Assembly (NCBI GenBank): GCA_040755995.1
Contig: JBFMAF010000043.1
Span: forward strand, 122,386-186,385
Direction of reading: 5' to 3'
Length of the DNA: 64,000 nt
From: Acidobacteriota bacterium
Lineage (GTDB): Bacteria; Acidobacteriota; CAIWXX01
Each line of letters opens with the position of its first letter. Position 1 is the stretch's first letter. Shown one piece after another: positions 1-64,000 of the stretch. The notes beneath the pieces are model-generated. The model was not told where the DNA came from. It ran no database searches and was given only the letters and a program-made list of their open reading frames with translations. The position numbers and the translations under genes are program-made.

Positions 1-450
1 GAGGTAGTCTTGATCCGCCAGCGAGTAGCCGCCCACGATGAGGGTCTGGAGGACAACTACGCCCCGTGCCCACCAGATAGCGCGACGATAGTTCGCAACC
101 AGTAACGCGCCCGCAGTCAAATTGGCAACGGCAAGTGCAATCACAAGGAGCTTCATGAAATCCGTGACAATCGACCCGTGACCGGGCCCCTGCAGGATCA
201 TCAGCAAGCCGAGGAGAGCAAGCACGGCGCCGCCGGCGGGGACGCCGAAATGGAGGCCCGCTGTACTGGAAGATGCCACCTCTGATTCCGTTGTGGCGGG
301 AATGGGGGGCGTCGGCAGAGGCGCCTCAGTCCCATCAATGGCTGCATTGCACCGGGGGCACCTGCCGTCCGGTCGAGCGGAATGCTTCAGAGTGCAACTA
401 GGACACTGAACCCACTCTGTCATTCCGTCTCGTGCCTGCGTGGTGTTCAT
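1..450 (-). CDS. Zinc-ribbon (CxxC..CxxC) membrane protein, 3' end runs off the window
   Basis: Translated by hand: MNTTQARDGMTEWVQCPSCTLKHSARPDGRCPRCN, a Pro-rich linker, then hydrophobic segments; open to position 1; alternative ATG at 423. Confidence 0.65.
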   Translation of the reverse strand, partial: MNTTQARDGMTEWVQCPSCTLKHSARPDGRCPRCNAAIDGTEAPLPTPPIPATTESEVASSSTAGLHFGVPAGGAVLALLGLLMILQGPGHGSIVTDFMKLLVIALAVANLTAGALLVANYRRAIWWARGVVVLQTLIVGGYSLADQDYL

Positions 451-481
451 TGACCGATCGGCCCGTGGTCCAGGGTGGTGA

Positions 482-1375
482 CTACTCGCTACCCGGTTGA
501 GCTTGGCGATCTGCGAGGAACTCATCCAGAAAGCCTCCCAGTGCCAACTGCGCCTCCGGGCTCACAGTCAAGCCGCCCGAGTTGTGATATCCCACGAGTC
601 GTGCGAACCGCTTGGGCTCGTTGGAGGCCTTGAACAGGGCTTCGCCCATCCAGAACGGGACGATGTCATCATCGGGGCTGTGGACGATCAAGACCGGGCA
701 ATGGACCTGGGACAACTTTGCGATCGAATCGTATCGAATTCGCAGCAAGAGGCTGGAGGGCAACCAAGGGTAATGATGCCGGGCCATGTCCCGCACGCTG
801 GTTAGCGTAGATTCGAGGAGAAGGGCACCAGGTGGTTGCCGGACTGCGCACTCCACCGCCACACCTCCACCAAGTGATTCGCCGTGGTAGACAATCCGGG
901 CGCGCGGGATGCCTCTCTCGCGCACAACGTGCTCGACGGCCGCTTCCATGTCGCTGTAGGTCCCCTCCTCACCGGGCTTGCCTTCGCTCGTTCCGTATCC
1001 ACGGTAGTCGAATGCCATGACCGACAGGCCCAGAGCATTGAACAACCGGAGGTGATCCAGCCGGTCTGAGATGTTGCCGCCGTTGCCATGGGCAAACACG
1101 AGCGCGACGCGGGCTTTCTCGGCCGGGACCCACCACGCCCCCAGCGCGACTCCGTCGCTCGTCTTCAGCAGAACGTCCTCGTACGCCAGCCCGACGAACT
1201 GCGGCGTGGCGCGAATCGTGGCGTCGGGAAAATAGACGAAGGATTCCTGTCTCAAGTACATGTATGCCAGCAGCCCCACGAATCCGATCAGGAGCAGCAA
1301 AGCGACGCGAAGCATCATCTTCAGGAACGCGTTCAGAACGTCACTCTCACTCGGATGTTTCGCTTCACTCATCAC
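482..1375 (-). CDS. Alpha/beta hydrolase (ABHD13/BEM46-like) with N-terminal membrane anchor
   Basis: HGNGGN oxyanion motif, DYRGYG, nucleophile elbow GESLGG, HSPDDDIVP, C-terminal His. Confidence 0.9.
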   Translation of the reverse strand: MMSEAKHPSESDVLNAFLKMMLRVALLLLIGFVGLLAYMYLRQESFVYFPDATIRATPQFVGLAYEDVLLKTSDGVALGAWWVPAEKARVALVFAHGNGGNISDRLDHLRLFNALGLSVMAFDYRGYGTSEGKPGEEGTYSDMEAAVEHVVRERGIPRARIVYHGESLGGGVAVECAVRQPPGALLLESTLTSVRDMARHHYPWLPSSLLLRIRYDSIAKLSQVHCPVLIVHSPDDDIVPFWMGEALFKASNEPKRFARLVGYHNSGGLTVSPEAQLALGGFLDEFLADRQAQPGSE

Positions 1376-1581
1376 CCTCGCAACCCGCGCTTGCGAGAAC
1401 AGAAGTTAGCACACTGCGCATATCGATCCAAGTCGCGCGGGATCGCGGCCCAGTCGGCAGGTTGCAGGCCTATGTCGCAGCGAGCTTGCGTTGGCCGCTC
1501 TCGCATGCCATCCTATCGCGATGTTCACATGAGCACGAGATCGAATCAGGCCGGCGTGCCGGGGTGAAGAGGAGCGGTAAC

Positions 1582-3048
1582 GTGGAAACAACTCTCGACA
1601 AGAGGAAGTTCGTTCCGATCGTGAGCACGATCGCGTTCGCGGCCTTCATGGTGTCGCTCGATTCCTACATCGTGAACGTATCGCTGCCGTCGATCGCGAC
1701 CTTCTTCAATGTCTCCATGAGCAGGGTGACGCTGGTCATCCTCGCCTACATGGTCTCCCTGACCAGCACGACGCTCATCTTTGGAAAGCTGACCGACCGA
1801 TTCGGGCTGAAAGCGATCTTCCTGCTCGGCTACGTCGTATTCTCCATCGGCTCTCTGCTCTGCGGGATCTCCGCGCACCTCCCCATGCTTGTCGCGTCCC
1901 GGTTCCTGCAGGGTATAGGCGGGTCGATGCTGATCATCGCAGCCTATGCCATCATTCCGCGACAGGTTCCGCACGAGATCAGGGGATGGGCCTTCGCGCG
2001 GGTCTCGGTTGTCGCGGCGTTTGGGGTCACCGTCGGGGCCCCTCTCGGCGGTCTCATCACAGGCTACCTCTCCTGGCACTGGGTCTTCCTGATCAATATC
2101 CCTATCGGCATCGCCGCCGTCATCGTCGGCCGCAGAATCCTGCCGGCGGACCGGCCGCGCGAGACCGAAGAAGCGCGGCCGCCGTTCGACATCCTCGGCG
2201 CGCTCCTCAGCTTCCTGGGGATCTTCGCGATCGTCTACGCTCTCAACAACGGCAGCGAAGAAGGATGGGCATCGCCGAAGATCGTTGCGGGCCTCGTTGT
2301 TTTCGCTGTCTCACTTCTCTCGTTCCTCGTCTGGGAAAAGCGCGCACCCGATCCGTTGCTCGCACTGAGGCTGTTCCGGAACGCGCGTTTCGACCTGATG
2401 CTGATCGCCGGCGGCCTGGCATTTATGGTCGTTGCCGGCAACAATCTTCTGCTGCCGTTCTACCTTGAAATCGACAGGGGGCTGGCTCCACAGCGCACCG
2501 GCATAGTCCTGATGCTCTATTCCATCGCCATCATGATCGTCGGTCCCAAGGCGGGGGCCGCTTCCGACCGGATCAAACCTGCGGTGCTCTGCACGATTGC
2601 GATGGGATCGGCCGGGACGGCCTTCCTCTTCTTCGCGCTCCTCCTCCCGCACCAGAGCCCATGGCCCGCGGTGATCTTCCTTGTGTGGCTGGGCGTGTCT
2701 TGTGGCCTCTTCCTCTCGCCGAACAGCAACCAGGTCATGAGCGAAGCACCTGCCGAGGACCAGGGCGCCGCATCGGGTCTCTTCAACATGGTGATGCGGC
2801 TGAGCCTCGTTCTCGGCGCCTGCATACTCGAAACCGTGTTCTCCGAAGTGGTGCCGCACGGAGCCGGGAGCCTTGCGGCGAGCGACACATCGAGCCAAAC
2901 CCTGAACCACGGGTTCGCGCTTGCCTACACCTTGGCCGCAGCGCTGTGCTTCGTTGCGATGGCCGTTTCCCTGATCACCGCGACGCGTGCCCCTGGAAGA
3001 GAGGCGACAGCAACAGCTAAAGATGGATCCAACCTGCCCGCCGGTTGA
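1582..3048 (+). CDS. MFS drug:H+ antiporter (DHA2/EmrB-QacA family)
   Basis: LDSYIVNVSLPSI, GKLTDRFG, RFLQGIGG, WHWVFLINIPIG motifs; GTG at 1582 after AAGAGGAG chosen over the track start at 1264. Confidence 0.9.
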   Translation: METTLDKRKFVPIVSTIAFAAFMVSLDSYIVNVSLPSIATFFNVSMSRVTLVILAYMVSLTSTTLIFGKLTDRFGLKAIFLLGYVVFSIGSLLCGISAHLPMLVASRFLQGIGGSMLIIAAYAIIPRQVPHEIRGWAFARVSVVAAFGVTVGAPLGGLITGYLSWHWVFLINIPIGIAAVIVGRRILPADRPRETEEARPPFDILGALLSFLGIFAIVYALNNGSEEGWASPKIVAGLVVFAVSLLSFLVWEKRAPDPLLALRLFRNARFDLMLIAGGLAFMVVAGNNLLLPFYLEIDRGLAPQRTGIVLMLYSIAIMIVGPKAGAASDRIKPAVLCTIAMGSAGTAFLFFALLLPHQSPWPAVIFLVWLGVSCGLFLSPNSNQVMSEAPAEDQGAASGLFNMVMRLSLVLGACILETVFSEVVPHGAGSLAASDTSSQTLNHGFALAYTLAAALCFVAMAVSLITATRAPGREATATAKDGSNLPAG

Positions 3049-3068
3049 TCGGGCCGGCCTCTCCTCTC

Positions 3069-3097
3069 TTGCCTTCGAGCGAACGATCCGGTAACTT
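3069..3097 (+). promoter_or_regulatory. Sigma70-type promoter, probably leaderless transcript of the HD gene
   Basis: TTGCCT(3069-74)-17 nt-TAACTT(3092-97), then 6 nt to ATG 3104; no SD. Confidence 0.55.
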
Positions 3098-3103
3098 ACT
3101 TCA

Positions 3104-3673
3104 ATGCAATACGATCGAGAAGCTGCCTGGAACTTGCTGGCGAGCTGGACCGAGTCTCATGCGCTTCGCAAGCACGCGCTCGCGGTGGAAGCCGCCATGC
3201 GCGCCCACGCCCGGCGCCTCGGCCAGGACGAGGAGGCCTACGGTGTGATCGGGCTCCTGCACGACTTCGACTACGAGCGCTGCCCCACGATGGAGACGCA
3301 CGTGCGCGAAGGCGCTCGGGTGCTCCGCGAGCAACGATGGCCCGAGGCGTGGGTGCGTGCTATCGAGGGCCACGCCGACTACACGGGCGTTCCGCGGGAT
3401 TCCGACATGGCCCGGTGCCTTTTCGCCGTCGACGAGCTCACCGGGTTCCTGACGGCCGCCGCGCTGGTTCGTCCCGACAAGATGATCGCCAACGTGCAGG
3501 TCGAGTCGGTAGTCAAGAAGATGAAAGACAAGGCCTTCGCGAGGTCCGTGAACCGCGACGATATCAGAAGAGGAGCCGAGGAGATCGGCATGCCTCTGGC
3601 CGAGCACATCGCATTTGTGCGAGACGCAATGGCTACGATTGCAGCCGATCTTGGGCTGGCCGGCCAGGGCTGA
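3104..3673 (+). CDS. HD-domain (HDIG-type) metal-dependent phosphohydrolase
   Basis: KHALAVE..GLLHDFDYE..GHA..DELTGF..KKMKDKAFA pattern. Confidence 0.88.
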   Translation: MQYDREAAWNLLASWTESHALRKHALAVEAAMRAHARRLGQDEEAYGVIGLLHDFDYERCPTMETHVREGARVLREQRWPEAWVRAIEGHADYTGVPRDSDMARCLFAVDELTGFLTAAALVRPDKMIANVQVESVVKKMKDKAFARSVNRDDIRRGAEEIGMPLAEHIAFVRDAMATIAADLGLAGQG

Positions 3674-3753
3674 CCGAGGACGGCCCTCTGTCCCAGTCCG
3701 GCGTATAGTGAGCGCGACAGCAACTCGCCAGAGCCCATCAACAGGAGAAACAC

Positions 3754-5001
3754 ATGAGTGAGCTCATCGACAACAAGGCCTATCGAATCCGCACCCTCAA
3801 GGAGATCATCAAGCATCTGCATGCCGGGCAAGCTCCGGAGCAGGTGAAGCAGCGCCTGAAGGAGCTCGTGAGGGAGACGGACTACGCGGAGATCGCGGCG
3901 ATGGAGCAGGAGCTGATGGCCGAGGGGATGCCGGCCGAAGAGGTGCGATCCATGTGCGATCTGCATTCGCAGGTCACGCGCGAGATCCTGGCGAAACCGC
4001 CCGAACGCCATATCCCGCCCGGCCACCCGATCGACACCTTCAAGATCGAGAACGAGGCGCTCCGCAAGGTGGTCGCATCGATGCGAGCCGCGGTTGCCGG
4101 GATCGGCGCGATGCCCGAAGACGCTCGCCCCGAGAAAGAGCTTCTCCCATGGCGACAGGCGCTGAACGATCTCATGGACGTCGAGAAGCATTACCAGCGC
4201 AAGGAGCTGGCCCTTTTCAGCTGCCTCGAACGACACGGCATCACCGGCCCATCGAAGGTGATGTGGAGCAAGGATGACGAGGTGCGTGGCCTGCTGAAGA
4301 GCCTCGCCGAGGCTCTCCGCGAGGAGGCGACCGCAGGCGAGTGGAAGATCGTCGCGCAGACGGTGGCCGAACCCGCTATGCAGGCGGTCGAGGAGATGAT
4401 CTACAAGGAGGAGCGCATTCTGTTCCCGCTGTCGCTCGAGACGCTCACCGAGGATGAGTGGGCGGAGATCTGGAGCGAGTCGCCGAGGTTCGGATGGTGC
4501 CTCGTGGAACCGCGCGAGGGCTACCAGCCGCCCAGGGCGGTGTCGGCCGAGAGAGTGATGCAGCTGCCGGGCGGCGAGGCTGTCATGTTCCCAACGGGCA
4601 ATCTCACGTTCGATCAGCTGCTCGCCGTCTTCTCGACCCTGCCCGTGGACCTGACCTTCGTAGACGCCGACGATCGAGTCCGGTATTTCTCCGAAGGACG
4701 CGACCGGATCTTCTCCAGGAGCAAGGCCATCATCGGACGCAAGGTCCAGCACTGCCATCCGCCGCGCAGCGTCTCGGTTGTCGACAAGATCGTCTCCGAC
4801 TTCCGTTCGGGTAAACAGGACGTGGCTGAGTTTTGGATCAACTTTCGGGGGCGCTTCGTCCACATCCGCTACTTCGCCATGCGAGACGGCAAGGGGCAGT
4901 ACGCGGGCACCCTCGAGGTCACCCAGGACGTCACGCATATAAGGGCGCTCGACGGCGAGCGGCGTCTTCTCCAGTACGATGAGCCCGAGAAGACCTCATG
5001 A
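3754..5001 (+). CDS. DUF438 / hemerythrin-like / PAS_10 domain protein
   Basis: EIAAMEQELM..MCDLHS, PPGHPIDTFKIEN, HYQRKE..EERILFP, C-terminal PAS (LPVDLTFVDADDRVRYFS..VQHCHPP); SD AGGAG. Confidence 0.85.
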   Translation: MSELIDNKAYRIRTLKEIIKHLHAGQAPEQVKQRLKELVRETDYAEIAAMEQELMAEGMPAEEVRSMCDLHSQVTREILAKPPERHIPPGHPIDTFKIENEALRKVVASMRAAVAGIGAMPEDARPEKELLPWRQALNDLMDVEKHYQRKELALFSCLERHGITGPSKVMWSKDDEVRGLLKSLAEALREEATAGEWKIVAQTVAEPAMQAVEEMIYKEERILFPLSLETLTEDEWAEIWSESPRFGWCLVEPREGYQPPRAVSAERVMQLPGGEAVMFPTGNLTFDQLLAVFSTLPVDLTFVDADDRVRYFSEGRDRIFSRSKAIIGRKVQHCHPPRSVSVVDKIVSDFRSGKQDVAEFWINFRGRFVHIRYFAMRDGKGQYAGTLEVTQDVTHIRALDGERRLLQYDEPEKTS

Positions 5002-5528
5002 GCCTCCCCATCACGCCAGAGACCAAGATCGGCGCAATGCTGGACGCCTACCCGGAGCTGGAAGACAGGCTGATCGCCTGGGTCCCCGAGTTCAAGAAGC
5101 TGAAGAACCCGGTTCTGCGCAGGACGATCGCCAAGGTCGCAACGCTCGAGCAGGCCGCGAAAGTCGCAGGGATCAGCGTCCGTGGGCTGGTAGGGATGCT
5201 GAGAGAGGCAGCCGGCCAGGAGCCCGCCCGCGAAGGACCGGACCGCGATGATGCCGGATCGCCAGCGGAAGAGCCGCCGCTGTGGCTCGACCACCAGAAA
5301 GTCACGCGGACTATCGATGCCGACGCCATAATCGCGGCGGGACAGCACCCGCTCGGCGACGTCCGCCGCGCTCTGACAGTACTCGCTCCCGGCCACATCC
5401 TTCGGCTGCGCAGCGGCTTCCGGCCCGTTCCGCTGATCGAGAGCCTCGCGCGGGAAGGCTTCGACACATTCTCGATCCGGGAACCCGGCGGGGAGTTCTC
5501 CACGTATATCAGGAAGAGCGACGGCTGA
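4998..5528 (+). CDS. DUF1858 + DUF2249-like two-domain protein
   Basis: ITPETKIGAMLDAYPELED..LKNPVLRRT..TLEQAA; C-terminal IDA..HPL..L.PG..FRPVPLIE; ATGA overlap with the upstream gene. Confidence 0.75.
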   Translation: MSLPITPETKIGAMLDAYPELEDRLIAWVPEFKKLKNPVLRRTIAKVATLEQAAKVAGISVRGLVGMLREAAGQEPAREGPDRDDAGSPAEEPPLWLDHQKVTRTIDADAIIAAGQHPLGDVRRALTVLAPGHILRLRSGFRPVPLIESLAREGFDTFSIREPGGEFSTYIRKSDG

Positions 5529-5640
5529 GCCGCGCGCAGGGAACGGATCACAACCGACACCCCCTCCCGCGGGCACGACCGGGCGCTCGCCGTCGGAACA
5601 GCCGCGGGACCGGGCATTGAGGACTGGCGAAAAAAAGTGC

Positions 5641-5697
5641 TTGACAGGGTCGGCCCGCTAGGTATACTTACCGATCGGTAGGATGGACCGGTAGGTA
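5641..5697 (+). promoter_or_regulatory. Sigma70 promoter with palindromic TetR-type operator
   Basis: TTGACA(5641-46)-16 nt-TATACT(5663-68); perfect palindrome TACCGATCGGTA (5669-80) and a related half-site ACCGGTAGGTA downstream. Confidence 0.75.
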
Positions 5698-5711
5698 GAC
5701 TGGAGGAACAG

Positions 5712-6341
5712 ATGAACAGAGAGCAGGCCGGCGGGACGGCCCTCGGGCCGGGGGCGCGGGAGCGGCTGCTTGCGTGCGCCCTGGAGCTTTTTGCCCGAAA
5801 GGGGTACGCGGCCACAACCGTGCGGGAGATCGTCCAGGCGGCAAACGTGGCCAAGCCTGTGCTGTACTACTACTTCCGAAACAAAGAGGGCATCTACATC
5901 GAGCTGATGCGGAGCGCCTTTGTGAAGTTCGAGGCGGTTGTCGACGAATCCACGCAGGAGCCGGCGCCGGCCGGGGACCGCATCCTGCGCCTCTGCGACA
6001 GGGTGTTCGCCCTGTTCCTGGAGAACGTGGAGCTGGCTCGCGTGATGAACTCGGTCTACTACGGGCCGCCCCAGGGGGCGCCCTTCTTTGACTTCGAGGT
6101 GTACCACAGGAAATTCCAGGATGCGACCACCGCGTTGGTCTCCCAGGGGATGAGGTCGGGCGAGTTTCGCAAGGGCAGTGTCGATGACGCGGCACTGGCC
6201 ATCATCGGAGCGTTAAATATCGCCATGGAGATGCGGCTGTGCCATCCCGAGGTCGAGCTGGGCCGGCGCGGACTGGCGCGAATTCTGAGAGTGATCTTCG
6301 AGGGCGTCCGAAGGCGGGAACGGAAAGGAGCACGACGATGA
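5712..6341 (+). CDS. TetR/AcrR family transcriptional regulator
   Basis: RERLLACALELFARKGYAATTVREIVQAANVAKPVLYYYFRNKEGIY HTH; SD GGAGGA. Confidence 0.93.
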   Translation: MNREQAGGTALGPGARERLLACALELFARKGYAATTVREIVQAANVAKPVLYYYFRNKEGIYIELMRSAFVKFEAVVDESTQEPAPAGDRILRLCDRVFALFLENVELARVMNSVYYGPPQGAPFFDFEVYHRKFQDATTALVSQGMRSGEFRKGSVDDAALAIIGALNIAMEMRLCHPEVELGRRGLARILRVIFEGVRRRERKGARR

Positions 6342-7540
6342 GCGCATGTGGCGTGTGCAATGCCGACAAAATGAGAACAGGACGCAAGCTGATCGGGCTG
6401 GCGGTGCTGCTGGCTGCCGGCGCAGGCCTTTGGAGCTGCGGCAACAAGGCGGATGCGGAGAAGAACGGCGGGCTCTCGGCGACCCGGCCGGCCGTAGCCG
6501 TCGACCTGCTGCGACTGAGCCCCACGGCGCTCAGTGAGGGGGTCGACGTCGTCGGAAATCTCACACCGAAGTTCCAGGCGGAAGTGAAGACCGAGTACAC
6601 GGGCATCGTCGTGGATGTGTACGTGACGGAATGGGTGCGCGTGCGCAAGGGCGACGAGCTGGCGAAGCTCGACACGCGCGAAGCCGACCTGATCCTGCAG
6701 AAGGCCCAGGCCGCCGCCGAGGTCGCGCAGGCCAGTCTGCTGGAGGCCGAGGTGGCGCGGACCCGCGCCGACCGCGAATACGATCGCGCTGAGAAGCTCA
6801 AGGAGGTCGGGCTGATGACTCAGCAGGGCCTCGATGAGGCGCGCAGCGTTCGCGACGCCGCCGTGGCCCGCGTGAATGCGGCCCGGGCGCAGTCGAATGC
6901 GGCGGAAGAGGACGTGAAGCACGCCCGAACCAGGCTTGACAAGGCCGTCATCCGAGCCCCGATGGACGGTGTCGTGGCGCTGCGAGATGTCAACGTCGGC
7001 GATCTCGTCGAGAACATGGGATCGCCGAAGCCCATGTTCCGCATCGTCGACAACCGGCTGCTGGATCTGACGGTGACAGTGCCGTCGAAGGACATCGCCG
7101 GCGTCCGGGTGGGCCAGAGGCTCGTATTCTCCACGGATGCCCTGCCGGGCAAGGAGTTTGAAGGCAAGGTCATGTTCATCAACCCGGCGGTCGACGAGAC
7201 CGACCGATCGGTGAAGATCGTGGCGCAGGTCAACAATGTGCCCGAGCTGCTCAGAGGAGGCCTGTTCGTGAAGGGGCGCATCGTCGCCCGCGAGCGGCCG
7301 GACGTCCTGCAGGTGCCGCGCACCGCGCTGCTAGGATGGGACGTCACCGCGAAGACCGGGCAGGTCTACGTGGTCCAGGGAGACGTCGCGCACCGGCGGA
7401 CGGTCGAGACCGGGAGTGCCTCTGGGGACCGAGTCGAGGTCACACGGGGCTTGAAGGCGGGCGATGTGCTGGTGGTCCGCGGCGGGTTCAACCTGCGGGA
7501 CGGCGACACGGTGAAGGTAGCCGGCCGGATCGGAGGTTGA
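6338..7540 (+). CDS. RND efflux periplasmic adaptor (MFP)
   Basis: Lipobox-like LWSC, VRKGDELAKLD, IRAPMDGVV, coiled hairpin; ATG 6338 overlaps the TetR stop (alternative ATG 6371). Confidence 0.9.
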   Translation: MSACGVCNADKMRTGRKLIGLAVLLAAGAGLWSCGNKADAEKNGGLSATRPAVAVDLLRLSPTALSEGVDVVGNLTPKFQAEVKTEYTGIVVDVYVTEWVRVRKGDELAKLDTREADLILQKAQAAAEVAQASLLEAEVARTRADREYDRAEKLKEVGLMTQQGLDEARSVRDAAVARVNAARAQSNAAEEDVKHARTRLDKAVIRAPMDGVVALRDVNVGDLVENMGSPKPMFRIVDNRLLDLTVTVPSKDIAGVRVGQRLVFSTDALPGKEFEGKVMFINPAVDETDRSVKIVAQVNNVPELLRGGLFVKGRIVARERPDVLQVPRTALLGWDVTAKTGQVYVVQGDVAHRRTVETGSASGDRVEVTRGLKAGDVLVVRGGFNLRDGDTVKVAGRIGG

Positions 7541-7544
7541 GGCG

Positions 7545-10500
7545 ATGTTTCTTTCGAACCTGTCGATCAAGCGTCCCGTCTTCGCCACCGTGCTGATGCT
7601 GGCCCTCGTGACTCTGGGCATCTTCTCCTACCGGCGGCTGGCGATAGACATGTTCCCGGACGTCGAGATCCCGTACATCCAGATTGTCACGATCTTCCCG
7701 GGCGCCTCTCCGGAGTCCGTGGAACGCGAGGTGACGAAGCGGATAGAGGAGGCCGTCAACCCGATCTCCGGCGTAAAGCACGTCATGTCGAGCTCGCGCG
7801 AGGGGGTCTCCAGCGTTTGGGTGCAATTCCAGCTCGAGATCAAGGTCAACGATGCCGCGCAGGACGTGAAGAGCAAGATCAACACCATCCGCGGCGATCT
7901 GCCTCTCCTCATCGAGGAGCCGATCATCAACAAGGTGGACATCGCGGGGATGCCTATCGTGTCGCTGGCCGTGAGATCGACCAACCTGTCGGCGAGGGAG
8001 ATTACTACTCTTGTCGAAAAGAAGGTGAAGCGCCGCCTGGAGAACCTGCCGGGTGTGGGCAAGGTGGACCTGGTGGGCACGTCAAAGCGCGAGGTCAATG
8101 TCAACATCGACCCGGTCCGCCTTCAGGCCCTCGGCATGGGTGTCGACGAGGTGATCGCGGGGCTGCAATCGGAGAACGTGAACACACCGCTCGGGCGGCT
8201 CACGCGCGAGGGCACGGAATACCCCTTGCGGGTATCCGGAAAGCCGGCCATGGTCGACGAGTTTCACGCAATGGTGGTCTCGGAGCGCAACGGCCGCCCG
8301 GTCATGCTCGGAGAGGTGGCCGAGGTGGTGGACGGCATCGAGGAGCAGAGGTCGCTCGCCCTGGTCAACGGCGTCCCGGCGGTCGGGATCGATATCCTGA
8401 AACAGTCGAAGGCCAACACGGTCGGCGTCGCCGACGCCGTGAAGGAGGAGGTCGGGAAGCTGCAAGAGGAGCTCCCGGCGGGAACCAACATCGAAATCGT
8501 CCGTGACGCCTCGATCTGGATCCGGGACTCGGTTGCCGACATTCAGGAGACGCTGATCCTTGGCGGCATCCTGACGATCCTCATCGTCTTCTGCTTCCTG
8601 AATTCCTGGCGATCGACGGTGATCACCGGCCTCACGCTTCCGATCTCGGTCATCTCGTCGTTCATCATCATGAACTTCGCCGGAATGACGATCAACGTGA
8701 TGACGCTCATGGCGCTGTCTCTCGCCATCGGCCTCCTTATCGACGATGCCATCGTTGTGCGGGAAAACATCGTGCGGCACCTGGAGCGCGGGGAGGACCA
8801 CTTCAAGGCGGCGCGCGAGGGCACGAGCGAGATCGGCCTGGCCGTTCTGGCCACGACGTTTTCCATCATCGCGGTGTTCGTTCCTGTCGCTTACATGAAG
8901 GGCATCGTCGGCCGGTTCTTCTTCCAGTTCGGGTTCACGGTGGCCTTCGCGGTGCTCGTGTCGCTTTTCGTCTCGTTCACGCTCGACCCGATGCTCTCAT
9001 CGCGCTGGTACGACCCGGACATCGAGCGCAAGGGGAAGCGCCACATCATTGCCCGCATCCTGGATCGATTCAACGGCTGGTTTGACAGCACCGCCGACCG
9101 GTATAAGTTGCTGATCGCCTGGGCGCTCGACCATCGCCGGGCGGTGCTCCTGATGGCGACGATCGCCTTCCTGGCCGGGGTGGGCGTGTTCTTCTCGCTC
9201 GAGACGACCTTCTTCGAGCTGGTCGACGCTGCGGAGTTCGACATATGGTTCACATCGGCACCCGACGCCTCCCTCGGGGAAACCCGGGGGCGCATGGAGA
9301 CGGTGCTGAAGAACGTCGGCCAACTGCCCGAGGTCGAGTTGACCTACGCCACCATCGGGGCCGGCGACACCGGCACGGTGCGCGATGCGAGAGTATACGT
9401 GAGACTTGTCGACCGGAACGAGCGGAAGCGCCGCCAAGAGGCGGTTCAGCGGGACGTCCGGGAACGGCTTATGAAGATCCCTGGTATCCGCGCGTCAATC
9501 GTCGAGGCCGGCCGGATGGATCAGATGAAGCCGCTTCAGGTGAACGTGCGCGGTGAGGATCTGGGCCTGTTGAAGCTGTATGGCACGCAGCTCAAGGACG
9601 AGATCTATCGAATATCCGGCATCGTGGACCTGGACATGACTCTGGAACAGGACATTCCAGAGTTCAGGCTGACGGTGGATCGGGAGCGGGCGCAGGACGC
9701 CGGCGTCATGACGTCCGACATCGTGCGCACCGTGGGCGCGCTCATCGGCGGGCAAGCGGTCACGACGTACGAGGACGAAGACGGCGACGCCGTGGACGTC
9801 CGGGTCCGCCTGCCTGAGGCGTTGAGGCAGAGCCCCGAGCAGGTCACGAACCTGCGGATCGCCGTGAATCGATTCGACGAGCCTCCGGCGCTGATCCCAC
9901 TGCTCGATCTGGTCTCGTACCAGATGGCCGCCACACCCTCCGAGATCAACCGGCAGGACCTCAGCCGGCAGGTGGTCATCTCCGCATGTCTCGACGGTTT
10001 GCCCACCGGGACTGCGGACGCCAAGGTGCAGCAGGCCGCATCGCGCCTGAAGATGGCGCCTGGGTACCGGGTGGTGCTCTCGGGCGAGACGGAAGACATG
10101 AAAGAGTCATTCGAATACATGGCCGAGGCGTTGCTGATGGCGATCATCTTCGTCTACCTCATACTGGCCGCGCAGTTCGAGTCGTTCATCGACCCGCTCG
10201 TCATCATGCTCTCGCTGCCGCTCTCGATCGTCGGCATGGCCGTGCTGCTGCTGTTCACCGGCGACACCATCAACATCATGTCGCTCATAGGGCTGATCAT
10301 GCTGATGGGATTGGTGACAAAGAACGCCATCCTGCTAGTGGACTACACCAAGGTGCTGCGCGGCCGTGGAATGGAACGGCGCGAGGCGATCATCACCGCC
10401 GGGCGCACGCGGTTGCGCCCGATCATGATGACCACCCTCGCGATGATCTTCGGCATGCTGCCCGTAGCGCTTGCGATAGGGAGCGGAGCCGAGATGCGGG

Positions 10501-10646
10501 CGCCGATGGCGCGAGCGGTGATCGGAGGGCTTCTCACTTCGACACTGCTGACGCTTCTGGTGGTGCCGGTCGTCTACACCGTCGCCGACGACATCACGAC
10601 GTGGCTGCGCAGACGGTGGGCGGGCGGCAAGGAGGTGCACGCGTGA
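7545..10646 (+). CDS. RND efflux permease (AcrB/HAE1-like)
   Basis: SIKRPVFA, GLLIDDAIVVRENI, GLVTKNAILLVD, RLRPIMMT; 1033 aa. Confidence 0.95.
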   Translation: MFLSNLSIKRPVFATVLMLALVTLGIFSYRRLAIDMFPDVEIPYIQIVTIFPGASPESVEREVTKRIEEAVNPISGVKHVMSSSREGVSSVWVQFQLEIKVNDAAQDVKSKINTIRGDLPLLIEEPIINKVDIAGMPIVSLAVRSTNLSAREITTLVEKKVKRRLENLPGVGKVDLVGTSKREVNVNIDPVRLQALGMGVDEVIAGLQSENVNTPLGRLTREGTEYPLRVSGKPAMVDEFHAMVVSERNGRPVMLGEVAEVVDGIEEQRSLALVNGVPAVGIDILKQSKANTVGVADAVKEEVGKLQEELPAGTNIEIVRDASIWIRDSVADIQETLILGGILTILIVFCFLNSWRSTVITGLTLPISVISSFIIMNFAGMTINVMTLMALSLAIGLLIDDAIVVRENIVRHLERGEDHFKAAREGTSEIGLAVLATTFSIIAVFVPVAYMKGIVGRFFFQFGFTVAFAVLVSLFVSFTLDPMLSSRWYDPDIERKGKRHIIARILDRFNGWFDSTADRYKLLIAWALDHRRAVLLMATIAFLAGVGVFFSLETTFFELVDAAEFDIWFTSAPDASLGETRGRMETVLKNVGQLPEVELTYATIGAGDTGTVRDARVYVRLVDRNERKRRQEAVQRDVRERLMKIPGIRASIVEAGRMDQMKPLQVNVRGEDLGLLKLYGTQLKDEIYRISGIVDLDMTLEQDIPEFRLTVDRERAQDAGVMTSDIVRTVGALIGGQAVTTYEDEDGDAVDVRVRLPEALRQSPEQVTNLRIAVNRFDEPPALIPLLDLVSYQMAATPSEINRQDLSRQVVISACLDGLPTGTADAKVQQAASRLKMAPGYRVVLSGETEDMKESFEYMAEALLMAIIFVYLILAAQFESFIDPLVIMLSLPLSIVGMAVLLLFTGDTINIMSLIGLIMLMGLVTKNAILLVDYTKVLRGRGMERREAIITAGRTRLRPIMMTTLAMIFGMLPVALAIGSGAEMRAPMARAVIGGLLTSTLLTLLVVPVVYTVADDITTWLRRRWAGGKEVHA

Positions 10647-11992
10647 TGAAGAAAGTTGACAGTTGTCAGTTGTCAGTTGTCAGCACGATGATGGCGGCTA
10701 TCCTGGCAACGGGGGGGCTGGTGATGGCCGCGTCGCTGGAGGCACCGGCGGTGCAGACGCAGCCGTTGCGAGTGCTGGAGCTGGACCAGGCTTTGCAGAT
10801 CGCGGTGGATCAGAACCGCGATATCCAGAAGGCATTGCAGTACCGGAAACAGGTAGAGGGGATATATATGCAGGAACGAGCGGCAGCATTGCCAGAGTTC
10901 ACGCTCCACCTGAGCGGCTGGCGGGAGGGCGATGAGAGCCAGAAGGTATTCGGCGGCGGCATCTTCCCGCTCGAGCGAGACATGCGGATCGCCGAGGTTT
11001 CGCTCTCGCAGACGCTGTTTTCGTGGGGCAAGGTGGGAGCGGCCATACGGGCGGCGAAGGTGGGTCTGGCCACCGCCGACGATCAACTGCGTATCTTCAA
11101 GCAAGCTGCGATCCATGACGTCAGCTCCGCGTTCTACGATGTGCTGCTCGCCAAGGAGCTGCATGAGCTGGCCGTCCAGGATCACGACCAGAAGGTGCGC
11201 CACCTTGACGAGGCCCGGCGCAAGTACACGGCAGGTGTGGCGACCGACTACGACGTGCTGGCGGCGGAGGTGACGGTGCAGAACGCGCGGCCCGAGGTCA
11301 TCCGGACGGAGAACCAGATCAAGGTGGCGCGCGAGCGCCTGCGGTTCCTGCTGGCAGTCGATGATACCGAAGTCGATTGTACGGGGACGCTCGACAGCCC
11401 CATTGCCGACTACCCGACCTACGATGTGATGTTGCCTCTGGCCCTCGAGAGACGGCCGGACCTCTCGGACCAGCGGCACCGAGTGGGCGTCTATCACGAG
11501 CTCGTGAAGATAGCCAACGCCGACGACAAGCCCCGTATCGACCTGCGCGGCGCGTACGGTTGGAGAGAGATGAAGTTCGGGAGCATACACGGCGACGGCA
11601 GGGCCTGGTCGGCGGGGCTCTACCTCACGTTCCCGTTCTTCGACGGCATGCGCACGCGCGGGGCCGTGACGCGGGCTCGGGCCGACCTGGCCACCGCCGA
11701 AATAGACGAAGCGAAGCTCAGGGACTCGATCGCACTGGAAGTGCGCGATGCGGTCAACGCCGTGAGACAGGCCGGTGAGATCGTGAAGGCGCTCTCGGGC
11801 ACCGTGGCTCAGGCCGAACGGCTTCTGCAGATGGCGGAAAAGGGATACGAGTACGGTGCCATGACTAGGCTCGAAGTCGAAGACGCCGAGACAAACGTAG
11901 TGCAGGCCAAGGGCAATCTCTCGATCGCGCAGCGGGGCTACCTGGTGGCTCTCGCAGGGCTTGGTCGGGCAACAGGGACGCTCGGGGAGTGA
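10646..11992 (+). CDS. TolC-family outer-membrane efflux protein
   Basis: Two OEP-like repeats (LDQALQIAVDQNRDI; ALERRPDL); ATG 10646 overlaps the permease TGA and follows AAGGAGG. Confidence 0.9.
   Translation: MKKVDSCQLSVVSTMMAAILATGGLVMAASLEAPAVQTQPLRVLELDQALQIAVDQNRDIQKALQYRKQVEGIYMQERAAALPEFTLHLSGWREGDESQKVFGGGIFPLERDMRIAEVSLSQTLFSWGKVGAAIRAAKVGLATADDQLRIFKQAAIHDVSSAFYDVLLAKELHELAVQDHDQKVRHLDEARRKYTAGVATDYDVLAAEVTVQNARPEVIRTENQIKVARERLRFLLAVDDTEVDCTGTLDSPIADYPTYDVMLPLALERRPDLSDQRHRVGVYHELVKIANADDKPRIDLRGAYGWREMKFGSIHGDGRAWSAGLYLTFPFFDGMRTRGAVTRARADLATAEIDEAKLRDSIALEVRDAVNAVRQAGEIVKALSGTVAQAERLLQMAEKGYEYGAMTRLEVEDAETNVVQAKGNLSIAQRGYLVALAGLGRATGTLGE
10654..10683. repeat. Heptamer tandem repeat (AGTTGWC)x4 inside the TolC 5' end
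   Basis: AGTTGAC AGTTGTC AGTTGTC AGTTGTC AG. Confidence 0.85.
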
Positions 11993-11996
11993 GTAG

Positions 11997-12087
11997 GCAG
12001 TTGCTAATTGACGGTTGTCAGTTGACAGTTCGGTGACACGCCGCTGACGGTGGTTGCCCACCTACTGACAACTGACAACCGACAACT
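11997..12087. repeat. Two inverted heptamer arrays (AGTTGNC / GACAACT) that can form a hairpin
   Basis: Left arm AGTTGCT AATTGAC GGTTGTC AGTTGAC AGTT; right arm ACTGACA ACTGACA ACCGACA ACT. Confidence 0.8.
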
Positions 12088-12113
12088 TTGGCGGGTGAGG
12101 CGAGGAGGAAAGC

Positions 12114-12584
12114 ATGATCGTGAACAGCCGTGGTGACATCGAGGATTTCTGGGCGCAGAAGAGAATTGCGATCGCCGGAGTGTCGCGCGATCCGGGAGAT
12201 TTCACGCGGAGGGTCTACGCTGCACTCGTGGAGCGCGGGTACGATGTCGTACCTGTGAACCCGGGCTGCTCAGAGGTCGATGGGCAGCACTGCTACGCGC
12301 GGGTCGCTGACATCCCCGCCTCCGTCGACGCCGTAGTGGTGATGACGCCTGCAGGGGTGACTAGCGAGATCCTCCAGGAGTGTGCAGCCAGATCAATCCG
12401 GCGCGTCTGGCTGCACGGAACCGGTGGCAAGTGCAAAGTCCCGGCAGCCGGCGTCGAATCACTGAGGCGTGACGGAATGGTCGTCATCGCGGGCCTCTGC
12501 CCGTTCATGTTCATGCCACAGAGCGGCTTCTTCCATCGCTTCCACGGCTGGATCGAGAAGGTTTCGGGGCACGTTCGCCAGTAG
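12114..12584 (+). CDS. CoA-binding domain protein (YccU-like)
   Basis: IAIAGVSR..GYDVVPVNP..CYARVADIP..RVWLH..GLCPFMF; SD GAGGAGG. Confidence 0.85.
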   Translation: MIVNSRGDIEDFWAQKRIAIAGVSRDPGDFTRRVYAALVERGYDVVPVNPGCSEVDGQHCYARVADIPASVDAVVVMTPAGVTSEILQECAARSIRRVWLHGTGGKCKVPAAGVESLRRDGMVVIAGLCPFMFMPQSGFFHRFHGWIEKVSGHVRQ

Positions 12585-12598
12585 CCGGGCGTCCGGCG

Positions 12599-12904
12599 CT
12601 ACCTTCGTAGCGGCCGCGGGATCGGATACTCTTCGTTCAAACTCGCGTGACGCCGGAATCCTACGGCTTCCCGCTGCACCATCAGATACCAGCGATATCG
12701 CTCCGCCTCCTCTCGCACCTCGTTGAACGCCGCGACCAATGGCGGGCGCCCTTCCCGCGGCACGCTTTCCAGCTGTTCCCGGATCTCGTCGAGCTCTCTC
12801 AGCAGCCTCGCCAGCCGGCCGCCGATCCTGGCGAGCACGGCGGCCTTCTCGCGCAGGAGATCCTGCTCGGTTCGAGTGAATGCTTCGACGGTGTTCCGAC
12901 CCAT
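12599..12904 (-). CDS. Small helical hypothetical protein (DUF6665-like)
   Basis: EKAAVLARIGGRL..WYLMVQREAVGFR..YPIP pattern, family recalled from memory. Confidence 0.6.
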   Translation of the reverse strand: MGRNTVEAFTRTEQDLLREKAAVLARIGGRLARLLRELDEIREQLESVPREGRPPLVAAFNEVREEAERYRWYLMVQREAVGFRRHASLNEEYPIPRPLRR

Positions 12905-12936
12905 GCTCTACACCGTGCACTTCGGCTCGATTTCGC

Positions 12937-13605
12937 TCACCGGGAGCCGAGATGCTCGAACCACTGCATCCACCGGCGGAAGTGGGCGCATTCGCGCATC
13001 ATGGCATCGATTCCTACGGCGAGGGCAGCCACGTTTCCTCCCGTCACCTTGTCGTAGCCGGCGCAGACCGTCTTCAGGCGTTTCGAGGGGGCGGTTTCCT
13101 TGCCGTCATCAATGTGTTCGGGGGTCTCAGCAGACATGCGAATGGCGGCAAGCGAGGGTTCGAGGTCCGGACGGTAAAGGCCTTCTGCAAGACGCCCGGG
13201 GTCGCTGAACAGCAATCCCTCGAACTCGTGCATCGAGAGATAAGGGTAGAACCGTGATGCGTCGAAGTCCGTACCCATTGTCTCACGAACGTCAGCCGCG
13301 ACCGCTTCCTCGATTCTGGCGGCCTTGATCTCCGGTGAATTCCCCGATGGCGCGTTGTTCGACGGAAATGCGCCGAGCCCGTAGTAGTCGAAGAAACTCG
13401 TGCAGCAACAGTTGCGGTCGTGCTTGAGCGATCGCACGATATCCGGTCTTACGCGATCGTACTTGATGGCGCCTCCCCACGCCCGTCCAAAAACCTTGCC
13501 GGGGAGTATTGCAATGAGGTGAAGGCCCGGGAACCGCCCTTGAAGAACCTCACGGACGAAAGCCTGCTCGGTTGGGCCTTCGCATACGACGTGAACGCGG
13601 GTCAT
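12937..13605 (-). CDS. DUF4276 family protein (TOPRIM-like)
   Basis: VHVVCEGPTEQAFV, FFDYYG, MHEFEGLLFSD, PEHIDDG..APSKRL, CAHFRRW; ATGA overlap with the ATPase stop. Confidence 0.85.
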   Translation of the reverse strand: MTRVHVVCEGPTEQAFVREVLQGRFPGLHLIAILPGKVFGRAWGGAIKYDRVRPDIVRSLKHDRNCCCTSFFDYYGLGAFPSNNAPSGNSPEIKAARIEEAVAADVRETMGTDFDASRFYPYLSMHEFEGLLFSDPGRLAEGLYRPDLEPSLAAIRMSAETPEHIDDGKETAPSKRLKTVCAGYDKVTGGNVAALAVGIDAMMRECAHFRRWMQWFEHLGSR

Positions 13606-14726
13606 CGCCCGGGGCCTCCTTCGAGTACGTTCTTGCGCCACAGCTCACCGGTCGAGTATTCGTCGAGCCACGTCGCGTATTCCTTCTCAGACAGGCGTCT
13701 CATCGTGGTTTCTCTGCCCGGCCGGCTCAGCACCACAATGTCGTCAAGCGAGAACTCATCTACAAACGGCACCGATTGGGTGGCGACGATTACCTGACAA
13801 TGTGCCGAGACCTGACGAATGAGGGATGCGACCAGCATGATTGCCTGAGGATGCAGCCCAAGCTCGGGCTCATCCAGCATTAGAATAGCGGGGAGCGTCG
13901 ATTCCGGTTGACACAGGAGAGTCATCAGCGCGAGAAGTCTGAGCATTCCGTCCGATGCCTGTGATGCTGCGAACACCTCGTCACTCCCGCGCTCGCGCCA
14001 CTGCAGGATGACGTGGCCGTTCTCCGGGATCAGGACAAACTCGGCGAAGAACGGCAGAACCTGACGCACCGAATCCTGGATGCGTCTCAAGGCCAAGCGT
14101 TCCCCTGGTCCGCCGGCGTTCAAGCGTTCCAAGAAGGCGGCGATGTTGGAGCCGTCACGGTGAAGGTATTGGGCATCAGCGCGTGGGGACTTTCGTCGCA
14201 TCCCCGATGTAAACGACGTGTCGTGGAACTGGTAGGCAACGCACTTCCGCAATAGCGAGCGCACCGTGTGGGCTAGCTGGTCGGCGCCTGAGAATGCCCT
14301 CTCCATCAGTCGGGACTCGCGGTGACCTGCCACATGACCGCCGTCCTGCGGTTTGGTATACCCGTGCTTCAAGTATCCCCAGTTCTCATCGGTGAAGATC
14401 AGTGTGTCGTTGGCGGCGTACGATAGGCGAAACTCGTAGAAGTTCACGCCCTTGTCCGTCTGCAGTTCGATTCGGGCATGGATGCTCTCGGACACTTTTG
14501 GCCCGTCGTGCAACAGCCGACCGGCGCCCCCCGCCTCGGACACCGCGAGTTGCAGTTCTCCTCGCTCGGCCATGATCCGATAGAGAAGTGTGAAGAACGA
14601 AACCAGATTGGACTTGCCCGACCCGTTCCCGCCCACGAGCACGCTCAGCCGGCCCGGCTCGAAGCGTGGCAGATCCCGGTAAGTCTTGAACCCTCTTAAC
14701 GACAACGATTTCAACTCGACGCCCAT
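13602..14726 (-). CDS. ABC-type/AAA_21 ATPase
   Basis: Walker A GGNGSGKSN, signature SDGMLR, Walker B LDEPELGLHP, VATQS; SD AGGAGA. Confidence 0.9.
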   Translation of the reverse strand: MGVELKSLSLRGFKTYRDLPRFEPGRLSVLVGGNGSGKSNLVSFFTLLYRIMAERGELQLAVSEAGGAGRLLHDGPKVSESIHARIELQTDKGVNFYEFRLSYAANDTLIFTDENWGYLKHGYTKPQDGGHVAGHRESRLMERAFSGADQLAHTVRSLLRKCVAYQFHDTSFTSGMRRKSPRADAQYLHRDGSNIAAFLERLNAGGPGERLALRRIQDSVRQVLPFFAEFVLIPENGHVILQWRERGSDEVFAASQASDGMLRLLALMTLLCQPESTLPAILMLDEPELGLHPQAIMLVASLIRQVSAHCQVIVATQSVPFVDEFSLDDIVVLSRPGRETTMRRLSEKEYATWLDEYSTGELWRKNVLEGGPGR

Positions 14727-14814
14727 GCTTGGTCTCCTGATTCGCCAGTTCTCGCAAGCATTCTAGCACGTCGAGCGCGCCAGCGTGCGCCCTGCACGAG
14801 GAGCGGCTGGTTGA

Positions 14815-14844
14815 TTGACTGCCTCTTGGCGCGCGTTCTAGAAT
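14815..14844 (+). promoter_or_regulatory. Putative sigma70 promoter of the subtilase
   Basis: TTGACT-18 nt-TAGAAT. Confidence 0.5.
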
Positions 14845-14928
14845 CCCGGCTGTGAAGCTACCTGGGACATGAATAGCCTATGTGTGCGCCAGAGCGGCCG
14901 CACTTGAATCACAGCAGGGAGGAACATC

Positions 14929-16200
14929 ATGTATGGCTGGAAACCACCGAAGAGGGCACTCGCAGCTGAAGAACGCCTGTCGAAGCTCATCGTGACGCCA
15001 CCGGGCCGTGTGGGTCGATCGGTGCGAGGCGCCGTGGATCGACAGGACGCCGTCGACCAGTCACGATCGGCTGGGCTGGATCCGGATCTGCTCGATAGAC
15101 ACGAAGCTCGAGTCACGCACACCCACCGCCGGATCAACGCGGTGGTAGTGGAGGTCTCCGAGCGAAAGCGAACGGCGCTCGAGCGCGCGCTGCGCAAACA
15201 GGGGTGCCAGGTGGAACGATCGGCGCCCGTCGCGCCCATGTTGGACCAGAGCATCCCGCAGATGTGCGTGGATGCAGCGTGGCAGCTCGGAGTGACAGGG
15301 AAGGACGTCTCCATTGGCGTTGCCGATACCGGTGTGGACGCCTCCCATCCGGATCTCAAAGACCGGCTGCTGGCCTACGAAGACTTCACGCAGACAGATC
15401 GCGTAGACGCTGTTGGGCACGGCACCCACGTGTGCGGGATCATCGCGGGCGCGGGCTCACACTACCGGGGCGTCGCACCCGCCGCCTCGCTGGTCGTGGC
15501 CAAGGTGCTGACCGAGAACGGAGGCGACACGGCCGGCGTGATCGCCGGCCTCTCCTGGCTCTCGCAGCAAGGGGTCCGCGCAATCAACGTCAGCCTGGGT
15601 GGCAGCGGCAACCCGAATGACGCGCTGAGCCGGGAGTGCGAGGCGCTCGTCGCAGACGGAATCGTCGTGTGCGTGGCCGCCGGCAACGAGGGACCTTCTT
15701 CTCACACAATCAGCTCACCGGGCTGCGCGCCTTCCGTGATCACGGTCGGCGCGGTCGACAAGAACGACACGCTGGCGCGCTATTCCTCACGAGGCCCGGT
15801 CAGGATCGGCCGCAAGACGATTGTGAAGCCGGACGTGGTGGCAGTCGGAGGGGGCGTTGCGTTTCGCGACCAGTGCCTCTATACGACCGGGATCGTATCT
15901 GCGAAGAGCCGCAAGATGGACAAGACGCCGTGCGACGTGGCATTCGGCCGATCCTCGCGCCGCTATGTTCGCATGAGCGGTACGTCGATGGCCACACCTC
16001 ACGTCACGGGTGTCGTCGCACTACTGATCGAATCGGCGCGCCAGCAGGGCACTCCGTGCGATCCCGCTGCGATCAGAGACATCCTTCGCGGAAGCTGCAA
16101 GAAGCTCAAGTACAGAGCGAACGAGCAGGGTGCAGGTCGCGTCGACGCCGCCTCCGCCGTCGATCTCACTCTCAAGCGAGCCGCCCCCGCCTGCGCGTAG
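14929..16200 (+). CDS. S8 subtilase serine protease, no evident signal peptide
   Basis: Catalytic triad motifs ADTG, HGTHVCG, SGTSMATP; oxyanion AAGNEG; SD GGAGGA. Confidence 0.92.
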   Translation: MYGWKPPKRALAAEERLSKLIVTPPGRVGRSVRGAVDRQDAVDQSRSAGLDPDLLDRHEARVTHTHRRINAVVVEVSERKRTALERALRKQGCQVERSAPVAPMLDQSIPQMCVDAAWQLGVTGKDVSIGVADTGVDASHPDLKDRLLAYEDFTQTDRVDAVGHGTHVCGIIAGAGSHYRGVAPAASLVVAKVLTENGGDTAGVIAGLSWLSQQGVRAINVSLGGSGNPNDALSRECEALVADGIVVCVAAGNEGPSSHTISSPGCAPSVITVGAVDKNDTLARYSSRGPVRIGRKTIVKPDVVAVGGGVAFRDQCLYTTGIVSAKSRKMDKTPCDVAFGRSSRRYVRMSGTSMATPHVTGVVALLIESARQQGTPCDPAAIRDILRGSCKKLKYRANEQGAGRVDAASAVDLTLKRAAPACA

Positions 16201-16368
16201 ACCCGGCCCGGCAAAGGAGACGGGGGCGGTGCCATGACGACCGCGCCGGCCGGAGACGACAGCGGCGCCCGCCGTTCACCCGCTGGCTGACCACATGCCG
16301 CCAGCGGTTACGCACGGGTTGGCCACGCGCCTGCCGCGACACGGCATTCCCCGTGGACCTACCGGCAA

Positions 16369-16391
16369 GGGCGGGCGCCGCCCGCCCCTAC
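16369..16391 (-). repeat. GTAG-type REP-like palindrome
   Basis: Minus strand reads GTAG-GGGCGGGCG-G-CGCCCGCCC. Confidence 0.55.
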
Positions 16392-16431
16392 GACGACGTG
16401 TGGTGTGGGGCATTCGCTGATGATACGTACG

Positions 16432-16770
16432 CTATTCAGTCTTGTTGTCCTTCGTTAGGGTTACGCTGAGGGTGCCGCACAGGTCGACGTCTTCGATCAT
16501 GTAGACGTTCTCATCCTTGTCGTTGGCCATGAGATCCCACACGCAATCATCGTAGCCCGCGAAGGTGATGGAGACGCTGTCGCCGTCTTCCAGCACGTCG
16601 ACGCCCAGAATGTCTTCGCCCCAGTCCTTGCCGTCAGTCGGCTTCAGGAAGAGGTTGACGATCGGCTGACCGGTGTTGTTGACGAAAGTGAAGTCCTGGG
16701 TGTCGGCCTGGGCCAGGAACGCCAGCCCGATGAGGAATCCGAGAGCGAATGCTAACCCTTTTCGATTCAT
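16432..16770 (-). CDS. Small acidic secreted protein
   Basis: Signal peptide ending AQA; QDFTFVNNTG..WGEDILG..C.WDL..VDLC with two Cys; SD AAGGAG. Confidence 0.8.
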   Translation of the reverse strand: MNRKGLAFALGFLIGLAFLAQADTQDFTFVNNTGQPIVNLFLKPTDGKDWGEDILGVDVLEDGDSVSITFAGYDDCVWDLMANDKDENVYMIEDVDLCGTLSVTLTKDNKTE

Positions 16771-16992
16771 CGTGGTTCTCCTTCGGCCGGTATCTTACAC
16801 CAGATTCCGTCGCTGGGGCGCGCCGCGGTCGTACGCCCCACGTGCCTCGCGGGGCCGGCACAGGACCAAGGAAGCGGAGGCAGTATTGATCGAGTTCTTG
16901 TGGCGGTCTATTAGCCTATTCCCGGCCTGGGGCTGGCCGCAAATGGTAATCTCCTACTAGTTCGTTGGGAACGATGGAGATAATGATCATAC

Positions 16993-17021
16993 TTGACAAG
17001 AGCAGGTCCACCGCATATTCT
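16993..17021 (+). promoter_or_regulatory. Putative sigma70 promoter of the cytochrome cluster
   Basis: TTGACA(16993-98)-17 nt-TATTCT(17016-21). Confidence 0.55.
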
Positions 17022-17440
17022 TGCCTGCGGACCCAGGGCAGTGGGACCAGAGGACGCACAGCAGCTGAGTTGCAACATTCGTTTGTCGGCGCGCGAGTAG
17101 CAGGTCATTTTTCCCGCCGGTTCGGCAATTATCCTTGCCCATCAGGGTTGTCTATCTGCGATCGCACAGGAGGATACGCATGCACGGTGCTGAGGTCGGC
17201 CAGGCGCGGTCGCGGTGAATGCCTGTCAGCCCTCTATCTCGAGCCGTCTGTGTTGTGTCGAGCCGTCTGTGTGTTGAAGAGAGGTGGTATCGGTGATGAG
17301 CGCCGGTGAGGGTCTGGGATCCAGGTGGAGCCGCTCGCGCCGGCGCCCGGTGATTTCCGAAAGACGTGCGGGTTTTCCGCGTCTCTGTTGTTCGGGTTTC
17401 CCAGTCGACCTGACTTTCAACATACACTGGAGGAGATCGC

Positions 17441-18355
17441 ATGACGGTAACCAAGCAACGGCCCTTTCTGATGGCGCTGCTTTTCCTTGCGGCAGCGTGC
17501 CTCCTATGGGCGGCATTGCTGCAGGCCAGGGAGGGCGGCCCGCCTGAAGGCACTCCGTACGCGGGTTCCGAGAACTGCGCGGCGTGCCACGAAGATCTGG
17601 TCGTGAGCCTGAAGGCGACGCCGCACGGGCAGAAGGCGTTCGAGCTGCGGTCTGCCCAAGGCTGCGAAGCGTGCCACGGCCCGGGGACGGCTCACATCGA
17701 CAAGGAGGGCGACAAGTCGCTCATCCGAAGCTTCAAGACGATGCCGTCAGCCGAGGCATCGCAGACCTGCCTGCAGTGCCACGAGCGCGGAAGCCACGTG
17801 CTGTGGGTCGGCAGCACGCACGAGCAGCGGAACGTTGGATGCACCGAGTGTCATTCCGTGCACCATCCGGTCTCTGAGAAGAGCCAGCTCAAGGCTGCAC
17901 GGGAAGTGGCTCTCTGCTCCAAGTGCCACCCCAACATCCAGGCACAGACAATGCGGACGTCGCACCACCCGGTTCGCGAGGGGCTCATCACCTGCTCCGA
18001 CTGCCACAGCCCGCACGGCAGCGACGGCCCGAAGCTGATCGCGGCCGAAACCATCAACGAGAAGTGCTATCAGTGCCATGCGGAGAAGCGCGGGCCGTAC
18101 CTCTGGGACCACCCGCCCGTCCGCGAGAACTGCATGAATTGCCATACGCCTCACGGGTCGAATTTTGAGAAACTACTGAACGCGAAGCGGCCTTACCTCT
18201 GCCAGCGCTGTCATCTCGACACCAGGCACCCGGGCACTCTGTACGATGCGGCGAATCTTCCTACAAGTGACAGGATCCTCAACCGATCCTGCTCCGACTG
18301 CCACATGAACATCCATGGGTCGAACCATCCGTCCGGATGGACCTTCCTGCGATAG
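17441..18355 (+). CDS. mtrA: Decaheme c-type cytochrome, MtrA/PioA/DmsE family
   Basis: Signal peptide; 10 CxxCH motifs counted; EKRGPYLWDHPPVRENC and HGSNHPSG C-terminus. Confidence 0.93.
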   Translation: MTVTKQRPFLMALLFLAAACLLWAALLQAREGGPPEGTPYAGSENCAACHEDLVVSLKATPHGQKAFELRSAQGCEACHGPGTAHIDKEGDKSLIRSFKTMPSAEASQTCLQCHERGSHVLWVGSTHEQRNVGCTECHSVHHPVSEKSQLKAAREVALCSKCHPNIQAQTMRTSHHPVREGLITCSDCHSPHGSDGPKLIAAETINEKCYQCHAEKRGPYLWDHPPVRENCMNCHTPHGSNFEKLLNAKRPYLCQRCHLDTRHPGTLYDAANLPTSDRILNRSCSDCHMNIHGSNHPSGWTFLR

Positions 18356-18365
18356 GAGTGGGCAC

Positions 18366-20585
18366 ATGAACACGAGCACATTTTCAAGAATGATTCTCGC
18401 GCTGGTCGTGGCCGTTCTCGCACTGCCTGCTTTCGCGGAGGAAGAGGACGGTGTGGTCACCGACGTCTTCGTGGACTCGACAGTCGGGGTGAAAGATATC
18501 ACCGAAGATTCTTCCAAGGCCGAAGAGTATGGCGAAATCCCTGAAGGGTTCTACGTGCGGAAGCTTAGAGCCTCGTTCGGCTGGGAGAGCTCGGGCCGAA
18601 GTCTCGAGTTCACCGGGGACAACGTGGGCCTGAACTTCGGCCACTACACTCTCGACTACGGCAAGTCGGGCCTCTACAACCTCTCCGTGGACTATCGCAA
18701 GATCCCCCATCTCTTCTCGAAAGATGGGATCACCATGTGGAGCGAGCTGGAGCCCGGGCGGTGGCGCGTAGCGGACAGCATACAGAAGGCTATCCAGGAC
18801 CTGAATCCGTACGACCCGGCCGACCCGCTCTACGCAGGCGCTCTGCAGCGCCAGCGGGCGTTCATATCGAGCATGATCAACACGGGCCACGATCAGTCGC
18901 TGGAGCTCATGCGTGATCGAGGGTCGATTGGTCTCGACGTTACTCCGAGCGCTGCCTGGACGTACGGATTCGAGTATTTCAGGGAGAATCGCAAGGGCTA
19001 CCGGCCCCTCGGCACGGCCTTCGGCTTCAGCTGGGTGACGGAGCTGCCCGAGCACCTCGACAACAACACTCAGAACATGCGCGCCGATGTCCAGTATGCG
19101 AAGAATGGGACGACCTTGGAGGCTGCCTACAATGTGTCGCTCTTCCGGAACGATCTGGATAGCATAGTCTGGGACAATCCGTACAGATACGACGATCGCA
19201 CCTACTCGGCCGCCTATAGCAACGGTGACGGCACCTCCACTGGGCGCGCCGCGCTGCCGCCCGACAACGCAGCTCACACGCTCAGCTTCTCGGCCGGGAA
19301 GAAACTCGGGAGCCGGTCCAGACTCAACGGGTCGTTCTCGTACGGGATCTGGAAGGACGACGTGACGCTGCTCCCGTTCACGATCAACACGTCGATCGAG
19401 ACTCCCGATCTCCCAGCCTCCACCTTCAAGGGGGATCTCCGGAACATATCGGCCAATGTCAACTTCAACACGCGATTCGGCTCCGGCGGTTCCTTCACCG
19501 CGAAGTACCGGCTCTATGACCAGTCGAACAAGAGCTCGCAGTACACGTGGACGGAGTATGTCCGGTTCGACCAGGTCATCGAAGAGTTCCCGGAGGAAGA
19601 GGAAGGGGGATTCGAGAACGAGTTGCGCGCGTTCAGGACGCAGGACATCGACCTGGACGTCGGGTGGGAGCTGACCGACAGGCTGAACTTGCACGCGGCC
19701 TACAAGTTCAACCGTATGGGTCGCGAGCACCGCGACGTGGCGAAGGCGGACACCAACTCGTTCAAGACGAGCCTGGACGCCAAGGCCGCGGACTGGGCGA
19801 CAATCCGCTTCTCCTATGAGTACGCCAGGAGGCGGTTTGACGAGTATGAGCTCGAAGGCACGTACAAGGTGGTACATCTGTACCGCTTCGATGAGGCCAA
19901 TCTGAACAGGAACCTTGTCCGCCTGCTTGCCCAGCTTTCTCCCAATGAGAAGCTGAGTTTCGGGGCCGATGCCAGCTACGGAAACGACGACTATCTCGCC
20001 ACGGAATTCGGCCTGCAGAAGGCCGAACGCTTCAACGCCGGCGTCGACATGAGCTACAGCTTCGCCGAGAACGCTCTGCTCAACCTCTGGTATGACCACA
20101 CCGACATCGACATGGATCAGAAAGGCCGCCAGAGCGGGAGCACGCCGTCGACCGACCCGAGGAACGACTGGACAGCGGGCATATCCGACAAGTTCGACAC
20201 AGTCGGAGCTGGGTTTGTCACCGACTTGAAGAAGGACGTCGTCAAATGGGACATCAATCTGAGGTACGCGGCGGCTGATGGAAAAGTCGACCTGTTCAGC
20301 CCTCCAGGCGGCACGCCGGACGTTGCGAAAAGCATCCCGAACGCCGGGATCACAGACCTTCTCTCGGCCAAGACCAGCTTCGCGTTTGCTCTCTTCAAGA
20401 CCGCCAAGCTCGGCCTCGGCTATGGATTCGAGAAGTACACCATCGACGACTACCAGGAAAACCTCATCAGGGCCGACCTCCTGGCCAACGTGGGCACGGT
20501 CAGCCCGGGCATGACCACGCTGAATGCGATCCAGCCGGACTACCAGTATCAAATGGGCTGGGTCACATTGTCGTACCTGTGGTGA
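18366..20585 (+). CDS. mtrB: MtrB/PioB family outer-membrane beta-barrel
   Basis: Signal peptide, SSKAEEYG, ELPEHLD, WDNP, ALPPDNAAH motifs, aromatic C-terminus; directly after the decaheme gene. Confidence 0.9.
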   Translation: MNTSTFSRMILALVVAVLALPAFAEEEDGVVTDVFVDSTVGVKDITEDSSKAEEYGEIPEGFYVRKLRASFGWESSGRSLEFTGDNVGLNFGHYTLDYGKSGLYNLSVDYRKIPHLFSKDGITMWSELEPGRWRVADSIQKAIQDLNPYDPADPLYAGALQRQRAFISSMINTGHDQSLELMRDRGSIGLDVTPSAAWTYGFEYFRENRKGYRPLGTAFGFSWVTELPEHLDNNTQNMRADVQYAKNGTTLEAAYNVSLFRNDLDSIVWDNPYRYDDRTYSAAYSNGDGTSTGRAALPPDNAAHTLSFSAGKKLGSRSRLNGSFSYGIWKDDVTLLPFTINTSIETPDLPASTFKGDLRNISANVNFNTRFGSGGSFTAKYRLYDQSNKSSQYTWTEYVRFDQVIEEFPEEEEGGFENELRAFRTQDIDLDVGWELTDRLNLHAAYKFNRMGREHRDVAKADTNSFKTSLDAKAADWATIRFSYEYARRRFDEYELEGTYKVVHLYRFDEANLNRNLVRLLAQLSPNEKLSFGADASYGNDDYLATEFGLQKAERFNAGVDMSYSFAENALLNLWYDHTDIDMDQKGRQSGSTPSTDPRNDWTAGISDKFDTVGAGFVTDLKKDVVKWDINLRYAAADGKVDLFSPPGGTPDVAKSIPNAGITDLLSAKTSFAFALFKTAKLGLGYGFEKYTIDDYQENLIRADLLANVGTVSPGMTTLNAIQPDYQYQMGWVTLSYLW

Positions 20586-20638
20586 GAGCGAGGCGGCAGG
20601 CAGGTAGACATGGAAACAGTCCCGACGTGACCTCGTGA

Positions 20639-20687
20639 CCGGGGGCACGCAACGCAGGTCTGTCTTGGGCGTGCTGCGTGCTCCCGG
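20639..20687 (+). terminator. GC-rich stem-loop between mtrB and the cyc2-like gene
   Basis: CCGGGGGCACGCAACGC...GCGTGCTGCGTGCTCCCGG; no U-tract, so termination is uncertain. Confidence 0.4.
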
Positions 20688-20960
20688 CGCCGGGTATCTG
20701 GTGACGGGCAGCCTTGCCGGACAGCGAAAACAACAACGAATGGGGCTTGACATTGCTATGGACGACCGATATTTATCGTCGCCGGGCAGTAAGTGATGGA
20801 TCGCAGAGCATCGAGTTTGACGGCATTCTCTGTTCTCGTGAATTGCTCGTTGCGACGCTGTGCGACCGGACAATCTTGCGTTGAAGGGAAGCCTATTCTC
20901 GCCAGGATCACTGGGCAGTGGGCCTGGCTGTAAATAGCCGCAGAAATGGAGGGACTATTG

Positions 20961-22265
20961 ATGCGGTATCGACACTCACTCACGGTCGCAGCAGCGTTCG
21001 TTCTGCTCGGCCTCGCCGCGGATGCTTCGTGGGCGATCACAGCGTGGGCAAGGAGATATGACTTGCCGTGCAGCGCCTGCCACTGGGGCAGCGGATACCG
21101 GCTGACTCGCGAAGGACAGAAGTTCATGAGAACGGGACACTTCAATCCCGGCGACAAACCGTCGAAGAGCTTCGAGGACTACCTGGGTCTCAACACCAAG
21201 ATCCGCTTCAACGACGGGAACGACGCCAAGCTGACCGACAACAAGATCGGCGATGTCACGTTCGAGTACCACGCCTTTGCGCTGTACTCCGGCGGTCTCA
21301 TCGCTCCCAACTTCTCGTTCTTCACCGAGCTTTATCTGCACGAGCGAGAAGGAACTCCGAAGAAGGTAGACGTGTTCAGCGACGGAGGGCGCACGAAGCT
21401 TGCAGAGGCATTCCTGCAGTATACGCGTGGCGGCGCCAACTACTTCACGATTCGAGCAGGACAAATCGCGTCGCAGCTCTGGTACATCCAGGGGGCTGGT
21501 GGCCGCGTCGCCGAAACACGCAGCTACCTGGTCAACAACGCCACGATCACGACAAACGGAGGGATCGGCAACAAGTGGCTGCCCCGCCAGCGGGACTACG
21601 GCGTCGAGTTGGGTGGCCAGTACGGTGACCTGCATGCCGTGTTCGGGGTGATCAACGGCACGGGCAACTCGCCGACCAACGTGGTGGAGAACGCCGGGCA
21701 GGGGGCCAAGGACTTCTACACCAGCGCCGACTACACGTTGAAGGACATGGCCCAGTTCGGGATCTTTTACCACAACGGCAACCTCCAGGATCCGCTCGCC
21801 ACTGACACCACGTCCGAGGACAACAACGAGGACAACTTCTACCGAGTCGGGCTCACGTTCAACGCCAACCCAACCGACCGGCTCTGGGTAGTCGCGGACT
21901 ATGTGAACGGGAAGGACGAAGATTCCAAACCAAAGATCGGAACCCTGCCCGAGGTCAAGAGCAATGGGTTCAGCCTCGAAGGCGATTTTCTCGCACTCGA
22001 GGATCCGGGCATTGTCCCGTTCGTACGCTACGACCGCTTCACACACGACGGCAAGTCGACTCCGTCTGCCGACTTTGACACTACGACGGATGCCTTCGTG
22101 CTGGGGTGCAGCTTCAACCTCTTCGACCAGCAGCGAGGCAGACTCGTTTTCGAGTGGCAGTACCTGAAGACGACTGAAGAGTACAAGACGGTGACAGGGG
22201 AGAGTGCGAGCAAGGATCTGGTGAAAGACCAGAACCTCAGAATCGAGCTCTCCTTCATGCTGTAA
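20961..22265 (+). CDS. cyc2: Cyc2-like monoheme cytochrome c-porin fusion
   Basis: Signal peptide, then ITAWARRYDLP-CSACH-..L-TREGQKFMRTG resembling the Cyc2 N-terminal motif; remainder is amphipathic beta strands; ATG 20961 after GGAGGGA. Confidence 0.8.
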   Translation: MRYRHSLTVAAAFVLLGLAADASWAITAWARRYDLPCSACHWGSGYRLTREGQKFMRTGHFNPGDKPSKSFEDYLGLNTKIRFNDGNDAKLTDNKIGDVTFEYHAFALYSGGLIAPNFSFFTELYLHEREGTPKKVDVFSDGGRTKLAEAFLQYTRGGANYFTIRAGQIASQLWYIQGAGGRVAETRSYLVNNATITTNGGIGNKWLPRQRDYGVELGGQYGDLHAVFGVINGTGNSPTNVVENAGQGAKDFYTSADYTLKDMAQFGIFYHNGNLQDPLATDTTSEDNNEDNFYRVGLTFNANPTDRLWVVADYVNGKDEDSKPKIGTLPEVKSNGFSLEGDFLALEDPGIVPFVRYDRFTHDGKSTPSADFDTTTDAFVLGCSFNLFDQQRGRLVFEWQYLKTTEEYKTVTGESASKDLVKDQNLRIELSFML

Positions 22266-22280
22266 TCAGGTATCATAGGA

Positions 22281-22331
22281 TCGAGGCCGCCCGGGGAGAG
22301 TCACACGCTCCCCGGCGGCGCGGCCCCTCGA
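22281..22331 (+). terminator. Stem-loop after the cyc2-like gene
   Basis: GCCGCCCGGGGAG-loop-CTCCCCGGCGGC flanked by TCGAGG..CCTCGA. Confidence 0.45.
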
Positions 22332-22597
22332 TCGGCCGGCACAGGGGGAAATCGTTCAGGTTGAGGCAGAGAGGCAAGATTGAAAAGGCGGCACCGGGAC
22401 GTCCTCTAAGCTTGTTTCGCTGCTCCATCGGAGGCGCGGCTGGTGGCGTCTGCACGGCAATGAGAGGATTCTGCCGGCCGGATGGTGCGGCGGCGAGAAG
22501 GCCTCGGGCGATGATCTCCTTCCCTGGGAGTGCCTCTGCTCGCGACAGGAGAACCGGGTGCGATGTCCGCGCTGAGTGACCTCGCACGCGGGCGACG

Positions 22598-25168
22598 ATG
22601 AGGTCGGCGCGAGCCGCGAGCATTGTCGCTGGGCTGCAGCTATTCTTGCCGATGGCCGTCGCAGCAGTTGACGCTTCCCGGTCCGAAATCGAGGCGTGCC
22701 TGATCTGTCATTCTGACAGCGGATTGACCAGGGCCGGCGGCGAGAAGCTTCTCGTACCGGACGCGCTCGCGACCAGCGTTCACGCGGCGCTCTCCTGCGT
22801 CGACTGCCATGCCGAAGGGAATTTCGACGACGTGCCGCACGCGCCGAAGTACACGCCGGTTGACTGCGCCGGCTGCCACGCGGAGGTGGCGGAGCAGTGG
22901 AGCGGAAGCGTACACGGCAGGGGCCCGCCCGCCAAGCGGATCGGCTGCGTTCAATGCCACGAGTCCGGAGACGATCCGCACGATGTGAGGCCCGCGGCTG
23001 GATTGGACCCGGCTCGGGTCTGCGTGAGGTGTCACCCGGAGGAGACTCAGCGCTTCGCATCCGGCGGGCATGCAAAGGCGATCTCGGCCATGTCGCCGCC
23101 GGGCTGCGCCGGGTGCCATCGCCCTCACGCTGAAGCGAGCCTCTCGAATGCGGGCTCCACGCGGGTCTGTGAGCCGTGCCACGCGTCGGCTGCCGAGAAG
23201 CTCCGAGGCGGGCCGCACGGCCTCAAGGAGGCCATTCCGCAGCGGACAAAGGATGCCCCGAAGGAGCAGGTCGGGTGCTCGAGCTGCCACGAGCCCCACG
23301 CTATGCCGGATCCTGTGCGATCGTCCGATGCGTTCTCGCAATGCGTATCATGCCACAGGAAGTCCGTTGTCGATTTCGCCGGCTCGGTGCACGAAGCGAG
23401 GCTGCGGGGCGGCGAGATGACGTGCGCAAGCTGCCATTCGATCCACCTCGAGCCCGGGCAGGTGGCGTTCCACTGCGGCGACTGCCACGAGAAGGCCAAC
23501 GAGGAATATCGTCAGAGCGCGCACTTCAAGCAGAATCCGACCGGGCTGGGCGCCGCAGCGAATTGCGGCGACTGCCACAACCGTGGCCACCAGGTGCGCA
23601 GCGCCGGCGATCCGCAGGCCATGACGCACTTCGCAAACCAGCCCAAGATGTGCGGGAAGTGCCATGGCGAGAGCCTCGTAGTCGCTCCGAACTACGTGCG
23701 GCTTCCGATGACGCTTTCCAACTACCGGAAGTCGGTGCACTACGAGAGGCTGCTGGAGTGGGAGCAAGACCCGTCCAAACCTCGGGGAGCAGTCTGCACT
23801 GATTGCCACGAATCGCACCTGGTGCGTTCGGCCGGCGATACCGCTAGCGTGTCCAACCGCATGAGAGTCGCGGACACCTGCGGCAAGTGTCACCCGAAGC
23901 AGTCCAGGGACTATCAGACGTCGGTCCACGGGGCGGCTCTCGCCCATGGGCTGACCGATACGCCGGCGTGCCCCGACTGTCACGACTCCCACATGATCCT
24001 CTCGCAGTATGATCCCTTGTCGAGGACATTCGAGCCGAGCGTTTCCGCTGACTGCGGGCAGTGCCACGAAAGCCGCTCCCTGACCGACCGTTTCGGGATC
24101 TGGCCTGGCGTCGTCAAGTCGTACCGCGACAGCTACCATGGGTGGGCGATAGGCAAGCAGACCACGGTGGCCAACTGCACCGACTGCCACACTACCCACA
24201 GGATTCGCAGCCATCTCGATCCCACATCCACTACATACCCGAAAAACGTGGTGCGAACCTGCGGCCGCTGCCACGAGAACTCCAACGAGGAGTTCGCCAC
24301 GAGCTACACGCACGCCTCTTTCGGCCAGATCTGGGGGGTTCACGACGTTGTGCGAGTTGTATACATAGTCCTCATAATCGCCGTCTTGACCGGGATGGTC
24401 GCGCACAACACGCTTATCTTGAGCCACACGATCCGGAAACACTACCTGAGCCACCTCGAAGAAGAGCATGTGCTCAGGATGAACCGCACCGAGGTCTTGC
24501 AGCACATCCTGCTGATCGTCACGTTCACCGGTCTGGCGGTGACCGGCTTCGCTCTCAGGTTTCCGGAATCATGGTGGGTGAGAGCATTGCGCTGGGCCGG
24601 CATGGACGAAGGTGTGCGTGCCGCTTCGCATCGCGTCTTCGCGGCGCTCCTTGTGGCCGGCACAGTCTGGCACGCGCTCTGGATGGTGCTCAGCCGGCGC
24701 GGGCGGGCCAAACTCGCAGCCTACCTGCCCGCGTGGCAGGATGTCGCCAGCGCACGCGAGACCGTCAGATATTACTTCGGGATGCGCGATGAGAAGCCCG
24801 GCTTCGGCGTCTACGACTACACGCAGAAGGCCGAGTACTGGGCGCTCGTCTGGGGGACCATCGTGATGGGCCTGACCGGCTTCGTCCTCTGGTTTCCGTC
24901 CTTGATGACCTCATGGTCGCCGGGGTGGACCGTGCGCGTCTCAGAGGTCGTCCATTACTACGAGGCCATTCTGGCCGTGGGCGCGATCCTCGTGTGGCAT
25001 TTCTTCTTCGTCATCTACCATCCGAAGGTCTACCCCGTTTCTCTCACGTTCGTGACCGGCCGGATGCCGTTGCACGAGTGGAAGGAGGATCACTCGCTCG
25101 CCGATCCGCTTCCGGACGGGGATCACGAAGGAGCGTCAGGCGGAGAGACCCGCGGTCGCGATCAGTAG
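22598..25168 (+). CDS. Multiheme cytochrome c (19 CxxCH) fused to a membrane b-type cytochrome, CbcL-like
   Basis: 19 CxxCH counted; C-terminal TM domain with LQHILL, ASHRVF, QKAEYWALVWG, VVHYYEA, VWHFFF (FdnI/CbcL-type heme-b His pattern). Confidence 0.88.
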   Translation: MRSARAASIVAGLQLFLPMAVAAVDASRSEIEACLICHSDSGLTRAGGEKLLVPDALATSVHAALSCVDCHAEGNFDDVPHAPKYTPVDCAGCHAEVAEQWSGSVHGRGPPAKRIGCVQCHESGDDPHDVRPAAGLDPARVCVRCHPEETQRFASGGHAKAISAMSPPGCAGCHRPHAEASLSNAGSTRVCEPCHASAAEKLRGGPHGLKEAIPQRTKDAPKEQVGCSSCHEPHAMPDPVRSSDAFSQCVSCHRKSVVDFAGSVHEARLRGGEMTCASCHSIHLEPGQVAFHCGDCHEKANEEYRQSAHFKQNPTGLGAAANCGDCHNRGHQVRSAGDPQAMTHFANQPKMCGKCHGESLVVAPNYVRLPMTLSNYRKSVHYERLLEWEQDPSKPRGAVCTDCHESHLVRSAGDTASVSNRMRVADTCGKCHPKQSRDYQTSVHGAALAHGLTDTPACPDCHDSHMILSQYDPLSRTFEPSVSADCGQCHESRSLTDRFGIWPGVVKSYRDSYHGWAIGKQTTVANCTDCHTTHRIRSHLDPTSTTYPKNVVRTCGRCHENSNEEFATSYTHASFGQIWGVHDVVRVVYIVLIIAVLTGMVAHNTLILSHTIRKHYLSHLEEEHVLRMNRTEVLQHILLIVTFTGLAVTGFALRFPESWWVRALRWAGMDEGVRAASHRVFAALLVAGTVWHALWMVLSRRGRAKLAAYLPAWQDVASARETVRYYFGMRDEKPGFGVYDYTQKAEYWALVWGTIVMGLTGFVLWFPSLMTSWSPGWTVRVSEVVHYYEAILAVGAILVWHFFFVIYHPKVYPVSLTFVTGRMPLHEWKEDHSLADPLPDGDHEGASGGETRGRDQ

Positions 25169-25845
25169 CCGCTCGATCGCCGTCGCGGCCGCCTGCGCTT
25201 GGGGAGGACGAGAATCAGCGCCACTCCGGCCACGAAGCCGGCTGCGTGCGCCATGAACGCGATACCGCCGCCCGGTCCAGCCACGGCGCTCAGAATCTGC
25301 ACGAAGAACCAGATGCCGAGCACGAAGAAGGCGGGCACCGGCACGATCTGGAAAAAGAAGGGGAACGGAAGCAACGTGTGCACGCGGGCACTGGGATAGA
25401 GCACCAGGTAGGCGCCGAGAACCCCGGCGATCGCGCCGCTGGCTCCTACCATCGGGATGCGTGAGTTCAGATTGAACAGAATGTGGCCGGCTGCCGCCGC
25501 CATGCCACAGAGCAGATAGAAGACGACGAAGGAGAAGTGCCCGAGGGCGTCCTCGACGTTGTTGCCGAAGATCCAGAGGTAGAGCATGTTGCCGGCCAGG
25601 TGCAGGAAGCCGGCGTGCATGAACATCGCCGTGAGGACCGTGAGCGGGATCGGAACCGGCGAGAACGGCCGGATGTCGGTCAGGTGCACCAGCTCCCATG
25701 GAATCGCCCCCAGGCTCATGACATAGTAGTCGAGACTGCGAGGGGAGAAGGCCTGGTAGAAGAACACCAGCACGTTCACCACGATGAAGGTCACCGTGAA
25801 GATCGGCGGCCGCGTGGTGGGATTGTCGTCGTAGAGCGGAATCAT
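25162..25845 (-). CDS. Rhomboid intramembrane serine protease
   Basis: HAGFLHLAGNMLYLWIFG, GASGA, AHAAGF. Confidence 0.93.
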   Translation of the reverse strand: MIPLYDDNPTTRPPIFTVTFIVVNVLVFFYQAFSPRSLDYYVMSLGAIPWELVHLTDIRPFSPVPIPLTVLTAMFMHAGFLHLAGNMLYLWIFGNNVEDALGHFSFVVFYLLCGMAAAAGHILFNLNSRIPMVGASGAIAGVLGAYLVLYPSARVHTLLPFPFFFQIVPVPAFFVLGIWFFVQILSAVAGPGGGIAFMAHAAGFVAGVALILVLPKRRRPRRRSSGY

Positions 25846-25852
25846 TTGTGAG

Positions 25853-25890
25853 CAGTTGACAGTTGTCGGTTCTCAGTTGACAGTTGTCAG
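25853..25890. repeat. Heptamer tandem repeat (AGTTGWC family)
   Basis: CAGTTGA CAGTTGT CGGTTCT CAGTTGA CAGTTGT CAG. Confidence 0.8.
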
Positions 25891-25917
25891 CCCAGAGCTC
25901 CAGCCCAAGCAGCCGCC

Positions 25918-26484
25918 TCAGGCGGACTTCGCCCGCGAGAGGTACTTCAGCTCGGTCGTGTCCACGGTGATCAGCTCACCCTCCTGGATGAACATCGGCA
26001 CCTGCACCGTGAGGCCGGTTTCGAGCTTGGCGGGCTTGGTCACGTTGCCCTGCGCGGCGCCCTTGATCGACGGCTCGGTCTCGACCACCTTCAGATCCAC
26101 CGTCAACGGGGGCTCGATTCCGATCGGGCGTTTTTCGAACATCTCGACCACCAGCTTGATGTTCGGAATGAGAAAGTAGACGTTGTCGCCGAGCTGCTCC
26201 TCCGACATCGACACCTGCTCATAGGTCTCGGTGTTCATGAAATGATAGTCGCTGCCGTCAGAGTACAGGAATTCCATCTCGGCACCGTCCAGTTGAGCCT
26301 TCTCCACCCGATCCTCCGACCGGAACCTGTGCTCGAGCTGGCTGCCGGTGTGCAGATTCCTCATCTTGGCCTGGACCATTCCGCGCCAGTTCCCCGGCGT
26401 GATGTGCTGCAGTGCCATGATCTTGTATATCTGGCCCTCGAAAATGACGGCCATACCCTTCCTGAGTTGCGTAGCCTGAATCAC
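25918..26484 (-). CDS. efp: Translation elongation factor P
   Basis: ATQLRKGM, FRSED, YHFMNTETYEQ, KPAKLETG..VPMFI..VDT; GTG start after GGAGGAG. Confidence 0.95.
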   Translation of the reverse strand: MIQATQLRKGMAVIFEGQIYKIMALQHITPGNWRGMVQAKMRNLHTGSQLEHRFRSEDRVEKAQLDGAEMEFLYSDGSDYHFMNTETYEQVSMSEEQLGDNVYFLIPNIKLVVEMFEKRPIGIEPPLTVDLKVVETEPSIKGAAQGNVTKPAKLETGLTVQVPMFIQEGELITVDTTELKYLSRAKSA

Positions 26485-26632
26485 GATTAAACTCCTCCAA
26501 ACGGTAATGATACTAAACGAGACTAGAGCAATGAGCCTGGGCGGGGTGGAGGCTGGAGGAGCTGGTGCAGCAGAGTGAATTGAAAATGACAGTCGGCAGA
26601 ACCCCGGATCATGACGACAATACCCCTGTGGC

Positions 26633-27946
26633 CTACCGCTCCACCGTCAGCTCGGCGATAGTGTCCGGGCTCTCACTCTTTACTACAGTTGTAGTAGCGC
26701 CGTCCTTGACGATGCGAATCCGAACGGCGTCAGTGTCCCGGCCGTCCAGCATCGCGCCGTGGGCTGCGAGGTTGCCGCCGCAGCGCATCCGCCAGGCGTC
26801 GCAGAATTCGGCGGCGTCGGCGGTCCTGTCCCAGGCCTGTTTCCAGACGAGCGTGCGCCGCCCGCTCGAGTCGCGATACATCTGGTAGAAATCGCCGTCC
26901 CAGCCGGCAGAGGCGACTCCATCCTGGTCGGCGGGGAACAGAGACCGCATGTAGAACTCGCCCAGCACGCCCTCGAACACCAGCGTCTGCCCGGGCAACC
27001 GGCTCGACAAATTGAAGTGCACGTCCTGCGGGTCGTCGCGCCCGAAGTACTTGTCCGGATGCAGCAGCTGCTCGCTGGTGGCCGGGGGCCGGGCGAGCAC
27101 CCGGTTGACCTCAGACTGGCCGCCGCGGTTGTAGGCCGCCTCGATGAATCTGTCGCCCTCGATGTAGGGCAGCAGCAGCTGCCGCTGGATCACCTCGGGG
27201 GCGGCGGCATACCTGCCGCCCGTGAGGGTGGCTGCCGACTGGATCATCGCGCCCAGATCCAGCGGAATGCCGCCCAGCAGCTCGCCCACATCGTCACCAA
27301 GCTCCGTATTCTGCGCTCCGAGGGAATCGACGCCTGCGAACCGGAGCATGACGAAAGTAGCGTCGCCCTCGTAGGCGCCGAGCGCCGCGAGGCGACGGTC
27401 GTCGAAGTCGCTGAGGTCGGGCAGCTTGTGCTCCAGGTCGAAATGCTGGTCCTGGATGGCGTGGCGGATCTCGTGCGACAGGATGAAGGCGTTGAGGAAG
27501 TCTAGCTGCGATGAGCTGCTGACAGCGTACAGCGATTTCGAAGGACTCCTTTCGTCATAGAATCCGGCGACGTTCTCGTACAGCAGCTGGGCCCGCTCGG
27601 CCCGCAGGTCGTAGTCTGCGGGGATGAGTCCCAGGAACTTCAGCAGCTCCGATTCGCCCACCGCCTCGGAGGCCGGGTACTCGTCGTCGAACACCTGTTC
27701 GAGATACTGCTTGAGCTGCTCCTTGGTCATGAAGCGGATCTGGAGAGGCCGTATGAGCTTCAGGCCGCCGATTTCTTCGACGCGGGCTTTGAGCGCGTCC
27801 TCCGTCATAGTCTCCTGGACGCCCAGCATGTCGAGGAGCCCGCGGATCTGTTCTTCCGCCGTCTCCTCCTGCGCGTTCAGGACGATCATGCCGAGACACA
27901 CAACCGCCAAAGCGGCTCCGATCGCGCTCGCAAACGCTCTTCTCAC
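26633..27946 (-). CDS. Exported putative zinc metallopeptidase (HExxH + downstream E)
   Basis: Signal peptide; AGFYD, HEIRHAIQDQHF, EGDA, PATSEQLLHPDKY, GWDGD; GTG 27946 supported by promoter position. Confidence 0.75.
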   Translation of the reverse strand: MRRAFASAIGAALAVVCLGMIVLNAQEETAEEQIRGLLDMLGVQETMTEDALKARVEEIGGLKLIRPLQIRFMTKEQLKQYLEQVFDDEYPASEAVGESELLKFLGLIPADYDLRAERAQLLYENVAGFYDERSPSKSLYAVSSSSQLDFLNAFILSHEIRHAIQDQHFDLEHKLPDLSDFDDRRLAALGAYEGDATFVMLRFAGVDSLGAQNTELGDDVGELLGGIPLDLGAMIQSAATLTGGRYAAAPEVIQRQLLLPYIEGDRFIEAAYNRGGQSEVNRVLARPPATSEQLLHPDKYFGRDDPQDVHFNLSSRLPGQTLVFEGVLGEFYMRSLFPADQDGVASAGWDGDFYQMYRDSSGRRTLVWKQAWDRTADAAEFCDAWRMRCGGNLAAHGAMLDGRDTDAVRIRIVKDGATTTVVKSESPDTIAELTVER

Positions 27947-27952
27947 GCGCTG

Positions 27953-27981
27953 ATTATAGGGGCGCGTCGAGGGGTTGTCAA
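27953..27981 (-). promoter_or_regulatory. Consensus sigma70 promoter, leaderless transcript
   Basis: TTGACA-17 nt-TATAAT on the minus strand, 6 nt before GTG 27946. Confidence 0.85.
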
Positions 27982-28127
27982 AAACGCCGTTGGAATCGGG
28001 TGGGAAACCAATTCGGGGGGCGGCCGATCGCGCGACTCGCAGCCAAGCCCCTTCCCGCACCCGCCTGCGGTTTCGCTTCGGGTACGCGAGCGGGTGCGGG
28101 GACGGGGACCGGTACGGTCGGATTTGG

Positions 28128-29540
28128 CTACCTGAACCGATAGATGGTCCGCACGTAGAAGGTGCGGTAGTCGTTCCCCTCGCCTCGAGCCTGCTGCAGC
28201 TCAGCTATCAACGTCAGTGCGCCTGCGAGCCTGTACGAAAGAGACGCTCCGATGATCTGGTAGCCGGGAACGGGCGTCAACTGCAGGCTGGTACCGATTT
28301 CGGTGATCACGATAGCGTCGCCGTAGTTGGAGTAGTCGACCTCGGCTGTGAAGTCGCCGATGGATCGCGCACAGGACAGGTATACGACTCCACGCCCTGC
28401 CGAGGCTTCGAGCGAACGCGCGTAGGAGCCGTTGATGTCGAAGCCGGCGAGCTCCACTCCTGAGATCCCGATTCTCACCTGGCGCGTCAGTTGATCGCTC
28501 TGGCTCCTCTTGAAGACGCTCATTCCGCCGTAGACCCTCATGCTCCGGTACAGACGATACCGGACGTCAAACATGAAGTTCTGGTAGTAGTAGTTGCCGA
28601 TCACGTACGGATCCGTGATCAAGCCGCCGTCGGAAGCCGCGATCAGGAGTCTTCTATAGTCGATCGAGCGCCCAAAGCTGAATGAGCCGGAGAACGACAG
28701 GTCCTTGTTCACGGCGACTCCTCCTGAGGCCAGGAAGCGCGAGAGCCGGTTCGCGCCGGGGATGCCCGGGCCGAGCTCGTACTCCAGGCTCTGGTACAGC
28801 GAGGTCCCGGGCCTGGCGTAGATGAAGTTCTGCACCGAGAGGAATCGTCGTTCCGTCTTTCCGCGGAGGAGGACCTCGGTGAGAGCCACATCGGATCTCG
28901 ATCCCCCCGCCGACTGGAGAGTCACGTAGCCGCCCGCCGTGACTGTGTCCGAGGAGAAGGCCGCCGTGTAGAAGTCCGGGACGACCCCGCCGTATCCGCC
29001 CAAGGAGAGGGATCCGTGACGGTAGCCGGCGCGGACGCCGTCGATGGTTCCTATACTACCGACGTCGTAAATTGACATCCGTCCCGCAGACACCTCGTAT
29101 GAAGTGGCGCGGTACGTGGCCTTCGCGTCGTAGATGAAGAGGGTCGAAGGGTGATTCCCGGCGACGTAGTGACGGTTGCGGAGATTCAGGTCGAAGGACC
29201 ACCCCGACTGGCCCTTCGGGCGGAAGGTGGTCGTGATCTGGTAGCCGAGGGTTGTCACCGGGTCCTGACCCGGTACGGCCAGTGCATAGGCATCCGTCGA
29301 GAACCAACCCGTGAGCGCCGGGGTTGGGCGCGCGGCCGGCAACTCCTGTCCGCCCGCGGCGCACGAACCTGCCAGCAGCGCAGCCCCGATCGCTGCCAGC
29401 ACGGAATTCACAACGAACCGGTCGTAGAGGCGGTGGGGAGCTCCTCCAGGCGACCCGGCTGCCGTACTGCTCGCCTGTCCTCGGTTTGCGGTTGAACGTG
29501 CCGGCGGCCGTACCACCAGCCGTCTACCGATGCGCTTCAT
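28128..29540 (-). CDS. Putative outer-membrane beta-barrel protein
   Basis: Hydrophobic signal-like stretch, then alternating Tyr/Gly/Ser-rich strands ending RTIYRFR; ATG 29540 after GGGAGG; true start may lie further downstream. Confidence 0.65.
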   Translation of the reverse strand: MKRIGRRLVVRPPARSTANRGQASSTAAGSPGGAPHRLYDRFVVNSVLAAIGAALLAGSCAAGGQELPAARPTPALTGWFSTDAYALAVPGQDPVTTLGYQITTTFRPKGQSGWSFDLNLRNRHYVAGNHPSTLFIYDAKATYRATSYEVSAGRMSIYDVGSIGTIDGVRAGYRHGSLSLGGYGGVVPDFYTAAFSSDTVTAGGYVTLQSAGGSRSDVALTEVLLRGKTERRFLSVQNFIYARPGTSLYQSLEYELGPGIPGANRLSRFLASGGVAVNKDLSFSGSFSFGRSIDYRRLLIAASDGGLITDPYVIGNYYYQNFMFDVRYRLYRSMRVYGGMSVFKRSQSDQLTRQVRIGISGVELAGFDINGSYARSLEASAGRGVVYLSCARSIGDFTAEVDYSNYGDAIVITEIGTSLQLTPVPGYQIIGASLSYRLAGALTLIAELQQARGEGNDYRTFYVRTIYRFR

Positions 29541-30071
29541 CGTGCTTGCCTCCCTTCGGTCACCTGCGGTACCAGTCAGATAACCGGCATAGAATGCCTG
29601 CCATGTGAACCGAACCCCGGCGACCACACCGCGACTCGCAGCTCCAGGGGAAAGTCGCGTCCGCGGGCGCCCGTCGGACAGCGCGCCCACCAGCACGCTC
29701 AGTTCGTCACGACGGCACCACGTGCGATCGGCTGAGCCACTTTCATCATGAATCCCGGCGCGTTGATACTCGCAGTGCTCGAATCCGTTCTGCCCACGCG
29801 AAATTACCCGCGGCACTCGAAGCTTGTCAACACGATTTCCAGTAGGGATTGGCAGCGTGTGATCTACGTCACACGCTCCGGTGCCGCGGTCTTGGTCGCA
29901 AGCTCTGGCGCGATGCGTCATCGCCACACTCAGCGGGGGCGCAGGAAGTGACGCAGAGACGCGGCGAGGGGTGCAGTCACGTTCCACGCGTCTCGCGCCA
30001 CACCATTGAGATTCCGGTGCCGACCCGCTATGCTCATTGTGGTTATGGACATCATGCGAAAGGTCCGTGAG

Positions 30072-30242
30072 ATGCATACACAGGATTGGATATTGCTGGG
30101 GGTCCTCGCACTCTATCTTGTCTTGCAGTTCTACGTGTTTCCGAAGCTCGGCGTACCCACCTGAGGGTCCCGGGTATGCAAGACCGAGGATCGGTCGAAA
30201 TCCGGCACGACACTGAAGCTCTTCGACGACGAGAAGCACTGA
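30072..30242 (+). CDS. Small membrane protein, candidate selenoprotein (in-frame TGA at codon 31)
   Basis: MHTQDWILLGVLALYLVLQFYVFPKLGVPT-U-GSRVCKTEDRSKSGTTLKLFDDEKH; SD-like GAAAGG; hairpin downstream of the TGA. Confidence 0.6.
30182..30196 (+). promoter_or_regulatory. Putative bacterial SECIS hairpin
   Basis: GACCGA-GGA-TCGGTC; stem starts after 17 nt and G-led loop after 23 nt downstream of TGA 30162-64. Confidence 0.5.
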
Positions 30243-30311
30243 GCCGCCTCCCCTAGCGTCTGCCCCCTTGGCGGCTGCGCAGCGGATCGGACTGCGCACC
30301 TTCGCAGGCGG

Positions 30312-30347
30312 AACTGCCAACTGACAACCGACAACTGCCAACTGCCA
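30312..30347. repeat. Heptamer tandem repeat (AACTGMC family, reverse orientation)
   Basis: AACTGCC AACTGAC AACCGAC AACTGCC AACTGCC. Confidence 0.8.
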
Positions 30348-30420
30348 TCGACTTGAAGCCTCCTCTGCACTGGGCATAGAATGGGCGCCTTCGCCCCGAG
30401 GGCGCAGTATGGAGGGAGAC

Positions 30421-31812
30421 ATGGTTTATATCCCCTGGATCATCGCGGTCTTGGTTGTCGTCGTCATAGTTCTTCTCTGGGCCAAGAATTACCACAAGGT
30501 GGGGCCCAACCAGGTGCTGGTCATCGTGGGCCGTACCAGCACGATCATCGACAAGGACGGGCGCGGAAAGAAGGTGGGCTACCGCCTCCAGGTAGGCGGC
30601 GGAACGTTCGTCTGGCCGATGCTGGAGAGCGCCGAGGTGTTCCCGCTCGAGGTCCAGTCGATTGCGCTTCGCTGCCCCGAGGTGCTCACGAGACAGGGTG
30701 TCGTCATTTCCGCCGAGGCGCAGGGACAGGTGAAGGCTGCCAGCGACGAGCCGCTGCTCCATCGCGCCGTCGAGAATTTTCTTTCGAAAGGAACCTCCGG
30801 AATCTCGTACGTGGCACAGGAGGTCCTCGAGGGGCACATGCGCGGCATGTTCGGAACGATGACGGTCGAGGAGATCTACTCGCAGCGCGAGGAATTCGCG
30901 CGGCGCCTGCGCGAAGAGGTGGCGGCCGATTTCTCGCGGCTCGGCCTGGAGGTTGTCTCGTTCTCGCTCAAGGACATCTCTGATGCACAGGGGTACATCC
31001 AGTCGCTCGGCGCGGGCCGAATCGCCGAGGTCAAGCGCGACGCCGCAATCGCGCAGGCCGATGCCGAGCGTGATTCGGCCATCCACGCGGCACAGTCGCG
31101 GAAGGACGGCGATGTTGCGCGGTTGAAGGCGGAGGCCGAGCTGGCCGAGGCCACTCGCGATTTCGAGTCGCAACGCGCGGACTACCAGGGGGTCGTGAAC
31201 GTGAAACGGGCGCAGGCGGATGCCGCGTACGAGCTCGAGCGGTCGCGACTTGCGATGGACATCAAGCAGCAGGACTACCAGGTGAAGCTGGCCGAGAAGG
31301 AGCTCGCGCGGCAGGTGGAGGAGAAGGAGGTCGCGCGGCGCGAGAAGGAGCTCGAGGCCACCGTGAAGGTGCCCGCGCAGGCAATGCAGTTCCAGGCGAG
31401 GATCGAGGCCGAGACCGAGGCGTATCGCAAGGAGCTGGACGCCAAGGGCAAGGCAGCGGGCGTCAGGCTCGACGGCACGGCCCAGGCCGAAGCCATCACC
31501 GCCAGGGGCCAGGCCGAAGCCTCAGCCATGCGTGAAAAAGCCACCGCCTGGAAGGAATACACCGACGCAGCGCTCGCCGAGATGGTAATCAAATCTCTTC
31601 CTGACCTGGCTCGGGCCGTCTCCGAGCCGCTCTCCAAGGTCGACAAGATCGTCATGGTAGGGGATGCCGAGGGAGTCCAGAAGGTGACCGGGCAGGTCGC
31701 TGCGGTGCTCGCGCAGCTCCCACCCACGATCGAGAGCCTCACCGGACTCAGACTGCAGGATCTGCTCGGCCGCCTGAAGAAAAGCAAGGAGAGCCCTGAT
31801 GAGAAGAAGTAG
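30421..31812 (+). CDS. Flotillin / SPFH domain protein
   Basis: N-terminal TM, GGGTFVWP, LEGHMRG, SFSLKDISD, EA-rich coiled coil, PLSKVDKIVMV; ATG 30421 after GGAGGGAG. Confidence 0.92.
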   Translation: MVYIPWIIAVLVVVVIVLLWAKNYHKVGPNQVLVIVGRTSTIIDKDGRGKKVGYRLQVGGGTFVWPMLESAEVFPLEVQSIALRCPEVLTRQGVVISAEAQGQVKAASDEPLLHRAVENFLSKGTSGISYVAQEVLEGHMRGMFGTMTVEEIYSQREEFARRLREEVAADFSRLGLEVVSFSLKDISDAQGYIQSLGAGRIAEVKRDAAIAQADAERDSAIHAAQSRKDGDVARLKAEAELAEATRDFESQRADYQGVVNVKRAQADAAYELERSRLAMDIKQQDYQVKLAEKELARQVEEKEVARREKELEATVKVPAQAMQFQARIEAETEAYRKELDAKGKAAGVRLDGTAQAEAITARGQAEASAMREKATAWKEYTDAALAEMVIKSLPDLARAVSEPLSKVDKIVMVGDAEGVQKVTGQVAAVLAQLPPTIESLTGLRLQDLLGRLKKSKESPDEKK

Positions 31813-31829
31813 CTCTCTTCGGGAAAGCT

Positions 31830-34160
31830 ATGCTGTCTGACCGGGCGAACCGCATCGCGCTTTCTCCGACCCTCCGCGTGAGCGCGCGCGCTCAGCAGAT
31901 GCGCGCTCAGGGGATCGACGTCGTGGATCTTTCTGCCGGCGAGCCGGATTTCCCCACACCGGAAATCATCAAGCGGGCGGCAAAGGCGGCCATCGATGCC
32001 AATTTCACAAAATACGTCGCAAACGATGGCATCCCGGAGCTCAAGCAGGCGATCAAGGAGAAGTTGCAGCGCGAGAACAATCTGACCTACTCGCCCGACG
32101 AGATCATCGTCTCGTGCGGGGCGAAGAATTCGCTCTACAACATTGCGATGGCGCTGTTCGGTCCTGGCGACGATGTGCTGGTTCCTTCGCCCTGCTGGGT
32201 GTCCTACCCCGACCAGGTGCGTCTCGCCGGAGCGAACCCGGTCTTCATTCCGACATACGAAGAGAACGGCTTTCGCCTCCAGGCCAAGGACCTGCTCGCT
32301 TCGATCACGCCGAACACCAAGGCGCTGGTCCTGAACTACCCGTGCAATCCGACGGGGGCGGCGTACTCGCGGGACGAGCTGGAAGCCATCGCGGATGTGT
32401 GCGTGCGCGAGGAGATCTTCGTCGTCGCGGATGAGATCTACGAGAAGCTGATTTACGACGGAGCTCGTTTTGTCTCGATCGGATCCCTGAACGAGAAGAT
32501 CAAGAAGCTCACCCTTACGGTGAACGGTTTCTCCAAGGCGTTTTCGATGACGGGTTGGCGGCTCGGTTATGCGGCCGGCCCCAAGGAGATCATCGCAGCC
32601 TGCTCGAAGATCCAGTCTCACAACACCTCGAACGCGACCTCCTTCGTCCAGAAGGCCGCCGTCGACGGGCTACGGTCCTGCGCGATGGAGATCGAACGGA
32701 TGCGGCAGGAGTTCGAACGGCGCCGCAATTTCGTCGTCTACAAGCTGAGGGCGATCCCAGGGGTCTCGTGCTATTCGCCGCAGGGGGCTTTCTATGCGCT
32801 CCCAAACATTGGGCGCTACCTGAGATGCGAGTTCGAGGGCGCGCCGATCCGCAACACCTACGGCCTCGCCTACTACCTGCTGAAGGATGCCCACGTCGCC
32901 CTGATCGCAGGCGAGGCGTTCGACGCCAGCGAGCACATCCGGCTGTCGTTCGCAACCTCCATGCAGCGTCTCGAAGAGGGCATGCGCCGGATCGCTCAGG
33001 CGCTGGCGCGCCTCGAGGAACCGAGGCGCCTGAGGCCCCGGGCGCTCAACAACGTCGTCACCAAAATCAACGACTACGTCCCGACCCGCCCGGTCGGGTC
33101 GCTGGTGGAACGGAATGCGCTGCTGGCCGAGGCCGAAGCACATCTGCCCGCCGACAGCTACTTCGAGTGGAACGCGGCCGTCGCGGGAGCCATCATCCAG
33201 CTCCGCACAAGCTCCCCTCATCTCGCGGACTTCTACCAGGAGAACTTCTACCCGGCTACACTGGAGGGAGACCTGGAGCCCCACGCCGTGATCTACGGAA
33301 TCAAGGACGTGGCCGGCAGGGAGCCGCAGGCGTTCCTGAGCCGCGACACGGCGACGGCGGTCGTGTTCAACACGGCCTACTACGGCCAGGTCAGGTCGTT
33401 GGCCCTCTGCCTGGCCGCCGAAGCGTCGCTGCGCACTTCCGGCGCATTCCTCGCTCACTGCGCGGCGCTCGACAAGGACGCCCGCGGCGTGCTCGTGTGG
33501 GGCGGGCCCGGCTCGGGCCGGACCGCCGTGCTTGCCGCCGCGTTGCGCGAGCCGGGTGTCCGACTGGTGGCCGGCGACTCCGTGCTCATGAGGCTCTCCG
33601 GCGGAGAACCGGTGGCCGATCTGGTCGAGCGGAAGCTATACGTGAAGGCGAAGTGGGCGAAGCACCTGCCCGAGATCGAGAAGCTCGTCGATCGCTGCAA
33701 GCTCGAAAACCTCGTGACCAGCCGGGAGCAGTGTGCCGTCGAGTACTGCCCCGAAGGGGACAACTGCGTGCTGGACCGGGGTGCGCCTGCGTGCTCGATC
33801 GCGTCCACCCGCGGCCGCATCATGTTGGACCCGTATTGGCTTGGCGGCGCACAGAGACACGCCCGCCGGACCGTCGCACGGGCCTGCGTATTCGTCTGCA
33901 AGGACCCCATACAGCCGCCGGTGAAGGAGATAGGAGCGAATGAGGCCAGCCGATGGATGGTGGGGGGACAGCTGCCCGGCAGCACGGGGCGCTCGGTACT
34001 GTTCATGAATCCACATGTCGAAGGAATGGACAGCGCGCGAAACGAATTGCTGCGACAACTGCACGAGCGGCTTTTCAGCCAGACACGTTGTGTGCTTATC
34101 AATACGGCCATGGGTACGCCCGAATCGGTGGCGAGGCGGCTCCTGGAGACGTTGAAGTAG
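31830..34160 (+). CDS. Class I PLP aminotransferase (aspartate aminotransferase-like) fused to a PEPCK/HPrK-like P-loop domain
   Basis: GEPDFPTP, NYPCNPTG, DEIYE, GFSKAFSMTGWRLGY; extra ~370 aa with HCAAL..GVLVWGGPGSGRT. Confidence 0.88.
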   Translation: MLSDRANRIALSPTLRVSARAQQMRAQGIDVVDLSAGEPDFPTPEIIKRAAKAAIDANFTKYVANDGIPELKQAIKEKLQRENNLTYSPDEIIVSCGAKNSLYNIAMALFGPGDDVLVPSPCWVSYPDQVRLAGANPVFIPTYEENGFRLQAKDLLASITPNTKALVLNYPCNPTGAAYSRDELEAIADVCVREEIFVVADEIYEKLIYDGARFVSIGSLNEKIKKLTLTVNGFSKAFSMTGWRLGYAAGPKEIIAACSKIQSHNTSNATSFVQKAAVDGLRSCAMEIERMRQEFERRRNFVVYKLRAIPGVSCYSPQGAFYALPNIGRYLRCEFEGAPIRNTYGLAYYLLKDAHVALIAGEAFDASEHIRLSFATSMQRLEEGMRRIAQALARLEEPRRLRPRALNNVVTKINDYVPTRPVGSLVERNALLAEAEAHLPADSYFEWNAAVAGAIIQLRTSSPHLADFYQENFYPATLEGDLEPHAVIYGIKDVAGREPQAFLSRDTATAVVFNTAYYGQVRSLALCLAAEASLRTSGAFLAHCAALDKDARGVLVWGGPGSGRTAVLAAALREPGVRLVAGDSVLMRLSGGEPVADLVERKLYVKAKWAKHLPEIEKLVDRCKLENLVTSREQCAVEYCPEGDNCVLDRGAPACSIASTRGRIMLDPYWLGGAQRHARRTVARACVFVCKDPIQPPVKEIGANEASRWMVGGQLPGSTGRSVLFMNPHVEGMDSARNELLRQLHERLFSQTRCVLINTAMGTPESVARRLLETLK

Positions 34161-34259
34161 AAATCAGTTGACAGTTGCCGGAAAGCTATTGGGCACCTCA
34201 CTTGTAATGCAACATCCGCACCTCTACGGACACGCCCACGACGAGGTGGTGGGACGGTA

Positions 34260-35507
34260 GTGGAGATCCAGAGGTCGAAGAAAGCGGAGCACACCGAGAT
34301 ACGTCTGCACGGGCGCCTGGACGCCTCCTGGTGCGGCCAGTTGGAAGCCGAGCTGGACGATGTGATCCGCGCCGGGGAAACGCGCGTCAGGCTGCAGATG
34401 AGCCAGGTGGCCTTCATGAGCTCCGCCGGCATCCGCGTTCTGCTGAAATACCTCAAGATGCTGAAAGGGCTCGGGGGCACCTTCCGCGTCGTCGATCCCT
34501 CGAAAGCAGTGAGCACAGTTCTCGAGCTGTCGGGCCTGGCGGGTCTCCTTCTCGGAAGCGAACCGCCGCCGGCCACACTCGCGGCCCAGGCGACCGAGCC
34601 TTCCGAGATCGCAATTGGGCCACTGCGGTGCAGCGTCCACAACGTGGCAGCGGGCGGATCTCTCAGGTGCAGGCTCGCCGGCGACCCCTCGCGCCTCGGC
34701 AACGCGCAGTATGCCCCGGCTGACGCCCGTGCAGTTGATCTCGGACCGAACCATCTTGCCGTTGGGATCGGAGCCTTCGGACAGGACGCCGAGGACTGTG
34801 CCGGCAGGTTTGGAGAGATGATGGCGGCCGGAGGCGCAGTGATCTGCCTGCCCACGGATGGTGCGAATGTCCCGGACTACCTGCTCTGTACAGGCACGTT
34901 CGTGCCGCGAGTGCACACGCTCTACGCGGCAGTCTGTGAGGGCCGGCTCTCCAGGTGCATCCGATTCCAGACGGAAGGGGAGGAGGCTGCGGCCGGGCTC
35001 TCAGCGATCGTGCGCGCCGCCCTACGGATCGCGGCGGCTCCGGTCGCAGGTATCGTGATGCTGGCGGAGTCGGCGGGTCTCATCGGAGCAGCTCTCAAAG
35101 CCTCTCCTGCAGCGGCGGGCACGACGCCGCGCTCGTTCGCTCACCCGGAGATCCGCAACTGGTTGACGTTTACACCTGAACCTTCATTCGACAGGAGCCT
35201 TGCACTGGTCGCAGGCATGGCGACGACCGGCGAGAAGGAGGAGCTCGCGGGGTTCGTGCGGCCTCTGGACCGCGACGGCTCCTGCGCCGGCCACTTTCAT
35301 GCTGCGGCGTTCGCATTCAAGGCGCTTCCCAAGGGGGCCATGGCTCTGGAGGAGACGGTCGCCGGGCTCTTCGAAGAGTCCAGGCTGCTCGGACTGCTTC
35401 ACCTCGTGAGCGACCACCGCGACATCGTCGGGGCAGGCGAGAGCCGCTTCGTCCGAGGCGCCGTATGGGTCAGCCCCATAGGCTCGATCACGATGGAAGG
35501 GCGATGA
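34260..35507 (+). CDS. STAS (anti-sigma antagonist) domain fused to an uncharacterised domain
   Basis: LHGRLDA..MSQVAFMSSAGIRVLL..VLELSGL; about 300 aa of unknown C-terminus. Confidence 0.8.
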   Translation: MEIQRSKKAEHTEIRLHGRLDASWCGQLEAELDDVIRAGETRVRLQMSQVAFMSSAGIRVLLKYLKMLKGLGGTFRVVDPSKAVSTVLELSGLAGLLLGSEPPPATLAAQATEPSEIAIGPLRCSVHNVAAGGSLRCRLAGDPSRLGNAQYAPADARAVDLGPNHLAVGIGAFGQDAEDCAGRFGEMMAAGGAVICLPTDGANVPDYLLCTGTFVPRVHTLYAAVCEGRLSRCIRFQTEGEEAAAGLSAIVRAALRIAAAPVAGIVMLAESAGLIGAALKASPAAAGTTPRSFAHPEIRNWLTFTPEPSFDRSLALVAGMATTGEKEELAGFVRPLDRDGSCAGHFHAAAFAFKALPKGAMALEETVAGLFEESRLLGLLHLVSDHRDIVGAGESRFVRGAVWVSPIGSITMEGR

Positions 35508-35523
35508 GCGGAGCGAGCGTGAG

Positions 35524-36474
35524 ATGACGCTGTTCATAGGATCTCTGACCATCGGCCTCATCCTCTCGCTGCTGGCGCTCGGCGTCTACGTTTCGTTCCG
35601 GATCTTCAATTTCCCCGACATCACGGCCGAAGGATCTATCACGCTCGGAGCATCCGTCTGTGCCATCATGTTGGTGAAGGGGATGGACCCGCTCTGGGCC
35701 ACGCTGGCGGGGACCGCGGCCGGAGCAGTCGCGGGGAGCGTCACGGGTATTCTGCACACGCGTTTCAAGATTCATGGGTTGTTGTCGGGCATCCTGGTGA
35801 TGACTGCGCTGTACTCGATCAACCTCCACGTGATGCAGCGCAGCAATCTGCCGCTTCTCAACGTGACGAGCCTGATGACGCGCGCCGAGCGCATCGGCAG
35901 CTGGGTGTTCGGATCTGCCGCAGAGGTCAATGTCGCGGGCTGGCAGGTGGCCGCGAACGACCTTTCAATGTTGCTATGGAGTCTGCTTCTCATCATCGCA
36001 ATCGGCATGGTCGTATACCTGTTCTTCCGTACCGACCTCGGCACGGCGATGCGCGCCACCGGCGACAACCCGCAGATGATACGGGCACTTGGGGTTCACA
36101 CCGGCAACATGATCATCGCCGGCCTGGCGTTGTCCAACGGCCTGATCGCATTGAGCGGCTCCCTGTTGGCCCAATACCAGGGGTTCGCCGACGTCCAGAT
36201 GGGCATCGGGATGCTGGTGTGGGGATTGGCGAGCGTAATCATCGGCGACGCACTCGTGCAGACGCGCCGGCTGGGGCTCACGATCGTCGGAGCCGTCATG
36301 GGCTCCGTGCTGTTCCGTCTGCTGGTCGCGATCGCTTTGCGCTGGGGGCTCGATCCGAACGATCTGAAACTCATCACGGCTGCATTCGTCTTTGTCGCCC
36401 TGGTCCTCCCTTCCGTGCTGGAGAGGGTGGTGAGGCGGAGGGATCTGCGTGCTCTACGTCCAAAGCCTCAGTAA
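35524..36474 (+). CDS. ABC transporter permease (COG4120-like)
   Basis: ALGVYVSFRIFNFPDITAEGS, LYSINL, QYQGFADVQMGIG, DLKLITA. Confidence 0.9.
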   Translation: MTLFIGSLTIGLILSLLALGVYVSFRIFNFPDITAEGSITLGASVCAIMLVKGMDPLWATLAGTAAGAVAGSVTGILHTRFKIHGLLSGILVMTALYSINLHVMQRSNLPLLNVTSLMTRAERIGSWVFGSAAEVNVAGWQVAANDLSMLLWSLLLIIAIGMVVYLFFRTDLGTAMRATGDNPQMIRALGVHTGNMIIAGLALSNGLIALSGSLLAQYQGFADVQMGIGMLVWGLASVIIGDALVQTRRLGLTIVGAVMGSVLFRLLVAIALRWGLDPNDLKLITAAFVFVALVLPSVLERVVRRRDLRALRPKPQ

Positions 36475-37261
36475 GACATTCAACCCGGGAACGCCTGACC
36501 AGGTGGAGGCGCTTCGTGGGATCAGTCTGAAGGTCGAAGAAGGCCAGTTCGTCACCGTCATCGGCACCAACGGTTCGGGCAAGTCGACACTCCTGAACGC
36601 AGTGGCTGGAACATTCGTGCCCGACGCGGGTCGCGTCGGAGTGGCCGGCAAGGATGTGACACGCTGGCCCGAACACCGGCGGGCACGCTTCATCGGGCGG
36701 GTGTTCCAGAACCCGTTCCTGGGGACGGCCCCTCACATGAGCATTGCCGAGAACCTCGCTCTTGCAACGCGACGAGGCCGGCGCCGCGGGATCGGATGGC
36801 TTCTCCCCGCAGGCCTCCGGCGGCAGATGCGCGAGCGCGTCGAGGAGTTGAAGATGGGGCTCGAGGACCGCCTCGACAACGAGATAGGAACGCTCTCAGG
36901 CGGCCAGCGCCAGGCCTTGACTCTCCTGATGGCCAGCTGGCACAAACCGCAGTTGCTGCTGCTCGACGAGCACACCGCAGCGCTCGATCCCAAGACCGCG
37001 GACCAGGTGGTCAGGCTGACGCGCGAGATCGTCGCTCGAGATAAGCTGACGACGCTGATGGTCACTCACTCGATGCAGCAGGCTGTGAACCTGGGCGACC
37101 GGCTGATCATGATGCACCGCGGCCAGATCATCCACGACTTCCAGGGCGCCGAGAGAGGCCGCCTGCGCGTCGAGGACCTGCTGAACAGGTTCGACGAGGT
37201 GCGCCGCATGGAACAGCTGGACGCCGGCGCAGCCGAGCTGCTGCGCGCGGCGTACGTCTGA
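36449..37261 (+). CDS. ABC transporter ATP-binding protein (COG1101-like)
   Basis: GTNGSGKST, LSGGQRQ, LLLDEHTAALDP. Confidence 0.92.
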   Translation: MLYVQSLSKTFNPGTPDQVEALRGISLKVEEGQFVTVIGTNGSGKSTLLNAVAGTFVPDAGRVGVAGKDVTRWPEHRRARFIGRVFQNPFLGTAPHMSIAENLALATRRGRRRGIGWLLPAGLRRQMRERVEELKMGLEDRLDNEIGTLSGGQRQALTLLMASWHKPQLLLLDEHTAALDPKTADQVVRLTREIVARDKLTTLMVTHSMQQAVNLGDRLIMMHRGQIIHDFQGAERGRLRVEDLLNRFDEVRRMEQLDAGAAELLRAAYV

Positions 37262-37264
37262 GGG

Positions 37265-38323
37265 TCAGTCGAAGAGTCCGAGCTGGCCGGTCGGGCGCCG
37301 GAAAGACGACGCCGAGAGGTCAGGACCCGAATCAGCCAGCCCCACCTTGCGACAGGACATCGCGAAGAGCGACCGGATCTGCCTCGCCAGCTCGCCCTCG
37401 CCGGTGAACCTGCGTCCGATACGCTTTTCGTCCAGATCCTCGCCGCGGATCTCTCGAAGCCGATCCAGCACCTTCTTCTTGGCAGCGGGCCTGTGCCGTG
37501 CGAGCCAACGCTCGAAGATCGCTCTCACGCTCTGCGGGAGCCGGACGATTGCATACGCCGCGCTTGTGGCCCCAGCGGCGGCGGCAGCCGCGACAATCGC
37601 CGGTATTTCGTGATCCGCCAGTCCCGGGATCACCGGGCACACTGCGACGCCGCACGGAATGCCGGCGTGCGCGAGCGCGCTCAGGGCTTGGAGCCTCCGG
37701 GCCGGCACGGATGTGCGCGGCTCCAGCACGCCGGCGAGATCGGCGTCCAGAGTCGTGATCGAGAAATACACGCCCACGGCGTTGTGCCTCGCGAGCTCCG
37801 ACAGCACGTCCACGTCGCGCTCCACCAGATGGTTCTTGGTGATTATGGCCGCCGGGTTGCGGAATTCGGCCAGGACCTCCAGGCAGCGTCGAGTCACCCG
37901 AAGCTTGCGTTCGATTGGTTGATACGGGTCGGTGACCCCGCTCATCATGATCATCTGAGGCTGCCACTTCGGCGACGAGAGCTCGCGACGCAGGATCTCC
38001 GGCGCATCCTCCTTCACCATTATCTTCGTCTCGAAGTCCAGCCCGGCGGAGAACCCCAGGAACTCATGGTAAGCCCGCGCGAAGCAGTAGACGCAGCCGT
38101 GCTCGCAGCCTCGATACGGATTGATGCTGGCATGAAATCCGAGGTCGGGGCTTTCGTTGCGCGTGATCAGCGATCTCGACGCGTCCCTGTAGAATTCGGT
38201 CTTCGGAGCCGGCCGGTCGGGATCTTCCGGATCGAATACGAATTCGATCCTGTCGAACCGGTTGGCCGGGTTCTCGGCCGCGCCTCTGCCGCGCAGGAGC
38301 CCGGCGCTTGCGTGGCGAGTCAT
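37265..38323 (-). CDS. Radical SAM protein, PA0069/Rv2578c (SPL-like) family
   Basis: GRGAAENPANRF, INPYRGCEHGCVYCFAR, TDPYQPIE. Confidence 0.9.
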   Translation of the reverse strand: MTRHASAGLLRGRGAAENPANRFDRIEFVFDPEDPDRPAPKTEFYRDASRSLITRNESPDLGFHASINPYRGCEHGCVYCFARAYHEFLGFSAGLDFETKIMVKEDAPEILRRELSSPKWQPQMIMMSGVTDPYQPIERKLRVTRRCLEVLAEFRNPAAIITKNHLVERDVDVLSELARHNAVGVYFSITTLDADLAGVLEPRTSVPARRLQALSALAHAGIPCGVAVCPVIPGLADHEIPAIVAAAAAAGATSAAYAIVRLPQSVRAIFERWLARHRPAAKKKVLDRLREIRGEDLDEKRIGRRFTGEGELARQIRSLFAMSCRKVGLADSGPDLSASSFRRPTGQLGLFD

Positions 38324-38658
38324 GGAGCAATCCTCACGAAGAAAGCGTAACGGCAGTCGACGTGTCGAATCAAGTCGCAGAACACGGCCGCCCCGCGATT
38401 GGAATGGCCTGAGGGGACAGGTCGCGAATGAGTCACGTTCCTGGTGCGATCCGCCTTCGCCACACCCGGAGTGGCCACTCTCCATTCTCAACTCTCCACG
38501 CTCTACGCGAGGCGCGGCCGGAGGAGACGCATGCCCCATCGCTCCGAGGCCGCGCCTCGCTTGTAGGGCGTTTGCCTCCCCGTCGGCTTCGGTTATAAGA
38601 TGTGCGGTCTCGGATCTCCGGATCGAGCCGGGGATGGAATGCAAGGAGGCGCAGAAAC

Positions 38659-39615
38659 GTGAAAGCTCTCATCACTGGTATCACGGGATTTGCCGGTTCG
38701 CACCTGGCCGACTACATACTGGCGGAGCATCCTGCAGTGGAGGTCGTCGGGATATTGAGGTGGAGGAGCCGGCGGGAGAACGTGGTTCACATAGAGGACC
38801 GGATCAAGCTGATCGAGTGCGATCTGCGCGACCTCTCGTCGACGAAAGATGTCATCGACAAGGTGCGGCCCGACAAGATATTCCATCTCGCCGCGCAGAG
38901 TTTCGTACCGACGTCCTGGAATGCGCCGGCCGAGAGTCTGAGCACGAACATACTCGGCCAGCTCAACATCTTCGAAGCGTGCCGGGCGGTGGGAATCAAT
39001 CCGTGGATACAGCTCGCCTGCAGCAGCGAAGAATACGGAATGGTGTATCCGAACGAGGTGCCGATAAAGGAGACTAATCCGCTTCGACCGCTGAGCCCTT
39101 ACGCCGTGTCCAAGGTGGGTCAGGACTACCTCGGCTACCAGTACGCGATGTCCTACAAGATGAATATCGTCAGGACGCGCGGCTTCAACCACACGGGCCC
39201 CCGCCGCGGGGACGTGTTCGTCGATTCCAACTTCGCCTACCAACTCGTGAAGATCGAGAAGGGGCTGGCGGCGCCCGTCATGTACGTCGGCAACCTCGAT
39301 GCCATCCGCGACTTCACCGACGTGAGGGACATGGTGCGCGGGTACTGGCTTGCCACGGAGAAGTGCGAGCGGGGAGAGGTTTATAACATTTGCAGCGGCC
39401 GCGCCGTCCGCATCCGGGACATGCTCGACCTGCTGCTCGGCATTTGCAATGTGAAGGTGGATGTCAGGGTGGACCCATCGAGACTGCGGCCAAGCGATGT
39501 GCTGGTGCTCGAGGGAGACTACTCCAAGTTCAACAAGGCGACGGGGTGGAAGCCGGAGCGGAGCCTTGAACAGACCTTCCGAGATGTGGTCGACTACTGG
39601 CGCGAGCGGATCTGA
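38659..39615 (+). CDS. GDP-sugar SDR (GDP-mannose 4,6-dehydratase/Rmd-like)
   Basis: ITGITGFAGSHL, HLAAQSFV, SSEEYG, SPYAVSK, FNHTGPRR, RDFTDVRD; GTG after AAGGAGG. Confidence 0.9.
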   Translation: MKALITGITGFAGSHLADYILAEHPAVEVVGILRWRSRRENVVHIEDRIKLIECDLRDLSSTKDVIDKVRPDKIFHLAAQSFVPTSWNAPAESLSTNILGQLNIFEACRAVGINPWIQLACSSEEYGMVYPNEVPIKETNPLRPLSPYAVSKVGQDYLGYQYAMSYKMNIVRTRGFNHTGPRRGDVFVDSNFAYQLVKIEKGLAAPVMYVGNLDAIRDFTDVRDMVRGYWLATEKCERGEVYNICSGRAVRIRDMLDLLLGICNVKVDVRVDPSRLRPSDVLVLEGDYSKFNKATGWKPERSLEQTFRDVVDYWRERI

Positions 39616-39675
39616 CGCCAGCCCCGATGTGGAACGCTCCTGCTTTGGATAGGCTCGGGGTGACGGAAGCCGAAG

Positions 39676-39768
39676 CGGGGAAACGGAGAAACGGGGAATC
39701 GGAGATAGCGAACGTGAAGGACCCGCAGCCGACAACTGACAACTGCCAACCGAGAACCGTCAACTACC
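39676..39768. repeat. Octamer (CGGRGAWW) array followed by a heptamer (GACAACT-type) array
   Basis: CGGGGAAA CGGAGAAA CGGGGAAT CGGAGATA ... CCGACAA CTGACAA CTGCCAA CCGAGAA CCGTCAA CT. Confidence 0.7.
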
Positions 39769-39769
39769 G

Positions 39770-40732
39770 ATGCGCTGCCTGATCACCGGGGTCGAGGGAT
39801 TCGCGGGCTATCATCTCGGCCACCAGCTGCTATCGCGGGGTGACGAGGTCACCGGCTTTCACTTCCCGTTGACGCCGCCTCCCGCCGGCTATCTGCCGGG
39901 TCTCGTGACCCGGTCCGTCGACGTGAACGACGCGCTTCAGACCCGAAATGCGATGTGGGAAGCGGCACCCGATATCATCTTCCATCTGGCCGCAGTCGCG
40001 AATGTGAAGGTATCGTGGGAGAACAAGCGGCAGGCGCTCGAGACGAACTTCCTCGGCGCCTTCAGCGTGCTCGAGGCTGCCGCGACGATGCCCGGCCGCC
40101 GGCCGCGCGTCCTGCTGGTGGGGTCCTCCGAAGAGTACGGTCCGGTGCCGCCCGATCGGCAGCCGATCGGGGAGACGTGTGAGCTTGATCCGCGGAATCC
40201 TTACGGGGTGAGCAAGGTGGCGCAGGAACACCTCGGGCGCTACTACTTCCACAGCACGAGCCTGCCCGTTCACCTGGTGCGATCGTTCAACCATATCGGC
40301 CCGCGCCAGGCGCCCACGTTCGTGGCCAGCTCGTTCGCGTATCAAATCGCGCAGATCGAAGCCGGGCGGCTGGAGAACACGATGTCGGTCGGGAACCTCG
40401 AGACTCGGCGTGATTTCACGGACGTGCGCGACACCGTCAGGGCATACGTATCGGTGGTGGAGCGGGGAGCGCCCGGCGAAGTGTACAACGTCTGCTCTGG
40501 CCGGCCGGTGCTGATCGCCGAAATACTGGATCGACTCGTCTCCCTGGCGCACTGCGAGGTTCGGGTGAAGATCGATCCTGAACGCTACCGGCCCGTCGAC
40601 ATGCCCGTGTTCTGCGGCGACGCCACGAAGATCCGGCAGCAGTGCGGGTGGGCGCCCCAGATCGACATCGCCCGGACTCTGGCCGATCTGCTCGACTACT
40701 GGCGAGCCCAGCTCGGCGTGAAGACGTCCTGA
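39770..40732 (+). CDS. Second GDP-sugar SDR (Rmd-like reductase/dehydratase)
   Basis: ITGVEGFAG, GSSEEYG, NPYGVSK, FNHIGPRQ, RDFTDVRD. Confidence 0.88.
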   Translation: MRCLITGVEGFAGYHLGHQLLSRGDEVTGFHFPLTPPPAGYLPGLVTRSVDVNDALQTRNAMWEAAPDIIFHLAAVANVKVSWENKRQALETNFLGAFSVLEAAATMPGRRPRVLLVGSSEEYGPVPPDRQPIGETCELDPRNPYGVSKVAQEHLGRYYFHSTSLPVHLVRSFNHIGPRQAPTFVASSFAYQIAQIEAGRLENTMSVGNLETRRDFTDVRDTVRAYVSVVERGAPGEVYNVCSGRPVLIAEILDRLVSLAHCEVRVKIDPERYRPVDMPVFCGDATKIRQQCGWAPQIDIARTLADLLDYWRAQLGVKTS

Positions 40733-40981
40733 GGCAGCGCGGGCCCCTTCGGCTTCGCGACGCCGGCTGCAGCTGGGTCCGCGCCATCGTTCGGCAAAGG
40801 GCCGTCCGGAGGTCCGCCAGGACGGCCCTGTGACCGGGACGACGTTCGGAATGCGTGAGGGGCGGGGGGGGGGCGGGGGGCCCCCCCCCCAACCCCGCGA
40901 TAACCCCCCCGAAATCGCAAAAGAGTAGGGCGTCAGCCGTGCGGGGGGGGGCCGCCCCGGAGGCCCGCCCCTACAACGCGA

Positions 40982-42229
40982 CTAGAACCTCGCTACAGAC
41001 GAAATGATGAAGGACTTCAGCGTTTTGGAGACGTCGACGGCGACATCGAGCTGGTAGTGTTCGGAGAAGACCACGCCGCCCCCGAACGTGCCGTGTGTGA
41101 CGTCGTCGCCGCCGCGGAACAGCAGCAGGTCTGCGACGTTAGGACCGTTGTAGGTCATGGAGTGGTCGGGATCGGTGTAGAGTCCGCCGCGGACGGCGAT
41201 GACGCTGTCTCCGTACGGGATCACGTACTCGGCGCCTACGTGTATTTCGGTCGCGTCGTCGATCGTGAAATCCTCGGGCCTCGATGAACCGACGGTCACT
41301 TTGAAGTCCTGCAGGAGATCGGAGTACATGACCCGCTGCACGTCGAGGTTCATGAGCAGTCTGTCGTTGGGCGCGATCGACACGCCGACGCCGAAGGTGT
41401 CCGGCACCTTGAACTTCACGTCGTACGTAAACTCACGCACGCCGGCCACGGGGTGGTCGCTCACGTACGTTTCATCCACGTTGAAGCCCGGGTTGCGCTT
41501 GTAGACCGCGCCCACCGATACCCACTCGATCGGCTTCACCAGGGCTCCCACGTTGAACCCCGCTCCCCATTCCTTCTGGTCGATCCGGGACGTCTGCAGC
41601 CACCCCGATGACGCGAACCAGCTCGTCGCGAATCGCCGGAAGCTCGACTGGAAGTTCAGCCGAGAGAGCTTGAGGCTGCCGCCGACCTTCACCTGATCCA
41701 TCACCTTGAACCCGACCGCGCCGATGTAGTTGGACACGGTTATGTCGGCCTCGGATTCGACAGGGAACAGACGAGACCCGCCAGATCCGGGCACGATGGA
41801 TCCGTTGGTGCTGTAGTGCTGTTCGATGTTCACCTGCTCGTGACGGGAGAAGGAGAGTGCCCAGTTCTCGGCAGGATACACGATGCTGAGGAAGCTGATG
41901 CTGTCGTACTGGTCGTAGAAGTCCCGGTCGATCGGCGACCCCAGCGAGGTGTAGTTGTTCGAATCGTAGACCACGGTGTTCTTGACGCTCAGGAACTTGA
42001 CCTCGGCAGAAATCTCCGGCTTCAGCAAGGTCGTGAGTCCGGCCGGATTCGCCTCGGCGGCCGTCGCATCGTCGGCTCGACCGATGAACGCACCTCCCAT
42101 GGCAACGGCGCGCGCCCCAGGCGAGTTGAAGTTGAATGTTAGATTGGCAAAGAACTCCTCGTTGGTAAGGGCCTGAAGCCCAGTGGCGGCGGCAAACAGC
42201 GATACCAGAACTAGCCCGAGTCTCCGCAT
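40982..42229 (-). CDS. FadL/OmpP1/TodX family outer-membrane transporter
   Basis: Signal peptide; PGARAVAMGGAF..DDATAAEANPAGL hatch motif; C-terminal F; SD AAAGGAG. Confidence 0.88.
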   Translation of the reverse strand: MRRLGLVLVSLFAAATGLQALTNEEFFANLTFNFNSPGARAVAMGGAFIGRADDATAAEANPAGLTTLLKPEISAEVKFLSVKNTVVYDSNNYTSLGSPIDRDFYDQYDSISFLSIVYPAENWALSFSRHEQVNIEQHYSTNGSIVPGSGGSRLFPVESEADITVSNYIGAVGFKVMDQVKVGGSLKLSRLNFQSSFRRFATSWFASSGWLQTSRIDQKEWGAGFNVGALVKPIEWVSVGAVYKRNPGFNVDETYVSDHPVAGVREFTYDVKFKVPDTFGVGVSIAPNDRLLMNLDVQRVMYSDLLQDFKVTVGSSRPEDFTIDDATEIHVGAEYVIPYGDSVIAVRGGLYTDPDHSMTYNGPNVADLLLFRGGDDVTHGTFGGGVVFSEHYQLDVAVDVSKTLKSFIISSVARF

Positions 42230-42292
42230 TGCACACACTCCTTTCAATCTATAGAATCCACAGCGCCTAATTCTAGTCCACGGAGATCCAAA

Positions 42293-42330
42293 CGCAAGTA
42301 GGGGCACGGCGCGCCGTGCCCCTACTTGCG
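42293..42330. repeat. Perfect 38-bp palindrome, GTAG-type REP
   Basis: CGCAAGTAGGGGCACGGCG|CGCCGTGCCCCTACTTGCG. Confidence 0.8.
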
Positions 42331-42967
42331 ATTGACCATCCGCTCTGCGCTGGACATTCTTCGCATATCACCTGCAGGGCTCGGCAAGCGGGGGGTAGGC
42401 ATGGCCCTTTCCAGGAACAATACGTCGATTGCGGTCCGACCGGCCCGGTCGGCCGTTCACCTGCTCATGCTCCTTTTGGTCTCGCCGCCGAATGCCCTGT
42501 CCGAGAGGCTGCCTCGCCTTGCAGACCAAGGCGGAGGCGGATCTGGTGGAAGCGGAATGGCTGATGAGCCGCGCGCGGAACCCGGGTCAGATGATCGAGG
42601 AATCGAAGAAGACTCTCGAGGAGGCCCTTCGCTCCAACCCGACTGACATCCGCAACCGTGAGCCGGGCCAGCGCCACAAGCCTCCAGGTAACAATTCCCA
42701 GCCGGCTCAGAAAGGGCACGACAGTTGACGTCTATGTAGTCGTCAGCGGTGTGCAGAGCAACAAGGTCGGCTTCACAGTCAAGTAGCGCCGCTGTCCAGA
42801 GCCTCGCTGCGGTCCCAGCATGATCGCGCGCGAGGCCACTCTCTATCTCGCCTCCGGTCCTGCGGTCTCCTTCGTTGAGGCGCACGCGGCATCCCGTCTC
42901 CATCGCACGCATTGCGGCGGCGGCGCGCACCAGGTGAGAATCGCGAAATCGAATTCGCGCGGGTATG

Positions 42968-42997
42968 TTGACACTCAAACGATGGAGCCACTACAAT
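42968..42997 (+). promoter_or_regulatory. Putative sigma70 promoter of ilvE
   Basis: TTGACA-18 nt-TACAAT. Confidence 0.65.
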
Positions 42998-43047
42998 CTG
43001 CTGGGGATGTCCTTGAGCCCCGACAATACTCATGCCAAGGAGATAAG

Positions 43048-44022
43048 ATGTCTTCAGAACCCGCGATTGCCACCCGTGCCTGGGACCAGCCGGCCGCGAA
43101 ATCATTCCTGACCAATTCCTTGATCTGGATGAACGGTGAGCTCGTGCCGTGGAAGGAGGCCACCGTTCACGTCTGCACACACGCACTCCATTACGCCACG
43201 TCTCTCTTTGAGGGCATACGCTGTTATTCAACACCCAGGGGCCCCGCCGTGTTCCGGCTCGACGCCCATCTCGAGCGGCTCTTCAACTCCTGCAAGATCT
43301 ACCGCATGGACCCGCCCTTCACGCGCGAAGAATTGACAGCCGCCACTCTCAAGTTGATCAAGGCCAACAAGCTGCAGAGCTGCTACATCCGGCCGATCAT
43401 CTATCGCGGCTACTACTCCTTGGGCGTGGACCCGTTCCCATGCCCGATCGACGTTGCAATAATACTCATGGACTGGGGAACGTACCTGGGCGAAGAGGCG
43501 CTGCAGCGAGGCGTCGACGTCTGCGTGTCCACCTGGACCCGCATGGCGCCCAACACGTTCCCGGCGCTCGCCAAGTCCGGCGCAAACTACATGAACTCGG
43601 CCCTGATCAAGATGGAAGCGATCAAGTGCGGTTACACGGAAGGGATCGCGCTGAATACCGCGGGGTATGTGAGCGAGGGCAGCGGTGAGAACATCTTCAC
43701 GGTGAAGGGCGACACGCTCATCACCCCCGCACTCGACGCTTCGATTCTGCCCGGCATCACTCGCGACTCCGTGATGCATCTTGCCCGACAACTCGGATAC
43801 GCCGTCGAGGAGAAGAACGTGCCTCGCGAGTGGCTGTATCTGGCCGACGAGGTGTTTCTCACGGGAACCGCCGCGGAGATCACGCCCATCCGATCCATCG
43901 ACAAGATCCAGATCGGGTCTGGGAAGGCAGGGCCGGTAGCTCTACGACTGCAGAAGGAATTCTTCTCGATCATCAACGGGGAGAAGGAAGACAGCCAGAA
44001 CTGGCTCACGTACGTCAGGTAG
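43048..44022 (+). CDS. ilvE: Branched-chain amino acid aminotransferase
   Basis: HALHYATSLFEGIR, AKSGANY, EGSGENIF, ILPGITR, DEVFLTGTAAE; ATG after AAGGAG. Confidence 0.95.
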   Translation: MSSEPAIATRAWDQPAAKSFLTNSLIWMNGELVPWKEATVHVCTHALHYATSLFEGIRCYSTPRGPAVFRLDAHLERLFNSCKIYRMDPPFTREELTAATLKLIKANKLQSCYIRPIIYRGYYSLGVDPFPCPIDVAIILMDWGTYLGEEALQRGVDVCVSTWTRMAPNTFPALAKSGANYMNSALIKMEAIKCGYTEGIALNTAGYVSEGSGENIFTVKGDTLITPALDASILPGITRDSVMHLARQLGYAVEEKNVPREWLYLADEVFLTGTAAEITPIRSIDKIQIGSGKAGPVALRLQKEFFSIINGEKEDSQNWLTYVR

Positions 44023-44151
44023 GAGCCGCAGGAATCTGAAAACGCGATGGGTAGCCGCACGAAACGGCAAAGGGCCGCCGGACGCACCGGCGCGGACACG
44101 CGCGCCAGCGCCCTGCCTCACGCGTAACTACACCACCCAAGGGGGGACAGT

Positions 44152-45324
44152 ATGCATATCAACGATCTGCTGAAAATGGCCATCGAGCGCAAGGCCTCCG
44201 ATCTCCACCTGAAGGTCGGTTCGCACCCGATCATCCGGGTGCACGGCGAGCTGATCCCGATGGTCGAGATCAAGCGCCTGATGCAGGAAGACACTATCGC
44301 CATGGCGTTCTCAATCATGAGCAACCGCCAGAAACAGAAGTTCAAGGACAATCTCGAGATCGATATCGCATACTCCGTCCCGGGCCTCGGGCGATTCCGC
44401 TGCAACGTCTTCCAGCAGAGAGGCACGGTCGGCCTGGTTCTCCGCGTGATTCCGACGAAGATACTGGGCGTGCGCGAGCTGCTGCTGCCGCTGGTCCTGG
44501 AACGGATCTGCATGGAGAGCCGCGGTATGATCCTGTGCACCGGCACCACCGGTTCCGGCAAGTCGACGACCTTGGCTGCAATGATCGACTACGTGAACAC
44601 CAACCGCGTCGAGCACATCATCACGATCGAAGACCCGATCGAGTTCCTGCACCGCGACAAGAAGAGCCTGATCAACCAGCGTGAGGTCGAAGTCGATACC
44701 AAGTCATTCGCAACCGCCCTTCGCAGCGCCCTCCGTGAGGACCCAGACGTCATCCTCGTCGGCGAAATGCGCGACTATGAGACAATCGAAACATCCATCA
44801 CCGCGGCCGAAACCGGCCACCTCGTGCTCTCCACCCTCCACACCCTCGACGCCGTCGAGACGATCAACCGTATCATCGCCGTCTTCCCGCCGCATCAACA
44901 GAAGCAGATACGGTTGCAGCTCGCCGCAGTACTTAAGGCCGTCATCTCCATGCGACTGATGCCGCGCGCCGACGGTCTGGGCCGCGTGCCGGCCGTCGAG
45001 GTCATGATCTCGACCGCCTACATCCGAGACTGCGTCATAAACAAAGAGAAGACCCGGCTCATTCACGACGCCATCGCCGCGGGCGTGTCGCAGTACGGGA
45101 TGCAGACATTCGATCAATCGATCTTCACTCTCTACAAGGGCAATCTGGTGACCTACGAGGAAGCTCTGAAGTGGGCGACCAACGCCGACGAGTTCAAGCT
45201 GAGAGTGCAGGGCATCCAGTCCACGTCAGACATGTCGAGGGAGGAGATGGAGAAGTCGATTACGCACCAGACCGAGGAGCCGACGACGGACATGGAACCT
45301 TCCCCATTCGAGTTCAATACGTAG
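44152..45324 (+). CDS. pilT: Type IV pilus retraction ATPase, PilT/PilU family paralogue
   Basis: ASDLHL, GTTGSGKST, TIEDPIE, LREDPDVILVGEMRD, ETGHLVLSTLHT, GMQTFDQ. Confidence 0.88.
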   Translation: MHINDLLKMAIERKASDLHLKVGSHPIIRVHGELIPMVEIKRLMQEDTIAMAFSIMSNRQKQKFKDNLEIDIAYSVPGLGRFRCNVFQQRGTVGLVLRVIPTKILGVRELLLPLVLERICMESRGMILCTGTTGSGKSTTLAAMIDYVNTNRVEHIITIEDPIEFLHRDKKSLINQREVEVDTKSFATALRSALREDPDVILVGEMRDYETIETSITAAETGHLVLSTLHTLDAVETINRIIAVFPPHQQKQIRLQLAAVLKAVISMRLMPRADGLGRVPAVEVMISTAYIRDCVINKEKTRLIHDAIAAGVSQYGMQTFDQSIFTLYKGNLVTYEEALKWATNADEFKLRVQGIQSTSDMSREEMEKSITHQTEEPTTDMEPSPFEFNT

Positions 45325-45730
45325 CGAGGCGAGCCCGTTCCAGAGACGAAACTCCCAGACCCCCGTGAACGTGGACGTACACGTCGTCTTGAACATGAAC
45401 GTCAACGGGGCACGGGCTTCCCGACCGTTCACGTCCGCGGCCACGATCGGCCATCGACCTGGTACTACACCGCTTCGCCGTACCCAGGCCGAATACCCGT
45501 ACAGGCGCAGAATGGCAGAGGGGGAGGGGAGAAGGGGGAGAGGGAGAGGGAGCAGTTGACACTGGGCTGCCGCGAGTTGTGGTATACTCTGTCGAGAACG
45601 ACCCGGGCGTTGCCCGTGTGTTCTGAAGTACAGCAGGGGTAGTACTGGCGGCTGCGCGCCTTGTCTGTGTGCGGGTGGCGGGCGACAGTGGAGCCAGCGG
45701 CTTGTCTGAGAATGACGTGAGGATGGGTCC

Positions 45731-46444
45731 ATGAGACCGTTGGTCGCGATCGAGGCGTTGCTCGTGATCTGTCTGGTCCAGCCTGCGGCAGTGCGCGCTG
45801 AGGTCTACACCTATCTGGACGCGAAGGGTGTGTACACCATAACGAACATCCCGCCCGGCGAGGATGTCGCGCTCATCAAGACAGTCGACGATGACGGCAA
45901 GGAAACGGTGTATGGACCGTTGCAGATCGTGCCTGTGACGCCGCCTGAGCTCTACGAAGACGACATTGTCTCGATCGCCCGGGCGCACGGCATTGACCCC
46001 GAGCTTGTGAAGGCGGTGATATGGGTGGAGTCCGCATACAATCCGCGTGCGGTCTCGAACAAGGGCGCGCGCGGGCTCATGCAGCTCATCCCTGCCACGG
46101 CCCAACGGTTCGGGGTGAGCAACATCTTCGATCCGACCGAGAACATCACAGGAGGTGTCAAGTACCTGCGGTTCCTGTTGGATATTTTCAATGAGAACAC
46201 GAAGCTGAGCCTGGCGGCCTACAACGCTGGCGAGGAAGCGGTGCAGCGCCACAACGGAATCCCCCCGTACCGCGAAACGCGCCGGTATGTCGAGCTGATT
46301 GCCAAGATCTATGGCAGGGACCTGCAGAGTGCCGTGAACCGGCAGATCTACAGGGTGACCGACGCCGACGGGCACTCGACCTACACCAACCTGCCGCCGG
46401 ACAAACCGGAGCCGGGACAGAAGGTCGAGAAGGTAGTGCGATAG
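45731..46444 (+). CDS. Lytic transglycosylase (SLT) flanked by two DUF4124-like modules
   Basis: VES.YNPRAVS.KGARGLMQL, AAYNAG; VYTYLDAKGVYTITNIPP and IYRVTDADGHSTYTNLPP. Confidence 0.9.
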   Translation: MRPLVAIEALLVICLVQPAAVRAEVYTYLDAKGVYTITNIPPGEDVALIKTVDDDGKETVYGPLQIVPVTPPELYEDDIVSIARAHGIDPELVKAVIWVESAYNPRAVSNKGARGLMQLIPATAQRFGVSNIFDPTENITGGVKYLRFLLDIFNENTKLSLAAYNAGEEAVQRHNGIPPYRETRRYVELIAKIYGRDLQSAVNRQIYRVTDADGHSTYTNLPPDKPEPGQKVEKVVR

Positions 46445-46454
46445 ACGAAAGACG

Positions 46455-47933
46455 ATGCCTGAGGGCCAAGTTCTCGCGCCGATTGACGAGGGCGTCTTCC
46501 TGCTCCACCGCAACAAGGGCAAGGAGCTGTTCCAGAGGCAGAAGCTGGAGGAGGCGCTGGGCGAGCTGGAGGCAGCGCGGCGCATGCGGCCCGAGGACGA
46601 GCAGGTTCTGAATCTGCTCGGCATGGTCTATTTCAGGCAGAACATGCTCGAGGATGCCAAGGCCGTCTATGAGGCGCTGATAGAGAGAAACCCGAGCGTC
46701 TACAGTTTGCGGTCCAACCTCGGGTTGATCTACCTGAAGCAGAACCGGTACGCGGAGGCCGAGAAGCACTTCGTCGAGGCTGTCGAGATAGAGCCGGGCA
46801 ACGCCAAGGCGCGGCAGTACCTGGGACTGATCTGCGAGAAGCAATTCAAGTACGCCGAGGCACTTGCCCAGTACCGCCTCGCTGGCAACGATCGCATGGT
46901 GAGGCAGATCGAGCAACTGCTGCGGATGTTGGCGGAACGTGGTGAGCCGCTGCCGGCCGCGACCCCCGCGCCGGAAACCGCGCCGGCAGCGCCGGCCCCG
47001 GCCCCGTCTGAGCCCACCGAAGAGGCGCTGCCGCACGGCGCGGCAGTTCGGCCTGAGGTCATTCCTCCGGTGCCGCATCGCCCGGAGGCGCTCCCTGAGT
47101 CTCCCGCAGAGGGCCCGGTCGCGGCGGTGAGAGAAGTCCAGCCGCCGGCGCTTCCCGAGCTGACGCAGGTATTCGACATTCGCAAGGCGCTCAAGGCGGA
47201 GCAGGCCGAGCCGGCGCCTGCCCCCGCGGCCGAGGAGCTCATCCGGCCGGCTCCCGCCGATGAGGTCGTTGCGAAGGCCGAGATCGAGACTGCCATAACC
47301 ATGGTTGCCGGACGCCCGATTCCGCCGAAGCAGGAGCCTGTGGAGGCGCCGGCCGTCGCGAGAACCATGCCGTTGAACCTAGCCGTTCTTACCCAGCCGT
47401 CGCTGCCTCATCTGAAACTGGAGGGTGACGAGTTCAGGATCGTCAACAAGAGCTATCTGGAGGTGGACTTCAAGAGGGGACTGGTTGCCAACGCACAGCG
47501 GCTGATCGGTGGCACCGGTGTTGTCAAGACCGATGCTTACGTGGGTGTTGATGGGCTGCTTGAGTACGCGAACGGCGGGCGGTTGCTCGCCTACGAGGAC
47601 CATTTCCGGATTCATCTGCTGCGTTTGACTGATGAATATTTCTTTGTGAAGCCGGGCTACGTAATCGCCCTGCAGCCGTCGTTGAAGGTTCACTGGGCGG
47701 ACTCGGTTCTCTTCCGGCTGTTGCGGATTCAAGGTGATGGTATTGTGGCGCTGGCGATTTCGACGGGGCCGATAGTTTTCGACATCGCTCAGGCGCCGCT
47801 GCTGGTCGACGCGAGCTACCTGGCGGCGATCAGCGCGGTCGAGCCCATCCAGCTGACTCCGTCGTCGCGCCCGGGCTTCGTCGAACTGAACGGCCAGGGC
47901 AGTGCTATGCTCTTCCCGGCCGGGAAGATGTAG
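46455..47933 (+). CDS. TPR protein with Pro/Ala-rich linker and AIM24/TRAP-like C-terminal domain
   Basis: TPR pattern (LNLLGMVYF, SNLGLIYL); C-terminal beta domain with repeated G.G motifs (IQGDGIV, LNGQGSAM). Confidence 0.7.
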   Translation: MPEGQVLAPIDEGVFLLHRNKGKELFQRQKLEEALGELEAARRMRPEDEQVLNLLGMVYFRQNMLEDAKAVYEALIERNPSVYSLRSNLGLIYLKQNRYAEAEKHFVEAVEIEPGNAKARQYLGLICEKQFKYAEALAQYRLAGNDRMVRQIEQLLRMLAERGEPLPAATPAPETAPAAPAPAPSEPTEEALPHGAAVRPEVIPPVPHRPEALPESPAEGPVAAVREVQPPALPELTQVFDIRKALKAEQAEPAPAPAAEELIRPAPADEVVAKAEIETAITMVAGRPIPPKQEPVEAPAVARTMPLNLAVLTQPSLPHLKLEGDEFRIVNKSYLEVDFKRGLVANAQRLIGGTGVVKTDAYVGVDGLLEYANGGRLLAYEDHFRIHLLRLTDEYFFVKPGYVIALQPSLKVHWADSVLFRLLRIQGDGIVALAISTGPIVFDIAQAPLLVDASYLAAISAVEPIQLTPSSRPGFVELNGQGSAMLFPAGKM

Positions 47934-48067
47934 GCGACTTACGCGCAGGGGATCGCGGCCATTGATGCATACAGCGTGGCCGGCTCGGGGCATGGGCGCC
48001 GGTGAAGTGCGGGAGGCGCGGTGGGTCCCGACATTGCGGGTCCTCACGCCGTGAGGGCGGGCGAACC

Positions 48068-48610
48068 ATGACAGTGACGATGGCTCACGCCGACTGGTTT
48101 CCGGCGCAGCGATGGGGGCGGGCTGTGGTTGCGGCAGTGCTGCTGAGCGCAGCGTTCGGCTCTGTCGGTCTTGTGCGCAACCTGCTATCCGAGCAGCCGC
48201 TTCCGTTCATTGCCAGGCCGCCGGTGACGGTGCAGTACGACGCGGGAGCCGCTGGATCTCCGGGCGTCGTCGCCGGCACGGAGGTCATACGAACGGTGAC
48301 GCTGGATCAGGCGGCGGCGATGTCTTTCGATCCATCCGTCGTTTTCATCGACGCGCGCGACGCCTCCGAGTTCGCCGCCGGACACATTCCCGGAGCCGTG
48401 AGTTTGCCGTACCACGATTACGATCGGGTGTGGCCGGAAGTGTCCCCGAAGCTTGCGCCAGACAACACCATCATCGCGTACTGCGAAGGCGGGGGCTGTG
48501 AGTCGAGCATCCAAATCGCGCGCCGCCTGACGAGGGCCGGCTATCGATCAGTGCTTGTCTTCGTTGGCGGCTGGCCGGCATGGCGCGACGCAGGCTTCCC
48601 GACGGAGTAG
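48068..48610 (+). CDS. Membrane-anchored rhodanese domain protein
   Basis: IDARDASEFAAGHIPGA, YCEGGGC, GGWPAW. Confidence 0.88.
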   Translation: MTVTMAHADWFPAQRWGRAVVAAVLLSAAFGSVGLVRNLLSEQPLPFIARPPVTVQYDAGAAGSPGVVAGTEVIRTVTLDQAAAMSFDPSVVFIDARDASEFAAGHIPGAVSLPYHDYDRVWPEVSPKLAPDNTIIAYCEGGGCESSIQIARRLTRAGYRSVLVFVGGWPAWRDAGFPTE

Positions 48611-48618
48611 TGAACCGG

Positions 48619-49107
48619 ATGCCCGGCGCGCCGGAAGCCTCCCGCCCCTGGATGTGCCTCACCCTCGTCTGCCGGCTTCTGCTGGGTGGGGTTTTCATTT
48701 ACGCGTGCATCGACAAGATCCAGCATCCGGACCTGTTCGCCGAGGCGGTGCACAACTACAAGATCCTGCCGATCGCCCTTGAGAACATTCTCGCTCTGAC
48801 GCTGCCGTGGGTGGAGCTTGGGATGGGCGCGATGATCATCGCCGGCGTCATGACGCGTTCGGCGGCCCTCGCTATCACGTTCCTGCTGGCAGTATTCACC
48901 GTCGCGATCGGGATCAGTCTCTGGCGCGGAATCGACATCACGTGCGGATGCTTCAGTCTTACCGCGCACAGCAGGCGCCTGAGCTGGACGACGCTCTCAG
49001 TTGACGCCGCCCTGCTTGTGCCATGCGCGCTGCTGCTGTACGACCCGCGTTCAGCCCTGTCTGCTGACGCCGGAATCGCCAGACGTATCGAAAGACGGCA
49101 TCGATAG
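48619..49107 (+). CDS. MauE/DoxX family redox membrane protein
   Basis: RLLLGGVFIYA..KI, LPWVEL, RGIDITCGCF. Confidence 0.88.
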   Translation: MPGAPEASRPWMCLTLVCRLLLGGVFIYACIDKIQHPDLFAEAVHNYKILPIALENILALTLPWVELGMGAMIIAGVMTRSAALAITFLLAVFTVAIGISLWRGIDITCGCFSLTAHSRRLSWTTLSVDAALLVPCALLLYDPRSALSADAGIARRIERRHR

Positions 49108-49149
49108 ACTGAGGTCTTCAGGCCGAGAGGCACGGGAGCGCGCGAGCCC

Positions 49150-50220
49150 ATGGCATCCGCATGGAATGCAGTCTTTCTGATCTCGCGGCAGCCGCGCTGC
49201 GTGACCCCGCAAACGCCATGGCTATGCGCGGTCAGATCCGTGGCGCGATGGGCGATTGACCGCGAATTCACGCTCGTCTGCGGCTCCGGTCAGACTCCAC
49301 TCGATTTCGGGCGGTGGTGCTACGCCGATCTCGGCGGACGCGTGATCGAGATGGGGGACGCGTCGGTGCATGATGCGGCATCGATGCGCGAGCGCGATCG
49401 TGCGGTGGCTGGAGCGGGAGAGGTATTGGTTGCCGTAGCAGTGAGGGGCGGCGGGATCATGGAAGAAGAGGGCCTGCGTGCGCTGAGTGAAGGCAAAAGT
49501 GTCTGGGCGGTGCCCCCGCTTGCAGGCGGTCGGGCTTATGCGGGCAATCGACGGCTTCTGGAGCAAGGGGCGAGCTTGTTGGACATCGACATTCCGGTGC
49601 CGGTCGCCCAGCCGGACGCGAACTTCTCCGAGCTCCGAGAATGTTCGGCTGACCCGCTGGGATATGTCTGGCATTACACGCGGGCTCATCCGGGCCCATG
49701 GCCGGGCCAGTCGCAACATCAGTACTTTCGATCGCTCGCGGACAACCTCCCGGGCGCATCGCATAGCGCGAGGGACGCCCTTCGCAGGATTCTGGACGAG
49801 CGTTTCATCCGCGCGTCCTCGCATGGAATCCGTGGCGGCCACGCGGTCGTCTGTTTCAGCGCAGCGGATCCAGTGGCACTGCTATCGCGCCGCTCATACC
49901 GTTCGTCGCTGAAGGGGTGGGACTTCGAGCCCTACGCCATCGGCATTGACAAGACTGCGGCGGAATGCGTGGGGCTCAGGCCCGTGCAGTACCTGGCGGA
50001 GGACCAGTACGATGCCCTGCCCCAGTCTCAACGGGCCTTCTTTCAGAAGCACCAGACCGGATCAGCCGATTGGACGCATGAGAGCGAGTGGCGGCACCTC
50101 GGAGACATGGACCTCACCGCAATACCGCTCGACCGCGTAAGCGCGCTCCTTCCGGAAGCCGGCTCAGGTGAGAGCGTCTCTCAGGCCGCCTTCTCGATAC
50201 GCAGCTTCGCGTGCTTGTGA
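49150..50220 (+). CDS. DprA/SLOG-like domain fused to an AbiGi/DUF2971-like (ART-fold) domain
   Basis: N: RERDRAVAG..ALSEGKSVWAVPP..GNRRLLEQGA; C: WHYTR, VVCFS, PYAIG, WTHESEWR. Confidence 0.6.
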   Translation: MASAWNAVFLISRQPRCVTPQTPWLCAVRSVARWAIDREFTLVCGSGQTPLDFGRWCYADLGGRVIEMGDASVHDAASMRERDRAVAGAGEVLVAVAVRGGGIMEEEGLRALSEGKSVWAVPPLAGGRAYAGNRRLLEQGASLLDIDIPVPVAQPDANFSELRECSADPLGYVWHYTRAHPGPWPGQSQHQYFRSLADNLPGASHSARDALRRILDERFIRASSHGIRGGHAVVCFSAADPVALLSRRSYRSSLKGWDFEPYAIGIDKTAAECVGLRPVQYLAEDQYDALPQSQRAFFQKHQTGSADWTHESEWRHLGDMDLTAIPLDRVSALLPEAGSGESVSQAAFSIRSFACL

Positions 50221-50265
50221 CGGCTGACTCAGCGGCTCTCGGCACGCCAGCTCGTCAAGCAGCCT

Positions 50266-51060
50266 TCATTGGTCGGCGCCCTCTTTGCTGGTGTACTGCA
50301 CCGTTACCTGGGACATCGTGCCGACGGGAATGACGCTGACGACGACCTCGCGCTTGCCGCTTTCGGTCTTGGCGTTCAAGGTGCCCATGGCAATGACGCC
50401 TCCGGGGATACTGGTCTTCTCAACAGAGAATCCCGCGGTCTCTAGCCCGCTCTCGAAGTAGTTGAGGACCATGTCAACGGAGTCGCCCGTCTGGAACGAG
50501 TAGTTGCCGTAGAGTCCTTCCTCACCCGACTTCGTCAGTGTGACAACCGGCGTGACGCCGGGATAGGTTGGGACCCACACTGGCAGCTGCTGCTTGCCTG
50601 TCTGGCCCACGGTCACGGTCCCCTCGTCCGACTTGATCGTCAGCCCTTCATGTCCCTTCTCGCCGCTCCCCTCGAACGTGACCTCCTGACCCTTCTCGTT
50701 CTGGAATCTCAGGCGCCCTTCTTTGATGTCCTCCGCGTTCATCGTGATCTGTTCGCCGGTCTTCTTATTGCGGATGGTGAGCGTGCCCCTGTCGTAATCC
50801 TCGGACACGACTTCCAGGTCGGGGTTTGCCGCCACTGCCAGCTTGGCGATGGCGATCGCGGGGTTCTTCTCGACCTCCTGGGCGTAGTTCTTGATCTTGT
50901 GCGCACTCCACCAGATCACTCCGGCAACCAGGATCGCGCCGATGAACAGCAGCCCGCCGCAACCGACGAGGATCCAAACCAGCGGGCTCGTGCCCTTCTT
51001 GGGCGGGACGGCCTGTGGCACCTGTGGCGCCTGTGGAGGCACTTGAGGGGTGCTAGACAT
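50266..51060 (-). CDS. Single-pass membrane hypothetical protein
   Basis: Pro/Gln-rich N-terminus, KKGTSPLVWILVGCGGLL TM segment, LPVWVPTYPG; SD AAGGAG. Confidence 0.8.
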   Translation of the reverse strand: MSSTPQVPPQAPQVPQAVPPKKGTSPLVWILVGCGGLLFIGAILVAGVIWWSAHKIKNYAQEVEKNPAIAIAKLAVAANPDLEVVSEDYDRGTLTIRNKKTGEQITMNAEDIKEGRLRFQNEKGQEVTFEGSGEKGHEGLTIKSDEGTVTVGQTGKQQLPVWVPTYPGVTPVVTLTKSGEEGLYGNYSFQTGDSVDMVLNYFESGLETAGFSVEKTSIPGGVIAMGTLNAKTESGKREVVVSVIPVGTMSQVTVQYTSKEGADQ

Positions 51061-51307
51061 CTTTCTTCTCTCCTTCACATTGTCGTTCTTCCATCATACT
51101 GCGAATCGCATTCGACCGCCAGCACCCAGCACGCGCCCTGATACTGCGGCCACGTCATCGCATTCGTGCACGTGAACACATCGTCGTCCGCGCAGCATCT
51201 GCGTCCGTGTTCACGCCTGCGATGACGATGGACCAGACACCCGGTTGAGAGTCTGTCAGCGGCAACAGCGCCGCCAACGATGTCAGCCTGATCGGGAAGG
51301 CTGGATT

Positions 51308-51604
51308 CTAGTCCAGCAGCGTGTAGACCTCCCGGTGGCCGGATTCGACGAGCGGCACGAAGCGTTCATACCAGGCTTTCCATTCTGCCTTACCCATTAT
51401 CTCCCCTTGCTCGGCCTCCAATGCCGCCAGGTTGGGGTAGGTCAGTTCCAGGACGAATGTATAGAACGGCCCTACGACGTCCACCATGGCGCGAGCCTTG
51501 CCATGGCCGACTTTTTCCATGAGGGCGCGTCCCTCCTTCCAGTGCGCCTTGGCTTCCTTCGCCTTGCCAAATCGGAGCCGAAAGACGTTGCGAACCAGGA
51601 TCAT
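51308..51604 (-). CDS. NIPSNAP-like dimeric alpha/beta barrel protein
   Basis: RNVFRLRFGKAKEA..GPFYTFVLE..LAALE..W..WY..LVESGHREVY; SD GGGAGG. Confidence 0.7.
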   Translation of the reverse strand: MILVRNVFRLRFGKAKEAKAHWKEGRALMEKVGHGKARAMVDVVGPFYTFVLELTYPNLAALEAEQGEIMGKAEWKAWYERFVPLVESGHREVYTLLD

Positions 51605-51926
51605 CTTCTATTCCTCCCATCCGCGCGCGCGGGCATGTCCACGACGACCGCCCTTCGCGTGCGATTGATTCCTACTGCCATGATAGGATTTTACCGAATG
51701 ATTACCGTGGAGTCAATGCCGCCGCTGGTGGACTGTCGACATCATGCTCGACTCCGTGACTTCGTAACTTCCCATTGCACCGCGCCGCGCGATGTGGCAG
51801 AATAGAGGTGACCGTCGGGAAGTCTAGGACGGACGGAGCCGCAACCGTAGCAGGTCGATTCGCTGGTTGCTGGACAGCAGGTGGTAGTTGATTGCCAACT
51901 GTGAATTCTGCTGCGTAGCGGGAGTG

Positions 51927-54900
51927 ATGTCGCAAGACCAAGTTGGAACTACTCAGGCTCCGACGGGGCTCATGGTGCTGCACGGCACATGGATCCCGTC
52001 AAGCGCGAGCGGTGTCTTCTTTCTCTGGGGCGAGATGAAGAACGGGGCCTCAGTCCCCGGGCCGGTTGAGCCGCCCGGCGTGGCAGTCCATCCCTTCTGC
52101 GCGCCCCCGCCCCTCGTCTACCTGGCCCTACAAGGACAGGACGAAGTCGTCAGCGGCTCCATCCCCCTTAGCAGACAGACGCTGTCGCTGCCGTCGACCG
52201 CAAGCGCGCCTCTCCCTTCGCCGCTCTTCGCGGCATACTGGGAGGCCAAGGAAGATCGGACCACTCAATCATTGCAGCCGTGGTCGGTCGACGGCGTCGA
52301 GCTGGACGCGACCGCGGCCGTGCCTCTGCTTGCCCTGCGCATCATGGAAGAATTCGACGGGAGACCCGGGCTGCTCATCTCCGAGGACCTTCGGTATTGG
52401 TCTCGACCCGCCCTGCTGGCGCTCGAGATCCTCGCCCGACAGCGCTACATACCAAGCCTCGTGCGAGACAGTCAGGCGGCGATCTGGAGACCGATTCTGG
52501 GAGACGCCGAGGTCACCAGTCGCCTGACCACACTCGCCGAGACGATGCCTCCGGCCTCACGTGCGTTCTTGCAGCCCCCGATTCCTACCCACGACCTCCT
52601 GGCGAGCTTCCTGCAGGCTTCGGTCGACGGTATCATCCGGCGCTGGACCAATGGCGTGGAATCGCGTCGCCCCGGCGCAATCCCTCCGGCAGCCGGGCCG
52701 CTCGGGCGATGGGTGCGGTCCCTGCTCTCCCAGTCAGATGGTCGGCCTGACGGCGATGGCACTGCGGGGAGTGCGGCGCAGGCCGGAAGCAACGGGGCCG
52801 ACCTGACTGCCCTGTCGCGCGAAATCATCGATTGGACAGGCACTGTTCGTACCGACATCGACCGCTCCAACGCGCGGTCATGCTTCCGCCTGGACCCGCC
52901 GGGCAGCGGCCAGTACTCGAACCCGCGAGACCCTTCTGCATGGGCCCTGAGCTATTACCTGGAAGCCGCCGACGACGCGTCGGTGCTGGTGCCCGCGCGA
53001 CAGGTTTGGCGTGAGCGCACGCCGGTGCTGGTCGTCTCGGAACGACGCATCTTCAATCCGCAAGAGAAACTGCTCGGCGACCTCGGCCGGGCAGCCCGCC
53101 TGTTCTCGCCGATCGAAAGGAGCCTGCGGCGGAGACGCCCGGAGGCCGTTTCGCTGCGGCTCGACCTTGCGTATAAATTCCTGGTCGAGGGGGCTCCGCT
53201 GCTGCGCGAGAGCGGATTCGGAATCACAGTGCCTCCGAGTCTCGATCCGGTCCACGGGATCCGCCTGGGCATCCGCGGCCGCCTCAGCGCGGACCCAGGC
53301 GCCCTGAGCATGGACATGCCGATCCACTTCGAATGGGAGATAGCTCTGGGCGAGAAGAGCATGACCCGAGAGGGGCTCGAGAAGCTCGCCCAGATGCCGA
53401 CACCGCTCGAACAGGTCGACGCACAGTGGGTGCGCCTTTCGCGCGACGAGATCGCTACGGCGATTCGTCTACTCGGAGCGCGCCGGTCGGCCATCATCAC
53501 CTTCCGAGATGCTCTGCTGATGGGAGCGGGTCGCGCCGGATCCGTGGCCGGCTTGCCTGTGACCGGCGCCGTCGCGACAGGATGGCTCGACGAATTCCTG
53601 ACGAAGCTCCAGAGTCCGGAGAAGCTGGCCGAGGTGAATCAGCCGGCCGCATTCATAGGGAAGATGCGGCCGTACCAGGTCCGCGGACTGTCCTGGCTCG
53701 ACTTCCTCACCGACTACGGGCTCGGCGCCTGCCTCGCCGACGACATGGGACTCGGCAAGACCATCCAGATGATCGCCCTGGCGCTCCACCAGCGCGCGCC
53801 CGGCGGGCGCCGTGCGCCTCTCCTGCTGGTTTGTCCGACGTCGGTCGTGGGGAACTGGGAACGCGAGCTCCGGCGCTTCGCGCCTTCGTTGGAGGTGGTC
53901 GTACATCACGGGGCATCGAGGCAGAAGGGAGAGGGGTTCAAGGAGACGGCGATGTCGGCCGACATCGTGCTCAGCACATACAGCCTGCTCGCCCGGGACC
54001 TTCCTCATCTCGTGACAGTTCCGTGGGCGGGAGTGGTCTTGGACGAGGCGCAGAACATCAAGAACCCGAACACAAAACAGGCCAGGTCCGCACGGGCGAT
54101 CCACGGCCGATACCGTGTAGCTTTGACGGGCACGCCGGTGGAGAATCACCCAGGCGAGTTGTGGTCGATCATGGAGTTCCTGAATCCCGGATACCTGGGG
54201 ACCGCGGCGGAGTTCCGCAGGCGATTCTACGTGCCCATCCGCTTCAACAGGGATCCCCGCGCGGTCGATGCGCTCCGGCGCCTCGTGCAGCCGTTCATCC
54301 TCCGCAGGCTCAAGACCGACAAGCAGATCATCCAGGATCTGCCCGACAAGTATGAGATGAAGGTGTTCTGCGGGCTCACGAGCGAGCAGGCAGCGCTTTA
54401 CGAGAACATCGTCCGAGACTCGCTCAAGGCGATTTCGGGCAAGGCCGGCATAGAACGGAAGGGCGCGATCCTGGCCGCGCTCGTGCGCCTCAAGCAGGTC
54501 TGCAATCACCCGGCTCAGCTCCTCAACGACCGCGACTACGGTCCCGGCCGCTCCGGCAAGCTCACGCGTCTGGAAGAGATGCTCGAAGAGGCGCTGGACG
54601 AAGGTGATCGCATGTTGATCTTCACCCAGTTCAAGGTGATGGGCGACATCCTCACCAGACACCTCCAGAGCCGCTTCGGGCACGAGGTGCTGTTTCTGCA
54701 CGGCTCGGTGCCCGCGCGCCAGCGCGTGAGGCTGGTCGACAGGTTCGAGAGGGACGCGGACGGCCCGCAAATATTCGTGCTGTCGTTGAAGGCAGGCGGC
54801 ACCGGCCTGAATCTGGCCCGCGCCAACCGGGTTTTCCATTTCGATCGGTGGTGGAATCCCGCCGTGGAGAACCAGGCGACGGACCGCGCCTTCAGGATCG

Positions 54901-55097
54901 GCCAGACCAGAGACGTAATGGTGCACAAGTTCGTGTGCGCAGGGACGGTGGAGGAGAAGATCGACGCGTTGATCGAATCGAAAAAGGAGATGGCCGAAAA
55001 CCTCGTCGGGGCGGGCGAGGACTGGCTGACCGAGTTCACCACCGACGAACTTGCCAACATGTTCACGCTCCAGAAAGACGCGGTTATCGAGCTGTGA
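51927..55097 (+). CDS. Snf2-family helicase/ATPase (DUF3670-containing)
   Basis: MRPYQ, LADDMGLGKT, DEAQNIKN, LTGTPVEN, SLKAGGTGLNL, WWNPAVENQATDRAFRIGQ; start uncertain (51927 or 51972). Confidence 0.93.
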   Translation: MSQDQVGTTQAPTGLMVLHGTWIPSSASGVFFLWGEMKNGASVPGPVEPPGVAVHPFCAPPPLVYLALQGQDEVVSGSIPLSRQTLSLPSTASAPLPSPLFAAYWEAKEDRTTQSLQPWSVDGVELDATAAVPLLALRIMEEFDGRPGLLISEDLRYWSRPALLALEILARQRYIPSLVRDSQAAIWRPILGDAEVTSRLTTLAETMPPASRAFLQPPIPTHDLLASFLQASVDGIIRRWTNGVESRRPGAIPPAAGPLGRWVRSLLSQSDGRPDGDGTAGSAAQAGSNGADLTALSREIIDWTGTVRTDIDRSNARSCFRLDPPGSGQYSNPRDPSAWALSYYLEAADDASVLVPARQVWRERTPVLVVSERRIFNPQEKLLGDLGRAARLFSPIERSLRRRRPEAVSLRLDLAYKFLVEGAPLLRESGFGITVPPSLDPVHGIRLGIRGRLSADPGALSMDMPIHFEWEIALGEKSMTREGLEKLAQMPTPLEQVDAQWVRLSRDEIATAIRLLGARRSAIITFRDALLMGAGRAGSVAGLPVTGAVATGWLDEFLTKLQSPEKLAEVNQPAAFIGKMRPYQVRGLSWLDFLTDYGLGACLADDMGLGKTIQMIALALHQRAPGGRRAPLLLVCPTSVVGNWERELRRFAPSLEVVVHHGASRQKGEGFKETAMSADIVLSTYSLLARDLPHLVTVPWAGVVLDEAQNIKNPNTKQARSARAIHGRYRVALTGTPVENHPGELWSIMEFLNPGYLGTAAEFRRRFYVPIRFNRDPRAVDALRRLVQPFILRRLKTDKQIIQDLPDKYEMKVFCGLTSEQAALYENIVRDSLKAISGKAGIERKGAILAALVRLKQVCNHPAQLLNDRDYGPGRSGKLTRLEEMLEEALDEGDRMLIFTQFKVMGDILTRHLQSRFGHEVLFLHGSVPARQRVRLVDRFERDADGPQIFVLSLKAGGTGLNLARANRVFHFDRWWNPAVENQATDRAFRIGQTRDVMVHKFVCAGTVEEKIDALIESKKEMAENLVGAGEDWLTEFTTDELANMFTLQKDAVIEL

Positions 55098-55243
55098 AGA
55101 TGCGCACGTCGGCGTTCGCCTCTGGGTTGGCTCTGGCCCCCTTACGCGCCGCACGCGCGCACGCGGGGACGCGGGCACTCGATAGCGGGCACGGGAACGG
55201 GTACGTAGAGACCACGGTTCATCAAGCGGGCTGAGGTCGGAAC

Positions 55244-56119
55244 ATGGCAAGAAGGTCCCCGAGGAAAAGGCGGTTCGGCGAGAAGTGGTGGTCAGGGCTG
55301 TGGATCAAGGCGCTGGAGTCGTTTGGCTGGGCGAGCAGGCTCCAGCGGGGCAGAAGCTACGCAAGAGACGGCCAGGTCGTCAAGCTCACGGTCGAGCCAG
55401 GGCACATACAGGGCCTAGTACAGGGATCACGGGCTGAGCCGTACAAAGTGGAGATCCGCCTGCAGGTGATCCCGATCAGAGAGTGGCGGCGCGTGATTTA
55501 CATCATGGCCCAGCGAGCGTCGTTTGCGGCGAAGCTGTTGGCGGGGGAGATGCCGCAGAATATCGAGAAGGCGTTCGAGCAGGCCCGCATCCCTTTGCTT
55601 CCGAGACACGAGCGGGACTTCGATTCGACGTGCACCTGCCCCGACCGGATCAATCCGTGCAAACACATCGCAGCCGTCCACTACATCGCGGCCGACGAGT
55701 TCGATCATGATCCGTTCATGATCTTCCAGCTGCGCGGGATGCCGAAGGAGAGTCTGCTGGAGGCGCTCCGGGAGCGTCGCGGAGGCAGGCGGCACGGGCA
55801 TCCAGACGGTCAAGAAGATGGGGCGCTGCCGGCGGATCCGGAGGTGTTCTGGCGCCCCGGGCCGAGGCTTGGGCAATTCACCGTGGACATCCGCGCGCCG
55901 GAGGTCGAGACCGCCGTGCTCAAGAGACTGGGCAAGCCGCGATTCTGGCGGGATCCCTCGGATTTCGACGCGCTGATGCTCGATCTCTATCGCAACGTGA
56001 CGCGGAATGCGCTCGACATGGCCTCGCGCGAGGGCGCCGCCGAAGAGGACACGGACAGGGCGGACAAGCGGAAGCCGGGCGAGGTGAGCATTCTGACGGC
56101 CGAACGAGTGGAGTCCTAG
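55244..56119 (+). CDS. SWIM zinc-finger protein, partner of the Snf2 ATPase
   Basis: RLQRGRSYAR, VQGSRAEPY, CTCPDRINPCKH, DPFMIFQLRG. Confidence 0.9.
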   Translation: MARRSPRKRRFGEKWWSGLWIKALESFGWASRLQRGRSYARDGQVVKLTVEPGHIQGLVQGSRAEPYKVEIRLQVIPIREWRRVIYIMAQRASFAAKLLAGEMPQNIEKAFEQARIPLLPRHERDFDSTCTCPDRINPCKHIAAVHYIAADEFDHDPFMIFQLRGMPKESLLEALRERRGGRRHGHPDGQEDGALPADPEVFWRPGPRLGQFTVDIRAPEVETAVLKRLGKPRFWRDPSDFDALMLDLYRNVTRNALDMASREGAAEEDTDRADKRKPGEVSILTAERVES

Positions 56120-56164
56120 CAGCAAGGCGCGGCCTCCTCTGGTTGATCAACCGCGCCTCGCGCA

Positions 56165-58306
56165 TCATGGATAGCCCGCCTCAGGGAATGCCAGCGTCGA
56201 TCCGAATCGTCTCAGATCCTCGTAGATCGCGGCGGCGCGCGGATCACCGCGCTGTCTAAGTGAGGCAGCCAGAAAGACCCGGGCCTTCATGAGATCAGGG
56301 AGCACACGCAGAGCAGCTTCGAACTGGCGGGAACTCTCGGTGTAGTCACGCGCGTCGTAGGCGGCCATGCCGAGCGACATGTGCACCGTGGCGGGATCAT
56401 GGATCGCCGAGAGGAGCGTCACAGACCGCTCTGCCTCGGTCGAGCGGCCCAGACGCCTCGACAAGTCTGCCTCCCGCCCGAGGCTCCAGGGACACCCGGG
56501 CTGCTCATCCAGCGCCCTGCGGTAGAGGCCCAACGCGTCTTCGAATCGGCCACGCCTTTCGGCGCAGAGGCCGAGGTAGTAGTAGGCGCTGGAGGGGCCG
56601 AAGTAGTAGCGGTAGACGGCATAGCCGGATGTCGTGACGACCCCGAACGAGGCCTCGGCCTCGGCCAGGCGTCCTGCAAGCAGCTCGGCGATTCCGAGAT
56701 CGAATCGCAACGAGAGATCCTGCGCATGCCGGGCTAGCCGCTCCCTCACCAGCATCCTGGCGCCGTCGTAGAACGCCTGATCGTAGAGCACTCCGGCGGG
56801 CCGCAGCCTGTCGTAAGAGTATGGCGCAGAGGCCACCGCCAGCTCCGCGTTCGCGCGTCTTTCGGCTGGTGACTTCGCATCGAGCGCCATCCGGTAGTAA
56901 CGATTTGCGGCCGTCGAGTCTGAGCGAATATGGTTCAATTCGGCAGCGGCGGTGGGAAGTGGCCAGGCGGCGCCGGCACATACGCCAAAGCCGATCAGCG
57001 CGAGGCATAGCCGGGCCCACGAGCGTTTCCGGACCATGCCGGCGATCTCACAGAGCGCGTATGCAGCGAAGAGGATCAGCGGCGGCACCATGTGCAGGCG
57101 CTGTCTGGCCGAGACGAAGAAGACCAGGTTCGAAATCGCGAAACACGCCAGGACGATGAACGGCACCCAGAGTCCACTCGGGCGCTTCGATGCCTTCGTC
57201 GACAGCCACAGCACGATGCCGGGGAATCCGAGCGGCGCCAGCCAGCCGAAGCGCACCAACGGCCAACGGTGAATCTCGTCGTCGTTGACCCGGGCTTGCT
57301 CGACATCGTGGGCCTCGAACGATGCGACCAGGAACCGCATCTTCTGCGCGAGCAGCATCGCTGCGGCCCCGGGATACTCTTTCAGAAAGGCCAGTGCTTT
57401 CGTCCTCCAGTACCGGTTGCACTCGGCAGGCGGTGCCTGCCCGCCCAGCTCAGACCTTGCGATCTGCCGATAGATCACGTGAGCATAGTCTGATCTGGCC
57501 GGGTGCTGCATCTCCATGTCCTTGACGACGAGCGGGTACGTGCTGAGAGCACCTCTGGCCCACGGGTTGTTGCCTTCGTAGTAGGCCTCGCCGGGGTTCA
57601 TCACCGCGACCGCATATGATCCCGCGGTCACCATGCCGTAGAACATGAGCAACCCGATGGAGACAGCCGAAGGGAGGATGAATGACACAAGCGCTCGCCA
57701 GTGCGTTCCACGCCGGTGACCTGTCGGCCGAGCGGCAAGGTAGAGGGCGATGAACGGGAGCGCCAGCAACCCTGTGGGGCGAGTGAAGGAAGCAAGGCCG
57801 AACAGGATGCCCGCGAGTACCGTCGAGCCCAGGTTGGTGCTTTCGTCGCGATCCGAATGGATCAGGCAGAAGACCCACGCTGTCGTAAGGAAGATCAGCC
57901 AGGATTCCGGTTCGAAAACCGTATCGTAGACGAGGAAGCCGGAATAGGCGGCTGCGATCAGCCCGCAGAGGATGCCCGCCCGCCTTCCGAGAAGCTTCGC
58001 CCCTACGATCGCGATCAGGACTACGGAGAATGAACCGACCAGCAGCTGTCCGTAGAGCCGCCAGCGAAGATCGTCACCGAGCAGCGCGTCGCTGCACCAG
58101 TGATAGGCGATGTAGAAAGGGCTGCCGTCGAGCCATCGATCGGAGTTGCCTTGCCTCAAATCTTCGACCAGGGCAGGATACTTGACGAAGTACCCGTGTG
58201 GGAACAGCCAGACTGCGCATCCGATGCGCAGGACAAGGGCCACGAAGAAGAGCGCGGCGAGCGCGTGTGGCGGCGAGTGGCCCCGTGCGCGGCTGGACGC
58301 GATCAC
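56165..58306 (-). CDS. GT-C (ArnT/PMT-like, GT39) glycosyltransferase with C-terminal TPRs
   Basis: Many TM segments, FEPES, TRPTG, YEGNNP, RQRL; TPR tail (AYYYLGLC). Confidence 0.8.
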   Translation of the reverse strand: MIASSRARGHSPPHALAALFFVALVLRIGCAVWLFPHGYFVKYPALVEDLRQGNSDRWLDGSPFYIAYHWCSDALLGDDLRWRLYGQLLVGSFSVVLIAIVGAKLLGRRAGILCGLIAAAYSGFLVYDTVFEPESWLIFLTTAWVFCLIHSDRDESTNLGSTVLAGILFGLASFTRPTGLLALPFIALYLAARPTGHRRGTHWRALVSFILPSAVSIGLLMFYGMVTAGSYAVAVMNPGEAYYEGNNPWARGALSTYPLVVKDMEMQHPARSDYAHVIYRQIARSELGGQAPPAECNRYWRTKALAFLKEYPGAAAMLLAQKMRFLVASFEAHDVEQARVNDDEIHRWPLVRFGWLAPLGFPGIVLWLSTKASKRPSGLWVPFIVLACFAISNLVFFVSARQRLHMVPPLILFAAYALCEIAGMVRKRSWARLCLALIGFGVCAGAAWPLPTAAAELNHIRSDSTAANRYYRMALDAKSPAERRANAELAVASAPYSYDRLRPAGVLYDQAFYDGARMLVRERLARHAQDLSLRFDLGIAELLAGRLAEAEASFGVVTTSGYAVYRYYFGPSSAYYYLGLCAERRGRFEDALGLYRRALDEQPGCPWSLGREADLSRRLGRSTEAERSVTLLSAIHDPATVHMSLGMAAYDARDYTESSRQFEAALRVLPDLMKARVFLAASLRQRGDPRAAAIYEDLRRFGSTLAFPEAGYP

Positions 58307-59214
58307 ATCTTCTGCAGGGCGTCCAATATCGCTTTGGCCTGCGGCACCAACGGATCGTTGGGCGGCGCCAGCTGGAGGAACTTCTCGAACTCGGCTTTGG
58401 CCTCGGGAATCTTGCCGAGGTTGACGTAGCCGTTGGCAAGATGGTAATGGGCGAGCGCGTGATCCGGCTTGATCTGCGTGGCGCGCTCGAACGCGGCCAC
58501 GGCCTCAGGTATCTTGAAGTCGTTGAAACGTGATGCGCCGAGGTTGAAAAAGGCCTCGGCGTCGCCGGGGTTGATCTTCGTGGCCTGCTCGAAGGCCTCG
58601 CCCGCGCCGGCGTAGTTCTTCTGGGCCATGCGGGCCACGCCCAGATTGAACCAGCCGGCGAAGCTCGACGGATCCGCCTGTACCATCTTTGCAAAGGCGG
58701 CCTCGGAGTCCGCGGGCTTTGCCAATCTCTGGTAGCAGAAACCGAGCTTGGCCAGGTAGACCGGGTTCGAAGGCTCGGCGGCCAGCGCGCGATCCAGCGT
58801 CCCAACGGCCTCCTCGTAGGTCCCGGCGTCGAACAGCTCCTGCGCCTTCTTGAAGTCGGCAGCGCCGGGTCCGGCCGTCGCGACCGACATCTTCGGGATC
58901 TCGGGCAGCTCGAAATCCAGCGTCACCGTCGACAGTCCCACGTGCCATTCTGCTGACTGGGGCAGGTACCCGTCGAGCGCCACCTCGATGATGTAGTCTC
59001 CCGGTTTGAGTCCGATCTGCGAGTAGACGCCGTTCTTGTCGGTTTTCACGGTGAAGTGGATCTTCGAAGAGTCCTTGGATGTGATCTTGACCTCGGCGCC
59101 CTGGAGTGGTGATCCGCCTTTCGCCTTGATCACCCCGGTCAGACGACCCGTGGTCTGTGCATAGGCGAGCCCCGCTATCATCAAGACAGCCAGCGTTCTC
59201 CACACCTTGTTCAT
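58303..59214 (-). CDS. Exported carboxypeptidase-regulatory-like domain + TPR protein
   Basis: Signal peptide ending AYA; GRLTGVI..PLQGAEV..TDKNGVY..GLKPGDY; TPR repeats; SD AGGAGG. Confidence 0.85.
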   Translation of the reverse strand: MNKVWRTLAVLMIAGLAYAQTTGRLTGVIKAKGGSPLQGAEVKITSKDSSKIHFTVKTDKNGVYSQIGLKPGDYIIEVALDGYLPQSAEWHVGLSTVTLDFELPEIPKMSVATAGPGAADFKKAQELFDAGTYEEAVGTLDRALAAEPSNPVYLAKLGFCYQRLAKPADSEAAFAKMVQADPSSFAGWFNLGVARMAQKNYAGAGEAFEQATKINPGDAEAFFNLGASRFNDFKIPEAVAAFERATQIKPDHALAHYHLANGYVNLGKIPEAKAEFEKFLQLAPPNDPLVPQAKAILDALQKM

Positions 59215-59283
59215 AATCAGCCTCCTGGATTCGATCCAACCATCGGGTCGATGTCGTCCAGCATGCTCGTACAACACCCTCTA

Positions 59284-60549
59284 CTAGAGCCGGTGCGCAT
59301 ACAGTGGGAACCGCGTTGCGAGCTCGCGCACCTTCTCCCGCACCGCCGTCTGCACCGACTCGTCATCGACCCTGTTCAACACGTCGACCATCAGCTGGCC
59401 GACCAACTGCATCTCGGACCCCTTCATGCCTCGCGTAGTCAGCGCCGGCGTTCCCACTCGTATGCCGCTCGCGATCAGCGGCGGGTTCTTGTCGAACGGG
59501 ATGGTGTTCTTGTTGGTTGTGATGCCGGCGTGGTCCAGCGCGATCTGGGCCTGCTTCCCGGTGATCCCCTTCGAAAAAACATCCACCAGGAAGAGGTGAT
59601 TGTCAGTCCCCCCGGAAACGATACGGTAGCCGTTCTCGGCTATAACCTTGCAGAGCGCGGCCGCATTGGCCTTGATCTGTCTCTGGTATTCGACGAAGTC
59701 GGGTTCCATTGCTTCCCTGAAGCAGACTGCCTTGGCTGCGATGATGTGCACGAGCGGTCCGCCCTGATGGCCCGGGAACACCTGCTTGTCCAGCTCCTTC
59801 ACGAAGGCCTCTTTGCACAGGACCAGCCCGCCCCGAGGGCCTCTCAGCGTCTTGTGCGTCGTGGAGGTGACGAAATCGGCGTGGGGCACCGGAGAAGGAT
59901 GCAACCCTGCAGCAACGAGCCCCGCTATGTGAGCGATGTCGACGATCATCTTCGCGCCCACCCGGTCGCAGGTGGCGCGTATCCGCGGGAAATCGATGAA
60001 TCGTGGGTAAGCGCTGGCCCCGACCATGATCACCTTCGGGTGATTCTGGTCGGCAAGCGTGTCGAGCTGGTCGTAGTCCAGAATCTCCGTATCCTTGTCG
60101 ACACCGTAGAATACGACCTTGTACATCTGCCCGGAGAAATTCAGCGGATGGCCGTGACTCAGGTGACCGCCGTGCGAGAGATCCATGCCCATCAGCGTGT
60201 CGCCGGGGCGCATGCAGGCCATGTATGTGGCGATGTTCGCCTGGGTGCCGCTGTGTGGTTGCACGTTGGCGTGGTCGGCCTGGAACAGCTGCTTCGCGCG
60301 CTCACGCGCGAGGCTCTCCACAACGTCGACGTATTCGCAGCCGCCGTAATAGCGCTTGCCCGGGTACCCCTCGGCGTACTTGTTCGTGAAGACCGATCCC
60401 ATGGCTTCCAGAACGGCCTCCGACACGAAGTTCTCCGACGCGATCAATTCGAGCTGGTGTTCGAGGCGGTCGGTCTCGTCATGAATAGCCTTCGCGACGT
60501 CCGGGTCGCTGGCCGCCAGAGTTCTCTTGATTCGATCGTGCGCGTTCAC
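59284..60549 (-). CDS. glyA: Serine hydroxymethyltransferase
   Basis: [41 protein letters not shown]. Confidence 0.97.
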
Positions 60550-60980
60550 GCCTGTCCTCCATCTATCTTATTAATTCGTCTCAGATGCCGGCCTCCTTCG
60601 AAGCCCGTAGCGAGCCACACGCGGAGGATGCGAAGGGCCAGGTCCGGCGAAGTAAGTCGAGATCCTATGACCAGAATGTTGGCGTCGTTATGCAGCCGGC
60701 TCATGCGCGCCGTCTCTTCGTCGTGGCAAAGGGCCGCGCGCACGCCGCGCTGGCGATTGGCCACGATCGACATGCCGATGCCGCTGCCGCAGATAAGAAC
60801 GCCTCGATCGCAGCGGCCCTCCGAGACGCCGCGGGCGACCTCCTTGCCGACATCAGGGTAGTCGGAAGGCTGTTCATCGGGACAGCCGAGATCGACGAAG
60901 TCGAGCGCCTGTTCCTTGAGTGCCTGCTTGATCCGTTCTTTGAGGCTGAAGCCCGCATGGTCCGAGCCGATTGCGATCAT
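60546..60980 (-). CDS. rpiB: Ribose-5-phosphate isomerase B
   Basis: [38 protein letters not shown]. Confidence 0.95.
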
Positions 60981-60988
60981 CGGCTCGA

Positions 60989-61017
60989 ACTATAGCGCAG
61001 CCGTCCTCAAAAGGCAA
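60989..61017 (-). promoter_or_regulatory. Sigma70 promoter of the rpiB-glyA operon, leaderless or near-leaderless
   Basis: TTGCCT-17 nt-TATAGT on the minus strand, 8 nt before ATG 60980; no SD. Confidence 0.65.
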
Positions 61018-61311
61018 AACCGCGCGGCTCGAGGACGTGTGGCACCGCCGACGCATCCATGGGGTAGGCGGCGTTCGTGCGGGGCGCCCGACTGCCATGT
61101 GCGACAAGCCGGCCACAGTCTCGCCATGGCGCAGCCGGATCCCGCGCCCGCTGACGGGCGCGAAATCGCGTGCAGGCACGCAGGACCCCGGATTCCAGAA
61201 GACGCCGCGGCGCTCCTTCAGTCGGCCATTGCTCCCGCACTCTCGTCACCACGAAGTCACGACGGGTTGTGCAAGTGCGCTGCCCAACTTGTATTCGTCT
61301 TGGGAATCTAC

Positions 61312-61704
61312 ATGTCAACATTGCCCTTGGGGGTGGAGTCGGTGCGAAGGAAGACTGAGACACATGAAGAGCAAGAGGCGATTGGAGAGCGCCTGACGCG
61401 CATTCGCCGCGAACGGGGCATTACCCAGGTTGAGCTCGCCAGGAAGCTCGGCGTCGCCCAGCCTGTGCTTTCAGACTACGAGCGTGGAGAGCTGCGGCTG
61501 CACGGCCAACTAATCGTCAAGCTCGCGCGGATCCTGGGCGTTACTACAGATGAATTGCTGGGAGTGGAGCCATCCAGGCCCAGCAAGAGTCCCGTCAAGA
61601 ACCGGCGTCTCCTGAGGCGCCTGCAGGATATGGACATGCTCCCCAAGCGCGACCAGCAGGCCATCTACCGCACGATCACCGCATTCCTCGAAAGGGCACA
61701 GTGA
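61312..61704 (+). CDS. XRE-family HTH regulator
   Basis: ERLTRIRRERGITQVELARKLGVAQPVLSDYERG..LARILGVTTDELLG; start uncertain (61312 or 61342). Confidence 0.88.
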   Translation: MSTLPLGVESVRRKTETHEEQEAIGERLTRIRRERGITQVELARKLGVAQPVLSDYERGELRLHGQLIVKLARILGVTTDELLGVEPSRPSKSPVKNRRLLRRLQDMDMLPKRDQQAIYRTITAFLERAQ

Positions 61705-61717
61705 AGGAAGGAGATAG

Positions 61718-62035
61718 ATTGGCACTTCCACCGATACGATCACCGATGTCGCTCGGAAACTGGCCGAAGCGCATCGGAAGGCCGATCCTGAGACCTCCGC
61801 GGTATACCTCTCTCCCGACCCCAAGGAAATCCGACTCGTGGAGGTCTCCAACGAGGTCCTGACCACATGGGACGTACTGCCGATTGGATTCGATCCAGAT
61901 CCGGACGAGGACATACCGTACCCTTCCAAGATCGTCCTCCTGAGTCCGGAAGAGTGGGACGAGGTCAAGCGCGGCAAACTCCCGTTGCCAGAGTCCTGGG
62001 ACCCGGAACTCGTTCGGCTGGACCTGGCCGGCTGA
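61718..62035 (+). CDS. Minimal nucleotidyltransferase-like protein (putative antitoxin), no canonical start
   Basis: Frame open from ATT 61718 after AAGGAG: VARKLAEAH..IRLVEVS..IVLLSPEEW; abuts the HEPN-like gene. Confidence 0.5.
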   Translation: MGTSTDTITDVARKLAEAHRKADPETSAVYLSPDPKEIRLVEVSNEVLTTWDVLPIGFDPDPDEDIPYPSKIVLLSPEEWDEVKRGKLPLPESWDPELVRLDLAG

Positions 62036-62561
62036 TGGCCAGCAACGCGGACTGGGCTCTGGGATACATGGCGCAGGCCCGGGAGGACCTCAGAGCCGTC
62101 GAGACGCTCTGTGCGGCATCGGCTGAGGTCAGGGCGGACGCTTCGGTGATCTGCATGATCCTGCAGATGGTCTTGGAGTAAGCAGCCAAAGGCGCATTGC
62201 TAGAGTTCACCAAGACAGCAGCGAGGGAGCTGATTGGCTCGCATCGCGCCGCCACGACCTTCATGGTCATGCTGAAGCGACAACCCAGGCTCCTTGCCAA
62301 AATCGAGGAGAGGAAGTCGCGAAGGGTCCTCGGCCTCGTCCCATACGTGAGGGAACTGGAAGAGGGCAATCCCTCAATCGCATGGGACAAGAGGAATCGC
62401 ATCCGGTTACGGCCGCAGCTCGAATACCCCTGGGAAGATCCGCCACCGGAGCGATTCGGTGGCCCGCAAAGCACCTCCCAAAGGCCAATCGAATGCGGCA
62501 TCCAGGTGACCTCATCGCCGGAAGACTCATCAAGCTCGCCCAGAAACTCGTGAACCTGTAA
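62035..62561 (+). pseudogene. HEPN-like gene with a nonsense codon and a probable frameshift
   Basis: WALGYMAQAREDL..LQMVLE*AAKGAL (TAA 62179-81 where Lys is expected); after EYPWED a shifted frame reads ATGAIRWPA..LIKLAQKLVNL*. Confidence 0.6.
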
Positions 62562-62753
62562 GGGCGCGGGCTCGCCGGCGCAGCGCCCAAGGTACCCGCG
62601 GCTCCCTGTATCAGCGTTCTGCGCCTCCACGAGCGATTCCTGGAGGCAGAGAAACTCGAGCGCCAGGATCGCGACGCAATCATCCTGCTGATCGACAGCG
62701 TCGTTACCCACCGCTCTGTCGAAGCGCAGATCGACAAGCATCGCCGCGCTTGA
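62562..62753 (+). pseudogene. C-terminal remnant of a second XRE-type regulator
   Basis: LRLHERFLEAEKLERQDRDAIILLIDSVV resembles the tail of the XRE at 61312; no start codon or HTH. Confidence 0.45.
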
Positions 62754-62976
62754 GTCCGTCCCCGCGGGCGCGAAGAGTTAGAGATCAAGACGCGGCACCG
62801 CCCAGAGAGGCTCCACCGCTACCGCGAAGACCGTGGTCTTTCGCAGCGCCAACAGGAGTTAAGATGCGGCCCTCCCTACGCAGCCTACAATCCACGCGCA
62901 GCGGCGACGCCGGGGGTCGGTGACCCGGCTGGAGACTCAGACCGCGGCTCGACCCGCCTCTCGCCGCTGACTGCTC

Positions 62977-63273
62977 TCAGCCGTCCCGACTCTTGAGACC
63001 CCGACTTGCAGATTGCCGCGATCGAAGTGCGATCACCAGCGCCAGCGTCCCCAGAGTTATGAATCCCAACTCCCAAAGGAGTCTCCCAACATCCATGTGC
63101 ATGTCGTCTTTCAACAAGCACCCCCCCATGGGTGGATTCAGGATGAAGTGCCGACCATATGGGGCGTGGTGGTTCAGCGCATCGATAGTCCAGGGCGGGA
63201 ACATGAGGTCCAGTAGCCCCAGAATCACGCCGAAAACAACGATCGCGAGTTGTCTGCGTTTGAGACCTAACAT
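62977..63273 (-). CDS. Small two-TM protein, candidate Rhs immunity protein
   Basis: Two hydrophobic segments around FPPW; directly downstream of the Rhs tip. Confidence 0.55.
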   Translation of the reverse strand: MLGLKRRQLAIVVFGVILGLLDLMFPPWTIDALNHHAPYGRHFILNPPMGGCLLKDDMHMDVGRLLWELGFITLGTLALVIALRSRQSASRGLKSRDG

Positions 63274-63308
63274 GTCATGTTGGGCTGAGACGGTAGTGTT
63301 TCACCGCC

Positions 63309-63886
63309 TTACCACGGCCCTCCTCCATGAGGCCACCTGTCATGGTGGGTTTTCACGTCTTCAAAGATGTATGAACCTGCCCAATTGAGGTACCTGGTGC
63401 ATGAGTCTTGGCACGCCTTGACTGTAGCGTGGCATTGTGACTCTACTTGCTCGCCCCGTTCTTTGATGTGAGAGAGGGCAGCTCGCAGCAGAATCACATG
63501 ATTCATCTCTTCGTACTTGGAATTGTCATCCAGATAGTAGACGTCTAAGACAGCGTCGATCGAAATGCGTGGCGTCCAACACGATCCCTCCTTACACTCG
63601 CAAGAGCAGTTGATGGAGATCCGAGGCTCCACACATCCTCTAAGCGTTGGTTCGCCTGACCATGGCCAGTTCTGCGGCGGAGGAGTACCTCTGCACTCCC
63701 TGTACAACCCCTCAAGTCCACCCACAGGATGGAACTGCACCTTCCAGCTGAACTTCACCAACCCGAGAGGATCGGTATAGGAAATCGGGTCGTTGCCAGC
63801 ATAGATGTACCAAAGACGTGCTGAGAGGGGGTCTTCCCCGAGGAATCTGCCCATGCGCGGGTCATAGTATCTGGCACGTATTAGAT
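63309..63886 (-). pseudogene. Orphan/truncated Rhs C-terminal module with Cys-rich tip
   Basis: RARYYDPRMGRFLGEDP..YAGNDPISYTDPLGL cleavage motif; Rhs similarity stops just upstream of RARYY. Confidence 0.8.
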
Positions 63887-63889
63887 GCT

Positions 63890-64000
63890 GTAAGCGACTT
63901 TTCGCCTCTCCCACCCGCATAGAATCAACTACTTGGCTGGGACGAACGGCCGAAGCGCAAGAATAGATGCTGTGCCAAGTCGTTGATTTTGTTGATTGAC
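63890..64000. mobile_element. Possible IS end (IS66-like terminal repeat) interrupting the Rhs gene
   Basis: GTAAGCG at 63890, right where Rhs similarity ends; no transposase within the window. Confidence 0.3.

Follow-up and report, generated by a model that had tools for sequence, protein, structure and literature searches.

A Cyc2-like porin gene between mtrAB and a 19-heme CbcL-family cytochrome gene in an Acidobacteriota genome

The window, a 64,000-nucleotide stretch of an Acidobacteriota genome, contains four co-oriented genes that together carry 30 CxxCH motifs (10 + 0 + 1 + 19), a description given by the first-pass annotation and confirmed by ORF and motif counts. The first gene (17441..18355, + strand) encodes an mtrA/mtoA-type decaheme periplasmic cytochrome of 304 aa, with an N-terminal hydrophobic leader and 10 CxxCH motifs. 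Only 10 nt separate its stop from the gene of an mtrB/pioB-type outer-membrane barrel (18366..20585, +; 739 aa, no CxxCH). A gap of 375 nt (20586..20960) precedes the gene of a Cyc2-like fused monoheme cytochrome-porin (20961..22265, +; 434 aa), which has a signal-like leader, one CxxCH and a predicted 16-strand barrel; a start at 20946 (439 aa) is the alternative, the one at 20961, preceded by a GGAGG-like site, being likelier. After a second gap of 332 nt (22266..22597) comes the gene of a CbcL/MtoC/MtrH-family inner-membrane cytochrome (22598..25168, +; 856 aa) with a leader, 19 CxxCH and five predicted membrane helices. The convergent rhomboid protease gene (25162..25845, - strand; PF01694) lies outside the conduit. 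No CxxCH was found in any further ORF of at least 120 aa in the window, and shuffled proteins (2000 shuffles each) contained at most two (means 0.10, 0.11 and 0.0).

Promoter and terminator scans over the locus gave results at chance level (1 found versus 1.4 expected and 6 versus 4.7, respectively), the single sigma-70-like site (16993..17021, +) lying about 420 nt upstream of mtrA. A separate promoter would fit in the 375-nt gap, which contains a TTGACA hexamer; the scan of this gap found no scored promoter or terminator, and its fold (z −1.96, first 141 nt) was judged unremarkable. The 332-nt gap, likewise free of scored terminators, contains a GC hairpin past the cyc2-like stop, without a U-tract and no more stable than shuffles (z −0.64). 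Comparison of the upstream regions of orthologs with those of the window revealed no clear common motif. The GC3 values of the four genes (0.80-0.82) are close to the genome median (0.807, 1788 long ORFs), and there is thus no compositional sign of recent horizontal transfer.

All four genes are intact, and the MtrA and MtrB labels of the first-pass annotation hold. The decaheme protein scores 261.1 bits against TIGR03508 (cut-off 192.2), which together with its 10 CxxCH places it with MtrA/MtoA/PioA/DmsE, and is 66% identical to its same-family ortholog. The barrel, encoded next to a decaheme gene as in MtrB/MtoB/PioB porins, scores 308 bits against TIGR03509 (cut-off 240.05) and 350.8 bits against PF11854 (cut-off 23). 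MtrC/OmcA was said to be missing from the window, and none is over cut-off in the whole genome either (best TIGR03507 match 26 bits versus 209.3), so that a Shewanella-type MtrCAB was rejected. A DmsEF(AB) system was rejected as well: all five PF00384 matches are on other contigs, and the DmsA-like one scores 446 against a cut-off of 777.7.

The CbcL label also stands. The protein combines 19 CxxCH within residues 34-559 with a PF01292 cytochrome b (56.6 bits versus a cut-off of 30.1, residues 628-811), the fusion of a multiheme c domain to a HydC/FdnI-like cytochrome b that defines CbcL, MtoC and MtrH. In an alignment of 99 sequences, 15 invariant and four nearly invariant non-motif histidines are available for the 19 hemes, and the membrane residues His636, His678, His786 and His801 are invariant. 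These four align with His18, His57, His155 and His169 of FdnI, which we take to be its b heme ligands (E 1.6e-12 with chain 1kqf_C), and conservation extends to the FdnI-like stretch ahead of helix III. By these alignments the membrane domain is a predicted FdnI/HydC-like di-heme b core. The AF2 model (mean pLDDT 82) contains membrane-length helices at 581-608, 630-654, 671-698, 741-765 and 777-807; by our reading, the approximately six helices of the family would be reached if the leader helix counts as the sixth. Homologs of CbcL with 3-23 hemes have been described (PMC6295460), and exactly 19 are present in 98 of the 120 best matches; such proteins are therefore common, and the idea that the heme count itself is unusual was rejected. 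Like Geobacter sulfurreducens CbcL as described in the literature (PMC9129911, PMC6295460), the protein has an N-terminal multiheme domain, histidines enough for bis-His ligation and a HydC/FdnI-like di-heme b domain. It differs in having 19 rather than nine c-hemes, and in being encoded beside MtrAB, whereas Geobacter CbcL works with PpcA and the Geobacter porin-cytochromes.

The 434-aa porin has no match in Pfam or NCBIfam at E ≤ 0.01, and seven of its profile matches, including a paralog from its own genome, are also without a Pfam match. Cyc2 proteins have a signal peptide, a single N-terminal CxxCH and at least 365-400 aa (PMC8406198); here a hydrophobic leader (judged by eye) is followed by a single CxxCH near residue 37. 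Its AF2 model (pTM 0.72, mean pLDDT 70.4) predicts 16 strands, with OprO/OprP-type porins among the closest folds: OprP (2o4v) at Z 22.4 (rmsd 3.9, 307 aligned), level with Omp32 and OmpT at Z 22.7, the MtrB chain 6r2q_B reaching only Z 11.4. A barrel carrying one heme motif, as claimed from the first inspection, is supported by the model; the strict Cyc2 motifs, AxPxFAR[QK][TY] upstream of CxxCH and PxL downstream, are absent, and for this reason the porin is filed as Cyc2-like and not as Cyc2. W-A-R-R-Y stands against P-x-F-A-R-[QK]-[TY], with T for P, W for F and R for Q/K, and Y-R-L occupies the PxL position at the same spacing. Among 129 full-length homologs the strict motif is present in 28 and PxL in 75. 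A barrel-only profile of those 28, themselves retrieved with the profile of the window protein, matches the window barrel at 156 bits (E 7e-44) and leaves MtrB unmatched. The sequence comparison hence identifies the porin as a divergent relative of Cyc2. It shares with Cyc2/Cyt572 (PMC8406198) the signal peptide, a lone CxxCH near the N-terminus that follows an aromatic-Ala-Arg motif at the same distance, and a 16-strand barrel nearest OprP-type and general porins; it differs in the loss of Pro from both motifs, in the change of Phe to Trp, and in a host without sign of iron oxidation. His59 and His103 are invariant in its close subfamily, and the surroundings of the heme motif are modelled at a pLDDT of about 60. 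A sequence search of the PDB returned no chain at E ≤ 10, no solved Cyc2 was among the fold matches, and no protein named Cyc2 was returned by a broad-profile protein search. A predicted complex between the porin and the periplasmic arm of CbcL (27-575) scored 0.00 against a mark of 0.32 and weighs neither way.

Judged by its genes, the host is a many-acceptor respirer, with DsrAB, AprB, QmoC, Sat, DsrMKJP, HmcA, clade II NosZ and an aa3 oxidase with an ACIII-like cluster. The sulfate-reduction and Wood-Ljungdahl gene sets look complete (Sat, Apr, Qmo, DsrAB, DsrMK, HmcA and CODH/ACS all over cut-offs), and an uptake-type hydrogenase is present. No DsrE is over cut-off, as expected with Dsr of the reductive type, and neither is RuBisCO. 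A de novo menaquinone pathway was not found in the assembly, where only MenA is just over cut-off. The genome further encodes a second 19-heme CbcL, 27% identical to that of the window, and 25 other multiheme ORFs that are candidate partners for MtrAB.

The first-pass annotation knew of no characterised organism with this combination. Part of it is published, as mtoAB or mtrAB adjoins a CbcL homolog (MtoC/MtrH) in Dechloromonas aromatica RCB, Gallionella capsiferriformans ES-2, Rhodoferax ferrireducens and seven further species (PMC6295460, PMC5566968); no description of a cyc2 gene inside such a locus was found in those parts of the literature that the search covered. The locus has the genes by which MtoABCD is recognized, namely mtoA, mtoB and a CbcL-family mtoC with no mtrC, and resembles both MtoABCD (ES-2, RCB) and mtrABC-mtrH (Rhodoferax ferrireducens) in the decaheme cytochrome and barrel adjoining a CbcL-family cytochrome, MtrC being absent as in Mto clusters. 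It lacks the monoheme shuttle MtoD, the only monoheme ORF being the porin placed between mtrB and cbcL; its CbcL has 19 hemes against nine in MtoC of ES-2; and, in place of a betaproteobacterial Fe(II) oxidiser, its host is a member of the Acidobacteriota that carries genes of sulfate reduction and of the Wood-Ljungdahl pathway. Sideroxydans and other Gallionellaceae also unite both conduit types in one cell, Cyc2 and MtoAB occurring together in 37% of the iron-oxidiser genomes studied; there, according to the accessible parts of the reports, the pathways are separately regulated and not placed in one locus (PMC10734462, PMC13741234), whereas here the genes are adjacent. The MtrA-MtrB-multiheme-PetAB cluster of RBG-1 (Zixibacteria), an uncultured subsurface bacterium, likewise groups an MtrC-less mtrAB with a quinone module of the inner membrane, which is PetAB rather than CbcL; the accessible part of the report mentions no Cyc2-like gene (PMC3903129). 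As the core, MtrAB plus a CbcL homolog, is already known from published genomes, the surprise is moderate.

Synteny, proposed earlier as a check on the locus, fails in close kin and is partly recovered at a distance. In the one genome of the same family that has mtrAB, each of the three modules lies on a contig of its own among other neighbours, and mtrAB is a two-gene unit without cbcL nearby; the modules occupy three different neighbourhoods in G001, and no contig end interrupts these at the relevant junctions. The slot beside the rhomboid gene is occupied by CbcL-type genes in each of the three family genomes, but by mtrAB and the cyc2-like gene only in the window genome. The closest cyc2-like orthologs (65-68% identity) adjoin a two-component system or unrelated genes. 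Among 62 same-phylum mtrB stretches, none contains a cyc2-like gene and eight contain a CbcL-type cytochrome b, absent from the other 54; the pairing with mtrAB is also absent from all 34 metagenome cyc2-like loci. Cyc2-like matches are present in 208 of 401 genomes of the phylum at E ≤ 1e-8, many of them weak, and four of those inspected (one each in G304 and G116, two in G001) adjoin cytochrome b/multiheme clusters without mtrAB.

A cyc2-like gene stands beside mtrAB in five of 51 genome loci of two other phyla, two of these with cbcL too. The pairing recurs in Elusimicrobiota, in Firestoneibacteriota and in one other Acidobacteriota cluster, and two genomes of Elusimicrobiota (G401, G402) unite all four gene types at a single locus. 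An mtrB match lies within 10 kb in five of the 17 cyc2-like genomes having mtrB, which is far above random placement in 2-8 Mb, although four are kin. No recurrence keeps the gene order of the window; in G401 cbcL is divergent, and in G405 it lies on another contig. Small cytochromes with one to three hemes, possible shuttles, are encoded in the four Elusimicrobiota loci. In quick IQ-TREE trees, unrooted and without bootstrap, the window MtrA and Cyc2-like protein branch apart from their Elusimicrobiota counterparts, and in both trees the pairing is spread over three or more separate branches. Since it recurs in other gene orders and on separate branches, repeated recruitment of the gene is likely; a single ancient linkage with many losses may also account for the pattern, as the mtrAB label is no more clustered on the trees than in shuffles (500/500 and 147/500).

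The reading we prefer, with a probability of about 0.45, is that MtrAB and the 19-heme CbcL would form one MtoABC-type conduit from menaquinol to dissolved or electrode-like outside acceptors, and that the Cyc2-like porin would belong to the same respiratory toolkit as a second contact to the surface, acquired separately. Quinol would be oxidised at the FdnI-like b-heme domain of CbcL and its electrons would run along the bis-His c-heme arm. Either this long arm itself (19 hemes, where Geobacter CbcL has nine) or a small cytochrome from another locus would hand them on to MtrA inside MtrB. As there is no MtrC, the acceptor would be dissolved Fe(III), a humic quinone or a surface directly touched. 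The cyc2-like gene would have its own regulation, as both gaps suggest, and its separate recruitment is supported by orthologs that stand elsewhere, trees that branch apart and a rhomboid slot that lacks it and mtrAB in kin. The conduit and its outward direction are favoured because the only tested CbcL exports electrons, with bis-His hemes, an Eapp of −194 mV and PpcA as acceptor (PMC9129911, PMC12307469), and the window protein keeps the histidines for such ligation; because the MtrAB-CbcL layout is published and present in eight same-phylum stretches; and because the host is a many-acceptor respirer. Against it, CODH/ACS and the uptake-type hydrogenase fit uptake, and de novo synthesis of menaquinone could not be traced in the assembly. 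An FdnI-like quinone site on the cytoplasmic side conserves energy when electrons run inward, not outward. MtrAB also needs no adjacent CbcL, as the 54 stretches and the same-family unit indicate. Direction is unreadable from sequence, as MtoA and MtrA were not separable on trees in the accessible part of one study (PMC10734462) and CbcL and MtoC have no distinguishing feature (PMC6295460).

Somewhat unlikely, the same wiring could run inward: MtrAB would accept electrons that donors of low potential supply from outside (FeS, Fe(0), reduced humics or a partner cell) and the 19-heme arm would deliver them to the FdnI-like domain, which would reduce menaquinone on the cytoplasmic side and build proton-motive force, with Qmo/DsrMK feeding sulfate reduction alongside Wood-Ljungdahl carbon fixation. 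The lack of MtrC, as in MtoABCD and PioAB, the conserved FdnI-matching histidines and segment, the Dsr and CODH/ACS genes without DsrE, and the oxidative reading of the RBG-1 cluster in what is accessible of its report (PMC3903129) are consistent with this. However, no CbcL homolog is shown to reduce quinone in the accessible literature, RuBisCO is not over cut-off, and Fe(II) at pH 7 (0 ± 100 mV; PMC8406198) falls short as a donor for a wire at −194 mV; only strong donors would do.

The first-pass annotation inferred that MtrAB and the porin are alternative routes across the outer membrane that share one quinone-coupled module, in a possibly bidirectional or uptake-type system; as a model, this would be a single operon without a shuttle, both conduits docking on the 19-heme arm of the one CbcL. 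Co-orientation, the lack of scored terminators in the gaps and of a small shuttle gene, the two four-part Elusimicrobiota loci and the 5/17 proximity agree with it, but the length of both gaps, the broken synteny in either same-family genome, the missing pairing in the 62 stretches and 34 metagenome loci, the varying gene order and the possible shuttles of the Elusimicrobiota loci make it quite unlikely. Uptake would moreover be steeply uphill from the +208 mV of characterised Cyc2 (PMC8406198), if the porin has that potential, into a CbcL-type wire at −194 mV (PMC9129911). It is equally improbable that three independent units became accidental or loosely selected neighbours by rearrangement, with MtrAB served by Hmc, the second CbcL or cytochrome bc-like clusters, CbcL serving periplasmic partners and the porin acting as an Fe(II) oxidase that feeds ACIII-aa3 oxidase or NosZ in a high-potential chain, or doing something else: the three neighbourhoods in G001, the commonness of cyc2-like matches, the four genes beside other clusters and the ACIII-like, aa3 and NosZ genes would allow it, but the pairing on separate branches and the eight mtrAB/CbcL stretches point to selection for linkage.

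The locus places a Cyc2 relative between an MtrAB wire and a CbcL-type quinone module in a genome that has no MtrC and whose sulfate-reduction and Wood-Ljungdahl gene sets look complete; the pairing of cyc2-like genes with mtrAB is found on separate branches in three phyla. It offers a compact four-gene set for testing both the role of divergent Cyc2 homologs in non-iron-oxidisers and the ability of a long CbcL arm to stand in for the periplasmic shuttle. More speculatively, and with little probability, porins of the W-A-R subfamily could be low-potential export conduits that take electrons straight from the 19-heme arm of CbcL, giving a sulfate-reducing Acidobacteriota member a shuttle-free, two-exit wire from menaquinol to the surface, the four-part module having come together on two or more independent occasions (here and in Elusimicrobiota). 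Matches to cyc2 and mtoA are widely used to label uncultured bacteria as iron oxidisers. If the W-A-R porins did work on the export side, they would represent the first Cyc2 of reductive type and would weaken cyc2 as a marker of iron oxidation outside cluster 1.

The four co-oriented open reading frames of the forward strand, mtrA (17441-18355), mtrB (18366-20585), a cyc2-like gene (20961-22265, 434 aa) and cbcL (22598-25168, 856 aa), lie where the first-pass annotation had placed them and contain 10, 0, 1 and 19 CxxCH motifs, against at most two per protein in 2000 shuffles of the locus proteins. The motif is absent from every further frame of at least 120 aa in the 64-kb window. Only 10 nt separate mtrA from mtrB, and the following two gaps measure 375 and 332 nt. 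MtrA and MtrB score above their curated cut-offs (261 versus 192 bits and 308 versus 240 bits), the fourth protein carries a cytochrome b domain at residues 628-811, and the monoheme protein has no match in Pfam or NCBIfam. By the features tested, the respective products are members of the MtrA, MtrB and CbcL/MtoC families and the locus would work as MtoABC(D) does, with a Cyc2-type porin added; by the same features it belongs to neither MtrCAB nor DmsEFAB. Just upstream, 12937-14726 (minus strand) and 14929-16200 (plus strand) hold a P-loop ATPase-like frame and, after it, a probable DUF4276-like one, and an S8 subtilase. On the other side, a minus-strand frame without family match (28128-30422) resembles an outer-membrane barrel in its C-terminal part, and downstream of it lies a Hvo_1808-like surface protein (26633-28060, minus strand; 135 bits, below the cut-off of 200).

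Cyc2 has been defined by a signal peptide, one CxxCH and 16 strands similar to OprO/OprP, with the motifs AxPxFAR[QK][TY] upstream of the heme motif and PxL downstream (PMC8406198). The AlphaFold2 model of the window monoheme protein (12-sequence alignment; pTM 0.72, mean pLDDT 70.4) begins with a short helical stretch at the N terminus and continues with 16 strands. Among solved structures, 16-strand porins come closest to it: Omp32 and OmpT (Z 22.7) and OprP (Z 22.4; rmsd 3.9 over 307 residues). MtrB gives Z 11.4. The family is large (1824 representatives at E<=0.001), with a single N-terminal CxxCH in 129 of 132 full-length matches and the strict motif in 28 of those 129. A barrel-only profile built from these 28 members, themselves gathered with the window protein's own profile, recovered the window barrel with E 7e-44 and did not score MtrB. 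Since the Cyc2 architecture and the barrel homology are present and the strict motifs are not, the protein is, as judged from sequence and model, Cyc2-like in build rather than a strict Cyc2, and the name chosen at first reading holds. His59 and His103, invariant in 12 close homologs, are candidate heme ligands. Two more barrels of G000, the window's own genome assembly, match the profile (C8:196946-198280 and C32:33788-35119); one has a single CxxCH (80 bits) and the other, heme-less and beside pstS, is likely a phosphate porin.

The 19-heme protein belongs, by sequence, to a widespread subfamily and is unremarkable within it, exactly 19 motifs being found in 98 of its best 120 matches (40-62% identity, several phyla). 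Five helices are predicted in its membrane part. An alignment of this part to FdnI of E. coli (E 1.6e-12) places His636, His678, His786 and His801 on FdnI His18, His57, His155 and His169, which bind the two b hemes of FdnI; the quinone site of FdnI faces the cytoplasm. Across 99 aligned sequences, 15 invariant and four nearly invariant periplasmic histidines outside the motifs amount to one per heme, which fits the bis-His ligation measured in Geobacter CbcL (Eapp -194 mV; PMC9129911). Homologs of CbcL, MtoC and MtrH with 3-23 hemes have been described in 15 phyla, D. aromatica and G. capsiferriformans having mtoC alongside mtoABD, and 7 further species mtrH/mtoC adjoining mtrAB (PMC6295460, whose supplementary tables may include proteins of the 19-heme subfamily). 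A second 19-heme CbcL-type gene of the host (G000:C35:59574-62543), 27% identical to the window copy, lies beside gap-pgk-tpi without mtrAB.

The first-pass annotation knew the combination from no characterised organism. This stands in part: the literature searches made here turned up no account of an mtrAB-cbcL locus with a cyc2 gene within it, though supplementary Cyc2 alignments or gene-cluster figures could alter the novelty, but mtoC/mtrH beside mtoAB/mtrAB is published (PMC6295460), and Cyc2 and MtoAB are already known together in 37% of Gallionellaceae iron oxidisers. An Acidobacteriia mtrCAB group has been described as having no quinone oxidoreductase nearby (PMC8805035). Further related literature includes PMC12133095, PMC10654088, PMC13741234, PMC13390432, PMC5566968, PMC3903129, PMC12307469, PMC12442390 and PMC7399161.

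Synteny of the four genes, by which the single-locus reading was to be judged, is absent in the same-family genomes G001 and G002. In G001, mtrA and mtrB (66% and 55% identity) make up a unit of just these two genes, with genes of the opposite strand behind it, the ortholog of the cyc2-like gene (68%) stands on another contig after a two-component system, and the best CbcL match (31%) is found on a third, within a different cytochrome cluster; G002 has no mtrB match. All three family genomes have a CbcL-type gene at the rhomboid gene (window 25162-25845, minus strand), converging on it directly in G000 and G001 and 3.7 kb away in G002, and mtrAB and the cyc2-like gene are present at this slot in the window alone. 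In the phylum, mtrB occurs in 82 of 401 genomes, at 96 places. The window's own place apart, 95 remain, and in the best-scoring 62 of these no cyc2-like gene lies closer than about 9 kb once two weak broad-profile matches (19-22 bits, one being MtrB itself) are set aside; eight of the 62 have a CbcL-type cytochrome b. The flank reached at least 2 kb downstream in 47 and 5 kb or more to each side in 38. Neither mtrA nor mtrB accompanies any of 34 metagenome cyc2-like loci, many of them short, and a close metagenome ortholog (65%) is alone although its flanks extend 10 kb either way. Elsewhere, a lone cyc2-like gene (G028:C6) diverges from a rhomboid gene that shares 53% identity with the window's, probably a coincidence. 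Further phylum cyc2-like genes (L199, L201, L205 and L206, from G304, G116 and G001) recur without mtrAB and are immediately followed by a GltD-like Fe-S flavoprotein and/or a cytochrome b and 8-heme cluster.

The sample comprised these 401 genomes and 85 cyc2-like loci. Among the 51 loci from genome collections, two of which repeat stretches already in the set, mtrB lies no more than 10 kb away in five (four Elusimicrobiota, one Firestoneibacteriota); 17 of the 48 genomes behind the 51 loci have an mtrB match, one of them weak. G402 has the order cytochrome c maturation genes, monoheme, cyc2-like, mtrA, mtrB and 9-heme cbcL, the last frame spanning two contigs with an identical overlap of 28 bases. 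In G401, joined through a contig overlap of 106 bases, cbcL and the row monoheme-mtrA-mtrB-cyc2-like-triheme point away from each other. No CbcL match was found in G403 or G404, and G405 has two cbcL genes on a contig other than that of its cyc2-like/mtrB locus. Another Elusimicrobiota stretch (L203, G419:C168) shows tandem duplicated hemA-like, mtrA and mtrB, then a 9-heme cbcL and another multiheme gene. A broad-profile search of the phylum gave 344 cyc2-like matches in 208 of the 401 genomes, and comparison of the best 150 with the mtrB places added three same-contig pairs. Only in G152 do the genes belong to a single unbroken cluster read in one direction; mtrB lies 14 kb downstream of the cyc2-like gene there, and the cluster has inner-membrane modules of other kinds but no CbcL. 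Its roughly 20 kb (C186:4689-23900; L198, L079) run from cyc2-like through 4- and 5-heme genes, ACIII/Qrc-like subunits, cytochrome b and 11-, 4- and 6-heme genes to mtrA, mtrB and an 8-heme gene. In a quick tree of 64 rows, six mtrAB-adjacent Cyc2-like proteins fall into three separately supported clades inside one 19-row group, and none is among the 45 of the large Opitutae/Holophagaceae clade. In another quick tree of 59 rows, from which loci were left out if their MtrA was cut, split or over-long, the MtrA of the window clusters with MtrA proteins of its own phylum that have no cyc2-like neighbour, apart from those of Elusimicrobiota. Repeated recruitment is the simpler reading of this linkage; one old linkage followed by many losses is the less simple one.

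The host assembly (7.7 Mb, 99.8% complete) has 26 frames with at least two CxxCH. DsrA, DsrB, AprB, QmoC, Sat, DsrM/K/J/P, HmcA, CODH and ACS exceed their cut-offs, as do clade II NosZ and CoxB, alongside an ACIII-like cluster; an uptake-type NiFe hydrogenase is present, the only RuBisCO is a RuBisCO-like protein, and no DsrE lies above cut-off. C34 (L188, L189) bears a complete-looking cluster of dsrL-like, dsrAB, dsrN, dsrC, aprBA, qmoABC and sat, and C39 (L190) a CODH/ACS cluster; aa3 oxidase and NosZ are encoded in this genome as well. Despite Qmo, DsrMK, the ACIII-like cluster and two CbcL genes, the de novo menaquinone pathway was not found: G000 yielded no MqnA/C/D/E and no menB above cut-off, and tblastn finds no counterpart in it of the seven futalosine-cluster genes of G001, while their neighbours match at 53-79%. 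As MenA is present, barely above cut-off (106 versus 102), this gene content suggests salvage, or biosynthesis genes in an assembly gap. A small outer-membrane barrel (PF13505) is encoded two genes upstream of a 1473-aa frame with a leader and 60 CxxCH (C32:52374-56795; L175:8375-12793), which matches no family except for a weak HmcA stretch. Six multiheme genes with 9, 5, 5, 10, 4 and 12 motifs (C27:19315-38352; L173, L174), together with NHL-repeat and PPIase genes and a 683-aa protein of no named family, may form a second, Geobacter-like porin-cytochrome conduit.

MtrC/OmcA, said at first reading to be missing from the window, has no match above cut-off in the whole genome either. The locus has the parts with their conserved ligands, lacks MtrC and MtoD, and is linked in a patchy yet recurrent manner. 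The FdnI-like domain of CbcL would exchange electrons with menaquinone, its c-heme arm would carry them across the periplasm, perhaps shuttle-free, and MtrA within MtrB would take them across the outer membrane. The first-pass annotation had gone further, proposing MtrAB and the Cyc2-like porin as alternative outer-membrane conduits sharing one quinone-coupled CbcL module, possibly bidirectional or of uptake type; its observation is confirmed and this interpretation is supported in part only. Export from the quinone pool to the surface is tentatively preferred as the direction of flow; its main rival, uptake from strong donors feeding sulfate reduction, seems rather unlikely. Mariprofundus Cyc2 was measured at +208 mV (PMC8406198), and a Cyc2-like heme at that potential could accept electrons from a wire at -194 mV and hardly donate to it. 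Hence a shared CbcL module would mean export, or an unusually low potential of the Cyc2-like heme; otherwise the porin would feed the ACIII-aa3 or NosZ branch, sharing only its locus with MtrAB-CbcL.

Follow-up and report, generated by a model that had tools for sequence, protein, structure and literature searches.

Does the in-frame TGA of a short open reading frame in an Acidobacteriota genome encode selenocysteine (Sec) – and, if it does, what might so small a membrane protein do? We addressed these questions for a locus within a 64,000-nucleotide stretch of contig JBFMAF010000043.1, referred to below as the window.

A hidden gene with an in-frame TGA

Sequence and homologs point to a gene at 30072..30242 on the plus strand (stop codon included) that would encode a 56-amino acid micro-selenoprotein. 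A preliminary description had placed a Shine-Dalgarno sequence, an ATG, a TGA at codon 31 and a second TGA here, and we located each of them as proposed: the Shine-Dalgarno-like GAAAGG (30058..30063, plus strand) stands 8 nucleotides from ATG 30072, the in-frame TGA of predicted Sec31 occupies 30162..30164 (plus strand), and the second TGA at 30240-30242 ends the frame after 56 residues. Three in-frame ATGs lie upstream of 30072 (30030, 30045 and 30054), and we favor the start at 30072 because of the lengths of homologs, the Shine-Dalgarno site and the overlap of a –10 box with 30030. A sigma-70-type promoter-like site, TTGAGA-17-TATGCT, spans 30006..30034 on the plus strand; it was identified by consensus match only, as were the two such sites found in 1 kb against 0.2 expected.

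The next gene downstream encodes a flotillin and starts ~170 nucleotides later. Because the small gene has its own promoter-like site and the flotillin gene has another (30353-30382, again a consensus match), the small gene looks monocistronic in the window. The stretch between the small gene and the flotillin promoter contains a short, imperfect repeat built of AACTG(A/C)C-like units (30319-30346).

On the opposite strand, we rejected a 764-amino acid antisense frame (28128-30422) as a real gene across the locus; its start with a good Shine-Dalgarno sequence is at 29540. The divergent open reading frame so delimited (28128-29540, minus strand, ~470 amino acids) had no match in Pfam or NCBIfam, and by eye its product resembles an outer-membrane beta-barrel. 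Its frame continues without a stop to 30422, antisense over the small gene, and this overlap may explain how the small gene escaped notice. A perfect TGTGA-N6-TCACA palindrome, presumably a CRP/FNR-type site, sits between the two genes at 29858-29873; it is the sole match in the window, with ~1.1 expected by chance when one mismatch is allowed.

Standard annotation had been predicted to truncate the protein at its TGA. This was borne out by a database protein, P0002, which is 97% identical and stops right at the TGA. This truncated protein was also the sole match of a word-based protein search. Database entries cut the protein at 30 amino acids or render the UGA as tryptophan, and the cut to 30 amino acids may be why the family has been hidden until now.

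Codon 31 is TGA or cysteine across a multi-phylum family

We searched for homologs with the single protein in 101 genomes (its own and related ones) at E values up to 1, and obtained matches in 48. Among the 30 loci listed from this search, 25 show the motif with TGA (the window included) and the remaining 5 were spurious and dropped. Overall the gene is present in 31 of the 101 genomes, a tally in which the unpublished genomes G025 and G048 count only as non-carriers; 31 of its 32 matches contain the TGA and the last one precedes a TGA. A separate single-protein scan of genome contigs gave three matches, all spurious and in unrelated frames.

To look more widely, we used two sequence patterns. 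The first demanded both the TGA and a cysteine five residues after it (+5); 120 loci were taken from an estimated ~2,500 matching stretches. Although the pattern made no such requirement, a hydrophobic segment ~30 codons upstream was present in 120 of 120, as were tails of at least 15 amino acids; in one locus the start is interrupted by a stop. The second pattern, our decisive control, was blind to codon 31, and 120 matches were sampled from an estimated ~3,200 stretches. At codon 31, this sample contained 113 TGA, 5 TGT/TGC and 0 TAA/TAG, with 2 non-members, as expected from the proposal that TGA should align with cysteine there and that stop codons other than TGA should be missing. The family's true stop codons, in contrast, are mixed (62 TGA, 31 TAA and 27 TAG).

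The suggested conservation past the TGA, including the downstream cysteine, also held. In the window this residue is Cys36 (30177..30179, plus strand), a likely partner of Sec31 in a U-x4-C motif. A cysteine stands at +5 in 92 of the 113 TGA copies and in 5 of 5 cysteine copies, and somewhere in the tail in 108 of the 113; it is missing from +5 in 21 TGA copies, 5 of which have no tail cysteine at all. Loci L162, L183, L199, L257, L275, L171 and L214 are members of a subfamily without the +5 cysteine, and several Myxococcota and Nitrospirota copies have a cysteine at or near the C-terminus instead.

The reading frame itself is maintained beyond the TGA. In 211 of 212 unique copies it runs through the 14 codons after the TGA without a stop, against 141 and 121 for the other two frames. 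Synonymous codons alternate in this region – cysteine is encoded by TGC 125 times and by TGT 61 times, in a set of which more than half comes from the pattern that fixes the cysteine codon, and all six serine codons occur.

A profile search of 1.84 billion representative proteins (E 0.001) returned 2,284 matches. Among the top 150, the residue at the site is cysteine in 115, tryptophan in 23 and another residue in 8, and the motif is missing from 4. One tryptophan form clusters with a 30-amino acid member and is thus consistent with a mistranslated TGA. Among 201 sampled genomes from the phylum of one Planctomycete there were 18 matches (17 TGA and 1 cysteine), a lower bound with 32 candidates scored per genome. 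An ESM Atlas search with a natural cysteine homolog as query retrieved only an unnamed hypothetical cluster.

Judged by record titles, the family extends over Desulfobacterota, Geobacteraceae, Acidobacteriota, Planctomycetota, KSB1, Chloroflexi, Armatimonadota, Spirochaetes, Myxococcota and Nitrospirota. Cultured, non-pathogenic carriers include Geomobilimonas luticola (JCM 17780), Pelotalea chapellei (DSM 13688) and Geobacter sp. OR-1. Two IMG/VR contigs (L300 and L301) also match the family pattern, possibly within host flanks.

A SECIS-type hairpin is conserved with the TGA

A perfect 6-bp hairpin with its loop 23 nucleotides after the UGA had been noted, and it is found at 30182..30196 (plus strand): GACCGA-GGA-TCGGTC, a SECIS-type stem closed by a GGA loop. 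Bacterial SECIS elements are described in PMC13188914 as having a 3-9 nucleotide loop with a G in its first two positions, a 4-16 bp stem and a spacing of 16-37 nucleotides, a geometry shared by the window hairpin. The same source gives an energy of –7.5 kcal/mol or lower; in the window the upper hairpin by itself has –6.8 kcal/mol and the 46-nucleotide region that includes a lower stem has –17.4.

Alone, the –6.8 kcal/mol hairpin of the window is within chance for its own genome: its folding z is –0.91, and an equally stable G-loop hairpin follows 167 of the 1830 TGA triplets in the window at 16-37 nucleotides. The hairpin exceeds chance only because of its conservation across genomes. A hairpin of –5 kcal/mol or lower follows 102 of 120 TGA loci, compared with 16 of 117 true stops, and after synonymous recoding 8-22 of 120 retain one. 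In the codon-blind sample the hairpin accompanies 93 of 113 TGA copies, compared with 0 of 5 cysteine copies, so that the predicted conserved hairpin is a property of the TGA form and natural cysteine homologs lack it. Of 22 pairing registers tested, that of the window shows the strongest enrichment (0.53 against 0.39 expected), and family comparison shows several pair types per position among paired positions. A second register, with its loop after 16 nucleotides, is typical of Desulfobacterales.

Sec machinery accompanies TGA copies

The preliminary description had asked for selA, selB, selC and selD, and the Sec machinery of the window's genome is complete: selA, selB and selD score over their cut-offs, and a tRNA-Sec with anticodon TCA is present. 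The selD gene carries an in-frame TGA, making its product a selenoprotein; a comparable hairpin lies downstream of this UGA, its GGC loop starting after 17 nucleotides. No match to the formate dehydrogenase alpha subunit (TIGR01553, E 1e-30) was found in this 99.8% complete genome.

We compared the Sec trait between TGA and cysteine genomes at 50 of the 118 family loci of the codon-blind sample, comprising 45 TGA loci and all 5 cysteine loci. selB scored over its cut-off in 42 of 45 TGA genomes and 1 of 5 cysteine genomes, and selA in 39 of 45 and 1 of 5. At least one of selA, selB and tRNA-Sec was present in 45 of 45 TGA genomes. Two TGA genomes lack both selA and selB; each has a tRNA-Sec match (68-75 bits), and a search of both for selD gave no match. 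Two cysteine genomes have weak matches to the tRNA-Sec model at 50-52 bits, where another tRNA of the window's own genome scores 47. Among the 101 own and related genomes, selA distinguishes carriers (30 of 31) only weakly from non-carriers (52 of 70), since Sec use is common throughout the phylum (selA in 82 of 101); the sole carrier without selA has tRNA-Sec and selD.

One TGA copy (L197, genome G137) has no hairpin, and its genome has a tRNA-Sec and no match to selA, selB or selD – possibly a decaying Sec trait or an incomplete assembly. TGA copies together with selA and selB also occur in metagenome-assembled genomes (L184, L227 and L181) labelled Obscuribacterales, Cyanobacteria and Akkermansiaceae, groups in which we know of no Sec users.

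Taken together, these sequence comparisons strongly support a Sec reading, and we consider it very likely that the in-frame UGA at codon 31 is read as Sec.

A predicted single membrane helix precedes the putative Sec31

One membrane helix had been proposed, and both methods that we applied predict it at residues 3-26 (30078..30149, plus strand): the best 19-residue Kyte-Doolittle mean is 2.0, and an AlphaFold model, built with Sec as cysteine, contains one helix over the same residues. Model confidence is high over residues 1-30 (pLDDT 80-91) and low (~50) in the charged, non-conserved and predicted disordered tail (30197..30239, plus strand). At the end of the helix lies a juxtamembrane signature, P-x-x-G-x-x-T (30141..30161, plus strand), directly before the TGA, which is TGT or TGC in cysteine homologs. 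Five positions are invariant – P24, G27, T30, U/C31 and C36 – in alignments composed mostly of members having the +5 cysteine.

The N-terminal side has a mean net charge of –0.5 and the C-terminal side carries ~4 lysines or arginines, a bias that suggests an N-out/C-in topology. In two cases the tail is fused to a thioredoxin with a WCGPC motif: one is a TGA form (L056:3932-4447) and the other a cysteine form (P0128). A dedicated search for longer fused forms came up empty, a negative of little weight given that these two thioredoxin fusions are known from other comparisons.

Genomic neighbours link the family to YgaP-TM

To clarify the context of the gene, we tallied neighbours within 1.5 kb at the 136 loci, of 162, with both flanks. 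The neighbours are FmdB zinc ribbon (25), ArsR (23), YgaP-TM (19), thioredoxin (15), TlpA (12), zf-HC2 (12), DUF302 (9), RND (9), rhodanese (5), OsmC (2), CoA-disulfide reductase (2) and MBL (2), in counts that include kin and are not independent. At least one of these 12 families is present at 78 of 136 loci and at 1.8% of random windows of the window's own genome, an enrichment that is overstated because the neighbour set itself supplied the HMMs and one genome served as background. None of the 12 occurs at the other 58 loci, nor near the gene in the window or in two relatives of the same family. Neighbour genes often abut the micro-selenoprotein gene directly; with rough start calls, thioredoxin, FmdB, DUF302, YgaP-TM or ArsR genes often start no more than ~20 nucleotides past its stop.

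YgaP-TM (PF11127, which we take to be the former DUF2892) is also a near-obligate companion at the genome level. Of the carrier genomes, 30 of 31 encode it, compared with 22 of 70 non-carriers; leaving aside the 10 genomes that seeded the query, it remains in 20 of 21 carriers, and when genomes are grouped by family, YgaP-TM and the gene share a genome in 16 of 17 carrier families. In the window's genome, YgaP-TM lies in an operon on a separate contig from the micro-selenoprotein gene, C11. This operon (L294, G000:C11:113900-121000) encodes ArsR, a TolC-like protein, an RND adaptor, an unclassified RND permease, YgaP-TM and a PG0541-family protein, and is a recurring uncharacterised exporter module. 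The RND subunit scores 261 bits, below the CusA/CzcA cut-off of 701.

Persulfide-responsive ArsR proteins of the BigR/SqrR type have a cysteine pair in helices alpha2 and alpha5 (PMC10054925), and persulfide sensors are reported to be encoded close to RND pumps, persulfide reductases and rhodaneses (PMC10054925, PMC12423496). By eye, we identified a BigR-type pair in ~2-4 of 25 neighbouring ArsR proteins, and three of them score 38-50 bits against a BigR cut-off of 155. This mixture argues against a strict persulfide regulon.

The relationship to YgaP-TM may extend to sequence. The family profile resembles the C-terminal segment of YgaP-TM over 24 columns (probability 83%; profile score 33.0, against at most 23.9 in 60 column shuffles). 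Common descent is a lead, the 24 columns being too short for proof, and the PF11127 model itself scores 0 of 103 members. Unlike the micro-selenoprotein, with its one helix, YgaP-TM has two (PMC4730233), and its conserved cysteine precedes the shared segment whereas the Sec and cysteine of the micro-selenoprotein come after it. E. coli YgaP joins this membrane domain to a rhodanese (PMC4730233). A complex prediction for the natural cysteine form with its adjacent YgaP-TM scored 0.02, which we count neither way.

A putative redox role and its alternatives

On balance, though only just, we favor a Sec31/Cys36 redox site that would be recycled by thioredoxin and would act on sulfane sulfur or thiols where the membrane meets the cytoplasm. 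SelB would bind the in-frame hairpin and insert Sec31, a step of which we are highly confident. The N-out/C-in topology would then probably place Sec at the cytoplasmic membrane surface. There, an oxidant or sulfane sulfur would attack Sec, Cys36 would resolve the adduct to a selenenylsulfide and a cytoplasmic thioredoxin would re-reduce it, a sequence of events that we regard as reasonably likely. Whether the micro-selenoprotein would serve as an accessory of a YgaP-TM/rhodanese/RND module is evenly balanced in our judgement.

The main rival is metal binding, in which Sec31 and Cys36 of the same selenoprotein would capture a metalloid or soft metal (Cu, Hg or As) at the membrane by chelation and hand it over to an RND exporter. 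The abundance of ArsR, FmdB zinc ribbon and RND neighbours fits this reading, as do several neighbouring ArsR proteins that have, by eye, a central cysteine and no BigR-type pair, the extra tail cysteines of some cysteine forms, and the linkage of several membrane selenoproteins to metal resistance in PMC13188914. However, annotated neighbour clusters (21 sampled of 45 listed) contain no mer, ars or cop structural genes, the RND subunit falls below the CusA/CzcA cut-off, and the partner cysteine is shifted or lost in 21 of 113 copies; a movable partner would better suit a resolving residue than a fixed metal ligand. The thioredoxin fusions and the rhodanese, CoA-disulfide reductase and MBL-rhodanese neighbours are also a better fit to redox sulfur chemistry, and we regard metal chelation as unlikely.

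A more general role, as a thioredoxin tether or as a membrane peptide for thiol or peroxide redox chemistry, would require no specific tie to sulfane sulfur or to YgaP-TM and RND. The gene is an orphan in the window and at many other loci, and its thioredoxin, TlpA, OsmC and zf-HC2/ECF neighbours belong to redox functions of a generic kind. Against so general a role, YgaP-TM is much commoner in carriers than in non-carriers, and YgaP-TM adjoins the gene in several phyla; we think such a role quite doubtful.

The short distances to downstream genes (from the rough start calls) and the unconserved tail would also suit a selenium-sensing leader, whose UGA readthrough would serve chiefly to control translation of a tightly coupled gene downstream, the peptide being of minor importance. 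This is improbable, since cysteine forms without the hairpin keep both the motif and the YgaP-TM neighbour, the membrane helix, P/G/T signature and +5 cysteine are all conserved, and in the window the next gene is ~170 nucleotides away behind its own promoter-like site. Least probable is an ordinary stop that ends a 30-amino acid membrane peptide, with the downstream conservation due to an RNA element or a second tiny reading frame at the ATG that often follows: 124 of 212 copies do have an ATG directly after the TGA, no hairpin is significant when taken singly and L197 may be one instance, but TAA and TAG are absent from codon 31 in all 120 sampled matches although true stops are mixed, cysteine homologs are colinear through the site and have methionine next there too, the window has GGG right after its TGA, and the codons past the TGA vary synonymously.

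Relationship to known families

We next compared the family with described proteins. Searches of Pfam and NCBIfam (June 2026) gave no meaningful match among the members scanned; the best recurring Pfam match, PF04602 (14 of 103 members, best E 0.0024), was read as generic transmembrane similarity and rejected as an identity. Searches of PDB sequences, Foldseek, Rfam and plasmids gave no match.

In the literature searched, with subscription journals and bioRxiv supplements outside its coverage, we found no description of the family. No row fits it in a 2026 catalogue of 119 families and subfamilies (Table 1 of PMC13188914), and none lists a single-helix microprotein or a U-x4-C motif; UxxxxU appears in one row, for a rhodanese/DsbD-like fusion of far greater size. 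The accessible portions of PMC12013277 and PMC13745706 contain nothing matching the family, and that of PMC9774590 mentions neither YgaP nor RND. The catalogued bacterial families of PMC13188914 share with the micro-selenoprotein a UGA aligned to cysteine, an in-frame SECIS-type hairpin and occurrence in Sec-trait genomes, whereas the single helix with U-x4-C is peculiar to the micro-selenoprotein.

By architecture only, the micro-selenoprotein is analogous to SELENOK and SELENOS, which 10.1101/2021.05.15.444318 describes as having a short N-terminus, one hydrophobic helix and a disordered Sec-bearing tail; all are small and membrane-bound, and we found no sequence relationship between them. 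Sec is near the C-terminus of SELENOK and SELENOS, whereas in the micro-selenoprotein it adjoins the membrane, and they have 94-189 amino acids where the micro-selenoprotein has ~56 and an in-frame bacterial SECIS.

A different likeness is to RND accessory proteins. AcrZ-type microproteins have ~50 amino acids, one transmembrane helix and a charged tail, and AcrZ is not known to carry a redox motif. The micro-selenoprotein resembles them as a small single-helix protein with RND genes nearby, a minority context (9 of 136 loci).

The family and its architecture are very probably new on this sequence evidence, with a standard decoding mechanism and a function that we infer. More tentatively, and with somewhat less than even confidence, we suggest that these are undescribed multi-phylum single-pass selenoproteins of ~50-60 amino acids in thousands of copies – a counterpart of SELENOK and SELENOS by architecture, perhaps descended from the second YgaP-TM helix, that would act as the selenium redox subunit of a YgaP-TM/RND sulfane-sulfur module.

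Implications

If these assignments are correct, the bacterial selenoproteome would gain a large family that has been overlooked and, with it, a new architecture – one transmembrane helix followed by U-x4-C within ~56 amino acids. By rough extrapolation, 2,500-3,200 stored stretches match the two patterns, with 185,579 species genomes as the base, and sulfate reducers are among the groups they come from. The small size of the micro-selenoprotein brings it within reach of synthesis. The Sec forms would also indicate the working residue of an unnamed family of cysteine proteins, and would provide a handle on stand-alone YgaP-TM proteins and the RND operon.
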